In this document: positions 1 to 64,000 of the stretch, piece after piece
Layout of the letters: every line of letters starts with the position of its first letter
Position numbering within the stretch: position 1 is the stretch's first letter
NCBI GenBank assembly: GCA_027319585.1
Contig: DAHVMY010000002.1
Location: 27,155 to 91,154, forward strand
DNA: 64,000 nt
Source: Candidatus Dormiibacterota bacterium
GTDB taxonomy: Bacteria; Chloroflexota; Dormibacteria; Aeolococcales; Bog-877
Direction: 5' to 3'
Notes under the pieces: generated by a model
The model's input: the letters and a program-made list of their open reading frames with translations, nothing else
Databases searched by the model: none
What the model was told of the DNA's origin: nothing
Translations under genes and position numbers: made by a program

Positions 1-846
1 CTGGCTGGCCCCTACCAGCTTGTCCCCGCTGCAGAACAAAAGGTCGACCCCGGCCTTCACGCTCGCTAGGAGACGGTCCTCTGGCTGGGTCGCGACCTCC
101 GCCGCGGGGATCAGCCCGCTGCCCACATCCTCCAGCAGGAGGAGTCGCCGCTGGTGGGCGGCGCGGGCCAGCTCCCGCACGGAGGGCCGCTCCACGAACC
201 CTTCCATGCGGAAATTGGATTGATGCACCCGCAGCCAGGCGGCGGTGCGAGGACCACAGGCGTCCTCGTAGTCGCTGGGCCGGGTTCGGTTGGTGGTACC
301 GACCTCCCGGAGCCGTGCCCCCGACAGGCGCAGGATGTCGGGGATTCGGAAGCCTCCGCCGATCTCGATGGCCTCACCCCGCGACACCACCACCTCATGC
401 CCCCGGCAGAGGGCCGCCAGCCCCAGCAGCACCGCCGCGGCCCCGTTGTTGACCACCAGCGCACCCTCCGCGCCGGAGAGGGAGCACAGCAGCTCGGAGA
501 GCAGGTCCTGGCGGTCGCCCCTGCGCCCCGAAACAAGGTCCAACTCAAGATTGGAGTAGCCTGCGGCGAGCTCGGCCGCTCGTCGCGCCGCGGCCACCCC
601 CAGCGGCGCTCGGCCCAGGTTGGTGTGGATCACGACACCGGTCCCATTCACGACCCGCCGGAGCCGGCGGGGAGCCCGCGCGACCCCCGCGGTGGCGCGC
701 CGCACCACCCAGTCCTCAGCGGTCAGCGGCCCGAGGACGCATGGGTCCCGTAGGGCCCGCAACTCCGCGACCGCGGCACGGATGGCGGCGACGGTCGCCC
801 CGCGACCGTGCTCTGCGGCCAGCTGACGCACATCATCCCGAAGCAT
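1..846 (-). CDS. selA: L-seryl-tRNA(Sec) selenium transferase (SelA), N-terminal about 280 aa; the gene continues past the window start
   Basis: The reverse strand is open from an ATG (reverse complement of 844-846) to the window edge, so the ORF track omits it (no stop in the window). My translation contains the SelA hallmarks VNGTGVVIHTNLGRAPL, GGGFRIPDIL, VGTTNRT and the PLP-lysine motif CSGDKLVGASQ. These align with E. coli SelA (INLTGTVLHTNLGRA, GGAFRIPDVM, FSGDKLLGGPQAG). Confidence 0.85.
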   Translation of the reverse strand, partial: MLRDDVRQLAAEHGRGATVAAIRAAVAELRALRDPCVLGPLTAEDWVVRRATAGVARAPRRLRRVVNGTGVVIHTNLGRAPLGVAAARRAAELAAGYSNLELDLVSGRRGDRQDLLSELLCSLSGAEGALVVNNGAAAVLLGLAALCRGHEVVVSRGEAIEIGGGFRIPDILRLSGARLREVGTTNRTRPSDYEDACGPRTAAWLRVHQSNFRMEGFVERPSVRELARAAHQRRLLLLEDVGSGLIPAAEVATQPEDRLLASVKAGVDLLFCSGDKLVGASQ

Positions 847-1383
847 GAGTGCGCCGACAGCGGGGAGGTGGGGCCTCGTCCCACTCTGCCCGGGGGTAGC
901 TGAATCGTCCACCCTGTCGACTCTAGTCCCTGGTCCGACGTCGGGCCAAGGAGCTGCGCGCTGTTGGGAGGGACGCCCGTGACTCGGCGGCCCGGCGAAG
1001 CGCCGACCCCCCGTGCGCGCCGACGGCGCTGCGCGATGTCAAACTTCCCGCTCCTGTGCCACCACTGGAAAGACAGGGACCTCGCAGCGAGCGTTGTCGC
1101 AGATTTGGGCTGCCGCCGCGATTGCCGAGTCGGGCAAGAAGCCTCGGGGCCGACGGCGCCCCCGGAATCGGCCACGACACCGCGTTCATTCCACTCGGCC
1201 GAAATCGCCAACGGTCCCCAAGGTCTGCGAGAGCAGCGATGTCCAGAGAGTGACCATGCCGCCTCGGGAAGTTGGGAACCTGGCCGGGGCACTGACGGCT
1301 CCAGCCGTCGGCGGCGCCGTAGGGGAGCCGTGGATGAGTGTTCGCCAGGGTGAATCCCGCGGTAGGGGCACGGCGAATCAATT

Positions 1384-1480
1384 TGGCGGGAGGCGAGGGG
1401 AACGATCCCTCCGGGGACGCGATGTCGCGCCCCCCATCGATTTTGAAGATCGAGGGGCCCACCTGGACCCATGCACTCCC
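1384..1480 (-). tRNA. selC: candidate selenocysteine tRNA (anticodon UCA), 97 nt, ending GCCA
   Basis: Folded by hand on the minus strand. It has a 6-bp D-stem (GGGTCC/GGGCCC with one G-U) and a 4-nt D-loop. The anticodon arm is TCGAT-CTTCAAA-ATCGA, and the loop is identical to E. coli selC (CUUCAAA). There is a 9-bp variable-arm stem with a 4-nt loop. The T-stem is 5 bp (GAGGG/CCCTC). The acceptor is 5' GGGAG(T)GC paired with 3' GCCTCCC, followed by G and CCA (7 bp plus one bulged T). The T-loop ATCGTTC is non-canonical. It lies 537 nt upstream of selA on the same strand. Confidence 0.6.
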
Positions 1481-1501
1481 ATGCCGATGCTACATCAGGG
1501 T

Positions 1502-1569
1502 CGGGAGGCGGTGGCCCACTAACGGTCACGACTCCCTATCACGTGCGCCTCCCGCGTGCGCTCGGGAGC
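1502..1569. repeat. inverted-repeat set CGGGAGGCG (1502-1510) / CGCCTCCCG (1546-1554) plus a hairpin CTCCCG-n8-CGGGAG (1549-1568)
   Basis: Seen directly in the sequence. It lies immediately upstream (on the minus strand) of the tRNA-Sec candidate. The repeat shares the CGGGAGGCG / CGCCTCCCG words with the tRNA acceptor end. Confidence 0.4.
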
Positions 1570-1804
1570 ACACGCCATCTGTCAGATTCCCGCCGGCCGG
1601 CTCGAGCCCGCGCCGACCGCCGGACCACCACCCTTTGACGTTGCTCGACCGTGGCTGCCCCCTCGGACGCGGCCGGCGGGCCGCACGTCGAGGAGCCCTT
1701 CCATATCAGTGAGGCGGGCTGACGCCGACCTCGCGACCGGGGTGGCCGTCGCACGGTCAGCCCGGTAGTAACCGGCCCCTCCTGCGGCCCGTTCTGACCC
1801 CCGA

Positions 1805-3895
1805 GTGACACGCGCGATGAGCGGCTGGTCGGCGCGGGGGCCTCAATTGGCGGCAGTCGCGCTCGCGGTCCTTTCAAGTGGCTGCGCTCTGCCGCGCAAC
1901 GCTTCGACCACCGCTGGAGCGACCCACCCGATCGTGCTGCCGGCCCACCCGCCTCCCACCATCTCCGCGATCTCGTTCCCGACTGCGCGTGACGGCTGGA
2001 TGGCACTGTCCTCGTCGGGATCGGCTTCCCCCCAGACCGCCCAGTCAATCGTGACCACCAGCGATGGCGGCTCCACCTGGCACACCAGCTGGAAGGGTGG
2101 GCTGTTCCCGTTCTTCTCGACGTCCGCCGGTGCCGAGGCGGGCTGGGTCCTGGCGGGAGAGTCGCTCGCCTGCGGACAGCCGGGCACTCCCCCCGCCGAC
2201 TGCCCGTCGTCAGTGCTGCTGGCGACCGCCGATGGCGGCACCAGTTGGCACCAGCTGCCAGCGATGCCGACTCCGGTCTGGCAGGTCGCATTCGCCACCA
2301 CCGAACTCGGGATCGCTGCGACCGCGCCCAGCTGCAGGGCCGAGGCCTCCCTCTCCGGCGCCCCATGCCCCGGTGCGGTCCTGCTGACCACCGATGGTGG
2401 GGTGCACTGGAGTACCACGCTGCGGACAACTGGCTTGGTGAGCGCGATCGCGGCACGCGGCGACACCCTCTGGGCGGTGACGGGAGTCCCCGGTCTCGAA
2501 GGGGTGACCGGGTCGCCGCACCTGCTGGTGATGCGCAGCGGGGATCAGGGCGGGACGTGGACCCAGGTGGCCAGCCTGGGGCCTCTCTCCCAGATCGGTC
2601 CTGGGCTGGAGGCTCGCCTTCAACTGGGACCTGGAGGCGAGATGTGGCTCAGCTACCTGGAGCAGGACAGCTGTGCCATGCACGGGTGCTCCGTCGGCGG
2701 CTTCGAGAGCGTGGATGGCGGCCTCCGCTGGCGCGCCAACGGACCACCGGATCCCACTCCGCAGGCGGAGTGCGGTGACTTTGCGCCGCCGGGAGCGGTT
2801 GCCATCGCGCCGACCGGAACGGTGATAGGCACCTACCAGAGCAGCCTCGCCACCTGTGAGGCACCGGCGGCATTCCTTTCGAAGTTGGTCGATGGAGAGT
2901 GGCGGCCCGTCCACCGCTGGAACTTCTTCCAGCCGCGGGAGCTCACCTATCCCAGCGCCGAGGTGGGATACGGGGAGAATGGGTCCGCGCTGCTGGCGAC
3001 CCGGGATGGGGGGGCCACCTGGACCCAGGTCTGGCCCGGGCTCAGCCCCACCGGCGGGCTGGATGCCATCTCCAGCGCCATTGCCTTCGGGTACGGCAGC
3101 CTGGGCTCGGACAGCTCGGTCCTGGAGACCCGGGACTCAGGGCGGAGCTGGAGCTTGGTGAGCCAGCTCCCCACCCAGGTCCTGGCCCTGGACATGATCG
3201 GGCCCGAGGTGGGATTCGCCGCCGCCGCAGGCACAGGAGCCGCGCTCCAGTCCTTCGATCTCTACCGCACAGCCGACGGCGGTCGCAGCTGGACCATGGT
3301 CGGTCCGGGCTTCCCCCTTCAGGGCTGGGGGGTGCTCGGACTGTGGCTCACGGCGTCGGGAAGCGGTGTGGGCGCGATCGCCGGCACCGAGGAGGGGACC
3401 GGGTTGCCCTACCCGACGGGATTCTTCGCCGCCAGTGACGGCGGCCGCCGCTGGGAACCGGAGGGCAGCCTTGCCAGCGGCTACAACCTCGTCACCAGCG
3501 CGACCTTCAAGCGGCTCGGGGCAGGGCGATGGCTGGGGCTGGCAGAGGTCAATCACGGCAGGGGCACCGAGCTCGAGGAGTCGCAGGACCTGGGCCACAC
3601 CTGGTCGCTCGTGCCAGGGGCGCCGACCCGCCTGGCCGCGCTCGACCTCAGCGGGGATCGGGGATCGGTGGTCGCCGCGCAGGTCGGAGCCGGAGACAAC
3701 CCCCTTGTCCGAATCTACCTCGCCTCGACCGCCGGCGGTAAGTGGCGCCCGGCGGCGGCTCGCCCGGCCGTGGCTCGGGGCGGAGCCCTCAGCGCGCCCG
3801 ACATCTCCATCGCCAACTCGGAAACGGTGTGGCTGCTGACGGCCGGAGCGGTGTGGGAGACGACCGACGGGGGCGCGAGCTGGCGGCCGGCGTGA
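1805..3895 (+). CDS. secreted lipoprotein with at least 10 BNR/Asp-box repeats (S-x-D-x-G-x-T-W)
   Basis: A 696-aa ORF. The N-terminus has a signal peptide and lipobox (AVLSSGC). Repeats include TSDGGSTWH, TADGGTSWH, TTDGGVHWS, SGDQGGTWT, SVDGGLRWR, TRDGGATWT, TRDSGRSWS, TADGGRSWT, ASDGGRRWE and TTDGGASWR. This is the beta-propeller architecture of sialidase- or Ycf48-like proteins. Confidence 0.8.
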   Translation: MTRAMSGWSARGPQLAAVALAVLSSGCALPRNASTTAGATHPIVLPAHPPPTISAISFPTARDGWMALSSSGSASPQTAQSIVTTSDGGSTWHTSWKGGLFPFFSTSAGAEAGWVLAGESLACGQPGTPPADCPSSVLLATADGGTSWHQLPAMPTPVWQVAFATTELGIAATAPSCRAEASLSGAPCPGAVLLTTDGGVHWSTTLRTTGLVSAIAARGDTLWAVTGVPGLEGVTGSPHLLVMRSGDQGGTWTQVASLGPLSQIGPGLEARLQLGPGGEMWLSYLEQDSCAMHGCSVGGFESVDGGLRWRANGPPDPTPQAECGDFAPPGAVAIAPTGTVIGTYQSSLATCEAPAAFLSKLVDGEWRPVHRWNFFQPRELTYPSAEVGYGENGSALLATRDGGATWTQVWPGLSPTGGLDAISSAIAFGYGSLGSDSSVLETRDSGRSWSLVSQLPTQVLALDMIGPEVGFAAAAGTGAALQSFDLYRTADGGRSWTMVGPGFPLQGWGVLGLWLTASGSGVGAIAGTEEGTGLPYPTGFFAASDGGRRWEPEGSLASGYNLVTSATFKRLGAGRWLGLAEVNHGRGTELEESQDLGHTWSLVPGAPTRLAALDLSGDRGSVVAAQVGAGDNPLVRIYLASTAGGKWRPAAARPAVARGGALSAPDISIANSETVWLLTAGAVWETTDGGASWRPA

Positions 3896-4073
3896 GCCGC
3901 AGCGGCGTGTCCTTCGACGCCGGCCACGGTCGGGCCGGGCCCGCAGGACCAGGGCCTAGCGGCCCCAAGCGAGATGAGCCACTTGAAAGTTGGGAGTCGA
4001 GAGGCGTACCTTGCAAGCAGGCCATGCCCCCACCCCCTCCACGTCCCCCCCAGGGCGAACCGGCTCCTTGGTG

Positions 4074-5132
4074 ATGTCGCGCACCTTCCGTGCTCTGGCC
4101 GCCGGCGCCGTTGCGGTTGCGGCGCTCCTGGTCGCACTGACCGGGTGCGGAGGGGTTCCGGCGCATCTCCGCCCCAGACGGCGCCGTGAGTCAGCGGCGA
4201 GGCACCAGCAGGCGGGAACGGCGACGGGGGCGACTCCGCTGGCTGCGGTGGCCCTCCCCGCAGGCACCCACCTCCCTGAGGCGCTCAGGTTCAAGGGCGA
4301 GCTGGCGGCGTCGGTCACTGTCGGCTACGCGGCCCGGTGCGGGGTCTACCCGGGGTACGGGTATCTGGCGGCGCTCGAGCTGCCGCTGGCCGGTAGGGTG
4401 GCGAGCCTGACAATTCAGCTCCCCATGTTCAACGGCCCAGGCCTCTACCGGGTGGGGTCTCCCGCCGGCCTTGCGACCGCCGTCGCCACGACCCGGTTGA
4501 GCACCCTCGGAGAGGCACAGGCGGGATCGGTCGTGGTCTCGCCCGGAGGGCGGGGCGGCAGCCTGGAGCTGTATTTCGGCTCCGCCCGCCAGGGCAGCCG
4601 TGGCAATCAATACGCCGAGGTGGTGAGCGGGAACTGGACCTGTGCGCCGCCGGGGCTCAACCCGACGGTCTCGTCCTCGTTCGTGACCAACGCCTATCAG
4701 GCCCTGACCGTGAGCGGTGCCATGTCGGGGCACGTGGGAGCCGCCGATGTCCCGGGCTCGAGCCTGGTGGACGGCGCCCCGAACTGCGGTGTGTACCACA
4801 CCGCGTCCGGCGTCCACTTCAACGTCGCCATGGTGGTCGGGCTGGCCGGCCACCCCTTCATCCTGGATGTGCAGCTCCAGCAGTACCAGGGGGCGGGGCA
4901 GTACTACCCCGCCTTCACCACCGCCAGCCTGCCGATGGAGACCAACTGGGCCACGGGAGAGGTCGTTCCCGACGGGTCTGTGGGCAGCTCTGGAGCGATA
5001 CCCAGCTCAAACTGGGCGGCGGTGGGCGGGGACTTCCGCTTGGACGCCGGGCTGGACTCCGGCCTGATGGCCATCCGGTTCATGGACCGCACCGGCGCCT
5101 CGTTCGTCGTGACCGGGGCGTGGAGCTGCTGA
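4074..5132 (+). CDS. hypothetical lipoprotein
   Basis: The internal ATG at 4074 gives MSRTFRALAAGAVAVAALLVALTGCGG, a signal peptide with a lipobox. Codon usage is high in GC3. I recognised no further domain. Confidence 0.6.
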   Translation: MSRTFRALAAGAVAVAALLVALTGCGGVPAHLRPRRRRESAARHQQAGTATGATPLAAVALPAGTHLPEALRFKGELAASVTVGYAARCGVYPGYGYLAALELPLAGRVASLTIQLPMFNGPGLYRVGSPAGLATAVATTRLSTLGEAQAGSVVVSPGGRGGSLELYFGSARQGSRGNQYAEVVSGNWTCAPPGLNPTVSSSFVTNAYQALTVSGAMSGHVGAADVPGSSLVDGAPNCGVYHTASGVHFNVAMVVGLAGHPFILDVQLQQYQGAGQYYPAFTTASLPMETNWATGEVVPDGSVGSSGAIPSSNWAAVGGDFRLDAGLDSGLMAIRFMDRTGASFVVTGAWSC

Positions 5133-5245
5133 GCCCCGAGCCGCGCGCCAGGAAAGTGAGCGCGCCCCGGGGCCGCGCGCCAGGGAGCGGCCCGGCGGCC
5201 CCGCCGCCTTCTGCGATCGCGAGCGGCACCTATAATCCCAGGCCG

Positions 5246-6903
5246 ATGGACGACAAGGCGATGGTCGACCTGCTGGAGCGGGTGGGCAATCTGTTCACGT
5301 CCAGCCTCGACGTCAAGGTCAACATCGACTTCACCCTGCGGGCGCTCTCCCAGCTGGTCGAGTGCGACTCGGAGACCGTGTTCCTGCTGGACGACGAGGA
5401 GAGCCGGCTGACCGCGATGGTGACGTACCCCTACACCGAGCAGGTGGGCAGCGTGGCATCGTTCGGCCTGGGCGAGGGGATCGTGGGTTGGTCCGTCGCC
5501 GAGCGCAAGGCGGCCCGGGTCGCCGACGCGACCACCGACCCACGCTTCAAGACCCTCGCGTCGGGCACCACGCCCAAGAGCGTCATGGTGATGCCCCTGG
5601 AGTCGCCCAACCGGGTCGTGGGCGCGCTCACATTGGGGCGCAAGCAGGTCAAGCCGTTCACCGATCTGGAGCAGGCGCTGGTCCGGGTCATCGCCAACCA
5701 GGCCGCCATCAGCCTGGACAACGCGGCGCTGCATGCGTCGGCCCAGCGCCAGCTCCAGGAGATCGCACTGCAGAAGCATGAGCTGGAGGTCGCCAACGCC
5801 CAGATCCGCGAGAACAGCCGGCTGAAGAGCGAGTTCCTGGCCAACATGAGTCACGAGCTGCGCACCCCGCTCAACTCCATCCTCGGGTTCAGTGAGATCC
5901 TCAAGGACAATCTCGCCGGCAAGATGAGCCCGCAGCAGGAGCAGGAATGTCTGGAGAACATTCACTCCAGTGGACGGCACCTGCTCAATCTGGTGAATGA
6001 CGTACTCGACCTCAGCAAGATCGAGGCGGGCCGGCTGGAGCTGCAGTACGAGGAATTTCAGGTGGGCAGCTGCATCTCCGAGGTCCTGACGGTGGTCAGA
6101 CCACTGGCCGAGCGCGCCTCCGTCAACGTGGTGGTGGAGCTGGACAACGAGAGTGCGCTGCTGCGGGCGGATAAGGGGAAGTTGAAGCAGATCCTCTACA
6201 ACCTTCTGTCCAACGCCATCAAGTTCACCCCCGAAGGGGGCCAGGCGCTGGTGAAGACGCGCACCAAGCCACGGGCCGGGCAGTTGGTGCTGCAGGTCAA
6301 GGACAGCGGAATCGGCATAGCCCCCGACCATCACGAGCAGATCTTCAGCGAGTTCTTCCAGGTTCAGGCCGCCGCCGATCGGCAGTTCGAGGGGACCGGC
6401 TTGGGGCTGGCCCTGGTCAAGCGGCTGGTGGGATTGCACGGGGGCACGATCAAGGTCGACAGCCAGTTGGGCAAGGGGGCTACCTTCACCGTCACCCTGC
6501 CGCTGCGGGGGCTGCGCCCCGATGGGCAGCTCCGCAACCGGATCCTGGTCATCGAAGACAACCCCTCCAGCCTGGAGCTGTCCACCCTGGTGCTGCGGGG
6601 GCAGGGCTTCAAGGTCGACACCGCGACCGACGGGCAGGAGGGGCTGCAGATGGCCAAGGCCCACCCCTATGACCTAATCCTCATGGACATCCAGCTCCCC
6701 GGGATCGACGGGCTGACCGTGACCCGCCTGCTCAAGGCCGATCCCCGGACCGCGAGAACCCCTATCGTTGCCCTGAGCGCCCGGGCCATGCTCGGCGATG
6801 AACGCGAGGCACTGGAGGCGGGCTGCTCGGGCTACATCACCAAGCCCATAGAGGTCAAGAGCTTTCTGAACACGGTGACCGAATACCTGGAGGCACAGGG
6901 AGC

Positions 6904-6907
<4 letters not shown>
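5246..6907 (+). CDS. hybrid sensor histidine kinase (GAF, HisKA, HATPase_c and a C-terminal receiver)
   Basis: The H-box is MSHELRTPLNSILGFSEIL. The G-boxes are DSGIGIA and GTGLGLALVKRLV. The C-terminal REC domain has the phospho-acceptor in LILMDIQLPGIDG. The N-terminal GAF-like region includes GEGIVGWSV. The start was moved to ATG 5246 (MDDKAMVDLL) to avoid overlap with the upstream gene. Confidence 0.85.
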
Positions 6908-7602
<695 letters not shown>

Positions 7603-7651
7603 CGGCCGGCGACCGGTGTTCCCGGTGGGAGTGGGAGCCGTGACCGCAGGT

Positions 7652-8869
7652 TCAGAGCCGAGTCAGGCGCCAGCGGATCGACGGGGCCGGCACCGCCGCC
7701 GGGGCCCGCAGGGTGATCGTCTTTACGAACTGCCCTGAGTACAGGCGGAACTCACCCACCACCGCGCCGGCCGCGACCCGATCGGTGAGCCGACGGGGGC
7801 TGAGGGAGGTGCGCAGGGTGAGTCCCGGCCACCCCACCACCGTCAGTGAGCGGGGAGCCGGGATCGCCACTGCGGCGAGCCACGGCTGGGTCAGGGAGGC
7901 GACCTCCCCGTCCCGCGGGATCACGGTGTAGGGGCTGAGGGTGGCGAAGGTCGCGTTCACCAGCGCCACGGCGGCGTTGATGGCGTTGCCCAGCTCGGTC
8001 ACCCCACCCTGGCCCAGCACCGCGCCCACCACCGTGGTCGGGGTGCCCCCCACGGAGCGCCGCGCCGCGAACACGAAGCAGCCTCCCGCCGCCGGGGTCC
8101 AGCCGGTCTTGACCCCGATGAAGTCGTCGTGGGTGACCTGGGAGTTCACGTTGTAGGTCAGCCCCGCGACCGGCAGGGTCACCTGCGGCAGAGCGACGAT
8201 GCTGGCAAAGGTGGGGTTCTCCATCGCAACCTCGGCCAGCCGCGTCTGGTCGGCGGCGGTGCTCACCGTGGCCGCCGACACTCCGCTGGCATCCGCGTAG
8301 TGGGTGTGACGGAGTCCGAGCTTCGCCGCCATCTGGTTCATCTGCGCCACGAAGGCCGACTCGGATCCGGCGTCCCAGCTGGCCAGCAGCGAGGCGATGT
8401 TGTCGCCCGACGGTATCAAGAGCGCCTGCAGCGCCTGCAGCTCGCTGAGCTGCTCCCCGGCCGCGACCGCCACCACCGAGTCCCCAGCCGCGTTGTCAGC
8501 GTGATAGGTGGCCACGTCCTGAGCCGTCACCGTGATCTCGGGGCCGGATTCGCCGACTCCGATCGGGTGCGCCCGGAGGACCAGCAGGGCGGTCATGACC
8601 TTGGCCACCGATCCGATCGCCTCCGGCTGATTCCCGCCGTAGCTCCCCACCGTGCCCACTCCCTCCACAGCCACGGTCGCCTCCCCGGTGCTGGGCCACG
8701 GCAGCGTTGGGTTGGAGCCGGGGATCCGCACCCGGGCGGAGACGGTGCGGACCAGGTGAACCGCGGGTACGGGCCGCAGGTACTGCCCCACCGCCGCCAG
8801 CACCACAATCGCCACCACCGCGGAGACGGTCAGCTTCAGGCGGCGCAGCGTCGACGATCTGCTCTTCAT
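7652..8869 (-). CDS. D-alanyl-D-alanine carboxypeptidase (serine type, PBP5/S11-like)
   Basis: It has an SxxK motif (IGSVAKVMT) and an SGDN-type motif (IPSGDNIASLLA). The N-terminus is a signal or TM anchor. Confidence 0.8.
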   Translation of the reverse strand: MKSRSSTLRRLKLTVSAVVAIVVLAAVGQYLRPVPAVHLVRTVSARVRIPGSNPTLPWPSTGEATVAVEGVGTVGSYGGNQPEAIGSVAKVMTALLVLRAHPIGVGESGPEITVTAQDVATYHADNAAGDSVVAVAAGEQLSELQALQALLIPSGDNIASLLASWDAGSESAFVAQMNQMAAKLGLRHTHYADASGVSAATVSTAADQTRLAEVAMENPTFASIVALPQVTLPVAGLTYNVNSQVTHDDFIGVKTGWTPAAGGCFVFAARRSVGGTPTTVVGAVLGQGGVTELGNAINAAVALVNATFATLSPYTVIPRDGEVASLTQPWLAAVAIPAPRSLTVVGWPGLTLRTSLSPRRLTDRVAAGAVVGEFRLYSGQFVKTITLRAPAAVPAPSIRWRLTRL

Positions 8870-9254
8870 GGCACGCGTCGGATCAGCACCAGCATCACGT
8901 CAGCTCCAACGCGGGGCGGCCGAACTCGGTTCCGCTCGGGCGGGCATGTGCGCACGTGTCACTCCTGGCCGGGGCCGCACAGCACCGGGACCGCTTCAGC
9001 CCCGACTTGCGCAGTCCACGATAGGCGACCACCGCCGGGTCGCGCACCAGAACCGACCACCAGGTGAGCCGTCACCAGCCTCGGGACCCGATTCGACCGC
9101 CCGGGAGGCAGGCCGGTGGGCCACCCCCGGGCCCGCGGACGCGGAGCTGCGCCCGCACACCACGACAGTTTGCTGGCGTCGCGACGGTTGAGGTGGGCGA
9201 GGATGCGGTGCGGGCGGTCCGGGATGCCGTGGCGCCGGTGCCCGACCGGTTACC

Positions 9255-10415
9255 GTGGGGGGCGCAATGGACGTGCTCTGGGAGCAAGAGCCGCGCGCAA
9301 CCGGCCGACCGCTGGCTGGGGTCAGGGTGCTGGACGTCTCCAGGGTGCTGGCCGGCCCCTACTGCGCCATGCTCCTTGCCGACCTGGGGGCCACCGTGGT
9401 CAAGGTCGAGGGCCCGCAGGGGGATGAGACCAGACGCTGGGGCCCCCCCTTCGACCGGGGAACGGCCACCTACTTCTACACCGCCAACCGCAACAAGCGT
9501 TTCGTCAGCCTCGACCTCGCCAGCGAACCGGGTCAGGAACGCGTCCGCAGCCTGCTGCGGGACGCCGATGTGCTGGTTCACAACTTCACCAAGCGCGTGC
9601 TGACCAAGCTGCATCTGTCCGTCCCGGAGGTGTCCGCCCTCAATCCTCGCTGCATCCACGCGACCATCTCCGGGTTCGGCCCGGAGCAGCCCGATCGGCG
9701 CGGCTTCGACGTGATCACCCAGGCGCTGGGAGGGATGATGGCGGTCACGGGATATCCCGAAGGCTCCCCGACCAAGGTCGGAGTACCCATCTCCGATCTC
9801 GCGGCCGGGCTGTTCTCAGCGCTGGCGGTCACCGCCGCCCTGCGCGGCCGCGAGGTCACCGGCCACGCGGCAACCGTGGAGATCGCCCTGCTGGACTCGG
9901 TGATCGCTCTGCTGTCGAACCAGGCGATGTCCTGGCTGGCGGACGGGGTGGCTCCGGGACGCATGGGCAATGACCACCCCCAGGTCGCCCCCTATGGCCT
10001 CTACACGACCGGTGACGGCGACGTCGTGATTGCGGCCGGGACTGACGGCCAGTTCGCGGCGTTGGTCGCCGAGCTGGGCGATGAGGGACTGGCCGGTGAC
10101 CCTCGGTTCGCCAGCAACGCCGGCCGGGTGCAGCACCGCGATGAGCTCCGGATGGCCCTGGAGGCGCTGCTGCGGCCCCACGGGGCGATGGAGTGGCAGA
10201 CGAGGCTGGATCGGGCCGGCGTCCCCTGCGGCATGGTGCGGTCGGTGGCCGAGGTGTTCGAGGAGGTAGGAGCGCGGCTGGTCAGATCGGTGGGCGGGGT
10301 ACCTCAGGTGATGTCCCCCTTCCTCCTCGACAACGAGTACCTGCCTCCGTACCTCAGCCCGGCCCAAGCGCCGGACGCGCTCGACCCCGGCCGCAACCCC
10401 GGCGCCGTCGACTGA
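9255..10415 (+). CDS. CoA transferase, family III (CaiB/BaiF)
   Basis: The typical N-terminal LAGVRVLDVSRVLAGPYCAMLLADLGATVVKVE is present. The protein is 386 aa long. Confidence 0.85.
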   Translation: MGGAMDVLWEQEPRATGRPLAGVRVLDVSRVLAGPYCAMLLADLGATVVKVEGPQGDETRRWGPPFDRGTATYFYTANRNKRFVSLDLASEPGQERVRSLLRDADVLVHNFTKRVLTKLHLSVPEVSALNPRCIHATISGFGPEQPDRRGFDVITQALGGMMAVTGYPEGSPTKVGVPISDLAAGLFSALAVTAALRGREVTGHAATVEIALLDSVIALLSNQAMSWLADGVAPGRMGNDHPQVAPYGLYTTGDGDVVIAAGTDGQFAALVAELGDEGLAGDPRFASNAGRVQHRDELRMALEALLRPHGAMEWQTRLDRAGVPCGMVRSVAEVFEEVGARLVRSVGGVPQVMSPFLLDNEYLPPYLSPAQAPDALDPGRNPGAVD

Positions 10416-10464
10416 CCACCGCACCCACTCGCGGAGCGGTGCCCTCTCGATCCGCAGGCCCAGC

Positions 10465-10914
10465 GTGGGCGCTGCGACTGGCTCTATATTGGGCGAGCCC
10501 ATGGGATTCAACCCAGACTGTCTCGGCAAGACCTATCAAGCGGACTGGCAGAAGGTGGATCGGCCGCGCCACCGCGCCTATCTGGCCGCGGTGACCGGGC
10601 GCGAGGACGCACCGGAGCCGAGTCGGCCGCTGGCGTGCTTCGCCGCGGTGTACCTGCTGTGGCCGATCGTCCCGCTGGTCTTCTCCGACCCCGAGGTCGG
10701 GCTCGATCTGCCCCGCCTGCTTCATGGGGAGCAGGAGTTCTGGTTCGAGCGGCCGGCCGCCTTCGAGGAGGAACTCCTTCCGTTCGGCACCATCACCAGG
10801 GCAGAGGAGCGGCGGGGGATGGTGTTCTTGGAGCTGGTCTGCGACGGCCGGGCGCGGGACGGATCCGAGGTCGCCCACTCCCGGAGCCTGTTCTTGGTGC
10901 GGGGCCCAGGATGA
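10465..10914 (+). CDS. MaoC-N-terminal-like hotdog-fold protein (HadA/UPF0336-like dehydratase subunit)
   Basis: It is a hotdog-like small protein whose stop overlaps the start of the next MaoC gene (ATGATGG at 10911-10914). An alternative start exists at ATG 10501 (MGFNPDC). Confidence 0.6.
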   Translation: MGAATGSILGEPMGFNPDCLGKTYQADWQKVDRPRHRAYLAAVTGREDAPEPSRPLACFAAVYLLWPIVPLVFSDPEVGLDLPRLLHGEQEFWFERPAAFEEELLPFGTITRAEERRGMVFLELVCDGRARDGSEVAHSRSLFLVRGPG

Positions 10915-11330
10915 TGGACCACCCCTCGATGGACGCATTCCCACCAGGAGCCGGGGAGACGCCTCCAGAGCTGCGGCAGCGGCTGACCCAGGCCAGAATC
11001 GACGCTTACGCCGAGGCGTCTGGAGACCACAATCCGATTCACCTGGACCCGGCATTCGCCCAGGCGGTCGGTCTGCCATCCACGATCGCGCACGGCCTGC
11101 TCACCCTGGGCGCGGCGTGTTCTGAGATCGAGCTGTGGGCGGCGCACAAAGCGTGGACCGCCCGGGTCAGCTGCCGCTTCGCCGCCCCTTTGCCGTCGGG
11201 CCAGCTGCTCTCCGGCAACCCCCGAATGGTGGAGACCGGACCGGAGCTGGTGGTGATCGAGCTGGACGCTCTCTCCGAGGCCGGGGAGCGAGTGCTGACC
11301 AAGGGGAGAGTCGAGCTGCGGCCACTCTGA
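10911..11330 (+). CDS. MaoC-like (R)-specific enoyl-CoA hydratase/dehydratase (HadB-like)
   Basis: It contains GDHNPIHLDPAFAQAVGLPSTIAHGLL, the canonical MaoC hotdog motif. The start ATG at 10911 overlaps the upstream stop. Confidence 0.8.
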   Translation: MMDHPSMDAFPPGAGETPPELRQRLTQARIDAYAEASGDHNPIHLDPAFAQAVGLPSTIAHGLLTLGAACSEIELWAAHKAWTARVSCRFAAPLPSGQLLSGNPRMVETGPELVVIELDALSEAGERVLTKGRVELRPL

Positions 11331-11341
11331 CCGCGGCGCGG

Positions 11342-12091
11342 TCAGTTGCGGGTTCCCGAACCGAAGCCCGCGTTGAGTCCGGCCAGAACCTGGACCAGGC
11401 TCACCGCCCCGGCCGGCGCGGCTATCTTGAAGTTCTGGTTGAAGTCGGAGAGGTCGAGATAGTCCTGGCCCCGACCGTCCACGCGCAGCGGAAACGGCGG
11501 ACCACTGGTCGCGACCAGCACCTTGGTCGCGCTATTGCCGGACCCTTCGGTCACCTCCACGACACCCTGGCCGGCGAAGGTGGAGGTCTTGCCTCGGGTG
11601 GCCCGTGACTCCCCCTTCAGGATCACCTGAGCCTCCTGCTTGGCCGAGGTCAGCGCGGCAAGCCCGGTTGTGAGCGTCTGAGCCAGCGAGTTGTCGGCCG
11701 GGATGGAGACCCACTTGTTGGCCAGGAATCCCTGCAGGGCGCCGCCGTCGGCCTGCTCCCAGAGAGTGGCGCTCTTGACGTAGTCCGTGCCCCTGATTTC
11801 TCGCAATTGGAAGGTGAGGGAGCCCAGCGTGAAGGTGCCCGAACCCAGGTGGGGCCCCCCCACCTCGAACGTGAAGCTGCCGGTGCCTCCCGACACCGGC
11901 ACCGTACCCTGCAACTTGTACGAGCGGGCGGTGAGGAGGGCATGCGCTGACGCGCTGATTATCTGAGGGCCGCTCTTGGTGGCCTCGCCGTTCTGGCCAC
12001 AGCCCGCCAGCAGCAGCGCGAGCAGCGCTCCCGCGGCCAGGGCGGGGATGAGACGCCGTGCGAGTGACCACGGCCGGCGCCGCCAGGTCAA
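11342..12091 (-). CDS. putative lipoprotein (LppX/LprG-like?)
   Basis: A TTG start (reverse complement of 12089-12091) gives MTWRRRPWSLARRLIPALAAGALLALLLAGCGQ, a signal peptide with a lipobox. The longer ORF-track call (to 12553) overlaps the opposite-strand short-chain dehydrogenase gene, so I treated it as an artefactual extension. The family assignment is tentative. Confidence 0.5.
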   Translation of the reverse strand: MTWRRRPWSLARRLIPALAAGALLALLLAGCGQNGEATKSGPQIISASAHALLTARSYKLQGTVPVSGGTGSFTFEVGGPHLGSGTFTLGSLTFQLREIRGTDYVKSATLWEQADGGALQGFLANKWVSIPADNSLAQTLTTGLAALTSAKQEAQVILKGESRATRGKTSTFAGQGVVEVTEGSGNSATKVLVATSGPPFPLRVDGRGQDYLDLSDFNQNFKIAAPAGAVSLVQVLAGLNAGFGSGTRN

Positions 12092-12200
12092 GTCGAAGAT
12101 CTCGAAGTCACAGTTGCGCGCGGCGGTTGCGGCATCCCTGACCGAGAAGGGTGGATCGGCGTGGTGGCCGTTGTCAAGGCAGGTACACTCGGGTGCCAGG

Positions 12201-13040
12201 ATGGCCATGTTCGATCTGTCGGGAAAGGTGGCTCTGGTGACGGGGGCTTCGAGGGGCCTGGGGCGCGCCAACGCGCTCGCGCTCGCCAGAGCCGGCTGCG
12301 ACGTGGTGGTGGCGGACCTTCTGGTGGAGTCCGACCCGGAGCTGGAGCGGGTCGCAGAAGCCAGCGACAGCGTGATGGCGCGGGTGATGGTGACCGATCG
12401 GGTCGTCTTCACGGAGCGCACCGCCCGGGAGATCCAGGCCCTCGGGAGACGGTCGGAGGCGGTTCGCATGGACGTGGCCGACTTCCAGATGGTGCGGGAG
12501 GTGGTCGACCGGATGGTGGAGCAATTCGGCCACCTGGACATCCTGGTCAACAACGCGGGGGCTCACGATCATGTCGCCCAAATCATGGACCAATCGCCCG
12601 AGCTGTGGGAGCGGGATCTCAGGGTTAACCTGACCGGGGCCTACAACTGCAGCCAGGCGGCTTGGCCGCACATGCGCGCGCGCAACTTCGGACGGCTGAT
12701 CTTCATGTCCTCCATCGCCGGTATCGCCGGCGGTTTCGGACAGGCCAGTGTCAGCACCACCTCCGCGGGGCTGCTCGGACTGATGCGGTCGCTGGCGCTG
12801 GAGGGCGCCCGGCACGGCATCACCAGCAACGCGGTGGTGCCGGGGATCATCGCCACCGAGTCGTTCCGCACCACCCCTCCCGAGATGGTCGACCGGATGG
12901 TGCTGAGAACCGCGATGCGGGCCCCAGGGACCCCCGAGGACGTCGCCGCCGCGGTCTGCTATCTCGCCAGCGAAGAAGCCGGATACGTCACCGGAGTCCA
13001 GCTCCCGGTGGCCGGCGGGATTGACCTTTTCACCTTCTGA
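12201..13040 (+). CDS. short-chain dehydrogenase/reductase-fold protein lacking the catalytic Tyr and Lys
   Basis: TGASRGLG, NNAG and PGIIATE are present. The YxxxK position reads QASVSTTSAGLLG, against the canonical QANYAAAKAGLIG. The start is ATG 12201 (MAMFDLSGKVALVTGAS). Confidence 0.8.
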   Translation: MAMFDLSGKVALVTGASRGLGRANALALARAGCDVVVADLLVESDPELERVAEASDSVMARVMVTDRVVFTERTAREIQALGRRSEAVRMDVADFQMVREVVDRMVEQFGHLDILVNNAGAHDHVAQIMDQSPELWERDLRVNLTGAYNCSQAAWPHMRARNFGRLIFMSSIAGIAGGFGQASVSTTSAGLLGLMRSLALEGARHGITSNAVVPGIIATESFRTTPPEMVDRMVLRTAMRAPGTPEDVAAAVCYLASEEAGYVTGVQLPVAGGIDLFTF

Positions 13041-13166
13041 TTTGCGGGGTCGGCTGAGCAAAGCGCGCAACTTGGCGGCGGGCCTGCTATAGTACCGGCC
13101 GCCAGACAGTTCCGGGCGGCGATACAAGGCACGACCGAGTGGTCCTGGCTAGCTTCGTGTTGGAGG

Positions 13167-13493
13167 ATGCTCGGATTGAGCCTCGTCGACGTCACCCTGA
13201 CCTGCCGGGAGTGCGGGTCGGAATTCATCTTTACGGCCGGGGAACAGCAGTTTTATCAGTCGAAGGGCTTGGTCAACCAGCCCACCCGCTGCCAGCCCTG
13301 CCGGCAGCTGGCCAAGGCGTCCCGTCAGGGCTCGGCAGGAGGTTACGGCTCCTCGGGCCCGCGGCCCCCGCGGCAGATGCATGAGGTCGTCTGTGCCGAC
13401 TGCGGCACCCTGACCCAGGTGCCGTTCGAGCCCAAGTACGATCGGCCCGTCTACTGCAGCGCCTGCTTCGAGAACCACCGGGTAGCCCGCTGA
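13167..13493 (+). CDS. double zinc-ribbon protein (two CxxC...CxxC units)
   Basis: It has CRECG...CQPCR and CADCG...CSAC. The FTAGEQQFY motif is typical of a conserved small zinc-ribbon family. Confidence 0.7.
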   Translation: MLGLSLVDVTLTCRECGSEFIFTAGEQQFYQSKGLVNQPTRCQPCRQLAKASRQGSAGGYGSSGPRPPRQMHEVVCADCGTLTQVPFEPKYDRPVYCSACFENHRVAR

Positions 13494-14274
13494 TCAGGGA
13501 TCTGCTCGCGGCGCGTGCTCGAGCAGATCCGCCATCGCCAGGTCCAGAGCATCCGGGTCTGCCGAGCAGGCCCGGATGATGAGGTTCCCGCGCACCCTCT
13601 GCGGGTAGGAGCCGAAGTGCACCTGCGGGTACTCCTCGCCGAGTCGGGTCAGGATCGGGTAGAACTGCGACTCCGGCACGCCCTGGAAGTGCGCCTCTCG
13701 ATAGCTGACCGCCCGCTCGCCGCCGCAGAAGGTCGGAATGGCCTCCTGCTCGACGATCGCTCGGAGCTCGTGAGGGACCCCGGGCAGGGCCAGAATCCAG
13801 CGCGGCTCGCTGCCGTCAGGTAGCGGAATCGCCACTGGGGGCGCCATCCCCACGGGATTGCGCAGCACCAGCGCCCCCCGGGGCACCAGGGCCATCTTGC
13901 GGTTGCCCTCGTTGGGTTCCGGACCCGGCACCCGGCCCTCGGCGTGCATCCGCGCCACCCGCTGGCGGATGCGGGCCATGGTCGCCGGATCTTCCACCAG
14001 CTCCAGGCCGAGAGTGTCGGCGAGGGCCGCCATGGTGCGGTCGTCAGGGGTCGGCCCCAAGCCTCCGCAGCAGAATACCCGGGCCACCCGCTGGCTCACC
14101 GCCGCCCCCACAACCTCGGAGATCGCCATCGGCTCGTCCGGCACGACCGTGATCCGAGCCACCGGAAACGGGGTCTCCCGGAGCTGAGCGGCGAGCCAGT
14201 TGGAGTTGGTGTCGAGGGTGTGACCGGACAGAACCTCGTCCCCGATCGCCACGATCCAGCTGTGCGCGCTCAAC
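13494..14274 (-). CDS. CinA-N-terminal-like molybdopterin-binding (MoCF_biosynth) domain protein
   Basis: IVAIGDEVLSGHTLDTNSNWLAAQL matches the CinA/MoaB N-terminal signature. I put the start at a TTG or GTG near 14253-14274. The upstream part of the ORF-track call (to 15191) overlaps hppA on the other strand and was rejected. Its stop forms a TGATCA palindrome with the stop of the zinc-ribbon gene. Confidence 0.6.
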
Positions 14275-14447
14275 AGCCGGGCGCCCGGCCAGCCGGCGGC
14301 GGTACCCGGCGTCGATCGGGAGAAATGGCGGTTGCGGGGTCCACCCCGATATAATCCGGCAGCTTGGGCCGCCACCGCTGGCACGATCAGGCCCGCCCCA
14401 ACAGTTCTCAGGAAGTCTTGCCGCGCGGCTGGGAGGTCATCGCGCTC

Positions 14448-16490
<2,043 letters not shown>

Positions 16491-16536
16491 CGCGGAAAGG
16501 ATGCGGCCGGTTGGCCGCGCCCGGCGGGGAGAGTTG

Positions 16537-16878
16537 ATGGCAGAGAGCGAGCAGTCGGAGTACCTGGAGGAGATCGCCGACCTGCGGTCGCGGCTGGCGC
16601 AACTGGTCGAGGGGGGCGGCGATCCGGTGCTCATCGACGAGTTCACCGTCGAGGTGCGGATCCTGGAATCCCTCCTGCTGGCGGCCCGCGAGCTCAATCT
16701 CCAGTTGCAGCTCGACCCAGAGCTGGGAGAGCGCCTGCTCCTGCGGGGCCTGTCCCCGCTCAGCTTCCAGGACGTGTACAGCTTCGTCTACGACGCCACC
16801 ATGGAGATCGATTTGCAGGGGCGGGAGTTGGCCCGGGCGATTGGCGAGACCGACTTCGCCGCCCTCCTCAGGGATTGA
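16537..16878 (+). CDS. hypothetical acidic small protein
   Basis: The ORF has GC3-rich codon usage. I recognised no domain. The start at MAESEQSEYLEE was chosen by position. Confidence 0.4.
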   Translation: MAESEQSEYLEEIADLRSRLAQLVEGGGDPVLIDEFTVEVRILESLLLAARELNLQLQLDPELGERLLLRGLSPLSFQDVYSFVYDATMEIDLQGRELARAIGETDFAALLRD

Positions 16879-17001
16879 GCATCGCTCCTCATCGCCGACC
16901 GCGATCAGGTCCGCCGCCGCGCCGCCCGTCGCGAATCATGAGCCGGCCGAAGCGTGTCTTGAGATCGGCTCCTGATCATGGCTATCGGTCGAATTCGGGG
17001 A

Positions 17002-17030
17002 TTGGCGCATAATGTAGTCATCGCTACAAT
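17002..17030 (+). promoter_or_regulatory. candidate sigma-70-type promoter (-35 TTGGCG, 17-bp spacer, -10 TACAAT) overlapping an inverted repeat ATGTAG-n6-CTACAA
   Basis: Seen directly. It lies about 50 nt upstream of the aldolase start (17081) in the only AT-richer stretch nearby. The downstream operon ends in a MarR gene, so the palindrome could be its operator. Confidence 0.35.
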
Positions 17031-17080
17031 GTGGTCGCGGGCTACCCGCCCTGCGGCCAGATCCACCCAGGAGGTGCCGC

Positions 17081-17752
17081 ATGGCTGATCAGCAACGCAC
17101 AGCGCCGGAAGTCCGACAGGCGATCGTGGAGGCGGCCGCCTCGCTCTTCCGAAACCAGGTCATGTCCCACACCGGCCACGCCAACCTATCGGGGCGTCTT
17201 TCGTCAGAGGAGATGATCTTGACCGTGGACGGCATGGTCCGCGAGCTGACCGTCGACCGCATGGCCAGGCTCCGGCTCGACGGCAAGGTCGTGGAGGGAA
17301 CGCTCGATCCCACCAACGCCGAGATCGTGGCGATGCACGGAGAGGTCTACCGCACTCGCGCCGAGGTGGGGGGGATCATCCACACCCACTCGCCCAGCCT
17401 GCTCGCCTTCGCGCTGGCGAACCGGCCCCTCCCCTGCCGCTACGAGGCGCTTCTTCGCTTCGGCCAGGCCGCCGAGGTGCCCGTCGTGCCCTGGGCGCCC
17501 CGCGGTTCGGAGCGGTCCGTCGCCGGAATCGTGGAGGCGATTCGGGAGCATCCCTCGACGCAGGCCGTGCTCCTCGGGAACCATGGCGTCCTGGTCTTCG
17601 GCAGCACCCCTCAGGCGGCGGCTGCCCTGGTGACGGTGCTGGAGGAGGCGGCCGAGGCTGAACTCGCGGCAACGCAGGTCGGCGGTGCCGAGGAGTTTCC
17701 CGCGGGGGCCCTGGAGGACGTCCGGACCGCCATGGCCCGGGTGCGGTCATGA
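17081..17752 (+). CDS. class II aldolase/adducin-family protein
   Basis: GGIIHTHSP...GNHGVLVFGSTPQAAAALVTVLEEAAE matches the class II aldolase fold, with its His ligands. A ribosome-binding site (CAGGAGG) precedes the ATG. Confidence 0.8.
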   Translation: MADQQRTAPEVRQAIVEAAASLFRNQVMSHTGHANLSGRLSSEEMILTVDGMVRELTVDRMARLRLDGKVVEGTLDPTNAEIVAMHGEVYRTRAEVGGIIHTHSPSLLAFALANRPLPCRYEALLRFGQAAEVPVVPWAPRGSERSVAGIVEAIREHPSTQAVLLGNHGVLVFGSTPQAAAALVTVLEEAAEAELAATQVGGAEEFPAGALEDVRTAMARVRS

Positions 17753-18156
17753 CCGCTCCCGGGGGAGATGAGCTGGAAGCGATCCGCGACTCCTACCGCG
17801 AGCTCACCGGAGGGGTCCCCGAGTCGATCGAGGCCCGGCTAAGGGTCGCTGGGGCCACCGGCCGGGAGGCGGCGGTGGCGTCCGTAGAGGCCACCCGGCG
17901 GGCGCTGATCATGGAGAATCCACTCGGACGCAGGGTGGGTCAGATAGTCCACTTCGCGCAGCTGGTCGCCCTGCAAAGGGGCGCGCCGGCGCGTCTGCAT
18001 GCCCGGGCCGCGCTCCGCGCCGGAGCGACGCTGGCAGAGCTGACCGGAGCTGCGGAGCTGGCCCTGATCACCGCTGGCATGCCGGCCTACTCGTTAGGGA
18101 TCGAGATCTGCGCGGAGCTCCTGGAGGAGGCGGGATCGCCAGGTGAGCGGCCCTAG
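17749..18156 (+). CDS. carboxymuconolactone-decarboxylase (CMD/AhpD-like) family protein
   Basis: It is a small helical protein with a CMD-like core (LVALQRG...AELALITAGMPAYSLGIE). There is no CxxH motif. Its start overlaps the upstream stop. Confidence 0.5.
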   Translation: MTAPGGDELEAIRDSYRELTGGVPESIEARLRVAGATGREAAVASVEATRRALIMENPLGRRVGQIVHFAQLVALQRGAPARLHARAALRAGATLAELTGAAELALITAGMPAYSLGIEICAELLEEAGSPGERP

Positions 18157-18655
18157 CCGCCGGACCAGTCCAGATTCGACACCGGCGGCGGGCGCACCCG
18201 AGTTCGGATCGGCGCTTCAGCCACTGAGCCAGGACGTCGGGTTCCGGCTGGGCCGGGCCCACCGCCACCTGCGCGCCAGCTGGGAACGGGCGATCGCCGA
18301 TCTTGGCGTCACCGCCCCGCAGGCGGCGGCGCTAAGAGCGGCGGTGGCCCAGCCTGGCCAGGCCCTGCGGGGCCTGGCCAGGGTTCTGGGTACCGACCCC
18401 ATGAATGCTCGACGGCTGGCGATCGATCTGGAGCGCCTGAACCTGGTCGAGGTCCGAACGTCGGTCCGAGATCGCCGGACCAAGGGTGTCTGGCCGACCG
18501 AACTCGGCACCACCCTGGCCGAGGAACTCTCGCGCCGAGCACGGGCGCGGCGGCGATCTCTGGAGCGCGAGCTCGGGACAGCCGCCTACCGGCAGCTCGA
18601 GGAGCTCTTGGAGCAGTTGTTAGCGACTGACGCCCTCGGCGACCGCACTCCCTGA
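18143..18655 (+). CDS. MarR-family transcriptional regulator
   Basis: The winged helix-turn-helix is LRGLARVLGTDPMNARRLAIDLERLNLVEVRTSVRDRRTKGVWPTELG. It overlaps the upstream gene by 14 nt, so aldolase, CMD and MarR form one operon. Confidence 0.75.
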   Translation: MSGPSRRTSPDSTPAAGAPEFGSALQPLSQDVGFRLGRAHRHLRASWERAIADLGVTAPQAAALRAAVAQPGQALRGLARVLGTDPMNARRLAIDLERLNLVEVRTSVRDRRTKGVWPTELGTTLAEELSRRARARRRSLERELGTAAYRQLEELLEQLLATDALGDRTP

Positions 18656-18674
18656 CCGGCCCGGTCCGCTCCCG

Positions 18675-19109
18675 CTACCCAGCCATCCCCGAGGCTCCGT
18701 GGCGGCAGAGCTCACAGACCCCGTGGCCGACCAGCTCCACACGCTCGACGTGGAAATGGATCCGCGAGGAGATCCGGTCCACCCAGTCGGGAACCTCGGG
18801 CACACTGACGTCGAAGGTGGCCCCGCAGAGATCGCAGAGGAGATGCTGGTGAGACTCGTTTCCGACCTGCACCGCCTCGTAGGCGTTGCTGTGGCCGAGC
18901 TGGACCCGGCGCGCCAGACCCATCTCCACCAGGAGGTCGAGGGTGCGGTAGACGGTGGTGCGTTGGAAGCCGGGGACCTTGTGAGAGATACTGGCACAGA
19001 GCTCGTCGGCGGTCGCGTGTCCCGGACTCTCGAGCAGTGCCGAGTACACCAGCCGCCGCTGGGGCGTGAGCCGCTTGCCCTTCTCCCGCAGCATCTCGAG
19101 CCGGTCCAT
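18675..19109 (-). CDS. Fur-family metalloregulator (Fur/Zur)
   Basis: The DNA-binding helix is LTPQRRLVYSALLE. Metal sites are HHHLLCDLCG and HGVCELC. It is 144 aa long. Confidence 0.85.
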   Translation of the reverse strand: MDRLEMLREKGKRLTPQRRLVYSALLESPGHATADELCASISHKVPGFQRTTVYRTLDLLVEMGLARRVQLGHSNAYEAVQVGNESHQHLLCDLCGATFDVSVPEVPDWVDRISSRIHFHVERVELVGHGVCELCRHGASGMAG

Positions 19110-19121
19110 GGTGAGAAGATG

Positions 19122-19139
19122 ATAGCTGTTGGCAGCTAT
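19122..19139. promoter_or_regulatory. perfect 7-4-7 palindrome ATAGCTG-TTGG-CAGCTAT, followed by TTGCAACAATTGC; candidate Fur-family operator
   Basis: Seen directly. It lies 13 nt upstream of the fur start codon and in the divergent intergenic region shared with mrp. Confidence 0.4.
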
Positions 19140-19202
19140 TGCAACAATTGCGGCTGGGGGGCTGCGGGCTCCCGGCTATGATCAAAGTGGAGTGGGTAGT
19201 GG

Positions 19203-20306
19203 ATGAATGACTCCCAACGGCTGGCGGCCGTAGAGGATGCGCTGGCCAGGGTGCAGGATCCGGAGTTGCACCGGCCGATGATGCAGCTGGGCATGCTCAA
19301 GAACCTGCGCCTGGACGGCACGACGGTGCGGCTGCGAGTGGTCCTGACCACCCCGGCCTGTCCGCTCAAGGACCGGATCGAGGGCGAGATCCGGGCGGCG
19401 GTGGTGGGGCACGTCGACGGAGTGGACCGAGTCGAGCTGGAGTGGGATGCGGATGTCAGCCGCACCCGCGGTGTGACCGGACGCCAGGAGATCCCCGGGG
19501 TGCGGAACATCGTCGCGGTCTCCGCCGGCAAGGGTGGCGTGGGCAAGACCACAGTCGCGGTCAACCTGGCCTTTGCCCTCCTGCAAAGCGGTGCGCGTGT
19601 GGGCCTCTTGGACGCTGACATCTACGGGCCGAACGTCCCGATCATGTTGGGGCTGGAGGAGCGCCCGTCGGCCCAGGACGGCAGGATGATCCCACTCGCC
19701 AAGAACGGCCTGGAGGTGGTCTCGATCGGGACCATCATCGACCCTGACAAACCGGTCATCTGGAGGGGCCCGATGCTGGCGGGGGCACTCCGCCAGTTCC
19801 TGTTCGAGGTCAATTGGGGAGAGCTCGACTATCTCATCTGCGACCTTCCCCCCGGCACCGGGGACGTCCAGCTGACCCTTGCCCAATCCATACCCCTCAC
19901 CGGTGCGGTCATCGTCACCACCCCCCAGGACGTCTCCCTGGCCGACGTGGGACGGGGGATCGCGATGTTCGAGCAGCTCCGCGTGGGCATCCTGGGGGTG
20001 ATCGAGAACATGAGCGGGTTCGTCTGCCCCCACTGTGGAGAGATGACCGATGTGTTCAGCCGCGGCGGTGGGCGCCAGCTGGCCGCGGCCCGCCAGGTCC
20101 CGTTCCTGGGCGAGATCCCACTCGATCCAGCGGTGCGGGTGGGTGGAGGTGCGGGGCTGCCCCTCGTGCTCGCCCAACCGCAGTCGGCGCAGGCCAGGAT
20201 CTTCGCGGAGGTCGCGGCCCAGCTGGCGGGACAGATCAGCCAGGTCAACTTCGAGGCGGCGGCGGCCCCGGTGATGCCTGCTGGCCCCCGCGTCCGGCTG
20301 GGCTAG
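19203..20306 (+). CDS. mrp: Fe-S cluster carrier ATPase Mrp/ApbC (N-terminal DUF59)
   Basis: The P-loop is AVSAGKGGVGKTTVAVNLA. CPHCG is present. The Mrp signature GVIENMS is also present. Confidence 0.9.
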   Translation: MNDSQRLAAVEDALARVQDPELHRPMMQLGMLKNLRLDGTTVRLRVVLTTPACPLKDRIEGEIRAAVVGHVDGVDRVELEWDADVSRTRGVTGRQEIPGVRNIVAVSAGKGGVGKTTVAVNLAFALLQSGARVGLLDADIYGPNVPIMLGLEERPSAQDGRMIPLAKNGLEVVSIGTIIDPDKPVIWRGPMLAGALRQFLFEVNWGELDYLICDLPPGTGDVQLTLAQSIPLTGAVIVTTPQDVSLADVGRGIAMFEQLRVGILGVIENMSGFVCPHCGEMTDVFSRGGGRQLAAARQVPFLGEIPLDPAVRVGGGAGLPLVLAQPQSAQARIFAEVAAQLAGQISQVNFEAAAAPVMPAGPRVRLG

Positions 20307-21733
20307 AGGGGGCTCTCCCCCGCCGCCGGGACCAGCTTCGAGACCGCGGCGGCCGCCGCGCGGCGGATGACCTCTCGCGCGCTCCCGTCGGGGGTGTACA
20401 CCCGCATCCACACCGTCCGCACCGGGAGCAGCCGGGCCAGGAGTTGAGGGGCGGCCTCGACCTCCACCTTGCCGGAGATGGGATCGAAGATGTTCAGCTG
20501 CTCGCCGGCCCGCGCTGGGTTCTCCGGCCTGGGGGAGGTGCTGGCCAGGTCCACCTCCAGGGGAACCTCAGAGAGCGCTGTGGGCAGCTCTTCGCGGATC
20601 CGGTCCTCGAGGAAGCCCGCGTCCCGAAGCGTCGCCGGCTCGTCGTCGCCTCCGACTTCCCGGAACGCTTCATAGGCAAGCTGCCACGGGAGCGTGCGGC
20701 TGGTGACGGCCTCCCAGCCCCGGCCCAGCTCGGCCTCGTCGGCGGTCCGCGGATGCCGCTGCAGCCGCTCGACCTCGCCCAGCAGGGACCAGTCGGTCAG
20801 AAGTTGGTACTCCTCCAGGTGTTCCAGGGGACTACCCGGGGGCAGCAGCTTCCAGCAGGTGCGCGCGAACACCGGTCGAAGATGCAGGTCGATCCGCCGC
20901 ACGGTTCGGTGAAAGTAGATGTGGTTGTACATGTACAACCGGGCGGCGAGGAACCCCTCGAGCGCCGGAGCCCCGTGCTGGTGCAGCACCAGCGAACCGT
21001 CCTTGATGAACATGTAGTGGCGCAGTCGGGCCACATCCACGGGGCCGACCCCCACCCCGCACATGTAGGCATCCCGGGGCACGTAGTCCAGGTTGTCGGT
21101 GCTGACCGCCCCGCAGAGAACCGCCTTCAGGGCGCCGAGCCAGCTCGGAGGGGCGAATCCGGGAAGGGGAGCCGGGGCCATCACGAACGCGACCCATCTG
21201 GGGTCGATCCGCTCGTGCTCACCGAAGCGGCCCGAGGGGCTCCGGCGCAGGGAGGCGATCAGGTCCTGCAACGGCCCCATCACCAGGGCGCGCCCCAGGT
21301 CCTCATGATCGAGGCCGAATCGAGCCAGAACCTGGCTGTCGAAGAAGTGTCCAAAGGGACCGTGGCCGCTGTCATGGAGCAATCCGGCGACCCGCATGGT
21401 CTCGACCACCAGCGGCTCGGAGGGCAGGTCGGGGAAGCTCTCGCGCAGGCTGGGATACAGGTGCTCTGTGATCCGCCCCGAGAGATGCATCGCGCCGACC
21501 GCATGCTGAAAGCGGGAGTGCTCGGCGGTGTGGAAGACCCACCAGGCGGACTGCAGCTGGTGGATGCGGCGCTGGCGCTGCATCCACGGGTGATCCAGCA
21601 GGGCCTGCTCGGAGCTGGAGCCGTCACCCAGCTGCTTGGTGATCTGACAGTACTCGTAGATGGGATCGGCGAGCAGGTTGACGGCATCGTAAACTCGCTC
21701 CGGCCCGCTCGCGGGCGGGTGGGGTGCCGCCAA
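20303..21733 (-). CDS. HD-domain phosphohydrolase, dGTP-triphosphohydrolase-like
   Basis: The HD motif is H...AGLLHDSGHGPFGH, with NLDYVPRD downstream. It is 476 aa long and lies immediately downstream of the ABC transporter genes on the same strand. Confidence 0.75.
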   Translation of the reverse strand: MAAPHPPASGPERVYDAVNLLADPIYEYCQITKQLGDGSSSEQALLDHPWMQRQRRIHQLQSAWWVFHTAEHSRFQHAVGAMHLSGRITEHLYPSLRESFPDLPSEPLVVETMRVAGLLHDSGHGPFGHFFDSQVLARFGLDHEDLGRALVMGPLQDLIASLRRSPSGRFGEHERIDPRWVAFVMAPAPLPGFAPPSWLGALKAVLCGAVSTDNLDYVPRDAYMCGVGVGPVDVARLRHYMFIKDGSLVLHQHGAPALEGFLAARLYMYNHIYFHRTVRRIDLHLRPVFARTCWKLLPPGSPLEHLEEYQLLTDWSLLGEVERLQRHPRTADEAELGRGWEAVTSRTLPWQLAYEAFREVGGDDEPATLRDAGFLEDRIREELPTALSEVPLEVDLASTSPRPENPARAGEQLNIFDPISGKVEVEAAPQLLARLLPVRTVWMRVYTPDGSAREVIRRAAAAAVSKLVPAAGESPL

Positions 21734-21735
21734 TC

Positions 21736-22584
21736 TCAGTCCGGCTTGCTGAACTGGCGCATGGCGGCTGCCAGCATGACCACCGCCGCAGCCATGATCA
21801 TGGCGACTTCAAACCACACCGGCAGCACCCAGGCCCCCCAGCTGATGCCGGGGTTGAGGGTCCGGGCCAGGGGTGGGGGAAGCTGGATCTGGCTGAACAC
21901 CGCCTCCCGGAAGGGAGCGACCGCGTAGGAGAGGGGATCGATCTTGCTGAGCACGGCCAGCCAGGCGGGCAGGTCGCTGAGCGGGAAGATCGCGCCCGAC
22001 AGGAAGAACATCGGCAACACGAAGAACTGGGTGACCATCTGGAAGGACTCCACCTGGGAGATACGGGCGGCCAGCATCACCCCGAAGGCGGTGAGCGCAA
22101 AGGAGGTCAGCAGCATCTCGCCCAGCAGGGTCAGGATCATGACCGGGCTGTAGGGAACCCCGACGGTGCCGGCCAGAGCCAGGATGATCGCTCCCTGAAT
22201 GCTGGCCACGGTGGCGCCGCCCAGGCACTTCCCCAAGACCAGCGTCCAGCGGTGCACCGGGGCGACCAGCATCTCGCGCAGGAAACCGAACTCCCGATCC
22301 CAGACGATCGACATCGCCGAGAAGATCGAGGTGAACAGGATCGTCATCCCCAGAACTCCCGGGAACATGAAGGTGCGGAAGTTGAAGTGCTCGGTTTGGC
22401 TGATCAAGGGGGACAGTCCGGTCCCCAGGATGTAAAGGAAGAGGATGGGCTGCGCCAGCGAGGTCACAATGCGCAGCCGGTTGCGGAGAAAGCGGATCAG
22501 CTCCCGTTTCCACACGACCAGGATCGCCCGCAGGTCGTCAGCCAGCCCGTTCCCCGCCACCCGGACCGGCGCGACCGCTGGCAT
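21736..22584 (-). CDS. ABC-2-type transporter permease
   Basis: It is a six-TM ABC-2 permease. The start was moved to M17 (MPAVAPV) to remove a 25-nt overlap with the ATPase gene. Confidence 0.75.
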   Translation of the reverse strand: MPAVAPVRVAGNGLADDLRAILVVWKRELIRFLRNRLRIVTSLAQPILFLYILGTGLSPLISQTEHFNFRTFMFPGVLGMTILFTSIFSAMSIVWDREFGFLREMLVAPVHRWTLVLGKCLGGATVASIQGAIILALAGTVGVPYSPVMILTLLGEMLLTSFALTAFGVMLAARISQVESFQMVTQFFVLPMFFLSGAIFPLSDLPAWLAVLSKIDPLSYAVAPFREAVFSQIQLPPPLARTLNPGISWGAWVLPVWFEVAMIMAAAVVMLAAAMRQFSKPD

Positions 22585-22607
22585 CGACTGCTGGCGAGCC
22601 TGTGCCA

Positions 22608-23630
22608 CTAGCGGCTCCTGGCCCGCATCCACGGGTTCTGCCGCATCTTGTCAGAGCCGCTCACCTCGGCGTCCCGGATGGTACGGCCGGTGTAATTCAT
22701 GAAGACGTCGTCCAGGGTCGGCCGGGCGACGCGCACGGAGAGGATCCGAATGCCCAGCTCGGCGAACAGCCGGGGGACGAACTCCTCCCCCTGATTCACG
22801 AAGAAGGCGACCGCTCCCTCGCTCATCCTGGCGTCCAGGTCGAAGTGCTCGGCAAGCTGACGGATGGTGGCGGGATCGTCGCTGGTGTGCAGCTCCACGC
22901 GGTCCTGGCCGACACTGGCCTTGAGCGCCTCCGGGGTGTCGCTGGCCACGATCAGGCCATTGTCGATGATGGCGATGCGGTCGCAGTACTCAGCCTCATC
23001 CATGTAGTGGGTGGTGAGGAAGATGGTGATCTTCTCCCGCTTCTTCAGCTCGGTGATGTAGCCCCAGATGTGCGATCTCGTCTGCGGGTCCAAGCCCACC
23101 GTCGGTTCGTCCAGGAAGAGCACCCGGGGTGAGTGCAGGAGGCCTCGGGCGATCTCCAGACGGCGCTTCATTCCGCCCGAGAAGGTGCGCACCAGGCTGG
23201 CGCGCCGGTCCCACAGCCCCACCATCTCCATCACCTGCTGCAGCCGGTCCTGGACCTGGCTCTTGGGCACACCGTACAGCTCGGCGTGAAAGCTGAGGTT
23301 CTCGGTGGCGGTGAGGTAGTCGTCCAGGGTGGTGTCCTGGAAGACCAGGCCGATGTGACGCCGAACCTGCGCCTGCTCCCGGACCACGTCGAATCCGGCG
23401 ACCAGGGCTCTGCCCGCACTGGGGCGGGTGATGGTGCAGAGCATGGAGATGGTGGTGGACTTGCCAGCCCCGTTGGGGCCGAGGAAACCGAAGGTCTCCC
23501 CGGCCGCGACCTGGAAATTGACCCCCTTGACCGCCTCCAACTCACCATAGCTCTTGCGCAGGTCCTCAGCCAGGACCGCGGCTGCGCCGCTCAATCGCGC
23601 GGTCCCGATCCCCTGCTGCATCACGGTCAC
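22608..23630 (-). CDS. ABC transporter ATP-binding protein (DrrA-like)
   Basis: Walker A is GPNGAGKST. The signature motif is LSGGMKRRLEIARGLL. Walker B is VLFLDEPTVGLD. Confidence 0.9.
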   Translation of the reverse strand: MTVMQQGIGTARLSGAAAVLAEDLRKSYGELEAVKGVNFQVAAGETFGFLGPNGAGKSTTISMLCTITRPSAGRALVAGFDVVREQAQVRRHIGLVFQDTTLDDYLTATENLSFHAELYGVPKSQVQDRLQQVMEMVGLWDRRASLVRTFSGGMKRRLEIARGLLHSPRVLFLDEPTVGLDPQTRSHIWGYITELKKREKITIFLTTHYMDEAEYCDRIAIIDNGLIVASDTPEALKASVGQDRVELHTSDDPATIRQLAEHFDLDARMSEGAVAFFVNQGEEFVPRLFAELGIRILSVRVARPTLDDVFMNYTGRTIRDAEVSGSDKMRQNPWMRARSR

Positions 23631-23704
23631 CGGTCAAGCTTGCCACGAGGGGCCGACCGCGCGCCAGGACCCGATCCAACCCCGACCGGGCCACCTGGCT
23701 CCGG

Positions 23705-25318
23705 TCAGGGACCGCCTCCAGCCCCCGTCCTGTGAGCGGGGGTGGGAGCGGCCAGCAGCGATCTCAGCCGTTCGAGCAGGGCGACCCCGACAGGGCTGCC
23801 CCATCCGCTGCAGGCGTTCCAACCGGGGTGCGCCGAGTAGGCTCCGTTGCTGCCATCGACCACTTCGCGGGTTACCCCTTCGGGGGCCAACTGCTGGTAC
23901 AGAAGCGGGTTCAGGTGGCCCAGGTCCCGGCCTACGGCGCCCGCGCAGATCGCGACCAGCGCCGCCAACAGCGGCGCCACCGCGCTGGTGCCACCGAAGA
24001 CCGCCGCCTGCTGGTCCACCAGGACGCGGTAGCCGGTCTCAGGGTCCGCGTCGCCGGCCAGATCCGGCAGGCCCCGGCCGTGGAAGTGGCCCGGATTGAC
24101 CGACGGCGGCACCCCAATCCCCACCTGCCAGCTGGGCAGCGGAAACACCGCGCTCACCCCGCCCCCGGTCGCGCCGTCCTGGGGCTGGTCGTTCCACACC
24201 ACCTCACTTTCGATAGCGCCGGCTGCCGCCACCAGGCGGGTGCCTCCGCAGGCGAGCACGTAGGGGCTCGCCGCCGGGTAGTCCACATGGGCCAGGCCGT
24301 CGTTGAGGCCGTCCCCGGAGCCGTTGTCGCCCGCGGCGACGCAGACCGTCATACCCACCAGTGCGGCATCCTGAAATGCGTGCTCGAACGCCTGCACGGT
24401 GGCCGCCGGCCAGCCCGCTTCGGGGCCGCCCCAACTGATCGAGAGGACGGTGGGGGTGTTCTCCTGGTCATGAACCGCGGCCGACACCGCGGCCAGGAAC
24501 CCCTGGTCGGTGTTGGGGGCGAAGTAGACCGCCAGCTTGGCATCAGGTGCGACGGACCCTGCAACCTCGAGGTCGAGAGCGACCTCCCCGTCCGGCCCGT
24601 TGGGATCTCCGGTGGGCCGGTTGGCACCGCCGTCGACCGGAACCGGCACCACGGTCGGAGGCGCCAGGCCAAGGCCGGCGAAGTAGCTCTGGAGATCCGC
24701 AGGTTGGTACCCTCCTCCCAGCTCCAGCAGGCCGATGCACCGGCCCCGGGCCCAGCTCGAAGCCGGATAGCGGTAGACAGCGGCCACCTGGGTTGGATAG
24801 AAGCTCAGCGGGGCCGCCTGGTTGAGGGGCATGGGCGAGCTCGGCAGAGGCAGCCGCCGCAGCCGGGGCGGCATAAATGGCCCGGAGTCCAGACCGAGCA
24901 CCGCCACCACCACCTCGGTCAGATCGACGGGAACAACCGGTCCTGATAGCACTCTTCGGCGCGGCGGGGTGGTGGTGGCGTCGGTCTCGAACTGCGCCCC
25001 GAACAATGACGAGATCTGGGTCAGAGGTGCCGCCAGCACCACCTCGCGTCGTTCCGGCCGGGTCCTGACCACGCGCAGGCCACGGGTCGCCGCCCAGCTC
25101 CGAACGGTCGTGATGTCACCGGGGCTCGCTCCCCGCAGCTGCCCCAACTCCGAACGAGCGACAAAGCCGCCAGTTGAGACTGACTCGGCGCCTTCCCCGC
25201 CGATCCCGGCAACGGCTCTGTCCGTGCGCGGGCGCAGGATCAGTGTGAACTCGAGATCTGGCTCGGGCGGCCCGCTCGGCGCCTCCTGTCGGCCAGGTGG
25301 GGGCAGTTGACCACTCAT
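23705..25318 (-). CDS. sedolisin (S53 serine-carboxyl peptidase, kumamolisin-like) with an N-terminal pro-domain
   Basis: The catalytic serine motif is GGTSAVAPLLAALVA. The Glu/Asp region is GEVALDLEV, and ISWGGPE is also present. The start is ATG 25318 (MSGQLPPPGRQ). The longer ORF-track call overlaps the next gene. I found no signal peptide. Confidence 0.8.
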   Translation of the reverse strand: MSGQLPPPGRQEAPSGPPEPDLEFTLILRPRTDRAVAGIGGEGAESVSTGGFVARSELGQLRGASPGDITTVRSWAATRGLRVVRTRPERREVVLAAPLTQISSLFGAQFETDATTTPPRRRVLSGPVVPVDLTEVVVAVLGLDSGPFMPPRLRRLPLPSSPMPLNQAAPLSFYPTQVAAVYRYPASSWARGRCIGLLELGGGYQPADLQSYFAGLGLAPPTVVPVPVDGGANRPTGDPNGPDGEVALDLEVAGSVAPDAKLAVYFAPNTDQGFLAAVSAAVHDQENTPTVLSISWGGPEAGWPAATVQAFEHAFQDAALVGMTVCVAAGDNGSGDGLNDGLAHVDYPAASPYVLACGGTRLVAAAGAIESEVVWNDQPQDGATGGGVSAVFPLPSWQVGIGVPPSVNPGHFHGRGLPDLAGDADPETGYRVLVDQQAAVFGGTSAVAPLLAALVAICAGAVGRDLGHLNPLLYQQLAPEGVTREVVDGSNGAYSAHPGWNACSGWGSPVGVALLERLRSLLAAPTPAHRTGAGGGP

Positions 25319-26176
25319 CCCCAGCAGTATCGCCGGTTCTCCGACCGGCGACGAACCACCTCGGTCGCCGAGTCCGCCCTCGGCGTCATCATGGGCGCCA
25401 TGGCCTCGCTCCCGGAGCTGATCGCGGATGCCATCGCACACCCCATCTCGGGCTGGGACTTCTCCTGGGTCGCGGGCCGGATGCGGTCCACGGCGCCACC
25501 CTGGAGCTACGATCGGATCGTCGCGGTGGCGGCCGCCCGCTCGCCGGATCTGCTGGACCTGGGAACAGGTGGCGGCGAGTGGCTGGCACAGCTCCGGAGC
25601 CGGCCCCCCAGGACGGTGGCAGTCGAGGGGCTGGCGCCCAACGTCAGCGTGGCCCGGGCTCGCCTCGAGCCACTTGGCATCGAGGTGCTCCCGTACCAAG
25701 GACCGTCCGACAACATGACCCAAACGGCGCATGAGCCCCAGTTGCCATTCCCGGACGCGTCGTTCGCTCTCATCGTCAACCGCCACGAGTCCTTCGTGGC
25801 GGCCGAGGTGCACCGCGTGCTGAAACCGGGCGGGCTGTTCATCACCCAACAGGTGGGCTCATACGACTCGGTGCGGGCGCTGCTGGGCGCGCCCGCGGCG
25901 GGGCCAGCAGCCAGCTGGAGCGTGGCCGAGGCGAGACGCCAGCTGCAGGCGGCGGGCCTGACGATCGAGGCGGCACGGGCGGTGCGGATCCAAACCAAAG
26001 TGGACGACGTCGGCGCCCTGGTCTGGTACCTGCGGGCGGTTCCATGGGAGATCCCGGACTTCACGGTGGAGCGGTACCTGGATCGCCTTCAGGAGCTCCA
26101 CCAGAGGTGTGCCACCGGCCCTCTCAGCTTCTCGGAGGAGCGGTTCATCGTCCAGGCGCGCAAGCCGCAGCCGTGA
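25307..26176 (+). CDS. class I SAM-dependent methyltransferase
   Basis: Motif I is LLDLGTGGGEW. VLKPGGLFITQQ is also present. An alternative start at ATG 25392 would remove the 12-nt overlap with the sedolisin. Confidence 0.7.
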   Translation: MTTHPQQYRRFSDRRRTTSVAESALGVIMGAMASLPELIADAIAHPISGWDFSWVAGRMRSTAPPWSYDRIVAVAAARSPDLLDLGTGGGEWLAQLRSRPPRTVAVEGLAPNVSVARARLEPLGIEVLPYQGPSDNMTQTAHEPQLPFPDASFALIVNRHESFVAAEVHRVLKPGGLFITQQVGSYDSVRALLGAPAAGPAASWSVAEARRQLQAAGLTIEAARAVRIQTKVDDVGALVWYLRAVPWEIPDFTVERYLDRLQELHQRCATGPLSFSEERFIVQARKPQP

Positions 26177-26240
26177 TCCGACTGGTGGATGCCCCAGCTC
26201 AGCGCGGCCTGGGGTATGGAGCGGCCGCGGGCCAGGGATC

Positions 26241-27068
26241 CTAATGCTCCAGAGCCAGTCCCCTGGTGATGTGCAGCACCCCCACGAAGTTGCGGAACAC
26301 CTCCAGGGGTGCGGCGCCCCCCACCATCACCTCGGTGTCACCGATTCGGCTGACGTCTCGGATGGCGGTCGCCAGCTCCGCCAGGTCTGCGTTGCGCATC
26401 CTCAGCTTGAGGGTGGGATGCCCCGCGAATTGGGGCGCGCGCATGGAGTCGAGTCCCCGGATGGCGGCGCTGGCGGCATCCCGGATCAGCTCTCGTGCCC
26501 GCTCGGGGTGCAGATTCTGAGCGGCCATCCGGGTCACTGAACGCTTGACCACCGCTGCTGTCACCCCCAGGCAGATGGCGGCGGTCTGGGAAGCTGTGTG
26601 CTGATCGCCGCTCACCAGAGCGATGGGGACCCGGAAGTGCGCCGCCACCAGGGCGTTGATCCCCGCCTCTCCGACCATGGTGCCGTCGAGCTCCGCCGCC
26701 AGCACCGCTGAGGGATTGTAGGTGTGCGACAGCGTGGACGGGGGGCCGTCCACAGACCCGTGGTAGCCGATGAAGAAGATCGCCTGGAAGGTCTCGTCCA
26801 AACCCTCCATCATGTAGAGCGGCTTGTGCCTGCCCGATAGGTAATCGGCCCGCCCGTGGATCTGGTCGGGGGCAAGGTTCTGCATCGCCCCGTGCGAGTC
26901 GTTGACCAAGAACTCGGTCGCGCCTGCGGCGGCGGCGCCGTCGATCGCCGCGTTGACCTCCGCCAGCAGCAACCGCCGCCCCAGTTCGAACTCCGGACCG
27001 GGGCCGCACTGCTGCCAGTCGACCACCCCGGCAACGCCCTCCATGTCGCATGAGATGTAGACCTTCAC
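26241..27068 (-). CDS. dppA: D-aminopeptidase DppA (peptidase M55)
   Basis: VKVYISCDMEGVAGV matches the M55 N-terminus (MKVYISADIEGI). A GTG start at 27068 is preceded by a GGAGG ribosome-binding site. The longer ORF-track call overlaps the aldo/keto reductase. Confidence 0.8.
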   Translation of the reverse strand: MKVYISCDMEGVAGVVDWQQCGPGPEFELGRRLLLAEVNAAIDGAAAAGATEFLVNDSHGAMQNLAPDQIHGRADYLSGRHKPLYMMEGLDETFQAIFFIGYHGSVDGPPSTLSHTYNPSAVLAAELDGTMVGEAGINALVAAHFRVPIALVSGDQHTASQTAAICLGVTAAVVKRSVTRMAAQNLHPERARELIRDAASAAIRGLDSMRAPQFAGHPTLKLRMRNADLAELATAIRDVSRIGDTEVMVGGAAPLEVFRNFVGVLHITRGLALEH

Positions 27069-27099
27069 GAGTAGCCTCCAGGTGCGCGGTTGTCGAGTG

Positions 27100-28086
27100 T
27101 CATGGGCGCGGACTCCGGCGGGTGATCCGGTCGAGCTCGACCCAGTCCTCGGCGCTGGCGACCCAGCTGGCCGCTGCGACATTGGCGGCGACCTGCTCTT
27201 CGCTCATCGCTCCTGCGATGACCGAAGAGACCGCGGCCCGACCCAGCAGAGCGCCGATCGCGACCTGCAACAGCGTGATCTCCCGCTCCCGCGCGAAGGC
27301 CTGCAGCGCCTCCAGCACATCGAACTTGGCCTGATCGGCAAGACTGGCGGCGTTGGCCCCTGACGAGAGCCTGGTCCCCGGCGGCGCCGGTTCCCCGCGT
27401 CGGTACTTGCCGGTCAGCAGGCCGCTCGCGAGCGGGAAGTAGGGCAACAGGCCGATTCCCAGATGCTCGATCGCGGGCAACACCTCGCGCTCGATCCCGC
27501 GCTCCAGCAGGCTGTACTCGTCCTGCGAGGAGGTGATCTCGGTGAGGCCGCGGCTGCGTGCGGTCCACTGCGCATCGACCAGCTGCCAGCCGGCGAAATT
27601 GGACACTCCCAACCAGCGCACCTTGCCCTCTTTGACCAATTCGTGAAGCGCCCCCAGGGTCTCCGCGATCGGAGTGTTGGGGTCCGGCTCGTGCATCTGG
27701 TAGAGGTCGATGTGGTCCACCCCCAGCCGCCCCAGGCTGCCCTCCACCGCCTTCCGGATGTACTCCGGAGAGCCGCGCCGGTCCGAGGGCTCCAGCCCCT
27801 CCTTGAACATGCCGAACTTGGTGGCGATGAGTACCAGATCGCGGCGGCCCCGAAGCGCCGCTCCCAGGTAGCGCTCGCTCTCCCCGCCGCCATAAATGTC
27901 GGCGGTGTCGAACAGATTGATCCCGTGGTCCAGCGCCGCGTCGACCACCGCTCGGGCGCCGGCCTGGTCGAGTCTGCGGCCGAAGTTGTTGGTGCCGACT
28001 CCGATCTCGGAGACCTCCGGTCCGAGCGGACCCAGCCGCCGCCTGCGCAACTGACTGCTCACAAATCTGCTCCCTGCTCCCACCAT
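27100..28086 (-). CDS. aldo/keto reductase
   Basis: It contains GVGTNNFG, DTADIYGGGESE and GVSNF. The start was chosen at MVGAGSRF. Confidence 0.85.
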   Translation of the reverse strand: MVGAGSRFVSSQLRRRRLGPLGPEVSEIGVGTNNFGRRLDQAGARAVVDAALDHGINLFDTADIYGGGESERYLGAALRGRRDLVLIATKFGMFKEGLEPSDRRGSPEYIRKAVEGSLGRLGVDHIDLYQMHEPDPNTPIAETLGALHELVKEGKVRWLGVSNFAGWQLVDAQWTARSRGLTEITSSQDEYSLLERGIEREVLPAIEHLGIGLLPYFPLASGLLTGKYRRGEPAPPGTRLSSGANAASLADQAKFDVLEALQAFAREREITLLQVAIGALLGRAAVSSVIAGAMSEEQVAANVAAASWVASAEDWVELDRITRRSPRP

Positions 28087-28177
28087 GGCGACGGCCGACC
28101 GCCGGCCCGTGCCCTTCCCCATGATGCCAGGGCGACGCGTACCGGCCGGCAAGCGGACGACTCAGCGATGGAGTCGA

Positions 28178-28654
28178 TCAGCCCCGCGGGTCCTTGCCGT
28201 TCCCCTCCGGCGCGCCCCTGATCCCGGCGACCAGTTTGTCCAGTCGATCCGCGAGCACGGTCATGTCCTCGTCGCTCAGGTAGCGGGCGAAGTCCTCCTC
28301 CACCGCGACCTGCAGGGCCGCCAGCAGCTCCCACATGAGCTCCCGCCCGGCCGGGGTCGCCTCCACCCAGATGAGGCGCCGGTCCCTGGTGGAAGCCCGT
28401 CGTGCGACCAGCAGCCGCTTCTCGAGGCGGTCGACGATGCGGCTCACCCCGCTCTTGCTGAAGCAGGTGGCATGGGCCAGCTCCAGCATCCCCATACGAC
28501 CGCCGGCGGCTGCCCCGAGCCGCACCACCACCTCCGCCTCGGAGAGGGAGAGTCCGGTCGCCAGTTCCAGCCGCCGACTCAAGGAGACCTCCAGCAGCCG
28601 GTGCGCCTGGAGCAGGCTCAGGGTGGCGGCAACCGGGGAGAGGCCCTCATCCAT
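28178..28654 (-). CDS. MarR-family transcriptional regulator
   Basis: The winged helix-turn-helix is LSLSEAEVVVRLGAAAGGRMGMLELAHATCFSKSGVSRIVDRLEKRLLVARRASTRDRRLIWVEATPAGR. The start is at MDEGLSPV. Confidence 0.7.
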   Translation of the reverse strand: MDEGLSPVAATLSLLQAHRLLEVSLSRRLELATGLSLSEAEVVVRLGAAAGGRMGMLELAHATCFSKSGVSRIVDRLEKRLLVARRASTRDRRLIWVEATPAGRELMWELLAALQVAVEEDFARYLSDEDMTVLADRLDKLVAGIRGAPEGNGKDPRG

Positions 28655-28743
28655 GATGGGTTCCCGGAAGCGGCGGCAATCCCCCTGGCTGGGGCGCCAC
28701 CTCACCCGGAGTCGGGCCGCATCCGGCGGACTGACCCGCGCCC

Positions 28744-29622
28744 TCAGCCCTGCACGACCGGGTTGGTGAGCCGACCAATCCCCTCCACCTCCACCTCGAT
28801 CCGATCGCCCGGTCGCAGAAAGCGCGGCGGCTGGCGCTTGTATCCGACCCCCGAGGGGGTGCCGGTGGCGATGACGTCGCCGCACTCCAGCGTTATTCCC
28901 GACGAGATGAAGCTGATCGCCTCCGCCACCGAGAACAGCATCGCGGCGGTGCTCCCGACCTGCACCGCCTCCCCGTTTAAGTAGGTTCTGAGCGTTAGCT
29001 GCTGGGGGTCCGCCACATCCGCGGCCAGGGTGAGACCCGGACCCATCGGACAGAAGGTGTCCAGCGCCTTGCCCATGGTGTACTGCCCGGTCTGGAACTG
29101 CAGGTCCCTGGCGCTGACGTCGTTCATAGGCGCGTAGCCCCCCACGAACTTGAGCGCATCCTGCTCTCCCACCCGGTGGCAGCGCCTTCCGATCACCACC
29201 GCCAGCTCACCTTCGTAGTCCACCTGCCGGCTGATCCCCGGCAGGTGGATCGGCTCGCCGTTGCCCACCAGAGCGTTGCGAAACTTGGCGAACAGGTTGG
29301 GAACCTTGGGCCGCTCGCTGGCCATCTCGGCAACGTGTTCGGCATAGTTCTGGCCGAGACAGATGATCTTGTCCGGATCAGGCACCGGGGGGCCGAGCCG
29401 GACATCCTCGAGGCGGAGAACCGGAGGCTCCCGGTTTCCAAGCCGGCCCCTGGCTTCCAGGACGAGATGCTGGATGACGTCCGGCCCCAGCTCCAGAAGG
29501 CGCCGCACCGTGGGCGCCTCGAGCCCGCGGGCCCTGCTCAGCTCCGTGGCCTCGACCAGCAGCCCTTCTTCCTCGAAACCCGCCACCAACCGGTCGTCCT
29601 TACGGAAGCTGACCAACCTCAC
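28744..29622 (-). CDS. fumarylacetoacetate hydrolase-family protein (2-keto-4-pentenoate hydratase-like)
   Basis: GEPIHLPGISRQVDYEGELAVVIGR and the FAH-fold metal site are present. It is 292 aa long. Confidence 0.85.
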   Translation of the reverse strand: MRLVSFRKDDRLVAGFEEEGLLVEATELSRARGLEAPTVRRLLELGPDVIQHLVLEARGRLGNREPPVLRLEDVRLGPPVPDPDKIICLGQNYAEHVAEMASERPKVPNLFAKFRNALVGNGEPIHLPGISRQVDYEGELAVVIGRRCHRVGEQDALKFVGGYAPMNDVSARDLQFQTGQYTMGKALDTFCPMGPGLTLAADVADPQQLTLRTYLNGEAVQVGSTAAMLFSVAEAISFISSGITLECGDVIATGTPSGVGYKRQPPRFLRPGDRIEVEVEGIGRLTNPVVQG

Positions 29623-30254
29623 CGGGATCCTCCCAATCGACCACCGCCCTGCCGATCCCCCGCGCGGCTCTCTGCTCCTGCGGGCTCAGGCTTGCGTCGG
29701 CAGGAGCCAGCCCTACCATGATCCCGCAGTCGCCGGTGGGAGCGGGGGTCACGCGGCCACGAGTTTGTTCCCGGGCAGCTGAAACACGGTCATCGTCATC
29801 GTGAGAACAGTGGCCGACCCAGGCTGCGATGCCTTCGTCCACGCCTGGTTCCTCATCCGAGCAGCATTCGGCTACGGCGCTGACCTGAAGTCTCACGACT
29901 CCCAGTCTCGGCACGTCCGCCCCGGATTCCTGGGGGAAGGTGGACACCGACTCTTGCCCCCGCTGGGGTCAGGATGCGGCGACGGGCTTGGGCCCGAGGA
30001 CCGGAGACAATCCAAGAGCGCACCGGGTCGGGCAGATCCCCGGGACAGACCACAGGGCAGTGCTCCCGAGGCGCCGGGAATCAGGGCAGCGCGCCCACCG
30101 GTTTGACCCCCGCGCCGCCCCACCAGTAAGCTACATGCCAGTTGAGCGGCGATGGGGCTCGCCGCGGCATCCGTGCCGAGACGCTCCGTGCTGGAGCTAA
30201 TGGCCCCTGGCTTCGGTTGATTTTCGTGTCTGAAGGAGCTAGGGCCAGCTTGGA

Positions 30255-31226
30255 GTGGCGTTCGGACCGGTGCGCCCCGTGGTAGCCGCCGCCGTTGGAC
30301 AGGTGGTAGCTGTCCTGGTGGTGCTGATGCTCTCGCCCCTGCTGCGAGGGGTGATCGAGAACCTCAAGGCGAAGGTGCAGTCGCGCCAGGGCTCGCCGTG
30401 GCTACAGCCCTATTTCGATCTCTGGAAGCACCTGCACAAGCAGCGCAGTCGCACGGTGCACAGTTCGACCGTCTCCACGGTCGCGCCGTACGTGGTCTTC
30501 GCCACTCCGATCGCGTTTGCGATCCTGATCCCGGTGCTGACCGCGGCACCTCTCAGTTGGGCCTTCATGGCCGACATGGTCGGAAGCGGGTTCGTCATCG
30601 GCATCGGCGGTTTCTTCACCAACCTCGCCGCCATGGACGGCGGGAGTCCCTACGGTGGACTCGGAAGCAGCCGGTCCCGGTTCGTGTCAACGCTTGCCGA
30701 ACCGACATTCATCGTGGTTTTCTTCGCCGTCGGTTTCATTTCCGGAGGCACGGTGCCGTTCGTGGTCAACAACGCGCTCTTCACCAGCGCTGCCCGCGTG
30801 GTGCCCAGCCACGCGCTGGTGGCCGCAGCGTTCCTGATGGTGATCTTGGCGGAGGCGGGGCGGCTCCCCATCGACAACCCCAATAGCTCGCAGGAGCTGT
30901 CGATGATCGAAGGCTCCCGCCTCTACGAGTTCTCCGGGCCTGATCTGGCGCTCTTTGAGTGGGGCGGCCACATGAAGTTGTTTGTTCTGCTCATCGTCTG
31001 GCTCAATGTGCTGGTCCTACCGCTGGGTCTGGCGCAGGCCATCACGGTGCCCGCGTTCCTGGTGGCGATTGCGTCTCTGATGGGAAAGATGCTGGCCGCG
31101 GCCGTCCTGGTGGTGGGAATCGAGTCGGCTTTGGCCAAGATCCGCATCATGCGCGTGCCTGAGTACCTGGGAGGCAGTTTCGTGCTCGCCTTTCTGGGCC
31201 TGGCCCTCTACACGGTGGGACATTGA
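30255..31226 (+). CDS. HycD/NuoH-like membrane subunit of a group-4-hydrogenase-like (Ehr-type) complex
   Basis: It is an eight-TM protein. The N-terminal LKAKVQSRQGSPWLQPYFDLWK is typical of HycD/HyfC/NuoH. A GTG start is preceded by GAAGGAG. Confidence 0.8.
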   Translation: MAFGPVRPVVAAAVGQVVAVLVVLMLSPLLRGVIENLKAKVQSRQGSPWLQPYFDLWKHLHKQRSRTVHSSTVSTVAPYVVFATPIAFAILIPVLTAAPLSWAFMADMVGSGFVIGIGGFFTNLAAMDGGSPYGGLGSSRSRFVSTLAEPTFIVVFFAVGFISGGTVPFVVNNALFTSAARVVPSHALVAAAFLMVILAEAGRLPIDNPNSSQELSMIEGSRLYEFSGPDLALFEWGGHMKLFVLLIVWLNVLVLPLGLAQAITVPAFLVAIASLMGKMLAAAVLVVGIESALAKIRIMRVPEYLGGSFVLAFLGLALYTVGH

Positions 31227-31891
31227 CGGCACTGAGTGCGATGCCCCGGCTGCTTGAGGTGATCCTGTCGGCGCTCCTCCTGCTGGTCACCTACTGGTTC
31301 ATCGTGACGCGGCGGCTCAGCACCGCGGTGGCCGCCTACGCGGTCCAGTCGTGGCTCCTGGGGCTCGCGGCTCTGATCCTTTACTGGGACACCCGCCTAC
31401 TGGGACTGCTGGTCTTCGGACTGCTGATCATCGTCGCCAAGGGGATCCTGATCCCGAGCCTCTTCCGGCGCCAGGTAGCGTTCGCTCTGGTTGCCGGCAG
31501 AGAAACCGCCTACTACGTCCGCTTTCCTACTGCGCTGCTGATCGGGACGGCGCTGAGTCTGGTCGGTCTGCTCGCGGCCACCGACCTTCCGTTCGTGCCG
31601 CAGCTTCTTCCACCTGCGATCGCCGGCATCGCCCTGGCGGTCTTCCTCCTTGGCCTCTTCACAACCATCGCTCGGCGTGACGCCATCCTGCAGGTGACCG
31701 GGCTACTGGCAGCCGAGAACGGGCTGCTGCTGCTGAGCCTGGTGGTGGCCCCCCAGCTCAGCCTCCTGATCGAGGTGGCGATTGTGTTGGACGTGCTCAT
31801 CGCGGTGCTGGTGATGGGCTTCCTGGTGGCCCGCATGCGGGATGCCGGCACCGGGACAGACACCTCCGAGCTCTCCCGGCTGCGCGGATGA
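31223..31891 (+). CDS. HyfE-like small membrane subunit
   Basis: It is a 222-aa polytopic membrane protein. Its start overlaps the upstream stop. The size and position match hydrogenase-4 component E. Confidence 0.65.
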   Translation: MTALSAMPRLLEVILSALLLLVTYWFIVTRRLSTAVAAYAVQSWLLGLAALILYWDTRLLGLLVFGLLIIVAKGILIPSLFRRQVAFALVAGRETAYYVRFPTALLIGTALSLVGLLAATDLPFVPQLLPPAIAGIALAVFLLGLFTTIARRDAILQVTGLLAAENGLLLLSLVVAPQLSLLIEVAIVLDVLIAVLVMGFLVARMRDAGTGTDTSELSRLRG

Positions 31892-33372
31892 CCAACAGCA
31901 GTCTCATGTTGGCGGTGCTGGCGGTTCCCCTGCTGGGGGGACTTGCCAGCCTGCTGGCCCTCAGCGACCGGACCCGCTTCCTCCTGGTGGTCCCGACTGG
32001 GGTGGCCACCCTGGCGCTGGGCCTCACCCTGATCGCTCGGGTTGTCCAATCCGGCCCGGTGGCCGGGCTGAACCAGTGGCTCTACGTCGATGACCTTGAT
32101 GCCGTGGTGCTGCTGGTGGTCGTGGTGGTGGCCGCGCTGGCGGGAGCCTACTCCGTGGCCTATTTCCGCAGCCCCGCCCAGGCCCACGCTATGCGGCCCG
32201 GCGAGATCCGCAAGTATTTCAGCCTCTTCCACTTCTTCACCTTCACCATGGTCCTGGCGACTGTGGCGGGGAACCTGATCCTGCTCTGGACCGCCGTGAC
32301 CGCCACCACGTTTGCAGCCGCGCCCTTGGTCGATTTCTATGGCTCCCATGAGCCCCTGGAGGCGGCCTGGAAGTTTCTCGTGCTCGCGGTCGCAGGCGAA
32401 CTGATCGCGCTCCTGGGCTTCTTCCTGTTATTCGAAGCTGGGATCGCCGCCCTCGGCGCCAGCTATAACTTCTCGATCCCGGTGCTGGACCGTGCGGGAC
32501 CCCATCTCAACGGGGCCTTGGGGGGAATCGGCTTCTTGATGGTGCTGGTGGGCTTCGGAACCAAGGCCGGCCTGGCTCCGATGCACACCTGGCTGCCCGA
32601 CGCCCACAGCCAGGCACCCGCTCCCGTCTGCGCCATGCTGTCTGGGGCGGAGTTGAATTGCGCGATGCTGGCCATCATCAGAGTCCTCGCTTTGGTCACT
32701 CCAGCCAGCCCCGCGCACGCCCGCGGCCTGCATGAGGCGCTGCTGGCCTTTGGGCTGCTGTCCATGGTGGTCGGGGTCGTGTTCCTCATCGCCCAGCGCA
32801 ACTTCAAGCGCCTGCTGGCGTACTCCTCCGTTGAGCAGATGGGCCTGATCGCGGCCGGCTTTGGCCTGGGGGCTCCCATCGCGACGCTGGGGGCGGCACT
32901 GCAGATGATCACTCACAGCCTTGCCAAGAGCCTCATGTTCTTCAATTCCGGCAACCTGCTGCTGCGCTTCCGCACCACCACGGTGGCGGAGATTTCGGGA
33001 GCCATCCGAGTAGCCCCGGCGTCGGCCATCCTGGTGATCACGGGGGCACTGGCGATCGCGGGAGCGCCCCCGTTCGGGCTCTTCATCTCCGAGTTCGCCA
33101 TCATTGAGGGGGCCCTGGTACGACATGCCTGGGCGGTGGCAGCGGGGCTCGGGGTGCTGTTGCTGGTCGCATTTTTGGCCCTCCTGGAACCGTTCAACCG
33201 CATGGTGTTCGGCACTGGCAGGGGAGAGCCGGTGCCGGCGCGATCCGAGCTGGGCCTGGCGGTGCTGGTGCCGGGCTACCTGCTCCTGGGCGGATTGTTG
33301 GTGCTGGGTGTCTGGATTCCCGGTCCGCTGCACTCGCTGCTCGTGGGTGCCAGTCGAGTTGCCATGAGATGA
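31888..33372 (+). CDS. NuoN/HyfF-like antiporter-type membrane subunit
   Basis: It has the Mrp/NuoLMN antiporter-fold motifs GFGTKAGLAPMHTWLPDAH and PVCAMLSGAELN. Start and stop overlap the neighbouring genes. Confidence 0.8.
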   Translation: MTNSSLMLAVLAVPLLGGLASLLALSDRTRFLLVVPTGVATLALGLTLIARVVQSGPVAGLNQWLYVDDLDAVVLLVVVVVAALAGAYSVAYFRSPAQAHAMRPGEIRKYFSLFHFFTFTMVLATVAGNLILLWTAVTATTFAAAPLVDFYGSHEPLEAAWKFLVLAVAGELIALLGFFLLFEAGIAALGASYNFSIPVLDRAGPHLNGALGGIGFLMVLVGFGTKAGLAPMHTWLPDAHSQAPAPVCAMLSGAELNCAMLAIIRVLALVTPASPAHARGLHEALLAFGLLSMVVGVVFLIAQRNFKRLLAYSSVEQMGLIAAGFGLGAPIATLGAALQMITHSLAKSLMFFNSGNLLLRFRTTTVAEISGAIRVAPASAILVITGALAIAGAPPFGLFISEFAIIEGALVRHAWAVAAGLGVLLLVAFLALLEPFNRMVFGTGRGEPVPARSELGLAVLVPGYLLLGGLLVLGVWIPGPLHSLLVGASRVAMR

Positions 33373-34919
33373 CCGGGTCTGCAGGCATGATGGCGATCGC
33401 CACAGCTGTGGGACTTTCGGCGCACAGCGGAGCCCGCAATGAGTGGGTGGTCGACTGCCCGGCTTCGGAACTGGCCCCGAGGTTGCGCCGGCTGGTCGAG
33501 GAGCTGACTCTGGTCGACCTGTTCGCGACCACCGCCAAGGGATCTCGCCCACGACTCACCGCGGTGCTGGATGCGCCCGGCGACCCCGCCTGGCTGGTGG
33601 TCCACTGCGATCTGCCCGAGGCGGCATTCCCGAGCTTGAGCGCGGTCTCCCATGCCGCTAGCTGGTACGAGCGCGACATTCTGGAGATGCACAAGGTGAT
33701 GCCACAGGGGCATCCCGCCCCCTATCCCCTGCGCCAGGGGAAGTCGGGAGAGCCCGGGCCGAAACGGGCTGGTGGGGCGGCTGGCGCGGGGGACGACTCG
33801 GGGCAGCGGCCCAAGCAGCGCCCAGCCGTGACCGGCCAAGGGGTCTTTGAGCTCCCTTTGGGCCCGGTTCGAAGCGGCCCCCAGGAATCCCAGGGGTTCA
33901 GCTTCTTCTCCGGAGGAGAGGACATCGTCGTCACCGACATCACCCTGGGTTTCAAATTCCGGAGTGTCGAGCGAATCGCCGAAGGTCGCGCTCCGGCCGA
34001 CGTCATCTTGCTCGCGGAGCGGATTGCGGCGTCGTCCTGCTTCGCCAACGCCCTGGCATTCTCGAGAGCGGTGGAGCGGGTGATTGGGGCCGAGGTCACC
34101 CCGTCGGAGCAGTTCACCCGCACTCTCCTGGCCGAACTGGAGCGGGCCTACAACCATCTGGGAGTGATCGGGCGGCTGGCCGAGGCGACTGGTCTGCAGG
34201 TCGCCGCCGCCCAATTCAGCCTGATGAGAGAGCGGGCTCTACGCGCCTCCGGACGGCTCACCGGGCACCGCTACCTTCGAGGCGCGCTGCGGATTGGAGG
34301 TACCGAAGTGGTGCCACCGGAGGGGGACCGGGTTTGGCTGCGCTCCGAGGTCGAGGCGTGGCGGAGCCAAGCCCTCCGCCTGCGTCACCTGCTTGAAGGG
34401 ACCTCCACCTTCGTCGACAGGCTCGACACCACCGCGTACTTGGATCCCGGCTATGCCGCCGAACACAACCTGGTGGGTCCGGTGGGGCGGGCCAGTGGGA
34501 TCGACAGCGACCTGCGCCGCGACCATCCCTACGGCGCCTATTCAGCAGTGGAGTTCGTAGTTCCGCTGCTGTCCCTGGGCGATGCCAAGGCCCGTTACAC
34601 CGTCCACGTGATGGAGCTGGAGCAAACGCTGGGAGTGCTGCTCCAGCTGCTCGACCGCTGGCCCCACGCGCAGCCACCGGCTCCGCTTCCCAAACTGCGT
34701 TCTGGCTCCGCGCTGGGGTGGGCGGAGGCTCCCGGAGGGGCAACTGTCCACCTCGTGACCCTGGACGAGGGCGGGCGCGTCGCGAGGTGGCGGGCCCGTC
34801 CGCCTGCAGTCGTGAACTGGCACCCATTCGCGCACGCGTGCGCGAGCGGCAACAACCTCACCGATTTCCCGGTCATCGAAGCGAGCTTCGGGCTCGCGAG
34901 TGCGGAGTTCGATAGATGA
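33369..34919 (+). CDS. NuoC-NuoD-fused 'large subunit' homologue lacking the NiFe-binding cysteines
   Basis: The NuoC-like signature is WYERDILEMHKV. The L1 motif RxCGxCxxxH reads ERIAASSCFANALAF here. The C-terminus is ASFGLASAEFDR (NuoD-like, GEVDR) instead of DPCxxCxxR. Confidence 0.8.
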   Translation: MTGSAGMMAIATAVGLSAHSGARNEWVVDCPASELAPRLRRLVEELTLVDLFATTAKGSRPRLTAVLDAPGDPAWLVVHCDLPEAAFPSLSAVSHAASWYERDILEMHKVMPQGHPAPYPLRQGKSGEPGPKRAGGAAGAGDDSGQRPKQRPAVTGQGVFELPLGPVRSGPQESQGFSFFSGGEDIVVTDITLGFKFRSVERIAEGRAPADVILLAERIAASSCFANALAFSRAVERVIGAEVTPSEQFTRTLLAELERAYNHLGVIGRLAEATGLQVAAAQFSLMRERALRASGRLTGHRYLRGALRIGGTEVVPPEGDRVWLRSEVEAWRSQALRLRHLLEGTSTFVDRLDTTAYLDPGYAAEHNLVGPVGRASGIDSDLRRDHPYGAYSAVEFVVPLLSLGDAKARYTVHVMELEQTLGVLLQLLDRWPHAQPPAPLPKLRSGSALGWAEAPGGATVHLVTLDEGGRVARWRARPPAVVNWHPFAHACASGNNLTDFPVIEASFGLASAEFDR

Positions 34920-35761
34920 GCCGATGGATTCTCCGGGGTTTGCGCAGCGGAATCCGTACCACCCGCTTCCCGAGTCCGACCCCGCCGTACGAGGAAGGAG
35001 CGAGTTCCACGGTCCGCCTGCAGTGGCAGCGACTCAGCGCCCCGGATGCTCTGGCCGCAGCCCAAATGTGCCCTAGCGGAGCGATCCAGGCGCAGGGTAC
35101 GGAAGTGGAGGGAGAGCTGACCTACGATGCGGGACGATGCATCATGTGCGGCCGCTGCGCCCGGCACCTCCCGCAAGTTTTCCTGCCGGTGAAGGATGGC
35201 CGGGTGGCGGTGCGCCAGCGGAGCAGCCTGGTCACCAGGGTGGGATGGAGCGCGGCTAACCGGCCTCTGCCGCTCGAGTTGGGCCGAGCGGCGGAGGAGG
35301 TCCGCCAGCGAGCGGTCAGGATCTTTCGTCACTCCCTCCACATCCGCCATGTGGATGCCGGATCCTGCAACGGCTGCGAGTCTGAGTTGCAGATGCTGAC
35401 CGGACCCTACGCGGACCTGCATCGGCTGGGCATATTCTTCACGCCGACCCCTCGTCACGCGGATGTCCTGCTCGTGACCGGGGTGGTCACCGTCAACATG
35501 GAGCGGCCTCTCATGGAGACCTATGCGGCGATGCCTGAACCCAAGTTGGTGATCGCAGCTGGGGTTTGCGCGGTCAGTGGCGGCAGCTTCGCCGGAGGCC
35601 CGGTCACCCGGGGTCCGGTGGACCGCCTGCTCCCGGTCGATGTCCACATCCCCGGATGCCCTCCCACGCCCCAGGCCATGCTCCACGGTCTGCTGCTGGC
35701 GATGAATCGGGCAGAGGACAGACCTGGACCTGAGCCTGAGGAGGTGGCTGATGGCGCTTGA
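34916..35761 (+). CDS. NuoB/HycG-like small subunit fused to an N-terminal single-cluster ferredoxin-like domain
   Basis: GSCNGCE, GVCAVSGG and HIPGCPP supply the four Cys of the N2-type cluster. RHADVLLVTGVVT is also present. The N-terminal domain has CPSGAI and CIMCGRCARHLP. Confidence 0.8.
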   Translation: MSRWILRGLRSGIRTTRFPSPTPPYEEGASSTVRLQWQRLSAPDALAAAQMCPSGAIQAQGTEVEGELTYDAGRCIMCGRCARHLPQVFLPVKDGRVAVRQRSSLVTRVGWSAANRPLPLELGRAAEEVRQRAVRIFRHSLHIRHVDAGSCNGCESELQMLTGPYADLHRLGIFFTPTPRHADVLLVTGVVTVNMERPLMETYAAMPEPKLVIAAGVCAVSGGSFAGGPVTRGPVDRLLPVDVHIPGCPPTPQAMLHGLLLAMNRAEDRPGPEPEEVADGA

Positions 35762-37841
35762 GCTCCTGGCAGCCGCCCTGGCATGCTATGCGGTCGCCAG
35801 CCTGCTCGGCCTCGGGGTGCTGTGGTGGCGTGGATTCGCCGAGCTATCGGCTGCGGCGGGGTTCGTGGCCGGCCTGCTCGGAGTGGGCACCGCCGCGGTC
35901 TGGCTGGGCGGGGGGCGTGGCGTCCTGCTCTTACCGGTAAGCACGCCATTGGGTGGCTTCACGGTGGCAGCCACCCCGCTGGCGGCTACCTTCGTGCTCC
36001 TCACGGGGGTGGTGAGCAGCGGCCTGTCGTTGTTCACGGCAGGCTACACACCGCATGTTGGCGGTGCCTTGCGCCAGGCCTGCGTCCACTCGTTGCTCAA
36101 TATCACGTTTGCGGCGGTCATCCTGGTGCTGGCGGCCGCAAATGCCCTCACGTTCTTGGTGGCGTGGGAGACGATGGTGATCGCAACCTACGTGCTGGTC
36201 ACGGTCGAGTTCGATCGGCCGGGCCGGCCTCAGGCCGCGTTTCTGATGCTGGCGCTTTCCAAACTCGGATTCATCGCGATCGCCGGCGGCTTTGCCGCAA
36301 TGGGCGCTCTGCGCAGCGGGGTCTCCTTCGCCACCCTCGCCCGTCATCCGGCACCTGGAGCGGGGCTGGCTTCGATCGTCTTTCTGTTGTTTTTGATAGG
36401 GTTCGGGGTCAAAGCTGGCCTGGTACCGCTGCAGGGGTGGCTCACCGAGGCACATCCGGCGGCACCCGCCAACGTATCCGCGGCGCTGTCCGGGGTCGTG
36501 GTCGCCGTTGCCATCTACGGCTTGGTCCTGACCGTCTTGACCTTGCTCGGCCCGCCCTCCGCCTGGTGGGGCTATCTCACCCTGGGTGCAGGGGTCATCA
36601 CCGCCCTCTACGGAGTGCTGTTCTCACTGGTGGTGCCCAACTTCAAGCGGATGTTGGCCTACAGCACCATCGAGAACCTGGGCTTCATGATCGCCATGGT
36701 GGGCCTGGCACTGGTGTTCATCAGCAGTCATCAGCCGCTCCTGGGGGCTGCCGCGCTGGTGGTTGCGATCCTGCACGCGCTGTACCACGGCCTGCTCAAG
36801 AGCACCGCCTTCATGGGCGCGGGTTGCATTGACGTAGCTACCCATGGCCTTGATCTGGATCGTCTCGGAGGTCTGGCCCGGCGCATGCGGTGGTCCACGT
36901 TGCTCTTCTTCGTGGCCGCCATGGGTCTGGCCGGGATCCCGCCGCTGAACGGCTTTCAAACGGAATGGCTGGGACTCCAGATGCTGATTCGATCGCGCAT
37001 CCTGGCCACCCCCGAGAGCCGCCTCTACCTGGCCGGAGCCGGACTGCTGTTGACGCTCACGTTCGCCCTGGCCACCACCGCCTACGTCCGGGTCTTCGGG
37101 GGTGCCTTCCTAGGCGCACCGCGGAGCCGGGAGGCCCGCCAGGCACGCGAGGTGCCCTGGACCATGCGGCTCGGTATGTTCGTAACCGCCGCCGCCGCCG
37201 TGGTCACCGCTCTGGTGCCGGCAATCGGCATCGGCGCCGCAGTCACCTCCGCCTCGGCAGTCACACGCGTGCCTCAGCTCTTGAACGCCCTGCTTCCGCC
37301 GATCTTCCTGAAGCCCCAGCAGTTCGCACTGCCCGCGCGCCTGGGGGGCACATTCCTGAGCCAGATTCTTCCCGGCAACGGGGTGGTGATCACCCCAACC
37401 AGTTTCAACTACGCGTTCATCTCGCCTCCATACATTCTGCTCAGCCTGCTGGCGGTGATCGGGCTGACCGCGGGCGCAATCCACCTGCTGGGCCGCGGCG
37501 AACCCATGCGGCGGGACCCCTGGGTCGGTGGCGGGAGCAGCTTCCGGCCGTCGATGCAGTACACCGCCACCGGTTTCACCAACCTATTCCGCTCGACCTT
37601 CGGAAGGGTCTTTCGGGATCGGCGCACAGTCGCCCAGGAGTACCACCAGTCGCCTTACTACGCCCATTCGGTCAGCTACGAGCGCAGGGTGGTGGAACCG
37701 GTCGAGACCTATCTCTACCGTCCCGTGGTTCTAGCGGCCCGGCAGCTGTCGGCTCGGTTCGGCGTGATCCAAGGGGGGAACGTCGGTCTGTACCTGCTCT
37801 ACGTGGTCGCGGTCTTCGTAATTCTGCTGCTGATCCACTGA
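35751..37841 (+). CDS. NuoL/HyfB-like antiporter-type membrane subunit
   Basis: It is 696 aa long with about 16 TM helices. The antiporter-fold motifs are GFGVKAGLVPLQGWLTEAHPAAP and NVSAALSGVV. Confidence 0.8.
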   Translation: MALELLAAALACYAVASLLGLGVLWWRGFAELSAAAGFVAGLLGVGTAAVWLGGGRGVLLLPVSTPLGGFTVAATPLAATFVLLTGVVSSGLSLFTAGYTPHVGGALRQACVHSLLNITFAAVILVLAAANALTFLVAWETMVIATYVLVTVEFDRPGRPQAAFLMLALSKLGFIAIAGGFAAMGALRSGVSFATLARHPAPGAGLASIVFLLFLIGFGVKAGLVPLQGWLTEAHPAAPANVSAALSGVVVAVAIYGLVLTVLTLLGPPSAWWGYLTLGAGVITALYGVLFSLVVPNFKRMLAYSTIENLGFMIAMVGLALVFISSHQPLLGAAALVVAILHALYHGLLKSTAFMGAGCIDVATHGLDLDRLGGLARRMRWSTLLFFVAAMGLAGIPPLNGFQTEWLGLQMLIRSRILATPESRLYLAGAGLLLTLTFALATTAYVRVFGGAFLGAPRSREARQAREVPWTMRLGMFVTAAAAVVTALVPAIGIGAAVTSASAVTRVPQLLNALLPPIFLKPQQFALPARLGGTFLSQILPGNGVVITPTSFNYAFISPPYILLSLLAVIGLTAGAIHLLGRGEPMRRDPWVGGGSSFRPSMQYTATGFTNLFRSTFGRVFRDRRTVAQEYHQSPYYAHSVSYERRVVEPVETYLYRPVVLAARQLSARFGVIQGGNVGLYLLYVVAVFVILLLIH

Positions 37842-38459
37842 CCTCCCCGGGCTCTCGCCGCCGCCAGGTGCATCGCCAGTTGCCGTGGCCCGCCGGCGGG
37901 GCGGCCGCAAGGCGTCCCCGGTAATCTCCGGAATCGACGCCTCCATCAGATCGAGGAGCTCCCGGGCCAGCTCCAATCCGACCGAATTTGGTCGCACCAT
38001 GATCTGCCGCCTGTCTCTGGTGCTTGGTTGGCAACCGACCAGCCGCCGCCGCTCGAGCCGATCCACGATCCGGCTGAGCCCACTCGCGCTGAAACCGCTC
38101 TCGGCAGCGAGCCCGGACATCGTTGCCGTTCCGCCGGCTGTGGCGGCCACCCGTACCAGCACCTCCGCGGCGGCGAGGTCGATCCCATGAGCTGCAACGA
38201 CCACCCGGTCCAATTGACCGCCCCACCGACGCGCCTGAGCCAGCAGGTCCAGGATCCTAGCCAGGTTGGGATAGAGGGCTGGTGTCCCTGACTCGCCGAC
38301 CCCCGGTGATGGCTCGGTCCGGCCGCAGCTGCATCTGGGGCCCCTGGTCACGGAGTGCGAATCACGGCTTCGAATCCGAGCCGGCGCCGCCAGGCTCTGC
38401 GGGCCGGTCTCACACTCGCCAGCAACGGTGAGACTTGGTGAAGACAGCCTGATCCCCAC
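37731..38459 (-). CDS. MarR-family regulator (start and C-terminal tail uncertain)
   Basis: The MarR winged helix is LSRIVDRLERRRLVGCQPSTRDRRQIMVRPNSVGLELAR. The 3' 110 nt of the ORF overlap the end of the preceding NuoL/HyfB-like gene (ends 37841), and no clean start codon sits near the expected N-terminus. A frameshift or a shorter protein is possible. Confidence 0.45.
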   Translation of the reverse strand: MGIRLSSPSLTVAGECETGPQSLAAPARIRSRDSHSVTRGPRCSCGRTEPSPGVGESGTPALYPNLARILDLLAQARRWGGQLDRVVVAAHGIDLAAAEVLVRVAATAGGTATMSGLAAESGFSASGLSRIVDRLERRRLVGCQPSTRDRRQIMVRPNSVGLELARELLDLMEASIPEITGDALRPPRRRATATGDAPGGGESPGRSVDQQQNYEDRDHVEQVQTDVPPLDHAEPSRQLPGR

Positions 38460-38933
38460 CGGCGCATGCCGGCGGCGAACCGTCGCGAGCCGTCAGCAAC
38501 CAAGGGGGCGTAGGTGCGGCAGCCGCTTCGCGAACGCCTTGGCCTGGCACCTTCTGGCAGCTCAGATCCATGCACCAAGCCGGCTGCCGGCAACCGCTGC
38601 CTACGCCAGACAGGACGGGACCAACGCGACGGACGGGGCACGGCACCACTCCTGATTCGCAACGACCGCGGCTTCTGTGTAGAAGCCATCAGTCGGCGAA
38701 CCGACGAGCGCGGGCCTCATCGCGTTCCAGATTGTAAGCGGCAAGGGCCCCAGCGGGCGCGGCCGGGCTGGGTCAGCTCCGCTACGGGACCGCACCTCCT
38801 TCCCCGTTTGAGGACATCCCTGTTGGGGGAACCTCGTGCTCGGGACAGGACCGAGGTCCTTCCCGACCGGCCGGTCGCTGCGGCCCCGAGCCGGCCCACC
38901 GTGTTGCGGGCCCCTGGGAAGGCGCCTGCGCGT

Positions 38934-40781
38934 TCACTCGTCGTGCAGGGGGAGGGTCAACCGGGCCACGATCACATTGCGGCGGCGGCGTAGGGCTGCC
39001 GAGAGCACCAGATCGAGGTGGTTGTGAAGGATCCGGTGCCAGAAGTGGCTGGGCACGATGACCGGGATGAGCAGGACCACCCTCCTGGTCGATGAGGGCT
39101 TCAGACTGCTCAGGTATCGGAGCAGGGGCCGCGCCACCGAGTGGTACTGGGAGTGGAGCACCACCAATTCCACTCCCGGGTCCCAGCGCGCCCACTCCTC
39201 CTCGACCGCCTTCTGACGCTCGCTGTCCTCGGCGAACACCACCGTCACCGCATGCACCTCGTCGCCCATCGAGAGCGCCTGAGACAGGGCTTCGCGAGTC
39301 AGCTTGGACACCTCGGTGAAGGGCACCACCACGATCGAGCGGCCCCGCCGGGGCTTGGCGGGGCGATCTCCCAGGCGGATCTCGGCCGCGACCCGGCGGT
39401 AGTACCGGTGAACCCGGACGAAGAGCAGGATCAGGAGCGGAATGGCGATGACCACGACCCATGCCCCCTCCCGGAACTTGGTCAGGACGAAGATCAGGGT
39501 GGAGATGCCGCTGGCGGTGGCCCCGACCGCGTTCAGCGCCGCCCGCCACCGCCAACCGCCTTCGCGGCCCCGGAGCCAGTGACGCACCATGCCGGATTGG
39601 GCCAGGGTGAACCCGGTGAACACCCCGATCGCGAAGAGCGGGATCAGAGAGTCGGTGTTGCCCCCGGTGGCGATCAGGAGGATGGCGGCCAAGACCGCCA
39701 ACGCCACGATCCCATAGGTGAAGACCAGGCGGTCCCCCCGGATCGCGAAGGCGTGCGGAAGGCGGTGGTCGGCCGCCAGCAGGCTCGCCAGCACGGGCAG
39801 CCCTCCGAAGCTGGTGTTGGCGGCCAGGGCCAGGGCCAGCGTCACCAGCAGCGAGATCGCGTCGAACAGCCAACCCCGACCCAACGAATAGGCGACTATC
39901 TGGTTGAGCACCGCGTTGCCGGCCCGGGGCTCGACGTGGAACCTCTGCACCAAAACCGCCAGCCCCAGCAGCATCGCGGCCAGCAGGATGCCCAAGAGCA
40001 GCTCCGTCTGCCGGGCGGTCCTGACCCGGGGCTTGCGAAACAGGGGAACGCCGTTGGCGATGGCCTCGACCCCGGTCAAGGCACTGCAACCCGCCGAGAA
40101 CGCCTGCAGGATGAGCAGCACGCCGACCGCCTGGAGCGTGTGGGTCGCCACCTGGGCAGCGCCGAACTGACGCAGGTGGGGGGCGAAGGGGTGGATCAAA
40201 CCGACCCCGATCACCGCCAGGACCGCGACGATGAAACCCAGCGTCGGCAGGAGGAACGCGCGCGCCCCCTCCCCCAGACCCCGCAGGTTGAGCACGGTGA
40301 TCACGGCCAGGATCGCCAGGCATATGGGCACCGTGAAGGGGAAGAGGCCCGGGAACGCGGAGGTCAGCGAGCCCACCCCGGCGGCGATTGAGACCGCCAC
40401 CGTTAGCGTGTAGTCCACGATCAGAGCGGCCCCCGCGAGCAGGGTGAGCCAGCGCCCCAGGTTGGCGCGTGCGACCGCATAGGCGCCCCCTCCTCCGGGA
40501 TACGCCACTATCACCTGGAGGTAGGACGCCACCAGGAGGCACAGCAGCCCGACGATCGCCAGGCTTATCCAGGGCGCCAGCCGGAGTGCGGCCAGGCCGC
40601 CGGCGCCGAGTGCGACCAGCAGTGCCTGGGGCCCGTACGCGACGGAGGTCAACGCGTCCAGGGAGAGGGCGGAGAGCCCCTCCACAGGATTGATCTCCTC
40701 CTTGGCCCCCTCGCTGGACTTGAGCGGGCGGCCCAGCACAATCCGGCCCAGCTTCAGCGTCACCTGCTCCTTTGCCAACAC
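38934..40781 (-). CDS. kimA: KimA (YdaO)-family K+/H+ symporter (APC superfamily with a C-terminal cytoplasmic domain)
   Basis: It is 615 aa long with a GTG start. LDALTSVAYGP, AYPGGGGAYAVARANLG, LQAFSAGCSALTGVEAIANG, HSQYHSVARPL and HRILHNHLDL parallel the conserved blocks of B. subtilis KimA as I recall them. Confidence 0.75.
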   Translation of the reverse strand: MLAKEQVTLKLGRIVLGRPLKSSEGAKEEINPVEGLSALSLDALTSVAYGPQALLVALGAGGLAALRLAPWISLAIVGLLCLLVASYLQVIVAYPGGGGAYAVARANLGRWLTLLAGAALIVDYTLTVAVSIAAGVGSLTSAFPGLFPFTVPICLAILAVITVLNLRGLGEGARAFLLPTLGFIVAVLAVIGVGLIHPFAPHLRQFGAAQVATHTLQAVGVLLILQAFSAGCSALTGVEAIANGVPLFRKPRVRTARQTELLLGILLAAMLLGLAVLVQRFHVEPRAGNAVLNQIVAYSLGRGWLFDAISLLVTLALALAANTSFGGLPVLASLLAADHRLPHAFAIRGDRLVFTYGIVALAVLAAILLIATGGNTDSLIPLFAIGVFTGFTLAQSGMVRHWLRGREGGWRWRAALNAVGATASGISTLIFVLTKFREGAWVVVIAIPLLILLFVRVHRYYRRVAAEIRLGDRPAKPRRGRSIVVVPFTEVSKLTREALSQALSMGDEVHAVTVVFAEDSERQKAVEEEWARWDPGVELVVLHSQYHSVARPLLRYLSSLKPSSTRRVVLLIPVIVPSHFWHRILHNHLDLVLSAALRRRRNVIVARLTLPLHDE

Positions 40782-40950
40782 TCGATTCCGGTGGTGACCG
40801 AGAGGTTACCGGCAAGGACCGGGTGATCCGGGATCGGAACGGCCTGAAGGGCAGTGGCCGCGGCCGGGCGATTCACTTGAGGACCCTGATCGGCGCGGGG
40901 CGCCGGCGACCCTCGCCCACCCGCAAACCTTTTGGGCAGTTACAGCGTTG
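40782..40950 (-). ncRNA. long 5' leader of kimA; candidate c-di-AMP (ydaO-type) riboswitch
   Basis: The minus-strand leader contains CGCCGAUCAGGGUCC...GUGAAUCGCCCGG, which resembles the ydaO P1 region CGCUUAAUCAGGGGAGCC...GGGGAAUC. There are about 170 nt with no ORF. The call rests on a weak by-eye match plus the known kimA-riboswitch linkage in Bacillus. Confidence 0.25.
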
Positions 40951-41025
40951 TCCAGACACAGGGCCGGGCGCGGCGCTGCGATTCTCGGTCCGGTTTCGCC
41001 GCCAGCTGCGGTTGGGGAGATCTTG

Positions 41026-41652
41026 ATGGTGGAAGGTGAGATGGACGCCGGCGGCACGGCCTGGGACCGGCGCTTCGCCGAGCACCAGTGGTCGCAAACG
41101 CCCGACCCGATGCTCCTTGAACTGGCCGATCCCCTCGGGGGAGGAAGGGCGCTCGACCTCGGCTGCGGCCCCGGTCGCAATGCGATCTGGTTGGCCCAAC
41201 ACGGCTTCTCGGTCACCGGGGTGGACAACTCCAAGGTGGCGCTCCAGCAGGCGAGAGAGCGCGCCCTGGAGGCCGGCGTCGATCTCGACCTGGTGGAAGC
41301 CGATCTCACCGAGTACCGGCCCCCGCCTGCGCACTTCGATCTCGTGGTCATGGCGCACATTCACCCGGGTCCGGATCTGCTGCCGGCGATCATCCTGAGG
41401 TCGACTGCGGGGCTGCGCGCGGGTGGGCACCTGTTCGTGATCGGTCACCACCTGAGTGAGCTCGGGCACGACGGCCCCCCGCGGGAGGAGCTGCTCTACA
41501 CGGAGGAGCGGCTGCTGGCCGCGGTTCCTAACGCGCTGGAGATCGAGAGGTTGGAGACGGTGGCGCGCCAGGGCACTGACCACGGCGAGGAGCGCCAGAG
41601 TCAGGCCGTTCTGCTGTGGGCGACGCGACGAGCCGATCCCTCCCCGCATTGA
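41026..41652 (+). CDS. class I SAM-dependent methyltransferase
   Basis: Motif I is ALDLGCGPGRNAIWLAQHGFSVTGVD. Post-I is DLVEADLTEY. The start is at MVEGEMD. Confidence 0.75.
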   Translation: MVEGEMDAGGTAWDRRFAEHQWSQTPDPMLLELADPLGGGRALDLGCGPGRNAIWLAQHGFSVTGVDNSKVALQQARERALEAGVDLDLVEADLTEYRPPPAHFDLVVMAHIHPGPDLLPAIILRSTAGLRAGGHLFVIGHHLSELGHDGPPREELLYTEERLLAAVPNALEIERLETVARQGTDHGEERQSQAVLLWATRRADPSPH

Positions 41653-41778
41653 CCGCGGGCATGCAAGATCTCCACTGGGTCCGGCTCTGCCCGTTGGAGC
41701 AGCGGCGCATGGTCTTGGCCGCCGGGCAGGCGGCGTCACCTGCCGACTCCGACACAGCACGCGCGGTCCCGGCCGGGG

Positions 41779-44058
41779 ATGGCTGACCCAAGCCCGCGGA
41801 GACCCTGGGGACGTCCCCGGCCTTTGCCTTGCTGGGGGCGGGTGGCGCTCACCATCGTCGCCTTGGCGATCGTGGCGGTGGGCGGCGAGTTCTCGAGCTT
41901 CGCCGGCGGCCAGGAGCCGGAGTTGAGTCACCAGTACTCAAGCCCGACCGGCCCACTGGCGCCGGGCGTCTGGAGCTGGGCCACCCAGAGTGGCAGGGCC
42001 ATCACCATCCGAGAGCGCTCATATCGTCTTGCGCTCACCCGCACGACCGACCTTCTCTCGGTGAGGGCCTCCGGGTCCTCGTACGCGTTCCCGATGGCGG
42101 CCCTCATCGGCCGCGCCCAACTGCCCGCGAGGGCTCGTTTCGTGGCGACGACCGACCAGTCGGAGCTGCGGCTCTACATCTTCACCGCAGGTGGCAAGCT
42201 CCTCGAACGCGCTGTCCTCGACGCCCGGCCCAGCTACTTCACGATCAGCTTCGAAGCCCTCCTGGGCCGCGATCACCTGGCCGCGCCGACGTTCCTCTCC
42301 AACGGCACCCGAGGACTGCCCCTTGCCTTCCTCCGCCACGCCTTCAGTCCGGACCCGGTGTCCCCATCCCTCGCGCCGACCCCCACCACCTATCTCGGCG
42401 TGCACCATCCGTTCCACACCGCTCCCTTTGCCCCGCCGCCATTCCAACTCTGCTTCCAAGCCGGCGCGAGGTGGACCGGGGTCGGCTTGGTGCAAGTGCC
42501 GGACGCGACCGCTCTGGCGCTGACTCGACGGGGCGGCGTGTATGTCAACTACCCGTTGACCGAGCTGGCCACGATCCGGGACCGAGGGGCCGGGGGGCGC
42601 GTGAGCCCACCCCAGGCGGTCCCGGCGACGGGCGCTGCCGGCATCTGGCTCGGGTTCCCCTCCCTGGTGTTCACCTTCGGCCGGACTCCGGGGCTGACCC
42701 TGCTGTCCTACCAGGCCGCCCTTGCCCGCATGGGGGAGGCACCGGTGCCCGGGAACGCCAGCCACCCCCCGGCATGGTGGGCCTGGCCCATGGTCGACAC
42801 ATGGGGACAGCAGCTGGTGGCCGGTGCAGCCCGGACCTCGCAGCGGTACACCGCCGCCTGGGTCCAGCGCTTTGTGCAGCAGTGGCGGCAGCGGTTCGAG
42901 GTCCGTCACTTCACTGTGATTCTGGACGCCCAGTGGCAGGCCCGCCTGGGCTATGCCATCCCCAGCGCTCGCTTCGGCGGGGTGCAGGGTATGCGTCAAC
43001 TGATCCGCCGGCTGCAGGCGCAGGGCCTCAAGGTGATGCTCTGGTGGCCACTTTGGAAGCAGGAGAGCAGCCACGGCAGGCGCAGCCGTGTGGACCCCAC
43101 CTCCCCCACCTTCCCGGCCCTCACAACCCGGCAGATGGATGAACTCCTGGGAACCGGGCCTGGGGAACTCGGCGCCAACGGCCTCAAACTGGACTGGGGC
43201 TTCCTGGTGCCGCCACCCAACCTTGAGCGGATCGACCGGCCCGAGCTCGGCATCGGCGCCGCCCTCCTGCTGCGCTACATGCGGCTGCTGTCCGGCGCGG
43301 CGTGGCAGGCGGATCCCCAGGCGCTGATCGACGCGAGCGCCGTGGCGCCGCAGTTCGGCGCCACCGAGGACACCCTGCGCCTGTACGACGCCGCCCGAGC
43401 CTCCACCTGGAGCTACCGCGCTGCGATCGTCAGCGCGGTGGACCCCAATCGCCTCATCGACGGGGATGGCTGGCGTCTCAGCCGATCGCAGGCGGTCGCG
43501 CACACCGTGGAGAGCGCGGTCTTCGGGATCCCGGCCATGTACTACGCGACGCGCTGGTCTGGTGGCCACCCGATCTCTTTGACTCTGGCCCGCGCGTTGG
43601 GCTCAGTCCTGTCGCTGGGCCAGCAGCGAGGCAGGAACGGCCAGGCCAGGCTGGCCGCCTCGGGCCGGTGGACGTATGAGGTGGGTGGCCGCCTTCGCGC
43701 CGCCACGCTGGCCCACGCTCGAGCGTTGGTGGTGTACCGGTACTCCCGCGGGGGCCGTCTGACCCAGGCGATCGTGGTCAGCGCCCTCACCACCAACCTC
43801 CAGATCGGGTCGGTCGGTCACAGCCGTCCCAGCGGCGTGACCGACCCCGGCGGAGGGAGGGTTATCTACCACCGCGACGGCAGCGTCCTGGACTTCCTAG
43901 CCCGAGCTGGGGATCGCTACGTGGTGCGGTACCTGAGCCCGGGGCCGGTGGTGGCTCCCCGACCCGGCAGCCGGGTGTCCACCGAGGAGGAGTTCCAAGC
44001 CTCCGGCGGCGGCATGGCCCCGGGGTACTGGCGCCCCTTCGTCGGGGCGACCTCATGA
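41779..44058 (+). CDS. large secreted or membrane-anchored protein with a TIM-barrel glycoside-hydrolase-like core (clan GH-D / alpha-galactosidase-like?)
   Basis: The N-terminus has a TM or signal segment. The ordered motifs PMVDTWG, FTVILDAQW, GLKVMLWWPLW and GLKLDWGF mimic the WNSW, DDGW, GxKxGLW and LKxD blocks of GH27/GH36. The family assignment is tentative. Confidence 0.55.
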   Translation: MADPSPRRPWGRPRPLPCWGRVALTIVALAIVAVGGEFSSFAGGQEPELSHQYSSPTGPLAPGVWSWATQSGRAITIRERSYRLALTRTTDLLSVRASGSSYAFPMAALIGRAQLPARARFVATTDQSELRLYIFTAGGKLLERAVLDARPSYFTISFEALLGRDHLAAPTFLSNGTRGLPLAFLRHAFSPDPVSPSLAPTPTTYLGVHHPFHTAPFAPPPFQLCFQAGARWTGVGLVQVPDATALALTRRGGVYVNYPLTELATIRDRGAGGRVSPPQAVPATGAAGIWLGFPSLVFTFGRTPGLTLLSYQAALARMGEAPVPGNASHPPAWWAWPMVDTWGQQLVAGAARTSQRYTAAWVQRFVQQWRQRFEVRHFTVILDAQWQARLGYAIPSARFGGVQGMRQLIRRLQAQGLKVMLWWPLWKQESSHGRRSRVDPTSPTFPALTTRQMDELLGTGPGELGANGLKLDWGFLVPPPNLERIDRPELGIGAALLLRYMRLLSGAAWQADPQALIDASAVAPQFGATEDTLRLYDAARASTWSYRAAIVSAVDPNRLIDGDGWRLSRSQAVAHTVESAVFGIPAMYYATRWSGGHPISLTLARALGSVLSLGQQRGRNGQARLAASGRWTYEVGGRLRAATLAHARALVVYRYSRGGRLTQAIVVSALTTNLQIGSVGHSRPSGVTDPGGGRVIYHRDGSVLDFLARAGDRYVVRYLSPGPVVAPRPGSRVSTEEEFQASGGGMAPGYWRPFVGATS

Positions 44059-44081
44059 GTCCTTTGGCGAAGACGCCGCGG

Positions 44082-45047
44082 TCAACTCCACAGCAGGTGC
44101 CGCCGCTCCTCCCAGTACTGGGCGGAGGGAAGTGCCAGCCGTGCCAGGGAGGCGAGTTCCGACGGGGGGACCACCAACTGAGCGGCGGCGACATTGCTCT
44201 CCAGCTGTTCGACTGTCACGGCACCGGATAGGGCGAGGTCCACAAAGGGCTGGTGAAGGACCGCTGCCAGCGCCACCTGGTCCAGGGGCCGGCCCAATCT
44301 CCCCGCCAACTCGTGCAGGGGACGCAGCCGGCGATCCTCACCGTCGAGCAGCCGGCCATTCGCCATCGCCTCCTTGACCAGCACCCGCCAGCCCGCTTGA
44401 CGCGCCCGCAGCAGAGCCGGTCCGGCGGACTGCTCCAGCAGATTCCAGGTCGCCTGAACGCAGCTGAACGGGTTCTCGCCATCGACCGCCACCTCCATCG
44501 CGTCACCGATCACTGCCGCCTGGTGCGGCCCGCTGACCGTGAGCCCAATCGCCAGGCCGGAGCGCCGCAGTGCCAGCAGATGAGCGAGCACCTGCTGGTC
44601 CCGGAGGACCCGACTCTCCGGGGTGGCGGAGTGGATCTGGTACAGCTGCAGGTGCTCCCCCAGCAGCTGGCGGCTCTCCGCGTACTGGCGAATCAGCGCC
44701 GCCAGCGAGTGATCCTTGACCTCGTGGACCGGCGCGTCCATTCGCCAGTCGCCCACATAGGTGTAACCCCACTTCGACCCGCACACGACCTCCTGCGCCT
44801 CGAGAGGATGCGCCCGCAACCAACCACCCAGGAATTCCTCGGCCGCGCCATAGGAACGCGCCACGTCGAAGTAGCGCACGCCGAGTGAGTAGGCACGGTC
44901 CAGAAGGAGGTAGGCGCGCTGACGAAGGTCATCGCGACCCCTCCCTGAGGGGAGATCCCGGTCACGACCCAAGTTGATGTAGGCGGGACGGCCGACCGCA
45001 GCCAGCCCCAGCCCAACCCTATTTCCGGACAGCTGAAATTGCGGCAA
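44082..45047 (-). CDS. aldo/keto reductase
   Basis: It contains LGLAAVG, DVARSYG and the AKR fold. It is 321 aa long. Confidence 0.85.
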   Translation of the reverse strand: MPQFQLSGNRVGLGLAAVGRPAYINLGRDRDLPSGRGRDDLRQRAYLLLDRAYSLGVRYFDVARSYGAAEEFLGGWLRAHPLEAQEVVCGSKWGYTYVGDWRMDAPVHEVKDHSLAALIRQYAESRQLLGEHLQLYQIHSATPESRVLRDQQVLAHLLALRRSGLAIGLTVSGPHQAAVIGDAMEVAVDGENPFSCVQATWNLLEQSAGPALLRARQAGWRVLVKEAMANGRLLDGEDRRLRPLHELAGRLGRPLDQVALAAVLHQPFVDLALSGAVTVEQLESNVAAAQLVVPPSELASLARLALPSAQYWEERRHLLWS

Positions 45048-45113
45048 CCTCAGTACCTCCAGCGCCCCCGACCAGCCATCCGCGCCGACGTGCCCCCCAC
45101 CGCCCCGCGATCA

Positions 45114-46760
45114 TCAGACCCGTCCCGACCCGCGCTGAAACCGCCTTCGAAGGGCGGCCACCCGCGCGTCCGCCAGCACCGCCCGGGCAGCGTTGCGTCC
45201 CGGGGCGCCCATGACTCCTCCGCCGGGATGGGTGCCGGAGCCGCAGAGGTAGAGACCCCCGACAGGGGTGCGGTAGCTGCCGGCCGCGAGCGCGGGGCGG
45301 AAGCAGAAGAGCTGATCCAGCGACATCTCCCCATGGAAGATGTTGCCGCCGACCAGGCCGAACTCGCGCTCCATGTCCATCGGGGTGATGACCTGACGGT
45401 GCAGGACCGCCTGCGGGACATTGGGGGCGTACTGGCCCAGGATCTCGACCACGCGGTCACCAAGGCGCTCAGCCTGCTGGTCCCAATCAGACTCGGCCAG
45501 CGTGTGCGGCGCGTACTGGACAAAGCAGGTCAGGATGTGTTTGCCCTCCGGAGCCAGGGTCGGGTCCTTGGTGGTGGGGATGACGCAGTCCATCATCGGC
45601 GAGCTGCTCCACCTCCCCGACTGCCCCTCGACCCAGGCCGCCTCGAGGTGATCGATCGACGGGTTGATGATGAATTCCGGGTGCTGGGGCCCGAGCTCGC
45701 TCCCGGGCAGAGCCCGAAAGTCCGGGAGCTCCGCCAGCGCGAGGTTCACCTTGGCCGACCCGCTGCGACTGCGGTAGCGATCCATGTCGGTCGCGAAGTC
45801 GGCGGTCAGGTGGTCCCTTCCCACCAGCCCCAGGAGGGTGCTGACCGGATGGATGCCGGAGATGACCCGGGTAGCCTTCAGCTCGGTGCCGTCGCGCAGG
45901 ACCACCCCCTGGACCCGGCCGTCGACAACCGGAATCGCCACCACCTCGGAATCGGTCCTGATCTCGGCACCGTGGACGGTGGCCGCCTGGGCAAGGATCT
46001 CGGAGAGCCGGCCCATCCCCCCGCGCACGAACCCCCAGCCGCCGCGAAACCCTCCCGCCTCACCGATCCGGTGGTGGAGTAGCACGTAGGCGGTCCCCGG
46101 TGATCGCGGTCCGGCCCACGCCCCAATGACCCCGCCGGGGCAGAGCGCCCCCTTGACGGCATCGTCCTCGAACCACTGATCGAGGTAGTCGGCAACCGAC
46201 ATGGTCATGATGTCGACTAGGCCGCCGAGCTCGCGGCGGTGGCGGAGCACATGCCGCGACAGGCCGACTGCCTCGGCCAGCTCCTCAGGGGACTTGATCC
46301 GGCTACGAGGGGGAATCCGATCCAGCAGGGGCCGCACCACCTGCACCAGCCGTCCGATGGTGCGATCGTAGTCGGCCAGTGCCGCTGCATCGTGCGCCGA
46401 GAACTTGGCGACCTCGCCCTGGGCCCGCCCCAGATCCTCCCAGTAGAGCAGGCTGCGGCCGTCGGGGAAAGGCATGAAGTACGCGGGGTCGAGCGGGTAG
46501 ACGTGGTAACCGAAGCGGCGGAGCTGCAACTCCTCCACGATCGCCGGTCGGAGCAGGCTGACCACGTAGGAGAGGATCGAGACCCGGTACCCTGGCCACA
46601 CCTCCTCGGTTACGGCGGCGCCGCCTACACGTGGGCGGCGCTCCAAGACCAGGACCCGCTGTCCGGCGCGCGCCAGGTAGGCGGCGCAGACAAGGCCGTT
46701 GTGGCCCCCGCCGACCACGATGGTGTCGAACCTGGAGGAGTGTCGAGCGGCGGTGGTCAT
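45114..46760 (-). CDS. FAD/NAD(P)-binding oxidoreductase, phytoene-desaturase (CrtI)-like
   Basis: The start at ATG 46760 gives MTTAARHSSRFDTIVVGGGHNGLVCAAYLARAG, a Rossmann GxGxxG. The C-terminal GSGTHPGGGVMGAPG is present. The ORF-track N-terminal extension was rejected. Confidence 0.8.
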   Translation of the reverse strand: MTTAARHSSRFDTIVVGGGHNGLVCAAYLARAGQRVLVLERRPRVGGAAVTEEVWPGYRVSILSYVVSLLRPAIVEELQLRRFGYHVYPLDPAYFMPFPDGRSLLYWEDLGRAQGEVAKFSAHDAAALADYDRTIGRLVQVVRPLLDRIPPRSRIKSPEELAEAVGLSRHVLRHRRELGGLVDIMTMSVADYLDQWFEDDAVKGALCPGGVIGAWAGPRSPGTAYVLLHHRIGEAGGFRGGWGFVRGGMGRLSEILAQAATVHGAEIRTDSEVVAIPVVDGRVQGVVLRDGTELKATRVISGIHPVSTLLGLVGRDHLTADFATDMDRYRSRSGSAKVNLALAELPDFRALPGSELGPQHPEFIINPSIDHLEAAWVEGQSGRWSSSPMMDCVIPTTKDPTLAPEGKHILTCFVQYAPHTLAESDWDQQAERLGDRVVEILGQYAPNVPQAVLHRQVITPMDMEREFGLVGGNIFHGEMSLDQLFCFRPALAAGSYRTPVGGLYLCGSGTHPGGGVMGAPGRNAARAVLADARVAALRRRFQRGSGRV

Positions 46761-46841
46761 ATGGGCCGGTATGTTCGCAGGTCGCCAACCCCAAGCGAGC
46801 GGCGACATTGATCGGGCCCTCGAACCCGCCGCAACGCGAGA

Positions 46842-48266
46842 ATGGCAGGCATGGCACAAGCGCAGTCCACCACCCTGGTCGTCTTCGGGGCATCCGGGGA
46901 CCTCGCCACCCGCAAGGTGCTCCCCGCCCTTCAGTCCGCGGTGGCTGGAGAAGAGGTGAGTGGCCCGGTGCGCGTGGTGGGGGTCGGCCGGTCCAATCTG
47001 GACGATGAGTCCTTCCGGGCCCACCTCGCATCCGACGAACGGACGGCCGCTTTGGCTGACACCGCCGGCTGGATGCGGCTCGACTACTCGGACCGAGACG
47101 CGTATTCCCAGCTGCTGGCGGTCGAGGAGGCGACGGCCCAGGTGGTCTTCTACCTCGCCACCCCTCCCAGCGTGTTCCCGGCGATCCTGAGCGGGCTCGC
47201 GGCCGTGGGGCTGAACCGGCGAGGCGACCCCTCGCGCCGGATCGTGGTGGAGAAGCCGCTGGGGCATGACCTGGAGAGCTCACGCGAGCTCAACCATCAG
47301 CTGCGGGAGACGTTCACCGAGGACCAGATCTACAGGATCGACCATTACCTGGCCAAGGACACCGTCCAGAACGTGCTGGCGCTGCGCTTCAGCAACGCCA
47401 TCTTCGAGGCGATCTGGAACCGCAACCTGGTCCAGAGCGTGCAGATCACCGCGGCTGAGGAGGAGGGCATCGGCAGTCGCGCCGGCTACTACGACCAGAC
47501 CGGGGCACTGCGGGACATGGTGCAGAACCACGTGCTCCAGCTCCTGGCGCTGGTGGCGATGGAGCCGCCGACCACCTTCGACGCCAGGGACATCCGCAAG
47601 GCCAAGCTGGAGCTGCTGCGGGCTGTCCGCCCCATCGATCCTCAGCTGGCAGTGCGCGGCCAGTATCGCGGCTACCTCACCGCGGAGGGGGTGAGCCGGG
47701 GATCGCGGCGGGAGACCTACGTGGCGGCCATGCTCCACGTGGAGAACTGGCGTTGGGACGGAGTGCCGTTCTTCATCCGCACCGGCAAGGCCCTCCGACA
47801 GCGCACCACCCAGGTCGTGATCCGCTTTCGGGACTCGCCCTCGCTGCGTCTGGGGGGCACCCGGCAACGGCCGATCCCAACGCTGCTGCAGATCCGGATT
47901 CAGCCCCATGAGGGGATCACTCTGCGGATTGGGGCCAAGCGGCCAGGGACCCGGTTCGAGATGGTGCCAGCGGGCCTCGACCTTGAATACGCCGGGCTCG
48001 CGGGATCCCAGCTGCCCGATGCCTATGAACACGTGCTCACCGAGGTGCTGGCGGGAGTCCACACGGTCTTCCCGAGCGGTGATGAGATCGACCGCAGTTG
48101 GGAGATCGTGGGAGAGGTGATGCAAGCCTGGGAGCGGAGCGGCCACCCCGAGCTCTACCAGCCCGGATCCTGGGGTCCAGAGGGCGCGGATGAGCTGATC
48201 GAACGCCTCGGCCGCTCGCGCTGGCTGGACCCTGCTGACGACCTCACCACCAACGGTGGTCGCTAG
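46842..48266 (+). CDS. zwf: glucose-6-phosphate 1-dehydrogenase
   Basis: It contains VVFGASGDLATRKVLPAL, the RIDHYLAKD signature, and EKPLGHD. Confidence 0.9.
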   Translation: MAGMAQAQSTTLVVFGASGDLATRKVLPALQSAVAGEEVSGPVRVVGVGRSNLDDESFRAHLASDERTAALADTAGWMRLDYSDRDAYSQLLAVEEATAQVVFYLATPPSVFPAILSGLAAVGLNRRGDPSRRIVVEKPLGHDLESSRELNHQLRETFTEDQIYRIDHYLAKDTVQNVLALRFSNAIFEAIWNRNLVQSVQITAAEEEGIGSRAGYYDQTGALRDMVQNHVLQLLALVAMEPPTTFDARDIRKAKLELLRAVRPIDPQLAVRGQYRGYLTAEGVSRGSRRETYVAAMLHVENWRWDGVPFFIRTGKALRQRTTQVVIRFRDSPSLRLGGTRQRPIPTLLQIRIQPHEGITLRIGAKRPGTRFEMVPAGLDLEYAGLAGSQLPDAYEHVLTEVLAGVHTVFPSGDEIDRSWEIVGEVMQAWERSGHPELYQPGSWGPEGADELIERLGRSRWLDPADDLTTNGGR

Positions 48267-48332
48267 CGACCAGGGCCAGGCTCGAGGAGGGAGTGCAGCC
48301 GACATCGGCTGGCGCGATCCCCTCCCAAATGC

Positions 48333-48785
48333 TCAGTTGACCGCCGGCGCCGTTGCCGCCGGAGGGGCGACATCGTGCACGCGAAACTGGAGCTCCCGGG
48401 GCGCCGAGATCCCCAGCCGAGCCACCAGCCGGTACTCTCCCGCCACCGGAAAGACGATGTTGAACGTCAGTGCCAGGGAGATGCGCTGGGCCTGCCCGGG
48501 CGGGAGCCCGGCCGGACGCGACGGGTTGATCTGGGTCTGAACCCCGGCGACCTGGCGTTCCTGTTCGTCCTCGATGGTGACCGACAGCTGCTGGGGGATC
48601 GGGGACGCCGAGGCGGGAACCACCACCGTCACCGCCACCCCCAGATGGCTGACTATCGGGGGGCCACCGACCGGGGGCTGCGGCCGCCAGTGGTCGGTCC
48701 ACCCCCCGCCGGAGATGTAAAGGAGGCCGTTCACCGCCTCCACGTGGTTGGCCAGCACCAGGTTCTCGACCTCTGGCATCTCCAT
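48333..48785 (-). CDS. hypothetical protein (150 aa)
   Basis: The start is at MEMPEVENLV. Codon usage is GC3-rich. I recognised no motif. Confidence 0.4.
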   Translation of the reverse strand: MEMPEVENLVLANHVEAVNGLLYISGGGWTDHWRPQPPVGGPPIVSHLGVAVTVVVPASASPIPQQLSVTIEDEQERQVAGVQTQINPSRPAGLPPGQAQRISLALTFNIVFPVAGEYRLVARLGISAPRELQFRVHDVAPPAATAPAVN

Positions 48786-49123
48786 TCGCTCAGTTTCGCA
48801 GGCTGGAGGCGTCGCCCGGGCAGGACCCCGTCGCCGACGGTGGAACTCTCGTCCCACCAGAGAGAGCGAGTCCGCCTCTGCGGTGGGTCCAGCCCGTGGT
48901 GAGGCAGCTCCGGTGCAGCGCTGGCGGAGTGCGGTAGAGCGCCGGGGTGGGGCCCACGGGAACTCTGAGCGCCTCCACCTGGCGCGGCGGGGTGTCAAAG
49001 TCCCAGTGGCCGGGCTCAACCATGGCGGCATCGGAGGCGGGGGTGGACAATGCCGCCCACCCGGCCCTGTAGCGCTGGTTGGCTCGCCCACCTCACCAAC
49101 CCGAGCAGGCGGAGCCAGCCGCC

Positions 49124-50323
49124 TCAGCGAACTTGCTCGACCACCATCGCAATCCCCTGGCCCACCCCGATGCACATGGCGGCCAGCCCGAACTGGACCT
49201 GGCGTCGGCGCATCTCGTGCAGCAGCGTGACCAGAATCCTGGCGCCCGAGCAGCCCAGGGGGTGGCCCAGAGCGATGGCGCCGCCATTGACGTTGAGCCG
49301 CTCATCCTCGGCGTCGATCCCCCACTCTCCGAGCACGGCGAGGGACTGGGCCGCGAAGGCCTCGTTGAGTTCGATGAGGCCGATCTCTGCCATTGAAATC
49401 CCGGCCCGCTCCAGCGCTTTGCGCGCGGCCGGGACCGGGCCTATCCCCATGATCCGCGGCGGAACGCCAGCGACCGCCATCGAGCGCACCGCCGCCATCG
49501 GGTGGAGCCCCTGCGCCCGCGCGTACTCGGCGTCGGCCAGCAGCAGGGCCGCAGCCCCATCGTTCAGGGAGCTGGAGTTGCCGGCTGTGACGGTGCCATC
49601 CTTGGCAAAGGCGGGCCTGAGCTCAGCGAGCTTCTCCAACGTGGTGTCCGGCCTTGGGCCCTCGTCCACCCTGACCTGGCCGCCCCTGGTCTCGATGGCG
49701 ATGCGCTCGTCCTGGAAGGCCCCCCTCAGCTCCGCCGCCACCGCGCGCCGATGGCTGCCCAGGGCGAAGTTGTCCTGAGCCTGGCGGGGAATCGAATACA
49801 TCTGCGCCAGATTCTCCGCGGTCTGGCCCATGGAGTCGGTCCCGTAGAGATCCTCCAGGCGCTGATTGACGTAGCGCCAGCCCAGAGCGGTGTCGTACAT
49901 GGGCTGCTGACCGCGCGGCCAGCCCCGCTCCGGCTTGGGGACCGACCAAGGGGCACGGCTCATCGACTCGACCCCGCCGCCCACACACATCCGAGCATCC
50001 CCATGATGGATCGTGCGGGCGGCATCCGCAACCGCCTGGAGGCCGCTGCCGCAGAGCCGGTTCACCGTGCACCCCCCCACCTCCAGCGGGTACCCGGCCA
50101 GCAACAGCGCCATCCGGGCCACGTTGCGGTTGTCCTCGCCCGCCTGATTGGCGCAGCCGAAGTAGACATCCTCGATGGCGCTGGCGTCCGCACCCGTCCG
50201 CTCCAGCAGTGAGCGCAGGGCCGCCGCCCCCAGGTCATCGGGACGCACCGACGCCAGCGCCCCGCCGTAGCGTCCAACCGGCGTCCGAACTCCGTCCACG
50301 ATCACGGCATCTGTCATGTCCAC
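49124..50323 (-). CDS. acetyl-CoA C-acyltransferase (thiolase)
   Basis: It contains VIVDGVRTPVGRYGG, the active-site NRLCGSGLQAV, and the C-terminal GLAAMCIGVGQGIAMVVE. Confidence 0.9.
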   Translation of the reverse strand: MDMTDAVIVDGVRTPVGRYGGALASVRPDDLGAAALRSLLERTGADASAIEDVYFGCANQAGEDNRNVARMALLLAGYPLEVGGCTVNRLCGSGLQAVADAARTIHHGDARMCVGGGVESMSRAPWSVPKPERGWPRGQQPMYDTALGWRYVNQRLEDLYGTDSMGQTAENLAQMYSIPRQAQDNFALGSHRRAVAAELRGAFQDERIAIETRGGQVRVDEGPRPDTTLEKLAELRPAFAKDGTVTAGNSSSLNDGAAALLLADAEYARAQGLHPMAAVRSMAVAGVPPRIMGIGPVPAARKALERAGISMAEIGLIELNEAFAAQSLAVLGEWGIDAEDERLNVNGGAIALGHPLGCSGARILVTLLHEMRRRQVQFGLAAMCIGVGQGIAMVVEQVR

Positions 50324-50438
50324 TTCCCATTGCCAACTCGGTTGAACCAGTGCCCACCTATTGTCGGCGGCGGCGCCCGACGGCCGGACACTCTCGGTGC
50401 GCGCGGGCGCCGTCAGCCCCGGGAGGAGCGGCTCTCGC

Positions 50439-51323
50439 TCAGAACCGCTCGGCCAGCCAGCTGTGCACCTCGCTCAGGCGCCGCATCACAACTGTCAGAT
50501 GGCCCAGTTCCGGGATCAGGTGGGCCTCTGCCCCGGGAATGCGCTCCGCCAGCCACTTGCCGTGCCCGAAGGGGACCATCAGGTCCTGGTCGCCCTGCCA
50601 AACCTGGGCGGGCACCCGGATCTGGGCGGGGTCGAATCCCCACGGCTTCACAAAGGCGAGGTTGTCATCGAAGAGGCCATCGGCGCTGTGAGCCAGGCCC
50701 TGGGTCATGCTGCGATAGACGAAGTCCCCGTCGTCCGACCTCATTAGAGCGGCATCCTCTGGGGAGAGCACAGAGCTCATCTGTTCCAGCATCTGTTCCG
50801 GGGTCGCCGAGCGCATCTCCGCCGCCTCCTGCTCGATGGCGGCCCGCACCGCCTCCGGGTCGGCGGCGATGGTCCTCTTGAAGTCCTGCACGTTGAGCTC
50901 GCCCATGCCGGCGAACCAGTCGAGGCCCTCGGCCGGATATGGAGCCACGCCTGAGAGGCACGCCACCGCCACCACCCGTTCGGGCATGAGCGCGGCGCAG
51001 GCAAGCGTGTGCGGGCCCCCTCCCGACACACCCCAGGTGGCGAACCGCTCGACACCCAACCGGTCCATGATCACGGTGACGTCATCCACCACCTGGGCGA
51101 CATTGCGCCCGGGGGCCCGGCTGGAAGTACCGTAACCAGCCCGCGAAAAGGTGATCAGGCGCCAGCCCTGGGCCTCGGCATCCGCCATCGCCTGGGGCGG
51201 CAGCACCGCGCAACCAGGAGTGCCGTGGTGAATGAAAATCGGCACGCCCTCAGGGCTGCCGGCCTGGAGAACCTCCAGCCGCCGCCCCCCCGGCGCTTCC
51301 ACTTCGAACTTCTGGGTCGGCAT
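50439..51323 (-). CDS. alpha/beta-hydrolase-fold protein (proline-iminopeptidase-like)
   Basis: The oxyanion region is HGTPG. The nucleophile elbow is GVSGGG. It is 294 aa long. Confidence 0.8.
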   Translation of the reverse strand: MPTQKFEVEAPGGRRLEVLQAGSPEGVPIFIHHGTPGCAVLPPQAMADAEAQGWRLITFSRAGYGTSSRAPGRNVAQVVDDVTVIMDRLGVERFATWGVSGGGPHTLACAALMPERVVAVACLSGVAPYPAEGLDWFAGMGELNVQDFKRTIAADPEAVRAAIEQEAAEMRSATPEQMLEQMSSVLSPEDAALMRSDDGDFVYRSMTQGLAHSADGLFDDNLAFVKPWGFDPAQIRVPAQVWQGDQDLMVPFGHGKWLAERIPGAEAHLIPELGHLTVVMRRLSEVHSWLAERF

Positions 51324-51428
51324 CTCTCCTCCCGCTGGCGGCCGTCGGCGCAGGACTATGAACGCACCGGCGTAGACTCGTCAACAAAGTCTGCTCCCAC
51401 CCTGAGGAGGTCCTCAAGTGGTGCGGCC

Positions 51429-52745
51429 ATGAGCCAGAGTTCGACCGCAGTCCCTGTGGTGCCGGCGGGAAGTGGCATGCGGGTCCGCTTCTCCGCGTGG
51501 CGCCTGCTGGCGCTATCCGCCTATTGGGTCGCCATCAACTACCTCTGGCAGGGAATGGGCGCGCTCATCCTGCCCCGCCTCATCGTGGGGACGGTGCCGG
51601 CAGCGCACCGGGGAGTGGCGCTGGCGTTCCTGTCGGTGGCTGGCGCAGTCGTGGCGATCGTGGTCCAGCCCATGGCAGGCGCCTTCTCGGACAGGGTTCA
51701 GATCAGCTGGGGTCGGCGCAAGCCGTTCATGCTGGCGGGCACCCTGGGCGACCTCGCCTGCCTGTTCGGGCTGGCGCTCGCGGGCAGCTACGGAGCCCTG
51801 ATCATCCCCTATTGCGCCCTGCAGATCTGTTCCAACACCGCCGAGGGCGCCTATCAGGGGCTGCTGCCCGACCAGGTGCCGGACCACGAACGAGGCCGAG
51901 CCGCCGGCTATTACGGGCTGGCGGTGTTCGCCGGGACCGCAGTCGGGTTCTTGCTCACCGGGCAGCTGATCGCCGTCGGCCATTTGCCGCTGGCACTGGG
52001 GACTGCAGGCGTGGTGCTGGTGCTGGCTCTGCTGGTGACGCTGAAGTTCGTGCCCGACAGCCCGGCCCGGGAACCGCTTCCCAAGCGGCGCGATGCCCTG
52101 CTGGGAGTGTTCAGCTTTCGCTTCCGGCAGAACCCTGACTTCACCTGGCTGCTCGTCTCGCGCCTGCTGGCGCTGATGGGAATCACCGGGCTCACCGACT
52201 TCGCCCTGCTCTACATCAAGGCGTTCTTCTTCGCCGGGTCCGGCAGCGCCCTGGCCAACCGGGCCTCGGGCTCGACCTCGGTGCTGCTGGCGGTGGTGGT
52301 TGTGTGTGCGATCGTGGTGACGCTGCCCGCCGGCAAGCTCTCCCAACGGGTGGGGCGGATCACGATCGTGAGGGCCGCCGCCTGGCTGGGCGCGGTCGGG
52401 ACCCTGCTGCTGATCCCGGCGCCGTCGCTGCTCTGGGTCTACGCGGTCGGGATCGTGATCGGGGCGGCATTCGGAATGCTGCTCTCGGTCGACTGGGCCC
52501 TGGTCACCGACCTGGTGCCCGCCGCCGAGTCCGGACGATTCATGGGCATCTCGAATCTGGCTACAGCCGGTTCGGGGATTCTGGCGACCGCCATCGGAGG
52601 CCCGCTGCTCGACTTCGGCAACGGGCTGCACCACAACGCGGGATTCCCCATGCTGTTCGTCTTTCTGGCCCTGGCCCTGCTGCTGGGAGGGTGGCTGGTG
52701 GGCCGGGTGCGGGTTCCTACAACCCGCCCGGCGGCCGGTGGGTGA
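51429..52745 (+). CDS. MFS transporter
   Basis: It has 12 predicted TM segments. The start at ATG 51429 (MSQSSTAV) was chosen to avoid overlap with the upstream hydrolase gene. Confidence 0.8.
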   Translation: MSQSSTAVPVVPAGSGMRVRFSAWRLLALSAYWVAINYLWQGMGALILPRLIVGTVPAAHRGVALAFLSVAGAVVAIVVQPMAGAFSDRVQISWGRRKPFMLAGTLGDLACLFGLALAGSYGALIIPYCALQICSNTAEGAYQGLLPDQVPDHERGRAAGYYGLAVFAGTAVGFLLTGQLIAVGHLPLALGTAGVVLVLALLVTLKFVPDSPAREPLPKRRDALLGVFSFRFRQNPDFTWLLVSRLLALMGITGLTDFALLYIKAFFFAGSGSALANRASGSTSVLLAVVVVCAIVVTLPAGKLSQRVGRITIVRAAAWLGAVGTLLLIPAPSLLWVYAVGIVIGAAFGMLLSVDWALVTDLVPAAESGRFMGISNLATAGSGILATAIGGPLLDFGNGLHHNAGFPMLFVFLALALLLGGWLVGRVRVPTTRPAAGG

Positions 52746-52808
52746 GTCCCATGCCCGGCGGGCGAGACCACCCGATGGAGCCCCAGCGGCCTTGAGGCGC
52801 GCGGGTCG

Positions 52809-54293
52809 GTGAGCCGGGTCTGGGGCAGGGTTCGACCCCGACGGCACGCCGGCTGCAGACGCGGCTGTTGCGGCTGCCTGAGCGTCGGGCTCGCCGCCTT
52901 CGTCTGCCTCTCCCTGATCCTGCTGATCTTCGCCTTCATCCCCAACTCCTACCCGCAGTACCCGGCCCGCGCGCGGGCCGTCCTCACTGCCGCGCACTAC
53001 CCCAGCGTCTCCTCCCTACCCTGGCTGCACAGCAACGGCAAGCTGGTGCTCACCAGCTCGGGACGACAGGTGCTGCTGCGCGGCATGAACGTGACCGGGC
53101 TGCTGCAGGCCAAGGACATCACCCCGGGGCCGGTCCCCACCGCCGACGACTTCGCCGAGATGCAGGCTGACGGCTTCGACGTGATCCGCATCCCCATCAG
53201 CTGGTCGCGGCTCGAGCCTCGGCCCGGGGTCTTCTCCCGCTCCTACCTGGCCTTGATCAAGAAGGTGGTCGGGTTGGCGGCGGCCCACGGCATCTACTCC
53301 ATCCTCGACCTCCACAACATCGACTGGAGCTTCTACTACGGGGGCGATGGCGCCCCCAGCTGGGCGACCGCCGGCTTCCTCCCCCGGACCTTCCCCGCCC
53401 CGCCCCCCTGGAACCGCCACATCGCCCCCGGGGTGCTGGCCAGCTACTTCATCTTCTGGTCCGATCTGGGTGGCTGGCAGAGTGACGTCACCGCGGTCTG
53501 GAGCTACGTGGCCAGGGCGTTCGCCGACGACTCCGCGGTGGCGGCATTCGACCTCTGGAACGAGCCCCACCCGTTTCCGATCCCGCCGGGGCTGTTCGGG
53601 GCCAAGTTCCTGCTCCCCTTCGAGGCCCAGCTCATGAGCCATCTGGCGCGGATCGCGCCCCACCAGATGATGATGGTGGAGCAGTCCTTGGACTTCGGCC
53701 TGCCCACCTACGTGCGCCGGATACCCTACCCGAACCAGATCTTCTCCAGCCACGTGTTCGCCACCCTGCTGGAACCACCTTGGCAGACGCCCAAGCCGGA
53801 GTACGCCAGCCCGCTGCGGCTGCTGGAGGAGCAGGCCAGGGAGGCGGGGGGAGCTCCATGGGTGGGGGAGATAGGAGCAGGACCGGGGCAGTCGAACTCG
53901 GCCTGGGTCGCCCGGGAGATGAACGAGCTCGACCGCTTCCGCCTGGGCTGGGCCTACTGGGACTGGGATGAGGGTGGAAGCTGGGCCTTCATCAGGAACA
54001 AGGCCCGGCTTCCGATCGTGGCCCGCGCCTACCCCCAGATGACGCCCGGGGTCCTGACCTCACTGGCCTACGACTACCAGACCGGGGTGCTCAAGCTGGC
54101 CTTCTCCGGAGTTACCCATGGCCGCCAGCTGCGGATCGCGATGCCGTCCTTCTTCCACTCGTTCAAGCTGCTGTCCAGCTCCGACCCCGCAGCGGACATC
54201 GCGACCCGGGTGCAGCCGCAGGACCACGTGCTCATCGTGACGATCCGGGACGGCCTGGCTCACCACTCCCTGGAGATCCAGTTCCTCCGCTGA
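52809..54293 (+). CDS. glycoside hydrolase family 5 (cellulase-like), N-terminal TM anchor
   Basis: It contains LLRGMNVTGL...DGFDVIRIPISWSRLEP and LWNEPH (the acid/base Glu in NEP). The N-terminus has a hydrophobic anchor. Confidence 0.75.
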   Translation: MSRVWGRVRPRRHAGCRRGCCGCLSVGLAAFVCLSLILLIFAFIPNSYPQYPARARAVLTAAHYPSVSSLPWLHSNGKLVLTSSGRQVLLRGMNVTGLLQAKDITPGPVPTADDFAEMQADGFDVIRIPISWSRLEPRPGVFSRSYLALIKKVVGLAAAHGIYSILDLHNIDWSFYYGGDGAPSWATAGFLPRTFPAPPPWNRHIAPGVLASYFIFWSDLGGWQSDVTAVWSYVARAFADDSAVAAFDLWNEPHPFPIPPGLFGAKFLLPFEAQLMSHLARIAPHQMMMVEQSLDFGLPTYVRRIPYPNQIFSSHVFATLLEPPWQTPKPEYASPLRLLEEQAREAGGAPWVGEIGAGPGQSNSAWVAREMNELDRFRLGWAYWDWDEGGSWAFIRNKARLPIVARAYPQMTPGVLTSLAYDYQTGVLKLAFSGVTHGRQLRIAMPSFFHSFKLLSSSDPAADIATRVQPQDHVLIVTIRDGLAHHSLEIQFLR

Positions 54294-54356
54294 AGGGGGT
54301 GATGCGGCAGTATCCCAGGAGGTGACCCACCCGCCCGCGGGACCCGGGATGCCCTC

Positions 54357-55250
54357 CTAACCCTGGCAGGGGTAGTCGTAGTCGTAGGAGCCGGTCCACT
54401 GGGTGGTGGTGATCTTGCCACCGGTGAAGGCGGTCGCGCTGCAGTTGGATTTCGCCTGGCGCTGCGTCCGGGCGCCGGGCAGCCACTCGTTCAGACCGTA
54501 CAGAGCCCCCGAGCTCGATGCGGTCGTGCTGGTGAGCCCGGTGATGGTGTCCCACTGGGAGGCCGTCGAGTAAACCCCAACCGAGCTTGTGGGCACACCC
54601 GCCGCGTTCAACCCCGCCACCATGCCCTGGAGATCGGCCACATTCATCGCCAGACCAGGTGATCCGCTCTGCCAGGTGTTGCCCGTCTCCACGTCCAGCC
54701 ACCAGGGGTAGGCGGCGGCGGCGGTGTCGGCGTTGACAGAGCCTGCCGCGGCTGTAAGCCACGACGCGTCCTGGGAAGCCTTGTTGTACCCGTACTGCCA
54801 GGCGCACGCCGTTGAGTCGGTGGTCCCACCCGATCCGCAGCTCCCATAGGGATTCCGCAAGTCGCCTGGTGTTGAGGTCGGCCAGTCCGAGACACCGGGA
54901 CCAGGATCGGCGGTGTTGACGTACAGCTGCGCAGCCGGTTGAGAGCTGTCGATCCCAGTCGACGAGGTGGCGGCCCAGTTCAGTTCGCTCTCGGAAGTAA
55001 ACGGATACTCCGTCGAGGTGCCCAGACACGGATTCAACGTGTTGGCGAGCCCGTCATTCACCCCCACAATCCCGAAGTCCTGCCCGGTCGGGAAGCCGCC
55101 ACCGCACTGGGGCCAGGAGATGTCGTTGCCGATGGTCGAGGCACTCCCTCCAGAGTGGGGCTTGCCGTGCCTGGCCGCGAGCACCGGCATGCTCCAGATC
55201 GAGGCCGCCCCCACCATCGCCAGCACCGCCAGCCACCTCGCCCCACGCAT
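54357..55250 (-). CDS. secreted hypothetical protein, Cys-rich and Thr/Ser-rich (possibly a glycoside-hydrolase-like DUF1906 or Rv2525c-type)
   Basis: The start at M24 gives MRGARWLAVLAMVGAASIWSMPVLAA, a signal peptide. The family assignment is a guess. Confidence 0.5.
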   Translation of the reverse strand: MRGARWLAVLAMVGAASIWSMPVLAARHGKPHSGGSASTIGNDISWPQCGGGFPTGQDFGIVGVNDGLANTLNPCLGTSTEYPFTSESELNWAATSSTGIDSSQPAAQLYVNTADPGPGVSDWPTSTPGDLRNPYGSCGSGGTTDSTACAWQYGYNKASQDASWLTAAAGSVNADTAAAAYPWWLDVETGNTWQSGSPGLAMNVADLQGMVAGLNAAGVPTSSVGVYSTASQWDTITGLTSTTASSSGALYGLNEWLPGARTQRQAKSNCSATAFTGGKITTTQWTGSYDYDYPCQG

Positions 55251-55574
55251 AGCCGCCTCCCTGAACTCGGTTGGGACCTGAAGCCCCCGCCCCGGGCGCG
55301 GACTCAAAAGTGGCGCCATATTCCCATGTCACGGGTTCAGAGTCAACCGATGGAGGGACCATCCGTCCGGATCACGGCGCCCGAACCTCGATGCGAGGTA
55401 ATGGGCACGGCCGCCCCGCCCCAGGGCCTTCGCCCGATCGCCACCGAGGCGGACCTTCGCCGCGGTCACTCCATCGGAGCATCGAGCCCGAGGGTGGCTG
55501 CCCCCGCAACTCCTGGACCGCCCCATCGGGGCTCTAAGTCTTGTCCAACCAGCGTTGGACGGTGAGTTGCTGGG

Positions 55575-56144
55575 TCAGGGGCCCGGCTGAACCGCCTGCT
55601 GCTCTTGAGGCACCGGCTCAGGCGGCAGGTGCCGGCCCTGCAGCAGCATCCAGGCCCGCCCCAGGGCGACCGCCAGCGAGACCACCAGGATCGCGACCAA
55701 GGTGTCGATCGCGTGGTGCAAGGCCGGGTTCGCCAGCAGCACTCCGGCGGTGGCCAGCTCGGCCAGGTACATCCCCATGGTCACCAGCGAGAAGCCGTTG
55801 TTGAGGCCATTGCCTCCCAGGGTGCGTCGCAGCCGGAGCGTTGCCGCCATGCCGAACGCCGCCATCAGAGCCGCCACGTAGCCCAGGTTGTTCCCCGGCA
55901 GAAGAGCCACCAGCGAAACGAAAAATGCGTTCACCAGGCTGGTGAACGCGCTGCCCGCCAGCGCCTGTCCACGTTGGCTCGCCCTGTCCCCGTAGATCGT
56001 CTCGGGACGCAGCGCCACCGCCACGAACAGGAGCCCAATCAGGGTGCCCGCGGCCCCGACGGTCGCCTGGAAGAAGGTCTGGTAATCCGCGGGAACCGTG
56101 AGGAACCTCCTGGGGGATGGCCACCATCGTCGCTGCGTGGCCAT
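55575..56144 (-). CDS. hypothetical integral membrane protein
   Basis: It has four or five hydrophobic helices. The start is at MATQRRWW. Confidence 0.45.
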   Translation of the reverse strand: MATQRRWWPSPRRFLTVPADYQTFFQATVGAAGTLIGLLFVAVALRPETIYGDRASQRGQALAGSAFTSLVNAFFVSLVALLPGNNLGYVAALMAAFGMAATLRLRRTLGGNGLNNGFSLVTMGMYLAELATAGVLLANPALHHAIDTLVAILVVSLAVALGRAWMLLQGRHLPPEPVPQEQQAVQPGP

Positions 56145-56208
56145 GATCGCAGACCGGCTGGTGCGTAATCGCCGTGGGGGATCTGGCCCCTGGGCGGGCA
56201 CAACCGCA

Positions 56209-56694
56209 ATGGTGATCTACAATCTGGCCATGAATGCGGTGGGTCGCCCCCTGGGGCCCGCTTCGACCAGGGCCTCGGACTCCGACCGGGAGGCGGTGGT
56301 GGCGGAGTTGCGCCAGCATCACGCTGAGGGTCGGCTGACGACCGAGGAACTCGATGAGCGCGTGGGAACCGCTCTCAGCGCGCGCACCCTGGGTGAGCTC
56401 GGGCCCGCCCTGGCCGATCTGCCGGCCCCCCCACCCCCACCACCCCCACCGCCGACCCTCTGGCAGCGGCTGCAGCCGCGAGCGGGCTATCTGGTCGGCC
56501 TGGTCGTGCTGGCCGGGGTGCTCGGGAGCATGATCGCCGGGACCCTCGGCGCTGGTGGGCATCCCCACGAGGGCTACTCGTTCTCAGTGCCGTTCCTGTT
56601 CTTCGGCTTCTTCTGGCTGCGCCGCGGCCGTTTTGGCTGGTCCCGGTACCGCCAGAGCTGGCACGGTGGCCAGCCCCCGCACGATCAGAGCTGA
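56209..56694 (+). CDS. DUF1707 (SHOCT-like) domain membrane protein with a poly-Pro linker
   Basis: The DUF1707 signature is ASDSDREAVVAELRQHHAEGRLTTEELDERVGTALSARTLGEL. PAPPPPPPPPPT is followed by two TM helices. Confidence 0.65.
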   Translation: MVIYNLAMNAVGRPLGPASTRASDSDREAVVAELRQHHAEGRLTTEELDERVGTALSARTLGELGPALADLPAPPPPPPPPPTLWQRLQPRAGYLVGLVVLAGVLGSMIAGTLGAGGHPHEGYSFSVPFLFFGFFWLRRGRFGWSRYRQSWHGGQPPHDQS

Positions 56695-56801
56695 GGGCCG
56701 TCTGCCCGCTGGGAGAGGTCGGGTCAGAACCGAGACCGGGCGTGCGCCATGCCAGGCCCCGCTGGAGGGTGCAGAAGCAGGCGGCCTCGGGAAGAAGGGC
56801 G

Positions 56802-57599
56802 CTACCGCCTCATCGCGTGCCGGATCACCAGGATGCTGATCTCGTACAGGAGGATGAGCGCGATGGACAAGAAGGTGGGGGTGAAGGGATCCGCACCCGG
56901 GGTGATGACCAGCGAAACCGCCACGATGGCGAAGTACGCGATCTTGCGCCAGTGGCTCAGCTTGCGACTGTCCACGATCCGCAGCGCCCCCAACAGGCAC
57001 AGCACCACCGGCATCTCGAAGGCGATGCCGAAGATCACGATCACCAGGGCGAAGAAGCTGAGGTAGGACCCTAGATCGGGCAGGTAGACGGCGTCGCTAC
57101 CCAAAAAGGTGGAGAGGAAGGTGAGCCCCACCGGCATGATGAAGTAGGCGAAGGTGGCGCCCAAACCGAAGCACACCAGGGTGCCGGCCACAAAGGGGCC
57201 GAACAGGCGCCGCTCGTGGCGCGTCAGCCCGGGGCTGATGAAGGTCCAGATCTGCCAGGCGATGACCGGCAGGGAGATCACGATGCCGGCGGCCGCCGCC
57301 ACCTTGAAGGGAATGGAGAGCCCCTCCAGGGGGCTGGTCACGATGACCTTGTCGCCGAAGGGGGAGCCGGAGCGGTGCTGCAGGGCCAGCATCAGCGGGT
57401 GCTCCAGAAGCTGGATCAGAGCGTGGTTGAAGGCGAACGCCAGAGCGGTCGCTCCCGCCCAGGCGATCAGGCACACGATGACCACCCGCCGCAAATCCTC
57501 AAGGTGCTCCACCAGCGTCATGGCGGGTGGCTCTTCAACCGGGCCGCCACCGAGGTGGCGACCCGGCGAAAGGGGAGCCCTGAGGGGTTGGGTGGCCAT
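56802..57599 (-). CDS. tatC: twin-arginine translocase subunit TatC
   Basis: It contains LVEHLEDLRRVVIVCL and six TM helices. An alternative start at M27 (57521) is possible. Confidence 0.85.
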   Translation of the reverse strand: MATQPLRAPLSPGRHLGGGPVEEPPAMTLVEHLEDLRRVVIVCLIAWAGATALAFAFNHALIQLLEHPLMLALQHRSGSPFGDKVIVTSPLEGLSIPFKVAAAAGIVISLPVIAWQIWTFISPGLTRHERRLFGPFVAGTLVCFGLGATFAYFIMPVGLTFLSTFLGSDAVYLPDLGSYLSFFALVIVIFGIAFEMPVVLCLLGALRIVDSRKLSHWRKIAYFAIVAVSLVITPGADPFTPTFLSIALILLYEISILVIRHAMRR

Positions 57600-57620
57600 G
57601 GCGTCCTCAACCAGCCGCGT

Positions 57621-57905
57621 TCAGTTGCCCTGGATCTGGTCGGAGGCCGCCACCGGCGTCGTGCCGTTGCCCGGTGCCGCGACCGGAGTCATCTCCGGGG
57701 TCACCGCGGGGTTGAGGGAAATCGCGCTCTTCAACTCCGCGCTGGTGGCGTTGAAGCCGCTGGCCGCCTGATTGGAGGCGTGCTTGAACTCCTGGATGGC
57801 CCGGCCCACGCCCTGGCCCAGCTCGGGCAGCCGCTTGGGTCCGAAGACAACGAGTGCGAGCAGGATCACCAGACCCAGCAGAACGATGTGTGACGGTGCG
57901 AGCAT
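57621..57905 (-). CDS. tatA: twin-arginine translocase subunit TatA/E
   Basis: It contains LLGLVILLALVVFGPKRLPELGQGVGRAIQEFK. Confidence 0.85.
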   Translation of the reverse strand: MLAPSHIVLLGLVILLALVVFGPKRLPELGQGVGRAIQEFKHASNQAASGFNATSAELKSAISLNPAVTPEMTPVAAPGNGTTPVAASDQIQGN

Positions 57906-57906
57906 C

Positions 57907-58368
57907 TCAAACTCCTTGTGTGAATGCGCTTACGGTTGACTTGCGCCCCGGGGTTGCGCCCCCGGTGACATGGCGGCCTGGGGCATCGGCGGGCCAGCTG
58001 ACCGTGGCGACCGCACCCTCGCGGACCTCGGCGCGGGCTACCACCTTGCCATCTCCCCCCCAGAGCAGGTAGCTACCGGAGGGAAGTCTCGGGAAGACCG
58101 CCGCGAAGGCGGTTTTGTGGGGCAGGGAGCGCATCAGGACGAAGACGTGCTGGCGCTCCATCGGCGATCCCTCCTCGCTGATCTCCAGCTCCTCGCCGAG
58201 CATGGACGGCTCCGCCAGGATGATCAGGGCTCCGTGGCCGGGGCCGATGTCGACCATGACCCCCGTGGTCGGCCGGTCGATGCAATCTGACTCACTCACC
58301 GCTGTTCGCCTCAACTTCCGCTCGGCGCCGCACAGGAACTGCCGGCACCGGAGACTACGCACCGGCAC
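57907..58368 (-). CDS. hypothetical protein (start uncertain)
   Basis: The ORF ends 2 nt before the tatA start. I recognised no motif. A shorter version could start at MVDIGPGHG (about 58260). Confidence 0.3.
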   Translation of the reverse strand: MPVRSLRCRQFLCGAERKLRRTAVSESDCIDRPTTGVMVDIGPGHGALIILAEPSMLGEELEISEEGSPMERQHVFVLMRSLPHKTAFAAVFPRLPSGSYLLWGGDGKVVARAEVREGAVATVSWPADAPGRHVTGGATPGRKSTVSAFTQGV

Positions 58369-58407
58369 CGCGGCCGGATCACCTGCCCGCGGCGCCCCCC
58401 GAAGAGC

Positions 58408-59190
58408 TCAGGTGAGCGTGGCCTCCACCAGCACCGGCCCTCTGGGCGTGGAGTCGTGGGCGGCCGGCTCCTTGGTGATGGCGACCTTCAGGAACCCCCG
58501 CGGCGAGCGAGGCATCCGGTAGGCGCCGGACGCGGTCATGTCGCCGACTGGAATCGCCTTGAGGCTGCCCTGCTGCAAGGACATGTACCAGACGGTGTAG
58601 GCCTGTCCGGTATGGAGCGGCGGGACCCCCGAGAGCAGCACGTAGGTCGCGCCGGTCGCCGGATCCGTCACCAGGGCCGCCCTTGCCCGACTGCCGGCGG
58701 TCGGGGTCAGAGGAAGCACCTGCGCCTGACCACTGGCGATTAGGCGATCCACCGGGTTGAGCGCGGTGGCCACCAGCCCCCTTCCTGGGGACGGAGCCGA
58801 GAAGTGTTCGTTCAACCCCCAGCCGCCCGCCGCGAGCATCAAAATCGCCGCCACCGCCGCCACCCCCCACGCCGCGCTGGGGCGCGCCCACCAACGACGG
58901 CCGGGCGAGGCGCTCGCGATTGCCGGCGCCACCTGGGGCCGGTGCACCTCGCGCATGATCCGCTCTCGCAGCTCGGGTGGAGGCGCGACCTCATCCACGG
59001 CCTCGCCGATGGTCATGGCGATGGCCCGCAGCGCCTCCGCCTCCCGGCTGCAGGCGGGACACGCCTCCAGATGCGCTTTCACCTCAGATTCCTGGAGCGG
59101 CTCCAGTGAGTCGAGTACGAAGGCGCCCAACAGGTCCTGGGCCTGGTCACAGGTCAACCGAGTCTCTCCTGGGGATGTCCGCTTGTTCAC
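58408..59190 (-). CDS. anti-sigma factor, zinc-finger type (RskA-like), with a TM segment and extracytoplasmic domain
   Basis: The N-terminal zinc-finger anti-sigma motif is HLEACPACSREAEALR. A single TM helix is WGVAAVAAILMLAAGGW. Its start overlaps the sigma-factor stop. Confidence 0.8.
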   Translation of the reverse strand: MNKRTSPGETRLTCDQAQDLLGAFVLDSLEPLQESEVKAHLEACPACSREAEALRAIAMTIGEAVDEVAPPPELRERIMREVHRPQVAPAIASASPGRRWWARPSAAWGVAAVAAILMLAAGGWGLNEHFSAPSPGRGLVATALNPVDRLIASGQAQVLPLTPTAGSRARAALVTDPATGATYVLLSGVPPLHTGQAYTVWYMSLQQGSLKAIPVGDMTASGAYRMPRSPRGFLKVAITKEPAAHDSTPRGPVLVEATLT

Positions 59191-59834
59191 AGCTCGGGCG
59201 CCTCCGCAGCCAGGGTCTCAGCCAACAGCCGACGCAGCCGCTCCAGGGCAAGCCGGGTCCGGCTCTTCACCGTGCCCACCGCGATGCCGGTGCGCTCCGC
59301 GATCTCGCCCTGCGAAAGGCCCCCGAAGTAAGCCCACTCCAGTATCTGCCGCTGCTCTGGCGGCAGCTCCAGCAAGGCTCCACGGACGGTGTCGGCGCGC
59401 ATGCCCTCGGAGGCCAGCCGCCAGGTGTCGCTCACCGCGACCAGCTCCAAGCCATCATCGAGGGCGCTGTCCCGCTCCTTGGCGCTCACCCGGCGCAGCC
59501 TGTCGATGGCCCGGTTGCGGACCATGGTGAGCAACCAGGTGCGAACGCTGGCGCGGTCGGGACGGTAGGCGGCGGCACGCTTCCAAAGGGACACGAAGGC
59601 GTCCTGCACCACCTCCTCAGCGGCGGCGTGATCTCTGAGCATGCGCACCGCCAAGCCGAAGGCGACCCCGGCGTGGCGGTCATAGAGTGCACCCAGCGCC
59701 GATTCATCCTGAGCGCGCAGCCGCCACATCAGCTGGGCGTCGGTGTCGGCGCCCGGCAGTTCCGCAGCGCTGAAGACGACTGACTCGACCATCCTGTTGT
59801 CAGCTTCTTCGGCTGGCATGTCCGCCTGGATCAC
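59187..59834 (-). CDS. ECF (sigma-70 family) RNA polymerase sigma factor
   Basis: Region 2 is LYDRHAGVAFGLAVRML...DAFVSLW. Region 4 is LSQGEIAERTGIAVGTVKSRTRLAL. Confidence 0.85.
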   Translation of the reverse strand: MIQADMPAEEADNRMVESVVFSAAELPGADTDAQLMWRLRAQDESALGALYDRHAGVAFGLAVRMLRDHAAAEEVVQDAFVSLWKRAAAYRPDRASVRTWLLTMVRNRAIDRLRRVSAKERDSALDDGLELVAVSDTWRLASEGMRADTVRGALLELPPEQRQILEWAYFGGLSQGEIAERTGIAVGTVKSRTRLALERLRRLLAETLAAEAPEL

Positions 59835-60161
59835 CGGGTCAATGTCCAGGGCTGTCTCCCATCACTTGACCGACCACGATACGCCGACGTCGACGACGGG
59901 TCTGCGGGGTCGGGAGGGGGCGGCCCGGAGGGGGCCCTGCGCCTCTTGGCCCGCGCGCGGGCCCCCGCCTGATTGGGGAGAGGACTGGTGACCCAATGCC
60001 CTGGGGTCCACACTCCACCCGTGCCCGTCATGCGCGGGCTGGGGAGCCACGATCGCCGCAGGGCACCCGCGCCCTCCCCGACTGCACGCCCCCACAGCCG
60101 CGGAACCCGACCCACGACCGATTCAGCACCTCGTCGCATGGCTGGTCGAGAATCACAGGAC

Positions 60162-61427
60162 ATGGCGCAACCACGAGACGAGGAGGATGCGACCGGGACG
60201 AAGGCGGCCGGCGCCGGCAGCCGAGACCTGTGGTCGACCGTGACCGCGGTCACCTCGATCACCCTGCCCACCTTCCTGGTTGGCACCCTGGCGGTCCAGC
60301 TGCGCCACTCGCTCCACTTCGGGCCGTTTGAGCTGGGCGTGGTCGTGGGCTGCAGCTACGCCGCCAGCACCATCTTCGCCATCCCCTCCGGCCGGCTGGC
60401 CGAGGAGTTCAGCGGGCTGCGGATGCTGCGGTACGCCACGGCCGTCAGCGGCCTCGTGATGCTGCTGATCGCGGCCGCCGTGAATTCCTGGCCAGAACTG
60501 GCCGCTGCCCTGGTCCTAGCCGGGGCCAGCAGCTCCGGCGGGCAGGTGGCCGCCAACCTCTTTCTGGCCCGCCGGATCACGCCTGGGCGTCAGGGTCTGG
60601 CATTTGGAGTCAAGCAGGCATCGGTGCCACTCGCCTTCCTCCTCGGGGGCCTGGCGGTGCCTGCTCTCGCCCTGACCGTGGGCTGGCGGTGGGCGTTCGT
60701 CGGGGCCGCCGCGCTGGCGGGAGTGGCGCTTCTGGCCCTGCCGCACCCGCGGCTCTCGCTGGCGGCCCAGCGCCGCCACGCAGCCGCCCGTCGGCGCCGC
60801 GAGCCCACCCTCCCACTGGCTGCGCTGGCAATCGGATTCGGGCTCACCCTGACCGCCTGCTCCTCCCTGGGGGCATTCTTGGTCAGTTCGGCGGTCGCGA
60901 ACGGGCTGACCGCGGCCGAGGCCGGCTTGCTGGCTGCCCTAGCCAGCGCCTTTGGGGTCGCGGTCAGAGTCCTGGTTGGATACCTCGCCGATCGCCGGGG
61001 CGGCCGCCATCTGGTCTTTGTGATCGCGATGATGCTGGTCGGAGCTGCGGGCTTCGCGCTCCTGGCGGTCGGCAGCGGACTGCAAGCTCCGTTCCTGTTC
61101 GTGCCGGGAGCCGTGGTGGCCTTCGGAGTCGGCTGGGGCTGGAATGGGCTCTTTAATTTCGCGGTGGTCCACACCCACCCGCTCAGTCCGGCCCGCGCCA
61201 GCGGCATAACCCAAACGGGGGGACGGCTAGGGAGCGTCGTCGGCCCCCTTGCGTTCGGCGCTCTGGTCAGCCACGTCGGGTACCCCGGCGCCTGGACCCT
61301 GGCCTGCGCGGAGATGCTGCTCGGAGCCGCGACCATGGTGGCAGCCCGGACGCTGTTGGCGCGCCGCCTGGCGGCCGAGTCTGGCCAGCGCAAGTCGGCC
61401 CCGGCCCAGTCGAGCTCACCGTTCTGA
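60162..61427 (+). CDS. MFS transporter
   Basis: It has 12 TM segments. The start at ATG 60162 (MAQPRDEE) was chosen over the Arg/Pro-rich upstream extension. Confidence 0.75.
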   Translation: MAQPRDEEDATGTKAAGAGSRDLWSTVTAVTSITLPTFLVGTLAVQLRHSLHFGPFELGVVVGCSYAASTIFAIPSGRLAEEFSGLRMLRYATAVSGLVMLLIAAAVNSWPELAAALVLAGASSSGGQVAANLFLARRITPGRQGLAFGVKQASVPLAFLLGGLAVPALALTVGWRWAFVGAAALAGVALLALPHPRLSLAAQRRHAAARRRREPTLPLAALAIGFGLTLTACSSLGAFLVSSAVANGLTAAEAGLLAALASAFGVAVRVLVGYLADRRGGRHLVFVIAMMLVGAAGFALLAVGSGLQAPFLFVPGAVVAFGVGWGWNGLFNFAVVHTHPLSPARASGITQTGGRLGSVVGPLAFGALVSHVGYPGAWTLACAEMLLGAATMVAARTLLARRLAAESGQRKSAPAQSSSPF

Positions 61428-61556
61428 GTCCCAGCATCAAGGGCCCGGCGCCGCAACGGGCTGGTCCCCACCACCCGGACGCTCTCTCGCCCGTGTCTGG
61501 GTGGTCTCCCTGTGGCTTGATCCTCGCGTTCCCAGCCGCTCATACTCTGAAGCGCC

Positions 61557-62387
61557 GTGTCCCCAGTGCCATTCCAATACCTTCACCACCTGGTCACCGT
61601 CCCGGTCCTCGTTGGCGGCACAGAGGCCAAATTTGTGCTCGATTCGGGGATAGGTCTTACGCTTGTTTCGAGTTCGCTCGCCACCGCAGCGGGCTGCGAG
61701 CCGACCGGCGCCACGTACACCGGACACCGGATGTCGGGACAGGAGGTGACAATCCCACTGGGCACCCTGGGCTCCCTCGCCCTCGGAGGCTACGCTCGCA
61801 AGGACGTTGCCGTGGGCATCTTCGACATCGCTGGTCTCGAGGGCGTCGAGGGCTTTCTGTCGCTTGACTTCTTCCGGTCAAGGCCGGTGACAGTCGACTA
61901 CCCATCGAGAGGACTGGTCCTCGATGATGCCGACGCTGTGGCCGCCCGCGCGGATTCCGGGCTCGCGGTGGACGTCAGAGTGGCGCAGGACGCGCACTCT
62001 ACGACCGTCTTCCTCCCCCTTGATTTGCCGGGACGGAGGTCCATTTCGGTCGAGGTCGACATGGGGAGTGACTCGTTGATCCTGGATGAGGCGCTTGCGG
62101 ATGATCTTGGGATCAACCTCGTCGACGCAAGCACCCAAAGAGTCGAGGGTCGGGATGAGACGGGCCATGAGTACGTTCGCTACTTCACCGCTCTGCAGGG
62201 CGTGGTCAGTGTGACCGGGGCACCCTCGATCTGCCAGCGAGATCCCAAGGCGATGTTCCAGAAGATCATCTATGACGGGCTCGTTGGCGATGCCTTCCTC
62301 AGGAACTTCGTCGTCAGCTATGACCTCCCCAACGCCCGGATGATATTCGCGTTACCGAATGGGCTTCTCGCCCGTGAGCAGACTTAG
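61557..62387 (+). CDS. retropepsin-like (clan AA) aspartic peptidase domain protein
   Basis: FVLDSGIGLTLVS is a D-S/T-G active-site motif in the typical context. A second half-domain includes VDMGSDSLILD. Confidence 0.55.
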   Translation: MSPVPFQYLHHLVTVPVLVGGTEAKFVLDSGIGLTLVSSSLATAAGCEPTGATYTGHRMSGQEVTIPLGTLGSLALGGYARKDVAVGIFDIAGLEGVEGFLSLDFFRSRPVTVDYPSRGLVLDDADAVAARADSGLAVDVRVAQDAHSTTVFLPLDLPGRRSISVEVDMGSDSLILDEALADDLGINLVDASTQRVEGRDETGHEYVRYFTALQGVVSVTGAPSICQRDPKAMFQKIIYDGLVGDAFLRNFVVSYDLPNARMIFALPNGLLAREQT

Positions 62388-62404
62388 CCCGGCCCCCCAT
62401 CTGT

Positions 62405-62416
62405 CTACTGCAGTAG
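62405..62416. repeat. perfect 12-bp palindrome CTACTGCAGTAG
   Basis: Seen directly. It lies 18 nt after the stop of the aspartic-peptidase gene. Confidence 0.5.
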
Positions 62417-62739
62417 GGCCGCATCAGACATCAGGTGCCGATGCGCGGCTTGCCGCCCACCGACTGCGATGGAGCAGTGCGGCTGTGCCCCTGTGACTGC
62501 AGTCGCGGCCGCGACTGTCCGGCGCCGGAGGCGGGTCCACCAGGAAACTCCTCGCGGCAGGCACAGGGTGCGCCTCACGTCCGCGCGAGCAGGCTAAAAT
62601 CGCAACGATCTGATGGAAGTCCTCTTGCCCACACCCCTACTGCGCCCGCTTCTGCCAGCGCCCCTTTCCCACTTGGACCGCGATCGACGGCCGCCGTTGG
62701 ACTGGCCGGCAGCGCCCGCAAGACGCCGCAGACGCACTG

Positions 62740-63900
62740 ATGGAACAGGCGGCCAAGGAGAGCGTGGCCCGCTGCCCCGAGACTGGCTTAGAAGTCGTCG
62801 GCATCACTGATCACAACCTCGCGCTAGAGCTCAAGTCACTCGGCCCGCTGGTGCAGACCCAGGGGGTCACCTTCCGCTTGCCTGACCCCGGTTCCGAGGT
62901 GGTCGCGGTCAGCCTCTACCAGGAAGTCCTCCAGCCCAGAGACGGCCCGCGAATGACGATGAGGGGCGGGGTCTATGAGGTGGCGATCCCCAGACCGCCG
63001 GTCGATCGCATGGAGTACCTGTTCAGATTGCGATACCGCAACGGGCAGGTGACCCTCGGGACGGATCCGGGCAATCCGCGGCGAGCTCCGGGGCCATTTG
63101 GCGACAAGTCCGTGATCGAGTTTCCGGAGTATCGAGCCCCTCGATGGACCGCCTCATCCGCATTGCCACGGGGCGAGGTTCGGGACTTCGACATCCCCTG
63201 CCCGACCCTTGAGGGGGCGACCCATTGCCGCCTTTGGTCATCTCCGGGAACCCGCAGCGAGCAATCGCTGCCCCTCCTCATCGCGCTGGACGGACTCGAG
63301 TACGACCTCTACTCGTCGCTCACCCAGTTCCTGGACCAGGCCGCGCGTGCCGGTGAGCTGCCGCGGATGCGCGCCGCCTTGCTGCATCCCGTGCAACGCG
63401 ACCGCGACTACTCCGCGTCCCCGGATTTCGCCTGCTCCCTGCAACAGGAGGTGCTCCCGCAGCTCGCAGGCCGGGTCTCGATCCGCCCCGAGCCAAGGGC
63501 CCGGGTGGGGATGGGTGCCAGTCTGGGTGGGCTTGCCATGCTGCATGCGCATTGGAGCCAGCCCGAGCTCCTGGGAGGGCTGTTCCTGCAGTCGGCCAGC
63601 TTCTTCAATCACCACTACTTCTCCCAGAGTCTGAGCTTCGAGCACATGGAGCGGATCTGCGCCTTCACAGAGTCCATCCACTCCGCCTGCCACGCGCCGG
63701 CACGAGCCTCGGTGGTGCTGACCTGTGGTACCGTCGAGGAGACCTTGCTGGCCAACACCGCTATGGCCAGCAGCCTGAGCCGCCTGGGATACCGATGCGA
63801 GCTCCAGCGCCTCCGCGACGCCCACAACTGGATCGCGTGGCGCGATGCCTTCCGTCCATGGCTGAGCCAGCTGCTGGCCTGCCTCTGGTCCAGCTTGTGA
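62740..63900 (+). CDS. esterase-family protein (enterochelin-esterase-like: N-terminal Ig-like domain plus alpha/beta-hydrolase)
   Basis: The nucleophile elbow is GMGASLGGLAML. The protein is 386 aa long with an N-terminal beta-rich region. Confidence 0.7.
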   Translation: MEQAAKESVARCPETGLEVVGITDHNLALELKSLGPLVQTQGVTFRLPDPGSEVVAVSLYQEVLQPRDGPRMTMRGGVYEVAIPRPPVDRMEYLFRLRYRNGQVTLGTDPGNPRRAPGPFGDKSVIEFPEYRAPRWTASSALPRGEVRDFDIPCPTLEGATHCRLWSSPGTRSEQSLPLLIALDGLEYDLYSSLTQFLDQAARAGELPRMRAALLHPVQRDRDYSASPDFACSLQQEVLPQLAGRVSIRPEPRARVGMGASLGGLAMLHAHWSQPELLGGLFLQSASFFNHHYFSQSLSFEHMERICAFTESIHSACHAPARASVVLTCGTVEETLLANTAMASSLSRLGYRCELQRLRDAHNWIAWRDAFRPWLSQLLACLWSSL

Positions 63901-63910
63901 GAATCCACTG

Positions 63911-64000
63911 ATGCGCCGGGATCAGTGGGTGGTGGAGTCGGAGGGCGCCGGCGCGGCCACGGTGCTGGCGTACGGCCACTACGGGCCACCCCTGATCGTG
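63911..64000 (+). CDS. start of a further ORF (partial; runs off the window)
   Basis: The ATG at 63911 is followed by an open GC3-rich frame (MRRDQWVVESEGAGAATVLAYGHYGPPLIV). There is no stop in the window. Confidence 0.3.
   Translation, partial: MRRDQWVVESEGAGAATVLAYGHYGPPLIV

Follow-up and report, generated by a model that had tools for sequence, protein, structure and literature searches.

The question raised by this locus is whether a reading frame that runs off the start of the window, together with a tRNA-like sequence lying 5' of it on the same strand, belongs to a working selenocysteine system. By the window we mean the whole stretch of DNA analysed, 64,000 nt in length. The answer to which the analysis led is that the locus is very probably the start of a functional selenocysteine-incorporation cluster, selC followed by selA-selB-selD, in a Candidatus Dormibacteria genome. 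Three adjoining features make up the part of it that lies in the window:

Positions 1 to 912, minus strand: selA, encoding L-seryl-tRNA(Sec) selenium transferase, N-terminal part of about 304 codons (by motifs, TIGR00474, homologues and alignment).

Positions 913 to 1383, minus strand: non-coding spacer of 471 nt from selC to selA.

Positions 1384 to 1480, minus strand: selC, tRNA-Sec(UCA), 97 nt including G73 and the encoded CCA (by ARAGORN, Rfam RF01852, fold and eight copies).

The SelA frame on the minus strand is open from position 1038 to the window start, in agreement with the original prediction, which had reported no selA stop inside the window. About 304 of the approximately 465 codons of the gene lie in the window and the C-terminal 160 or so lie beyond its start; the gene had been described as 5'-truncated, which holds in window coordinates only, whereas the gene itself is cut at its 3' end and lacks the C-terminus. 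When the 310-residue window fragment was compared with TIGR00474, the selA equivalog model of NCBIfam, a score of 327.6 bits was obtained, which for a partial protein already exceeds the curated cut-off of 267.9 bits. The three motifs quoted when SelA was first claimed (HTNLGRAPL, GGGFRIPD and SGDKL) were all found in the translation, where they occupy invariant columns of a 22-sequence alignment, and the PLP-binding lysine motif S-G-D-K is kept. A protein search returned 7,999 SelA homologues, the best of them 99 % identical, and the top ones carry PF03841. The score, the motifs and the homologues confirmed that the frame open off the window start is SelA. Those homologues that bear a name, at 56-67 % identity, come under Candidatus Dormibacteria or Dormibacteraeota, and the glucose-6-phosphate dehydrogenase (G6PD) encoded in the window has a 100 % match in NCBI/ENA and an 89 % match named Candidatus Dormibacteria bacterium. 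Both proteins point to Candidatus Dormibacteria as the origin of the window, here an uncultured soil bacterium.

To which codon the gene extends was less straightforward. The ATG at 844-846 is the start chosen by the gene caller for the 99 % identical protein (P0001). A conserved N-terminal peptide, RP(H/P)LPAVGAL, is encoded 5' of this ATG, and the corresponding RPPAVGxLL segment is conserved in 20 homologues. The TIGR00474 match of the window SelA begins at profile position 3; PF12390, the N-terminal tRNA-binding domain, is recorded in many SelA homologues and weakly or faintly in the closest ones. In a relative with 76 % identity (L085), the codon matching ATG 846 is TTG, not ATG, and both sequences have a start codon exactly 22 codons upstream, GTG at 910-912 in the window and TTG in L085. 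Since a conserved peptide lies 5' of the ATG and the GTG and TTG are aligned, the most likely start of selA, as judged from sequence comparison, is GTG 912 rather than ATG 846, which would make the spacer 471 nt long. The distance of about 540 nt between selC and selA given in the original prediction is right for ATG 846, but is replaced by 471 nt if GTG 912 is used.

A promoter-like element was observed directly 5' of the GTG:

Positions 920 to 949, minus strand: putative selA promoter, TTGGCC (944-949), 18 nt, TAGAGT (920-925), then 7 nt to the GTG (called on sequence only).

The counterpart in L085 reads TTGGCG-19-TAAAGT-7-TTG, and the flanks of the element diverge between L085 and the window. 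An imperfect palindrome occupies 927-952, between the hexamers. The element looks like a promoter from which the selA mRNA would start with little or no leader.

For the tRNA, the whole 64 kb was scanned with ARAGORN, and only one tRNA was reported, a tRNA-SeC with the anticodon tca at 1385-1481 on the minus strand. The Rfam tRNA-Sec model RF01852 matched 1388-1480 on the minus strand over its full length (model positions 1-91) with 55.5 bits (E = 1.6e-8; gathering score 47 bits), and tRNA-Sec was the sole Rfam family at or above threshold in the window. The discriminator G1387 and the encoded CCA (1386-1384) extend the RF01852 match, giving a gene of 97 nt at 1384-1480. Two independent detectors thus score the locus as tRNA-Sec, the check that had been proposed for it, and the claim of a 97-nt tRNA with anticodon UCA stands. 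We regard it as confirmed that the tRNA at 1384-1480 is a real selenocysteine tRNA gene.

The minimum-free-energy fold of selC is the expected cloverleaf, and all the arms described beforehand are seen in it: a D-stem of 6 bp (GGGUCC/GGGCCC) closed by the 4-nt loop AGGU, a 7-nt anticodon loop CUUCAAA with the anticodon UCA, and a variable arm of 9 bp with the 4-nt loop ACAU. The T-stem has 5 bp and the loop AUCGUUC. Both identity elements for SerRS, the long variable arm and the discriminator G73, are present. In the acceptor arm the 5' strand GGGAGUGC stands opposite the 3' strand GCCUCCC and forms 7 bp, with the sixth nucleotide (U6) bulged; GCCUCCC comprises the only 7 nt between the T-stem and G73. 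The acceptor/T helix is therefore 12 bp in length, not the canonical 13 bp (8/5 in bacteria). The anticodon stem has 5 bp plus a C27:G46 pair, which is formed only with U45 unpaired, and the alternative C:U at C27 is flagged by Rfam as non-canonical. In our model the C27:G46 pair is proposed on geometry only, the pair being invariant. The fold z-score of selC is modest (-3.0), so that support for the gene rests on the covariance model and on seven independent metagenome copies.

These copies were obtained by scanning JGI metagenomes with a 21-nt anticodon-arm pattern. Ten matches were returned, seven of which are further tRNA-Sec genes on independent contigs; the other three (L088, L090 and L091) are unrelated low-GC sequences that are not tRNAs, and were discarded. 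All seven are identical to the window's selC in the acceptor, D, anticodon and T arms, the D-stem and its loop being invariant in the eight copies, and one of them (L087) is identical to the window tRNA. Differences between the copies are confined to the flanks, the variable arm and the loop of that arm, and every change in the arm keeps pairing: one pair is seen as CG, GC and UA, and three others change from G-C to G-U. All 33 pairs form in every copy, and 100 % of the 198 pair cells are standard pairs. The invariance of the acceptor, D, anticodon and T stems in the eight copies makes covariation uninformative for those stems. As the bulged acceptor is identical in eight independent contigs, it is a feature of the lineage and not an assembly error.

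The gene order beyond the window start was read from contig L001, which is 99.2 % identical to window positions 1-1082 and continues with full-length selA and after it selB and selD, which are overlapping genes. The full-length SelA of this contig scores 455.8 bits with TIGR00474, its SelB 252.7 bits with TIGR00475 (cut-off 242.25) and its SelD 344.9 bits with TIGR00476 (cut-off 125). In L001, selB and selD begin about 0.5 kb and 2.4 kb past the window start, respectively, and the active site of SelD has a cysteine rather than a selenocysteine (GGCSAK). The prediction that selB and selD would be found elsewhere in the genome is in this way borne out by a near-identical contig, in which both follow selA above their cut-offs; from that contig and from more distant relatives we infer that this exact genome also has them.

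The order selC-selA-selB-selD was also found in L089 and the order selC-selA in L096; in both contigs the tRNA is separated from selA by only 13-20 nt. ARAGORN placed no selC beside selA in the closest SelA relatives (L002-L004, L085 and L086), nor was a tRNA-Sec detected by Rfam in L001, L002 or L004; in L002-L004, whose SelA is 69 % identical, selC does not lie within 10 kb. With five relatives having no selC next to selA, the linkage is not universal in the lineage. A profile search of genome contigs with the SelA alignment gave, among the matches listed, only distant phyla at 38-61 % identity and no Dormibacteria; these contigs were used only for comparison, as a source of other selC genes.

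A candidate target for the machinery was seen in three of the relatives. In L002-L004 a formate dehydrogenase alpha subunit is encoded about 8 kb from selD and was split by the gene caller at an in-frame TGA. The protein reads NNIDSCNRT-TGA-HAPSVAGL, and the TGA region is followed by a SECIS-like GCCGGUCUGGC hairpin with the loop GGUCU. The expectation of an FdhA-type selenoprotein elsewhere in the genome is thus satisfied in relatives at 69 % SelA identity, but not yet in this genome. Within the window, Pfam and NCBIfam scans of about 60 ORFs revealed no selB, selD, fdh, grd or known selenoprotein family. A six-frame screen for in-frame-TGA selenoproteins, requiring a TGA flanked on both sides by coding-like GC3, gave nothing when run strictly, and the candidates of the relaxed screen were only gene ends and shadow frames. 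The GC3 codon-position screen and the ORF scans accordingly agree with the statement in the original prediction that no in-frame-TGA selenoprotein lies in this window. On the other side of selC there is an unrelated BNR/Ycf48-like lipoprotein gene (1805-3895), and then the genes of a hybrid histidine kinase and a response regulator.

The spacer has no coding signal, its GC content being 0.68-0.70 whichever codon position of the six frames is taken, and no similarity of the spacer to the loci compared was found except to L001. The possibility that the 471 nt hold a structured RNA or a small gene was considered and rejected: besides the absence of coding signal there is no Rfam match, and the fold (z = -0.18) is no better than that of shuffled sequences. 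Rejected likewise was the idea that the 3' end of selC carries a mobile element or a duplicated att site, as no tRNA-end repeat is present and the relatives have no integrase downstream of selC. The locus could nevertheless be a decaying remnant, in which the 471-nt insertion marks a Sec system whose selenoproteins have been lost or whose expression has ceased in this genome. The spacer, non-coding and with no homologues, is indeed about 450 nt longer than in L089 and L096, no selenoprotein is seen in 64 kb, and only part of selA lies in the window. We consider decay improbable, however, because the in-window SelA has neither frameshift nor stop and none of its invariant residues is missing, because selA, selB and selD are full-length and exceed their curated cut-offs in the near-identical contig, because the tRNA does not differ from the L087 copy and is conserved in eight contigs, and because a conserved promoter-like element lies 5' of selA.

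A -10-like box was likewise found in front of selC:

Positions 1487 to 1492, minus strand: putative selC -10 box TAGCAT, with its end 6 nt upstream of the mature G1 (deduced from the nucleotide sequence alone).

All eight Dormibacteria-type selC copies and four actinobacterial selC genes (12/12) have a TAnnnT hexamer whose end lies 5-7 nt upstream of the mature G1. It is usually the sole such hexamer in the 200 nt upstream, and elsewhere TAnnnT occurs at 5 of approximately 2,340 positions. A strict scan of positions 700-1900 for sigma-70 consensus promoters and terminators returned nothing, neither putative promoter included. In this genome selC and selA would probably be transcribed separately, each with a putative TAnnnT -10 box of its own. 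The boxes are so placed that transcription would start no more than a nucleotide away from the mature 5' end of the tRNA and from the start codon of selA.

In vertebrates the transcript of tRNA-Sec starts at the first tRNA nucleotide. The E. coli selC, by comparison, is transcribed with a 25-nt leader (PMC12439589), whereas the -10-like box of the Dormibacteria selC predicts no leader. It may be, and we put this forward tentatively as a possibility with the odds against it, that transcription initiation rather than RNase P generates the 5' end of tRNA-Sec in Dormibacteria and in some Actinobacteria. Among 14 other tRNAs from high-GC loci, a control set that is small and largely redundant, one has the same box geometry and ten have the box just 3-4 nt further away; with control tRNAs so near the same geometry, promoter-proximal 5' ends may not be special to tRNA-Sec. 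If the proposal is true, initiation at G1 would mean that RNase P need not select a site on a tRNA whose acceptor stem is non-standard. The position of the putative promoter, predicting a leaderless tRNA-Sec, is the point of possible specialist interest in this locus.

The steps of charging, conversion and delivery are established for the SerRS, SelA, SelD and SelB families. By analogy, SerRS would be aided by the long variable arm and by G73 in charging the tRNA-Sec with serine; the PLP enzyme SelA would recognise the 6-bp D-arm and convert Ser-tRNA(Sec) to Sec-tRNA(Sec) with selenophosphate made by SelD; and SelB would take the Sec-tRNA(Sec) to UGA codons that are followed by a SECIS hairpin. 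The UGA would most probably lie in a gene, outside the window, for the alpha subunit of a formate dehydrogenase. The linkage of selC to selA, selB and selD is the sole proxy, a genomic one, for serylation, conversion by SelA and delivery by SelB. The presence of the locus identifies this Dormibacteria genome as that of an organism using selenium. It is also of use for annotation, given that in relatives the selenoprotein FdhA is cut in two by gene callers, which moreover place the start of selA 22 codons too far downstream. The understanding of selenocysteine insertion is unchanged by it: the annotation is correct and routine, the selenocysteine machinery is ordinary and already understood, and the shape of the tRNA is known but uncommon.

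That shape is known from the work of Santesmasses, Mariotti and Guigo 2017 (PMC5330540), who report 47 bacterial tRNA-Sec with a 7-bp acceptor stem, most of them with a bulged nucleotide at 3a, 4a or 5a and an anticodon-stem bulge at 43a, and usually adjoining selA and selB. The hosts named there for the 12-bp (7/5) class are some Gammaproteobacteria, Clostridiales, Spirochaetes and Alphaproteobacteria, and also Rubrobacter xylanophilus and Dehalogenimonas (PMC5330540). The window selC belongs to this published minority 12-bp class (7 bp plus bulge, and 5 bp) and not to the E. coli 8/5 type, the sub-type being assigned from that paper's text description only. It has the same 7 nt from the T-stem to G73, the same bulge on the 5' strand of the acceptor (their 5a) and, in the 3' half of the anticodon stem, the same unpaired nucleotide (their 43a) as the class described there, and it adjoins sel genes as they do (PMC5330540). 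The host is different, Candidatus Dormibacteria being absent from the lineages named in that description (PMC5330540), and this lineage is added to the carriers of the 12-bp bacterial tRNA-Sec form. Among the papers searched, none mentions Dormibacter* together with selenocysteine.

Further 12-bp forms were described by Mukai et al. 2016/2017 (PMC5389517), namely (8/4) tRNA-Sec with a bulge at 51a, allo-tRNAs, and selC* tRNA-Cys. The window selC shares with them the 12-bp acceptor/T helix, the long variable arm and the tRNA-Sec-like D-arm, whereas theirs are 8/4 or 9/3, with U73 in selC*, and the window selC is 7+1/5 with a 5-bp T-stem and G73. An 8/4 fold of the Actinobacteria/Chloroflexi type of Mukai et al. 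is impossible for it, as its 3' acceptor strand has only 7 nt. That the tRNA is a look-alike standing near selA (an allo-tRNA, a selC*-type tRNA-Cys(UCA) or another opal suppressor), as might be argued from its helix of 12 bp instead of the canonical 13 and from the fact that such tRNAs turned up among tRNA-Sec search matches (PMC5389517), is highly improbable in view of its G73 where selC* tRNA-Cys has U73, its 7+1/5 arrangement against the 8/4 or 9/3 of allo-tRNAs, its score above the Rfam tRNA-Sec gathering score, the sel genes directly 3' of the tRNA in three independent contigs, and the occurrence of the 7/5-plus-bulge form in bona fide selC linked to selAB as described in PMC5330540.

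As a selenocysteine tRNA gene heading a sel cluster, the locus can be compared with the system of E. coli. The four components, selC, selA, selB and selD, and by homology the pathway, are the same, and SelA carries the same PLP-lysine motif. The two selC genes share the CUUCAAA loop, the 6-bp D-stem with a 4-nt loop, the long variable arm, G73 and the 5-bp T-stem. The likeness to E. coli selC had been drawn from the anticodon loop, which is indeed identical; overlooked at the time was that the acceptor is not 8 bp, for the E. coli tRNA-Sec has an 8-bp acceptor stem and a 13-bp acceptor/T helix, while the window selC has 7 bp and a bulged U. The T-loop also differs, being UUCGACU in the E. coli tRNA-Sec and AUCGUUC in the window selC. 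Finally, selC, selAB and selD are unlinked in E. coli, but in the Dormibacteria locus they are clustered.

The T-loop of the tRNA-Sec in the window is AUCGUUC (1398-1404, minus strand), with A at position 54 and U at position 58, where U(T) and A are usual. The loop is unchanged in all eight copies of the Dormibacteria-type tRNA-Sec, and UUCGA was found in the T-loop of the other tRNA-Sec genes of the loci compared (31 of 31). A stretch of about 115 nt carrying the 21-nt anticodon-arm pattern occurs in identical form twice in the low-GC contig L088 (pattern at 762-782 and 4686-4706) and once in the low-GC contig L090 (7559-7579); it is a repeated element without relation to tRNA-Sec.

The following features were recognized around selC, the first from its sequence pattern:

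1487-1492, minus strand: -10-like hexamer TAnnnT of selC
1805-3895, plus strand: BNR/Ycf48-like lipoprotein, on the 5' side of selC
5120-7602, plus strand: hybrid histidine kinase and OmpR-type regulator, on the 5' side of selC

A TAnnnT hexamer ending 5-7 nt upstream of the mature 5' G is present in 12 of 12 tRNA-Sec copies, comprising the window, seven Dormibacteria-type contigs (L087, L089, L092-L096) and four actinobacterial loci (L020, L058, L066, L082), and most of them have no second such hexamer within 200 nt. From this pattern, the tRNA-Sec transcript is predicted to lack a 5' leader. The kinase-regulator pair is kept near selC in L087, L093 and L094 with 82-84% DNA identity, and the 3' side of selC varies from contig to contig.

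Two further regions of the window were inspected:

13041-13493, plus strand: small zinc-finger protein with two treble-clef domains (PF13451, PF23477)
30255-37841, plus strand: six-gene hydrogenase-like cluster

The zinc-finger ORF lies directly downstream of the stop codon of an SDR gene, in the same frame; it is a gene of its own and not a read-through product. Judged by sequence, the six genes look like those of a [NiFe]-hydrogenase of the membrane-bound group 4 or of a formate-hydrogenlyase-type module, with a fused 30-kDa/49-kDa large subunit (weak NiFeSe_Hases match), a small subunit of ferredoxin and Oxidored_q6 type, a NuoH-like protein, an unassigned 222-aa protein and two Proton_antipo_M subunits. 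No formate dehydrogenase adjoins it.

The formate dehydrogenase alpha subunit of the relatives' Dormibacteria-type contigs L002 and L004 is evidently a mis-annotated selenoprotein, which gene callers cut in two at an in-frame TGA (NNIDSCNRT-U-HAPSVAGL):

L002 21335-21337 and L004 13610-13612, minus strand: in-frame TGA

The hairpin GCCGGUCUGGC lies 3' of this TGA in both contigs, and the adjoining ORFs are separate genes, one for a NuoE/F-like fusion, the other for an N-terminal Fe-S module.

Upstream of selA, a promoter-like element was found:

920-952 including a palindrome, minus strand: TTGGCC-18-TAGAGT, putative selA promoter

The element, 7 nt upstream of the GTG start, is conserved in the relative L085. 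The imperfect 26-bp palindrome between its hexamers (centre GACGTC) is a possible operator. In two relatives, L089 (1444-1465) and L096 (1413-1430), only 13-20 nt separate the tRNA-Sec CCA end from the selA start, implying that selC and selABD would be co-transcribed there. The window has an unrelated non-coding spacer of 471 nt in place of this gap.

Follow-up and report, generated by a model that had tools for sequence, protein, structure and literature searches.

What does a hydrogenase-like membrane complex do once its large subunit has lost the cysteines of the [NiFe] site, and which signal calls for its expression? The question is raised by six genes on the forward strand at 30255-37841 of the window, by which we mean the whole 64,000-nt stretch of DAHVMY010000002.1 (GCA_027319585.1) to whose positions all coordinates refer. 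A sequence-only reading had described them as a six-gene hydrogenase-like membrane complex, either Ehr (energy-converting hydrogenase-related) or complex-I-like and probably not a hydrogenase, and both the open reading frames, which lie exactly where it had placed them, and the family matches agree with that description.

Subunits and operon layout

The closely packed genes encode, in this order, a HycD/NuoH-like, a HyfE-like, a HyfF-like, a NuoC-NuoD-fused large, a ferredoxin-NuoB-fused small and a HyfB-like subunit. The first product (HycD/HyfC/NuoH-like membrane subunit, 30255-31226, +, 323 aa) matches PF00146 (NuoH/HycD, E=5e-26), has HycD (7Z0S_D, E=4e-27) as its best solved relative and counts E149, E200, E214 and E225 among its conserved Glu/Asp residues. 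The HyfE-like membrane subunit (31223-31891, +, 222 aa) scores under the curated cut-off of NF008556 (HyfE, E=2e-19) and occupies the same position in all related operons. Two antiporter-like subunits complete the membrane proteins, a HyfF-like one (31888-33372, +, 494 aa; NF005044 (HyfF), E=3e-112, and PF00361), for which MbhH is the best match and FHL-1 offers no counterpart, and a HyfB/HycC-like one (35751-37841, +, 696 aa; NF005086 (HyfB), E=2e-142; HycC 7Z0S_C, 8e-46). The former shows at least 95% conservation of E158, K226, H233, E316, H343, K347 and E402 in 73 sequences (the window protein and its orthologues); in the latter, K221, E308, H346, K350 and E405 do not vary in any of the 63 aligned sequences, and 61 of these also have E140, which by helix means an invariant TM7 Lys, TM8 Glu, TM11 His/Lys and TM12 Glu, and a TM5 Glu in 61/63. 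The key Lys and Glu residues of both antiporter-like subunits, which are equivalent in the two, are thus shared between phyla.

The peripheral proteins are both fusions. PF00329 and PF00346 each match the HycE/HyfG-like large subunit (33369-34919, +, 516 aa) and identify it as a NuoC-NuoD fusion. The small subunit (34916-35761, +, 281 aa) begins with a one-cluster ferredoxin-like (HycF/HyfH-like, Fer4 families) domain, joined to a NuoB/HycG-like domain (PF01058) with a CxxC...C...CP cluster site; it matches MbhJ (1e-36), HycG (8e-36) and, over residues 44-106, HycF (8e-4), and all eight of its Fe-S cysteines are kept in 63-67 of 67 sequences from five phyla. This fusion is a detail absent from the earlier description.

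The gene overlaps amount to 4, 4, 4, 4 and 11 nt. The claim that all junctions overlap by 4-11 nt holds for four of them, whereas the first is uncertain: it depends on a TTG start at 31223, and public gene calls place the start of gene 2 at ATG 31241, giving a 216-aa protein and a 14-nt gap after gene 1 instead of an overlap.

Comparison of gene orders revealed that D-E-F-L-S-B is kept across Dormibacterota, Chloroflexota, Proteobacteria, Acidobacteriota and Actinobacteria, while the flanking genes vary. In line with what had been claimed for the 64 kb, neither hyp nor maturation endopeptidase (hycI) nor formate dehydrogenase domains were detected in the window (Pfam matches precomputed for 13.7-55 kb; own scans of the main open reading frames of 0-13.7 kb and 55-64 kb), an absence that holds at Pfam level only, because a few open reading frames have no Pfam match. 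HycB and FdhF genes were likewise not found in the window, and no donor module (HycB, FDH, NuoEFG) is encoded near the operon.

The former [NiFe] site

The large subunit carries ERIAASSCFAN where RxCGxCxxxH is expected and terminates in EASFGLASAEFDR, directly followed by the stop, with neither a DPCxxCxxR motif nor a C-terminal extension. Thus the reported loss of the NiFe ligands proved correct, no intact CxxC pair being present, and it is common to the whole clade: all four cysteines are missing in this protein and in 120 of its 120 closest homologues, and none of the four occurs in 101 of the 134 nearest 50%-cluster representatives, among which the window protein nests. The former ligand positions are variable across the superfamily (A/S/T/E/N...), no cysteine is found among the conserved residues of the window clade, and Dormibacterota, with EAPGGE in place of the hydrogenase ExPRG motif, have lost its Arg as well. 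At the same time, conservation reaches 95% or more at 70 large-subunit positions. We conclude that the complex is very probably not a hydrogenase.

Homologues nevertheless bear database names such as 'Ni,Fe-hydrogenase III large subunit' and 'formate hydrogenlyase subunit 5', and E. coli FHL-1 (7Z0S) is the closest solved structure: five of the six subunits find their top sequence match there, and the large subunit its top fold match too (HycE 7Z0S_E, E=6e-41, TM 0.86). In this ranking FHL stands above complex I (NuoCD, TM ~0.82), and the large subunit is nearer to FHL than to NuoD, MbsL or MbhL. The window operon also preserves the E. coli Hyf/FHL-2 order hyfC-E-F-G-H-I and the hydrogenase-type CxxC ligand spacing of the small subunit. 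Unlike FHL and Hyf, however, it lacks the NiFe cysteines as well as genes for HycB/HyfA, HyfD, HyfJ, FdhF and HycI, and it differs from Hyf in that HyfH and HyfI are fused, the ferredoxin part is down to one cluster and HyfB is shifted to the operon end. Such operons are annotated, and read in the fluoride literature, as true formate hydrogenlyases or group 4 [NiFe] hydrogenases; this identity has next to no chance of being correct, given that the four cysteines are missing in every member, together with the C-terminal extension and, within the window, the HycB, FdhF, hyp and hycI genes; at the level of sequence, the missing CxxC pairs refute it.

A further candidate is an unconventional hydrogenase that turns over H2 at a non-NiFe site and couples this to quinone. 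Its model would be Hyq of Azorhizobium caulinodans (hyqRBCEFGI; PMC3357923), a six-subunit complex credited with in vivo H2 uptake and evolution even though HyqG has neither CxxC motif. Hyq resembles the window complex in its six-subunit core, its NuoC::D-fused, Cys-less large subunit, its N2-type cluster and its occurrence in aerobic bacteria. It belongs, however, to another Cys-less clade, with a C-terminus of the ...KSFN.SYSG.D. type, has the B gene first where the window clade has D first and B last, uses a small subunit without ferredoxin domain, is accompanied by a protein regulator (HyqR) and retains three conserved cysteines in HyqG where the window clade has none. Considering also the variable ligand positions, the catalytic Arg lost in Dormibacterota, the absence of hyp genes from the window and the finding that H2 did not raise Ehr expression in Nitrospira moscoviensis (PMC12342949), we regard H2 turnover by this complex as very unlikely.

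The 5' leader and orthologous loci

Analysis of the leader revealed a fluoride riboswitch aptamer of the crcB motif (RF01734 type) at 30139-30216 (+). It contains an additional hairpin, was recognized by Rfam cmscan and by a model termed R2 and ends 39 nt upstream of the first gene. P1 pairs 30148-30151 with 30160-30163, the inserted hairpin 30165-30169 with 30174-30178, P2 30183-30187 with 30193-30197, and the pseudoknot 30154-30158 (GGGGC) with 30203-30207 (GCCCC). Owing to the extra hairpin, the cmscan hit to RF01734 (23.8 bits, E=3.8e-4) stays below the gathering score of 34, whereas the independent R2, made without the window sequence, yields 48.5 bits (E=3.4e-10). In 30 orthologous leaders the pseudoknot and P1 covary, with GGAGU/ACUCC replaced by GGGGC/GCCCC through compensatory substitutions; 98.5% of the pseudoknot cells are paired, as against 44-63% after sliding of the partner columns, and five of seven pairs of the inserted hairpin show compensatory changes. 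A candidate expression platform (30190-30245, +), drawn from a terminator-like scan hit and the MFE fold of 30139-30262, may consist of a terminator-like hairpin (30190-30217) followed by UGAUUUUCGU, and of a helix in which the region of the 3' pseudoknot strand pairs with the Shine-Dalgarno AAGGAG (30233-30238). The sequence-only reading had missed this riboswitch and left role, donor and acceptor open; its Ehr assignment is supported, and its account was incomplete, not wrong.

Among orthologous loci, those of Mesorhizobium, a Rhizobium plasmid and Nitrobacter carry the riboswitch directly before the first gene at 53.8-56.8 bits, above the Rfam threshold. Of 46 proteobacterial and acidobacterial loci, 41 have the motif ahead of the first gene, and in this set same-strand genes for CrcB (25 loci) and DUF190 (29 loci) lie just downstream; crcB is a fluoride channel gene. 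In other clades the operon has Usp, enolase, pyrophosphatase, MutS_V and CrcB neighbours. Further Dormibacterota loci contain the hairpin variant upstream (E 3e-12 to 8.5e-11), and in a few of them (L016, L028) no upstream riboswitch was found. As the window itself holds no crcB, CLC-F, DUF190, enolase or MutS_V homologue, the fluoride link rests on the riboswitch and the orthologous loci. Judged by its riboswitch family, from which the ligand response is taken, the operon is in all likelihood under fluoride riboswitch control and would therefore belong to the fluoride-response regulon.

Operons with 'formate hydrogen lyase' annotations behind a crcB motif have been described before (Weinberg 2010, PMC2864571; review PMC11139923). 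Like those operons, the window operon is Hyf-like and has the aptamer in its 5' leader, and its orthologues share the above-threshold riboswitch and downstream crcB; its own aptamer differs as a variant with a covarying inserted hairpin, sub-threshold in Rfam. The literature takes such genes for true FHL and a sign of a fermentative shift, whereas the NiFe site is missing from all members examined here. Alternatively, the complex could be an ordinary Ehr respiratory module with no connection to fluoride, the riboswitch-like element of this lineage being degenerate or non-functional and the neighbourhood association a by-product of 'fluoride islands'. The sub-threshold score, the lack of fluoride genes elsewhere in the window, the relatives without an upstream element and the absence of a known inducer in the Ehr literature (PMC12342949) would fit such a reading; the R2 score, the compensatory changes in pseudoknot and inserted hairpin, the same element position in the 41 loci and the same-strand crcB after 25 operons oppose it and make it very improbable.

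Known relatives and a possible role in fluoride stress

Ehr complexes have been described for Margulisbacteria, Nitrospira and the 'Chloroflexi supergroup' (PMC6349859, PMC10284858, PMC12342949, bioRxiv 10.1101/2021.08.23.457424). They agree with the window complex in group-4-type large and small subunits, a NuoH-like subunit, antiporter-like subunits and missing CxxC NiFe ligands; moreover, its nearest Cys-bearing relatives carry a C-terminal KSFELCYACxDR motif, and the literature sets Ehr near group 4f hydrogenases. Unlike Ehr as described, the window clade keeps to one gene order (HycD-HyfE-HyfF-large-small-HyfB) and usually has a ferredoxin-NuoB fusion and a fluoride riboswitch leader; no mention of fluoride was found in the accessible Ehr literature. 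Both the Ehr class and the riboswitch-'FHL' association are already known. With complex I/NDH-1 and archaeal MBH and MBS, the complex shares the modular architecture, antiporter-like subunits retaining Lys/Glu and a NuoB-type cluster adjoining a NuoD-like subunit. It differs from them in having six genes only, without separate NuoA-, NuoJ-, NuoK- or NuoN-type genes, and from complex I in a CxxC instead of a CC cluster motif and in the absent Tyr/His quinone ligands (Gly or Ala at the Tyr87 position).

On balance, and with modest confidence, we favour a single fluoride-responsive transcription unit in which a variant riboswitch controls an Ehr-type, Hyf/FHL-derived complex without NiFe site that acts as a redox-driven cation pump. 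The lost NiFe site and the fluoride-sensing RNA together therefore make an ion pump working during fluoride poisoning the most likely role; that it is redox-driven and serves fluoride tolerance we propose tentatively, at slightly less than even confidence. Cytoplasmic fluoride would bind the aptamer (30148-30207) and stabilize P2 and the pseudoknot, which may block a competing downstream hairpin or SD-sequestering helix and switch the operon on. By homology, HycD-like, HyfE-like and both antiporter-like subunits would form the membrane arm and two proteins the peripheral arm. Electrons could come from a low-potential donor in the cytoplasm, probably a protein of the ferredoxin type, and travel via the single [4Fe-4S] cluster in the ferredoxin-like domain and the NuoB-type cluster, the ligands of both being conserved, to an acceptor at the large/small/HycD interface. 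This acceptor would most likely be a membrane quinone and not H+, a guess in view of the absent complex I quinone ligands and a hydrogenase-type Glu in the beta1-beta2 loop. The reaction may drive H+ (or Na+) export via the two antiporter-like subunits with their conserved residues.

Proton-motive force and pH homeostasis have been tied to fluoride stress (PMC11139923). HF would enter by diffusion and dissociate, the membrane potential would expel F- via a fluoride channel, and H+ would stay inside; the induced pump might then clear the proton load and restore the potential while fluoride inhibits enolase and phosphoryl-transfer enzymes, supporting membrane potential and pH. If this is true, an enzyme class of unknown function gains a testable role.

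Alternatively, the complex could work as an Mrp-like Na+/H+ antiporter that does not depend on redox chemistry or is only gated by it. Its membrane arm would exchange cations to keep pH stable under fluoride stress, and its peripheral arm would be a structural or regulatory relic without a catalytic part in electron transfer. The antiporter-like subunits also match MrpD/MrpA and MbhH, Na+/H+ antiporters rank second in frequency among the gene classes linked to fluoride riboswitches (PMC11139923), neither a donor nor an acceptor module was found nearby, and the former active-site ligand positions vary. We nevertheless consider it unlikely, because a relic is hard to reconcile with the strong purifying selection on the peripheral arm, evident from its eight Fe-S cysteines and the 70 conserved positions of the large subunit.

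Operon anatomy and loss of the NiFe site

Pfam and NCBIfam profiles resolved the locus (30255–37841, plus strand) into six genes encoding, in this order, a NuoH/HycD-like subunit, a HyfE-like subunit, an antiporter-like HyfF-like subunit, a large subunit with fused NuoC and NuoD domains, a small subunit with a Fer4 domain (residues ~47–105) ahead of a NuoB domain (151–260), and an antiporter-like HyfB-like subunit, which bears out the gene order and subunit identities proposed in the sequence-only reading. Its claim that all junctions overlap was retained for four of them (4, 4, 4 and 11 nt), while the first 4-nt overlap holds only with a TTG start at 31223 for gene 2, instead of the ATG at 31241 chosen in public gene calls. 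The closest named relatives of the proteins encoded in the window (G+C ~69%) belong to Candidatus Dormibacterota, and exact copies are present in the public MAG GCA_021838925.1. Comparison with 80 related loci, represented by one genome per species, revealed that the order HycD-like, HyfE-like, HyfF-like, large, small and HyfB-like subunit is kept throughout, with six genes in the window and in 70+ of the related loci, and a one-genome-per-species scan yielded at least 574 loci for the window clade alone. As ferredoxin (128 aa) and NuoB (183 aa) proteins originate from separate genes in the Chloroflexota relatives, the small subunit of the window was assigned as a fusion of the HyfH-HyfI type. 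No conserved partner gene (FDH, NuoEF, HycB) was found beside the operon, and the flanks vary among the Dormibacterota relatives. A MarR-family ORF (PF12802, E=9e-10; 37731–38459, minus strand) is convergent with the operon at its 3' end, where public gene calls contain just an 89-aa ORF, and a second MarR gene is located upstream of the operon (~28.2–28.7 kb).

Large subunits of group 4 [NiFe] hydrogenases carry an N-terminal RxCGxCxxxH and a C-terminal DPCxxCxxH/R motif, including the four NiFe-ligating cysteines. The window protein reads ERIAASSCFAN at the position of HycE RVCGICGFAH, and its C-terminus, EASFGLASAEFDR, contains neither a DPCxxCxxR motif nor a C-terminal extension (ending in ...FDR). 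Alignment to HycE places Ala, Ser, Ala and Glu at the positions of the four cysteines, and the absence of these cysteines is common to 120/120 closest homologues from Dormibacterota (50–69% identity) and Ktedonobacteria/Chloroflexota (~40%), confirming the previously claimed loss of the NiFe ligands. When 1.84 billion cluster representatives were searched exhaustively, 4582 large-subunit relatives were returned, and the 134 near-full-length sequences within the top 150 were analysed. None of the four cysteines is present in 101 of these; all four occur in 25, which read ERxCGxC...KSFELCYACxDR, with HycE-like sequences furthest out, and a neighbour-joining distance tree places the window protein deep within the cysteine-less radiation. 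The former NiFe positions are variable (A/S/T/E/N; S/T/N/E/D; S/T/A; G/E/A/D), no cysteine is found among the large-subunit residues conserved to at least 95%, and the arginine of the hydrogenase ExPRG motif is replaced by glycine in Dormibacterota. Absence of the NiFe cysteines is a property of the clade and not the defect of a single sequence, and a pseudogenised hydrogenase was ruled out by the strong purifying selection acting on the clade.

It is unlikely, though conceivable from sequence, that the operon encodes a non-canonical hydrogenase, as claimed for the Azorhizobium caulinodans "endo-hydrogenase" Hyq (PMC3357923). However, Hyq is described with the order hyqBCEFGI, a small subunit lacking any ferredoxin domain, and a HyqG that keeps three conserved cysteines, while the window operon follows the order C-E-F-G-(H)I-B, includes the ferredoxin fusion and has no conserved cysteine in its large subunit. 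Hyq falls in the other cysteine-less clade, with B-first order, no ferredoxin fusion and three conserved cysteines, and the window clade offers no conserved candidate ligands.

A Pfam-level search of the 64-kb window for hypA-F, hycI, HycB and formate dehydrogenase domains returned no match, in line with the earlier statement that maturation, endopeptidase and formate dehydrogenase genes are missing. As group 4-type large and small subunits, a NuoH-like subunit and antiporter-like subunits are encoded together, the NiFe cysteines are lost clade-wide, the subunits are FHL-like and these accessory domains are absent from the 64 kb, the initial assignment to the Ehr (energy-converting hydrogenase-related) complexes holds. 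Ehr complexes have been described as a class without an assigned function (PMC6349859, PMC10284858, PMC12342949), and a preprint whose discussion takes in Dormibacterota had already reported them for the 'Chloroflexi supergroup' (bioRxiv 10.1101/2021.08.23.457424). In the two closest related loci, a second, divergent cysteine-less Ehr-like operon lies directly downstream on the opposite strand (L009, 11272–15486, minus strand; L010, 13510–17513, minus strand). This second operon encodes a large subunit reading ERCEGQGAVGN...EASFWLTVAGFAR and a small subunit that lacks the ferredoxin domain. No such paralogue was found beside the window operon.

Kinship to known complexes and retained residues

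By sequence, E. coli formate hydrogenlyase (FHL-1, 7Z0S) was the closest complex for five of the six subunits, followed by Mbh, Mbs and complex I. Matches were obtained to HycE (6e-41), HycG (8e-36), HycC (8e-46) and HycD (4e-27), and the ferredoxin-like domain of the small subunit matched HycF (8e-4). MbhJ (1e-36) ranked slightly ahead of HycG for the small subunit, and the HyfF-like subunit, for which FHL-1 has no counterpart, matched MbhH best. An AlphaFold model of the large subunit (pLDDT 77, pTM 0.82) superposed best with HycE (TM 0.86) and then with E. coli NuoCD (TM ~0.82), values that speak for fold identity only. A Gly/Ala/Pro/Arg-rich linker that is absent from HycE (33735–33824, residues 123–152; pLDDT <50) joins the NuoC-like and NuoD-like domains. 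A true FHL was excluded by the missing NiFe cysteines.

Complex I is marked by Tyr87 and His38 of NuoD (T. thermophilus numbering), which are ligands of the quinone, and by the CCxxE cluster motif of NuoB. In a motif-register alignment to NuoD, however, the Tyr position aligns to A221 in the window protein and to Gly in the other family members, the β1-β2 loop reads GPVRSGPQES with the hydrogenase-type Glu, and the small subunit reads GSCNGCE in place of CCxxE. Complex I also comprises 11 or more core subunits, NuoA, J, K, L, M and N among them, compared with six genes in the window operon, and was therefore ruled out by subunit count and key motifs.

To assess conservation, the window proteins were aligned with orthologous sequences drawn from as many as 78 loci across five phyla. 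In the small subunit, each of the eight cysteines is found in 63–67 of 67 sequences. Of these cysteines, C52 together with C75/C78/C81 is predicted to bind one ferredoxin-type [4Fe-4S] cluster and C151/C154/C218/C248, the four proximal-cluster cysteines of hydrogenases (kept in 63–65/67), a NuoB-type cluster. The HyfB-like subunit retains an invariant TM7 Lys, TM8 Glu, TM11 His and Lys, and TM12 Glu (63 sequences), with the TM5 Glu kept in 61/63; the equivalent residues of the HyfF-like subunit (E158, K226, E316, H343, K347 and E402) are found in at least 95% of 73 sequences, and membrane Glu/Asp residues are retained in the HycD-like subunit. This conservation pattern indicates continued selection on the complex for both electron transfer and ion translocation. 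A redox-independent, Mrp-like antiporter would be consistent with the regulon, yet does not fit the conservation of the Fe-S cysteines in the small subunit (63–67/67).

A fluoride riboswitch variant in the leader

A fluoride riboswitch aptamer (RF01734, crcB motif) was located at 30139–30216 on the plus strand, 39 nt ahead of the gene 1 start codon (30255). The element surfaced only in a permissive Rfam scan (23.8 bits, E=3.8e-4), once crcB/DUF190 neighbours had hinted at fluoride, and a scan of the whole window at the Rfam gathering threshold returned tRNA-Sec only. Insertion of a 15-nt hairpin between P1 and P2 keeps the score below the gathering value of 34 bits. The element nevertheless combines P1, P2 and the pseudoknot with the GAUGG...GCU(G/A)AUG core, with support from covariation: P1 and the pseudoknot are paired in 98.5% of alignment cells, compared with 44–63% when partner columns were slid, the pseudoknot changes from GGAGU/ACUCC to GGGGC/GCCCC via two compensatory substitutions, and the inserted hairpin shows compensatory changes in 5/7 pairs. 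Covariation was scored for P1, the pseudoknot and the inserted hairpin; P2 is misaligned by MAFFT between canonical and hairpin-bearing aptamers.

An initial regular expression missed the window element and variants with a CGCG P1, which are detected by covariance models. The model R2, whose training set excluded the window and the two relatives closest to it, recovered the window element as its top match (48.5 bits, E=3.4e-10 over 228 kb), while R1, trained on hairpin-bearing variants including the window, revealed four Dormibacterota leaders outside its training set (E 3e-12 to 8.5e-11). R2, as an independent covariance model, and the covariation contradict the view that the Ehr operon is unrelated to fluoride. 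Downstream of the aptamer, we found a terminator-like hairpin with a U-rich tail, as well as a helix in the MFE fold that sequesters the Shine-Dalgarno sequence, either of which could serve as a candidate expression platform.

The covarying hairpin between P1 and P2 was also observed in the leaders of L005, L009, L010, L017, L018, L020, L022, L023, L025, L026 and L090 (related loci from other genomes). Its carriers here are Dormibacterota loci plus L090, a metagenome contig without taxonomic assignment. Permissive scan scores amounted to 24–32 bits for the window, L005, L089 and L090, and the leaders of L009, L017 and L022 gave no match at the Rfam threshold of 34. Dormibacterota thus carry a hairpin-bearing aptamer variant that the Rfam threshold misses, and because such variants score below it, automated annotation would overlook these regulons and leave the fluoride regulons of the respective lineages under-annotated.

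Fluoride regulons at orthologous loci and a possible role

Above-threshold riboswitches (53.8–56.8 bits) were present at the same site in Mesorhizobium, on a Rhizobium plasmid and in Nitrobacter (L041, L065, L078), and the motif precedes the first gene in 41 of 46 proteobacterial and acidobacterial loci, or 48 of 70 when all loci are counted. In Proteobacteria and Acidobacteriota, a gene for the fluoride channel CrcB (25 loci) and a DUF190 gene (29 loci) lie downstream of the operon in the same orientation, and Nitrobacter has an additional enolase-Usp fusion downstream. MutS_V genes adjoin the operon in Dormibacterota and others, Usp-CBS and PP2C genes in Chloroflexota, and two further cysteine-less clades feature Usp, enolase or pyrophosphatase, MFS, DUF190 and CrcB downstream. 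Such neighbours are classic companions of fluoride riboswitches (PMC2864571, PMC11139923). No crcB gene was found in the window, where the unit consists of the six Ehr genes only.

Chloroflexota carry a further variant 150–190 nt upstream of the first gene, GGCGAUGAGGCUCGCC...GCUAAUAGCCUCUACC, with a covarying pseudoknot. These short elements (L006, 6607–6657; L029, 1255–1304; L032, 4522–4571; L033, 1527–1577; L034, 4510–4559) show AUAG for AUGA, a minimal P2 and pseudoknots of GAGGC/GCCUC versus GAAGC/GCUUC; L006 and L034 gave no match at the Rfam threshold, as did the one locus of the B-first clade (L091). Several Dormibacterota loci contain extra above-threshold riboswitches just past the operon, before the MutS_V genes. 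Several alphaproteobacterial loci (L041, L054, L064, L065, L081 and L086) constitute 'fluoride islands' with three or four fluoride riboswitches in 17 kb, which sit in front of the Ehr operon as well as of MutS_V-like and other genes.

The association of the crcB motif with 'formate hydrogen lyase' genes has been known since 2010 (PMC2864571), and as the Ehr class is known too, the locus belongs to a known kind. Ehr complexes are widespread, yet no donor, acceptor, inducer or phenotype has been assigned to them. The riboswitch field reads fluoride-controlled 'formate hydrogen lyase' as a fermentative shift, and the hydrogenase field lists Ehr as an orphan relative of complex I; no paper joining the two was found in the literature searched. 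Judged by their sequences, the 'FHL' operons under fluoride control in this comparison encode cysteine-less Ehr complexes and not hydrogenases, and both this statement and the hairpin variant appear to be absent from the literature searched. Fluoride would provide the first candidate inducer of Ehr complexes and a direct experimental handle, making concrete experiments on a class of unknown function possible in culturable carriers.

Hydrogen fluoride influx acidifies the cytoplasm, fluoride export via Fluc depends on the membrane potential, and fluoride inhibits enolase and phosphoryl-transfer enzymes (PMC11139923). We propose that fluoride would switch the operon on and that electrons from a low-potential donor would pass via the ferredoxin-domain cluster and the NuoB-type cluster to an acceptor, most likely a quinone, at the interface of the large, small and HycD-like subunits, a reaction that could power the export of H+ or Na+. 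A pump co-induced with the channel would clear the leftover proton and keep the channel energised. Weak points of this model are that no donor module lies nearby, that the quinone ligands of complex I are missing and that the window lacks crcB. We put forward only tentatively, as a conceivable but not the favoured outcome, that the whole HycD-first/HyfB-last cysteine-less clade is a dedicated fluoride-stress H+ (or Na+) pump paired with Fluc/CrcB, in which the channel expels F- and Ehr expels the HF-borne proton and rebuilds the membrane potential. If true, this would be the first physiological role for any Ehr complex, and the 'formate hydrogen lyase' entry of the fluoride regulon would have been misread since 2010.

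Further genes in the window include a membrane H+-pyrophosphatase (14448–16490, plus strand), a FUR regulator (18675–19094, minus strand) and an Mrp/NBP35-type Fe-S carrier ATPase (19203–20306, plus strand), located 10–16 kb upstream of the operon. Pyrophosphatases are fluoride-sensitive and frequent in fluoride regulons; no riboswitch was found before the window pyrophosphatase gene. A SelA gene clipped by the window edge (PF03841, E=1e-77; 1–1038, minus strand) adjoins a tRNA-Sec gene (RF01852, 55.5 bits; 1388–1480, minus strand), from which we infer that the organism makes selenoproteins. Formate dehydrogenase is a typical selenoprotein, and none is encoded in the window despite the presence of both genes. 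Two contigs with the same gene order are titled 'Candidatus Micrarchaeaceae archaeon' (L016, DATKSI010000020.1) and 'Bacillota bacterium' (L020, JAJPKS010000198.1); their large subunits are 52–58% identical to the Dormibacterota one, and both contigs are probably mis-binned or mis-labelled.

Follow-up and report, generated by a model that had tools for sequence, protein, structure and literature searches.

We describe an operon that we judge somewhat likelier than not (probability about 0.55) to encode a six-subunit, Hyf-type membrane complex with no [NiFe] site, i.e. a complex of the energy-converting-hydrogenase-related (Ehr) type that is neither a hydrogenase nor complex I, that belongs to the 'formate-hydrogenlyase-like' class of the fluoride regulon, and that works by the mechanism proposed below. 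The operon lies in a window of 64,000 nucleotides, by which we mean the whole stretch of DNA analysed. A hydrogenase-like complex without NiFe is an already known kind of enzyme relic, the Ehr class having been described already; the new point, as read from sequence, is the regulation, a NiFe-less operon standing behind a fluoride-type switch both here and in relatives. NiFe-less Ehr and Hyq relatives have been known for ~20 years without, to our knowledge, any established function; in most cases they carry a wrong annotation, as hydrogenase or NuoC/D, or are treated only as links to complex I.

The large subunit and its lost NiFe site

The large-subunit gene occupies positions 33369–34919 (+), and its translation, Pfam/NCBIfam matches and homologue alignments identify a NuoC–NuoD fusion without NiFe ligands: a protein of 516 amino acids that contains WYERDILEMHKV and LLAERIAASSCFANALAF and ends in VIEASFGLASAEFDR, followed by a stop codon. 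The original prediction had described such a fusion, as in HycE, and had held that both NiFe-binding cysteine motifs are substituted; the protein's length and its HycE alignment bear out the fusion, and the substitutions stand in full, the four cysteines being Ala, Ser, Ala and Glu and the L1 histidine Asn, in an ungapped register against HycE. The HMMER match to E. coli HycE (7z0s_E, E=6e-41) runs without gaps across the L1 region, where it pairs 'aeriaasscfanalaf' of the query with 'sdrvcgicgfahstay' of HycE. Relative to HycE and HyfG, L1 has Ala for Cys1, Ala for Gly, Ser for Cys2 and Asn for His, and L2 has Ala for Cys3 and Glu for Cys4 (DPCYSCTDR in HycE, GLASAEFDR here); the four-Cys signature of group 4 [NiFe]-hydrogenases, RxCGxCxxxH at L1 and DPCxxCxxR at L2, is absent. 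A MAFFT alignment of 151 sequences that included E. coli HycE, HyfG and NuoCD gave the same register as HMMER, with Glu/Tyr/Gly/Asn in these columns of E. coli NuoCD at L1 and Val/Asp at L2; it revealed neither a mis-registration nor a conserved Cys quartet elsewhere. The homologue alignment likewise offers no alternative set of four conserved cysteines in the large subunit, and the lone Cys in AASSC is shared by only 3 of the 120 best homologues. Two marks of NiFe maturation, a cleaved C-terminal extension and hyp genes, are lacking in the protein and in the neighbouring ORFs scanned: the protein stops at the Arg of the DR motif, HycE's processing point, with no extension beyond it, and hyp, hycI and formate dehydrogenase genes are all missing from the ORFs scanned ~14 kb upstream and 9 kb downstream of the operon.

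The substitutions extend well beyond this window, whose assignment to Dormibacterota follows from the names of its closest homologues and loci. All four NiFe cysteines are missing in every one of the best 120 homologues, and ~115 of the 150 nearest cluster representatives are Cys-less at the NiFe positions. Across 51 sequences at 37–69% identity, 70 columns are invariant; GC3 is coding-like over the entire gene; and the identical protein occurs on 24 metagenome contigs, each with the same six-gene operon. On these sequence comparisons, the loss of NiFe ligands is fixed in the family, reflecting neither chance nor decay, and the large subunit is predicted to be unable to bind NiFe through canonical ligands. 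An AlphaFold model of the subunit (pLDDT 84.8), which the original prediction had called for, has HycE (7z0s_E, TM 0.82) as its best structural match, followed closely by E. coli and Aquifex NuoCD; the predicted fold is nearly as similar to NuoCD as to HycE (TM 0.82–0.85, AlphaFold model against PDB entries).

The six-gene operon and its place among known complexes

The five other genes lie on the same strand as the large-subunit gene. A HycD/NuoH-like membrane subunit of 323 aa (30255–31226, +; Pfam NADHdh, 5e-26), the same ORF being returned by an independent gene call, is followed by a HyfE-like membrane subunit of 222 aa (31223–31891, +; NCBIfam 'hydrogenase 4 membrane subunit', 2e-19, below the curated cutoff) and a HyfF-like antiporter-like subunit of 494 aa (31888–33372, +; Pfam Proton_antipo_M, 3e-43; NCBIfam HyfF, 3e-112). 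Downstream of the large subunit come a small subunit of 281 aa (34916–35761, +; Pfam Oxidored_q6, 2e-29, and Fer4_13, 5e-6) and a HyfB/NuoL-like antiporter-like subunit of 696 aa (35751–37841, +; NCBIfam hydrogenase 4 subunit B, 2e-142, below cutoff). Neighbouring genes overlap by 4–11 nt and the set recurs together in relatives; as judged from this arrangement, the six genes form one translationally coupled operon. A scan found no terminator after the last gene, and none of the neighbouring ORFs scanned encodes CO dehydrogenase, CrcB or CLC-F. The small subunit begins with a single-cluster ferredoxin domain (CPSGAI and CIMCGRC) and continues with a NuoB/HycG-type domain that has all four cluster cysteines (DAGSCNGCE, GVCAVSGG, PGCPP); these motifs, with all eight iron-sulfur cysteines, are kept in every Dormibacterota orthologue. 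The NuoB-type cluster has been lost in relatives from Mycobacterium, Nocardioides and Allomeiothermus, and redox chemistry is therefore arguably dispensable in some relatives. In the membrane arm, the HyfF-like subunit retains the TM7 Lys and TM12 Glu and has Thr for the TM5 Glu (Thr, Ser or Ala in all Dormibacterota orthologues), and the HyfB-like subunit retains the TM5 Glu, TM7 Lys and TM12 Glu and has Ala for the TM8 Lys. Because a TM5 Glu and a TM8 Lys are replaced, pumping may be reduced or altered.

Is this complex a step on the way to complex I? The original prediction had taken the substitutions to be of NuoD type and the protein to be an intermediate between hydrogenase and complex I. 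The first of these claims holds in part: the resemblance can be counted at three positions (Ser at Cys2, Asn at His, Glu at Cys4), with His to Asn and an acidic residue at Cys4 as in NuoD, but the quinone-ligating Tyr is Ala. The intermediate reading, which would make the complex a minimal quinone reductase, ferredoxin- or H2-independent, that stands in evolution and in function between a group-4 hydrogenase and complex I and has its large subunit on the NuoD lineage, draws on these three residues, on a structural match to NuoCD that almost equals that to HycE, and on the existing proposals of NiFe-less group-4 homologues (Ehr, Hyq) as the hydrogenase–complex I link (PMC4758237, PMC6349859, PMC3357923), Hyq being proposed as an H2:quinone oxidoreductase (PMC4758237, PMC3357923). 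The hallmarks of complex I are missing, however. The Q-module of complex I is recognized by Tyr Y87, His H38 and the tandem Cys of NuoB (PMC4758237); here, the column of the T. thermophilus Tyr Y87, adjacent to the former Cys1, holds Ala, and Gly in relatives, the β1–β2 loop that would provide the H38 site reads GPVRSGPQESQGF as opposed to GPNHPSAHGAF in NuoCD (consensus GPxHPxxHG), and the small subunit has a hydrogenase-type SCNGCE (CxxC) in place of the NuoB tandem CC for the N2 cluster. The N-module (NuoE/F/G) is absent from the six-gene operon, as are NuoA, NuoJ and NuoK genes. In sequence, the large subunit scores 144 bits with HycE and 115 with MbhL, as against 105 with Aquifex NuoCD and 65 with E. 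coli NuoCD, and four-Cys group-4 hydrogenases reach 246 bits against it. A neighbour-joining tree, which is indicative only, having one NuoCD outgroup and no support values, nests a large Cys-less clade among group-4 hydrogenases and leaves NuoCD on a long branch. By these scores and this tree, the closest relatives of the large subunit are Hyc/Hyf-type hydrogenases. Moreover, the Asn and Glu replacements are found in the Dormibacterota clade, and the likeness to NuoD is lineage-specific since the sister clades of Ktedonobacteria, Mycobacterium and Burkholderia mostly show His and Gly at these positions; in this alignment, the two substitutions look convergent rather than intermediate. We therefore set the intermediate reading aside as improbable.

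The nearest described systems are themselves without NiFe ligands. Ehr is a collective name (2013, as cited in PMC4758237, PMC6349859 and PMC5037454) for complexes with NuoB, NuoC/D, NuoH and antiporter-like homologues and a large subunit without Ni/Fe-ligating residues, in which a cytoplasmic redox reaction is suspected to be coupled to ion translocation. The operon has both defining features: NuoB, NuoC/D, NuoH and Mrp/antiporter-like homologues in one cluster, by Pfam/NCBIfam matches for all six ORFs, and a group-4-related large subunit devoid of Ni/Fe residues (PMC6349859, PMC4758237). The name is loose, however, whereas the window's complex falls in one distinct clade with a GPxR...ES β1–β2 loop, a C-terminal IEASFGLSxA, Hyf-type subunits including HyfE, a ferredoxin–NuoB fusion and a fluoride riboswitch, features unmentioned in the Ehr literature searched. 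Hyq of Azorhizobium, Rhizobium and Azospirillum (hyqRBCEFGI; PMC3357923) likewise has six structural subunits, matching these in type, with a Cys-less NuoC::NuoD fusion among them; HyqG is a ~504-aa fusion lacking both CxxC motifs, and HyqI retains a CxxC...C...C cluster (PMC3357923). The markers of HyqG orthology (Cys-258/491/497, the GPVHAGIIEPGHF loop, hyqR, gene order B-C-E-F-G-I) are nevertheless missing here: Hyq keeps the GPVHAGIIEPGHF loop, an NKSFNxSYSGxDL ending and conserved cysteines of its own, forms a separate clade in the neighbour-joining tree, has its regulator HyqR as opposed to an order D-E-F-G-I-B with no regulator, and has no ferredoxin domain on its small subunit. Among true hydrogenases, E. 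coli formate hydrogenlyase and hydrogenase-4 come closest, HycE being the best sequence and structure match of the large subunit, HyfB, HyfE and HyfF homologues the best NCBIfam matches, and the NuoC–NuoD fusion and CxxC-type small subunit being common to both; in contrast to them, the present complex lacks NiFe ligands, a C-terminal extension and its protease, a HycB/FdhF partner, HyfD and a HycF of its own, and hyp genes are missing nearby. An MBS/Mbx-type sulfane reductase was considered and rejected: there are six genes here, whereas complexes of that type comprise 13 or more subunits, with a complete Mrp module and a large subunit in which some of the Cys set survives, and MbsL (6u8y_L) scores 101 bits against the 144 of HycE.

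A fluoride-riboswitch-type leader

A 78-nt fluoride-riboswitch-type aptamer at 30139–30216 (+), recognized by its Rfam RF01734 match, by orthologous loci and by covariation, lies 39 nt before the first operon gene. It consists of P1 (GGCG/CGCC), an extra inserted hairpin (CGGCA/UGCCG), P3 (GCUCC/GGAGC) and a pseudoknot of GGGGC with GCCCC, and it contains the conserved GAUGG and CU(A/G)AUG cores. Its RF01734 score of 23.8 bits (E=1e-4 in 251 nt) is below the gathering score of 34, and the Dormibacterota aptamer departs from the RF01734 type in the extra hairpin and the GGGGC/GCCCC pseudoknot; elements at the same position in two Ktedonobacteria-type orthologous loci (L051 and L053) pass the gathering score with 40.8 and 38.3 bits. 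A custom model detects the aptamer in front of at least 35 operons among the ~43 loci that have upstream DNA. In the covariance-model alignment of the leader RNAs, pairing is 90.4% overall vs 44–46% in slid controls, and the pseudoknot, which lies outside the search model, is 99.1% paired, with compensatory changes in three of its five pairs and GC/AU exchanges in 17 and 15 sequences. The structural hallmarks of a fluoride riboswitch, i.e. P1, P3, the pseudoknot between P1 loop and 3' tail, covariation and the cores, are all present, which suggests that the leader is a fluoride-riboswitch-type aptamer and a candidate fluoride sensor. A long-range helix returned by RNAalifold on the raw MAFFT leader alignment was rejected as spurious; it shows no covariation, and MAFFT mis-registers the variable hairpins.

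A candidate expression platform, proposed from a terminator scan and an MFE fold, spans 30190–30248 (+). It includes a terminator-like hairpin and U-run at 30190–30227, and the 3' strand of the pseudoknot, CCCUGGCUUC, can pair with GAAGGAGCUAGGG, which holds the Shine–Dalgarno sequence; the MFE fold has z=-2.8, and orthologues show an equivalent CCCCUGACCACCAU/AUGGAGGUUAGGG pairing. No sigma-70 promoter was found upstream of the aptamer at the stringency of the scan.

The association recurs at relatives' loci. Among plasmid-borne loci of the 'GPxR' clade, fluoride riboswitches at gathering score lie at or beside the operon in five of five (Burkholderia multivorans, B. cenocepacia, Caballeronia, Mycobacterium branderi and Alicyclobacillus), and neighbouring genes include crcB, DUF190, enolase, pyrophosphatase and HAD genes; none of five Hyq-type loci and neither of two E. 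coli hyc/hyf loci has one. Of the genes associated with the riboswitch, 'formate hydrogen lyase' is one of the most frequent and Na+/H+ antiporters rank second as a class; fluoride stress has been linked to pH homeostasis (PMC11139923). The window's operon resembles the regulon's 'formate hydrogen lyase' class (Baker et al. 2012, as relayed in PMC11139923) in the crcB-motif-type aptamer directly upstream and in having relatives among crcB, DUF190, enolase, pyrophosphatase, HAD, MutS-like and NUDIX genes, each with its own riboswitch. It differs in that the review takes those genes for a genuine formate hydrogenlyase tied to fermentation (PMC11139923), whereas none of the complexes examined here can be a NiFe hydrogenase or has a formate dehydrogenase partner. 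The literature searched yielded nothing specific linking the fluoride riboswitch or crcB motif to a hydrogenase or hydrogenlyase, and no earlier mention of missing NiFe ligands in the regulon's 'formate hydrogenlyase'.

Proposed function and its meaning

Taken with the loci of relatives, the leader suggests a role in fluoride stress, and we consider a fluoride-induced, iron-sulfur-driven ion pump the most likely function. The pseudoknotted aptamer before the first gene, evident at the level of sequence and covariation, would be the sensor: bound fluoride would lock the pseudoknot strand GCCCC, and the locked strand would prevent the terminator-like hairpin or the anti-Shine–Dalgarno helix from forming, such that the operon is expressed. 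Through the two conserved iron-sulfur sites of the small subunit, electrons could pass from the ferredoxin-type cluster to the NuoB-type cluster and on to an acceptor in the altered pocket, perhaps menaquinone, although the canonical ligands for it are absent. The redox step would then drive H+ or Na+ export through the HycD/HyfE/HyfF/HyfB arm, offsetting the proton load of HF influx and sustaining the membrane potential that powers fluoride export while fluoride inhibits glycolysis and ATP-dependent pumps. More tentatively, and with rather less than even confidence, we hypothesize that the 'GPxR' clade as a whole is a dedicated fluoride-stress machine in at least five phyla (Dormibacterota, Chloroflexota/Ktedonobacteria, Actinomycetota, Pseudomonadota, Bacillota): by pumping ions, or by exchanging them in the forms without FeS clusters, it would counter a protonophore-like HF-in/F-out cycle. 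The absence of crcB or any other fluoride gene among the window ORFs scanned counts against a fluoride-pump reading, as do the sub-threshold score of the window's aptamer, the missing quinone-site Tyr and His, the replaced TM5 Glu and TM8 Lys, and the loss of the NuoB-type cluster in some relatives.

Must the complex turn over at all? It could be a redox-independent ion transporter, with a fluoride-induced membrane arm operating as an Mrp-type cation/proton antiporter and a peripheral arm that survives as a relic, for structure or regulation, and whose clusters undergo no turnover. The Mycobacterium, Nocardioides and Allomeiothermus relatives that keep the operon despite having lost both NuoB-type and NiFe ligands fit this idea, as do the prominence of Na+/H+ antiporters behind fluoride riboswitches (PMC11139923) and the lack of a donor or acceptor gene linked to the operon. 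We nevertheless regard it as unlikely for the window, where the eight iron-sulfur cysteines, conserved in every Dormibacterota orthologue, are joined by a conserved β1–β2 loop, PLGPVRSG.QES, facing the former active site; together they indicate selection on a redox site. Far less plausible is that the complex remains a hydrogenase by way of an unusual metal site, the claim made for the Azorhizobium 'endo-hydrogenase' Hyq, which is likewise Cys-less: genetics and physiology have ascribed H2 uptake and evolution to hyq even though HyqG lacks both CxxC motifs (PMC3357923), but the present subunit has no conserved Cys for Ni or Fe and none of the three conserved Hyq cysteines, no maturation genes lie nearby, its clade stands apart from Hyq and is differently regulated, and HydDB counts Ehr as not metabolising H2 (PMC5037454). 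That the operon is a decaying pseudogene remnant of formate hydrogenlyase is hardly credible; catalytic ligands are gone and curated family cut-offs are not reached, but all six reading frames are intact, with coupled translation, the invariant columns and coding-like GC3 speak for constraint, and the operon is conserved together with its leader RNA over dozens of genomes and several phyla.

An Ehr-type, fluoride-responsive reading has consequences beyond this operon. One large clade standing consistently behind fluoride riboswitches points to a specific condition for induction and to a phenotype that can be tested, and culturable hosts exist in Burkholderia cenocepacia and B. multivorans (on plasmids), Mycobacterium branderi and Thermogemmatispora. 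The reading of 'formate hydrogenlyase' genes in the fluoride regulon is corrected, as the complexes examined are predicted to be incapable of making H2 at a canonical NiFe site. If the clade-wide proposal is true, it would be the first physiological role for any Ehr-type complex, and the regulon's 'formate hydrogen lyase' entry would have been misread since 2012. Metabolic reconstructions of Candidatus Dormibacterota count hydrogenases, and this large-subunit gene ought to be kept out of their tally of enzymes that metabolise H2.

The large subunit and the loss of its NiFe ligands

The large subunit, a NuoC-NuoD fusion of 516 aa (translated ORF, 33369-34919, + strand), is encoded within a run of six ORFs whose neighbors overlap by 4-11 nt. 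From their domain matches, the other five genes, all on the + strand, encode HycD/NuoH-like (30255-31226), HyfE-like (31223-31891) and HyfF-like (31888-33372) proteins, a small subunit in which a ferredoxin domain is fused to a NuoB/HycG-type domain (34916-35761), and a HyfB/NuoL-like protein (35751-37841). The same six genes were predicted by an independent gene caller on other metagenome contigs with an identical large subunit, and the closest named relatives of the window (G+C ∼69%) are Candidatus Dormibacterota MAGs. Where the first gene begins is uncertain: more distant orthologues have a GUG 5-7 nt after a GGAGG Shine-Dalgarno sequence, the window and the two relatives nearest to it have GCC or GCA as that codon, and the first in-frame start here, GUG 30255, lies 15 nt 3' of GGAG (30233-30257).

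In Pfam, the large subunit gives a weak N-terminal Complex1_30kDa (NuoC) match followed by a Complex1_49kDa (NuoD) match, with a sub-threshold NiFeSe_Hases match limited to residues 198-264; all NCBIfam matches stay below their curated cut-offs. Among proteins of solved structure, Escherichia coli HycE (7z0s_E, E=6e-41) matches it best, ahead of MbhL, Aquifex NuoCD, MbsL, Thermus Nqo4 and E. coli NuoCD. Its predicted structure (pLDDT 84.8, pTM 0.87) is likewise closest to HycE (TM 0.82, 25% identity), with E. coli and Aquifex NuoCD nearly equal. The original prediction was that both former NiFe-ligand motifs, L1 and L2, carry NuoD-type substitutions, and alignments with HycE and NuoCD, of the kind proposed there as a check, confirm it. 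The HycE alignment has no gap across L1, which secures the register, and Cys1 is Ala, Cys2 is Ser and His is Asn; a 151-sequence alignment that took in E. coli HycE, HyfG and NuoCD agrees at L1 and resolves L2 as GLASAEFDR versus DPCYSCTDR, with Cys3 replaced by Ala and Cys4 by Glu. The protein terminates at the Arg after which HycE undergoes cleavage.

These losses extend well beyond the window. The four NiFe Cys are absent in 120 of 120 best homologues, which include a Dormibacterota clade (48-69% identity; L1 ER[LIV]AGxSxFxNxLAF, C-terminal ...SxAEFDR) and a Ktedonobacteria/Chloroflexota clade (about 40% identity; L1 ERISGTSAFAHSLAL, C-terminal ...FAGADC/R). Across 51 sequences, 70 columns are invariant, among them the beta1-beta2 loop PLGPVRSG.QES and RRDHPY; Arg168, Glu173 and Arg383-Arg384-Asp385-His386 count among the invariant residues. 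When 1.84 billion cluster representatives were searched exhaustively with HMMER, 328 proteins came up at E<=1e-30; among the 150 best, all four Cys are present in about 27 and absent in about 115, and the Cys-less proteins of these 150 split into a Hyq-like class (GPVHAGIIEPGHF; ...NKSFNLSYSGxDL) and a "GPxR" class (GPVRSG/ADVxES; ...IEASFGLSxAG..) to which the window protein belongs. Judged from sequence, NiFe-ligand loss is a fixed family trait, and the large subunit cannot bind NiFe in the canonical manner.

A known class of complex rather than an intermediate

Is the protein then an intermediate between hydrogenase and complex I, as was also proposed? The description as NiFe-less and superficially NuoD-like stands, but a demonstrable intermediate it is not. 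Among the hallmarks of complex I (quinone Tyr, loop His and N2 tandem Cys; PMC4758237), the quinone-ligating Tyr column holds Ala in the window and Gly in relatives, His is missing from the beta1-beta2 loop, and the small subunit carries a hydrogenase-type SCNGCE, whereas NuoB of complex I has the tandem Cys that ligates N2. The similarity scores also contradict a position towards complex I, descending from HycE through MbhL to NuoCD, with four-Cys hydrogenases nearer to the window protein than HycE, reaching 246 bits. In an NJ tree, indicative only, with E. coli NuoCD as the root, HycE/HyfG branch first, then the four-Cys and Hyq-like clades, and last the GPxR clade, which holds the window, Ktedonobacteria, Alicyclobacillus, Burkholderia and Mycobacterium. 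Moreover, only the Dormibacterota clade has the NuoD-like Asn and Glu; His and Gly stand at these positions in most of the remaining GPxR proteins. The likeness to NuoD is best explained by convergence within this lineage.

The window complex is of the Ehr (energy-converting-hydrogenase-related) type, a NiFe-less relative of group-4 hydrogenases, and this class is already known. HydDB leaves out Ehr complexes as not metabolising H2 (PMC5037454); the six-subunit Azorhizobium Hyq complex (HyqBCEFGI) has a 504-aa NuoC::NuoD fusion without either CxxC motif (PMC3357923); and Ehr in the Chloroflexi supergroup was reported in a 2021 preprint (10.1101/2021.08.23.457424). As such relatives had been described, the original proposal amounts to a rediscovery of the Ehr concept.

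In the HyfB-like subunit of the membrane arm, TM5 Glu, TM7 Lys and TM12 Glu are present and TM8 Lys is Ala; the HyfF-like subunit has TM7 Lys and TM12 Glu, and its canonical TM5 Glu (NuoM E144) is Thr, in LLWTAVTATT. This position is Thr, Ser or Ala in 36/36 Dormibacterota orthologues and Glu in Ktedonobacteria, Mycobacterium, Burkholderia, Hyq and E. coli HyfF.

The operon's neighbors include FAA hydrolase, MarR, aldo-keto reductase, M55 peptidase, amino-acid permease and methyltransferase genes, among others. About 14 kb 5' of the operon lies another ATP-independent ion pump, a membrane H+-translocating pyrophosphatase (14364-16490, +; Pfam H_PPase, 1e-266), with no riboswitch detected beside its gene. 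ORFs at 41779-44058 (+, 759 aa) and 23732-24946 (+, 404 aa) have no Pfam match, and competing long ORFs on both strands make the coding status of 23.7-25.8 kb ambiguous.

A fluoride-riboswitch-type element upstream of the operon

At gathering threshold, Rfam finds no riboswitch in the window, only a tRNA-Sec (1388-1480, - strand, 55.5 bits), which implies selenoprotein synthesis in the source organism. A permissive scan of the 630-nt gap 5' of the operon matched the fluoride riboswitch model RF01734 at 30139-30216 (+), 39 nt before the first start codon, with 23.8 bits against a threshold of 34 (E=1e-4 when 251 nt were searched, 5e-4 in a 1.2-kb scan). The low score reflects a 12-14-nt hairpin inserted after P1 and a GGGGC/GCCCC pseudoknot in place of the consensus GGAGU/ACUCC, the latter being a change for which a covariance model gives no credit.

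Orthologous Dormibacterota loci carry the same element ∼3.2-3.3 kb 5' of the large-subunit gene, with compensatory changes in the inserted hairpin and P3; RF01734 scores there are 24-28 bits, and those at the equivalent position in Ktedonobacteria-type loci, 40.8 and 38.3 bits, pass. With a custom covariance model trained on 20 upstream elements, at least 35 of ∼43 loci that include upstream DNA gave a match at the expected position. In a 65-sequence alignment, 90.4% of cells are paired versus 44-46% with slid partners, and 0/500 shuffles matched the observed covariation score; the pseudoknot helix, although outside the model, is 99.1% paired, with double-sided changes at three of five pairs and GC<->AU exchanges in 17 and 15 sequences. 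The extra hairpin between P1 and the linker (window 30165-30178, with equivalents in comparison loci L009-L062) occurs in Dormibacterota and some Ktedonobacteria aptamers, highly variable in sequence and always paired; it pushes Rfam scores below the gathering threshold, and such riboswitches are thus probably under-counted in these groups.

A putative expression platform comes in two forms. The 3' half of the aptamer is overlapped by a terminator-like hairpin and its U-run (30190-30227). In the MFE fold, the 3' strand of the pseudoknot, together with the bases after it (CCCUGGCUUC), pairs with GAAGGAGCUAGGG, which holds the Shine-Dalgarno sequence, and orthologues have an equivalent pairing of different sequence. 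Either arrangement would make an ON switch once fluoride locks the pseudoknot.

The closest annotated relatives (tblastn of plasmids, 35-37% identity) are in Caballeronia, Burkholderia, Alicyclobacillus and Mycobacterium branderi, and the window's gene order, including the ferredoxin-NuoB fusion, recurs in M. branderi and B. multivorans. These plasmid loci, whose neighbors include DUF190, CrcB, enolase, inorganic pyrophosphatase, HAD, NUDIX, universal stress protein and MFS genes, hold multiple fluoride riboswitches above the Rfam gathering score, one of them directly 5' of each operon. In locus-local coordinates, riboswitches precede NuoH-like genes in B. multivorans (L007 3489-3559, gene at 3794) and B. 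cenocepacia (L066 2461-2531, gene at 2771), lie upstream of the operon in Caballeronia (L065 2452-2522), precede a NUDIX gene with the operon next in M. branderi (L001 3064-3137), and precede the large-subunit gene in Alicyclobacillus (L008 6612-6672). Rfam found none at five Hyq-type loci (Rhizobium, Azospirillum, Allomeiothermus, Variovorax, Methylocalor) or at E. coli hyc and hyf.

Other features of these loci merit mention. On the Alicyclobacillus sp. ALC3 plasmid, whose gene table is incomplete, the riboswitch is followed by an apparently solitary large-subunit homologue (L008 6612-8314), surrounded by CrcB and DUF190 genes, each with its own riboswitch. Several Dormibacterota loci have a canonical threshold-passing riboswitch just 3' of the operon (L012 11409, L018 11530, L027 11492); in another, L011 (11708-13546), the downstream riboswitch precedes a gene for a 538-aa protein with MutS domain V. 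An ALIL pseudoknot (IS3-family frameshift element, 110 bits; L069 8292-8408, -) adjoins the Hyq-type operon of a Candidatus Methylocalor plasmid.

Predicted function and significance

By sequence, the complexes examined are not formate hydrogenlyases; no hyp, hycI, formate dehydrogenase or CO dehydrogenase genes are among the ORFs scanned ∼14 kb upstream and 9 kb downstream of the window operon. What, then, might they do? The preferred reading is an iron-sulfur-driven pump for H+ or Na+, induced by fluoride. Its chief competitor is an Mrp-like ion exchanger that works independently of redox chemistry, a view favored by relatives without iron-sulfur clusters: small subunits of Mycobacterium, Nocardioides and Allomeiothermus lack any NuoB-type Cys (SNGSDE / PGAPA and similar; L001 8312-9106, L060, L063, L067 7269-8141), and their complexes thus have neither a NiFe site nor a proximal iron-sulfur cluster. 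The ferredoxin portion also varies, with two clusters in Burkholderia and no such domain in Ktedonobacteria. The window's small subunit, however, retains a one-cluster ferredoxin domain (CPSGAI and CIMCGRC) and all four NuoB-type Cys, the cluster Cys of both domains are kept in every Dormibacterota orthologue, and the fact that all eight iron-sulfur Cys and the pocket loop are strictly conserved in the window's clade speaks against the exchanger.

In the proposed pump, electrons would reach an acceptor at the remodelled pocket. Fluoride stress is tied to pH homeostasis through HF permeation, and Na+/H+ antiporters are the commonest riboswitch-associated class after exporters (PMC11139923); the pump would counter the proton load from the HF-in/F-out cycle and keep up the membrane potential needed for fluoride export. 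The Ehr class itself is already known, and what is new is the predicted fluoride-riboswitch control of the window's clade, which would correct the reading of fluoride-regulon "formate hydrogenlyase" genes and give a way to test what Ehr-type complexes do, a long-standing question.
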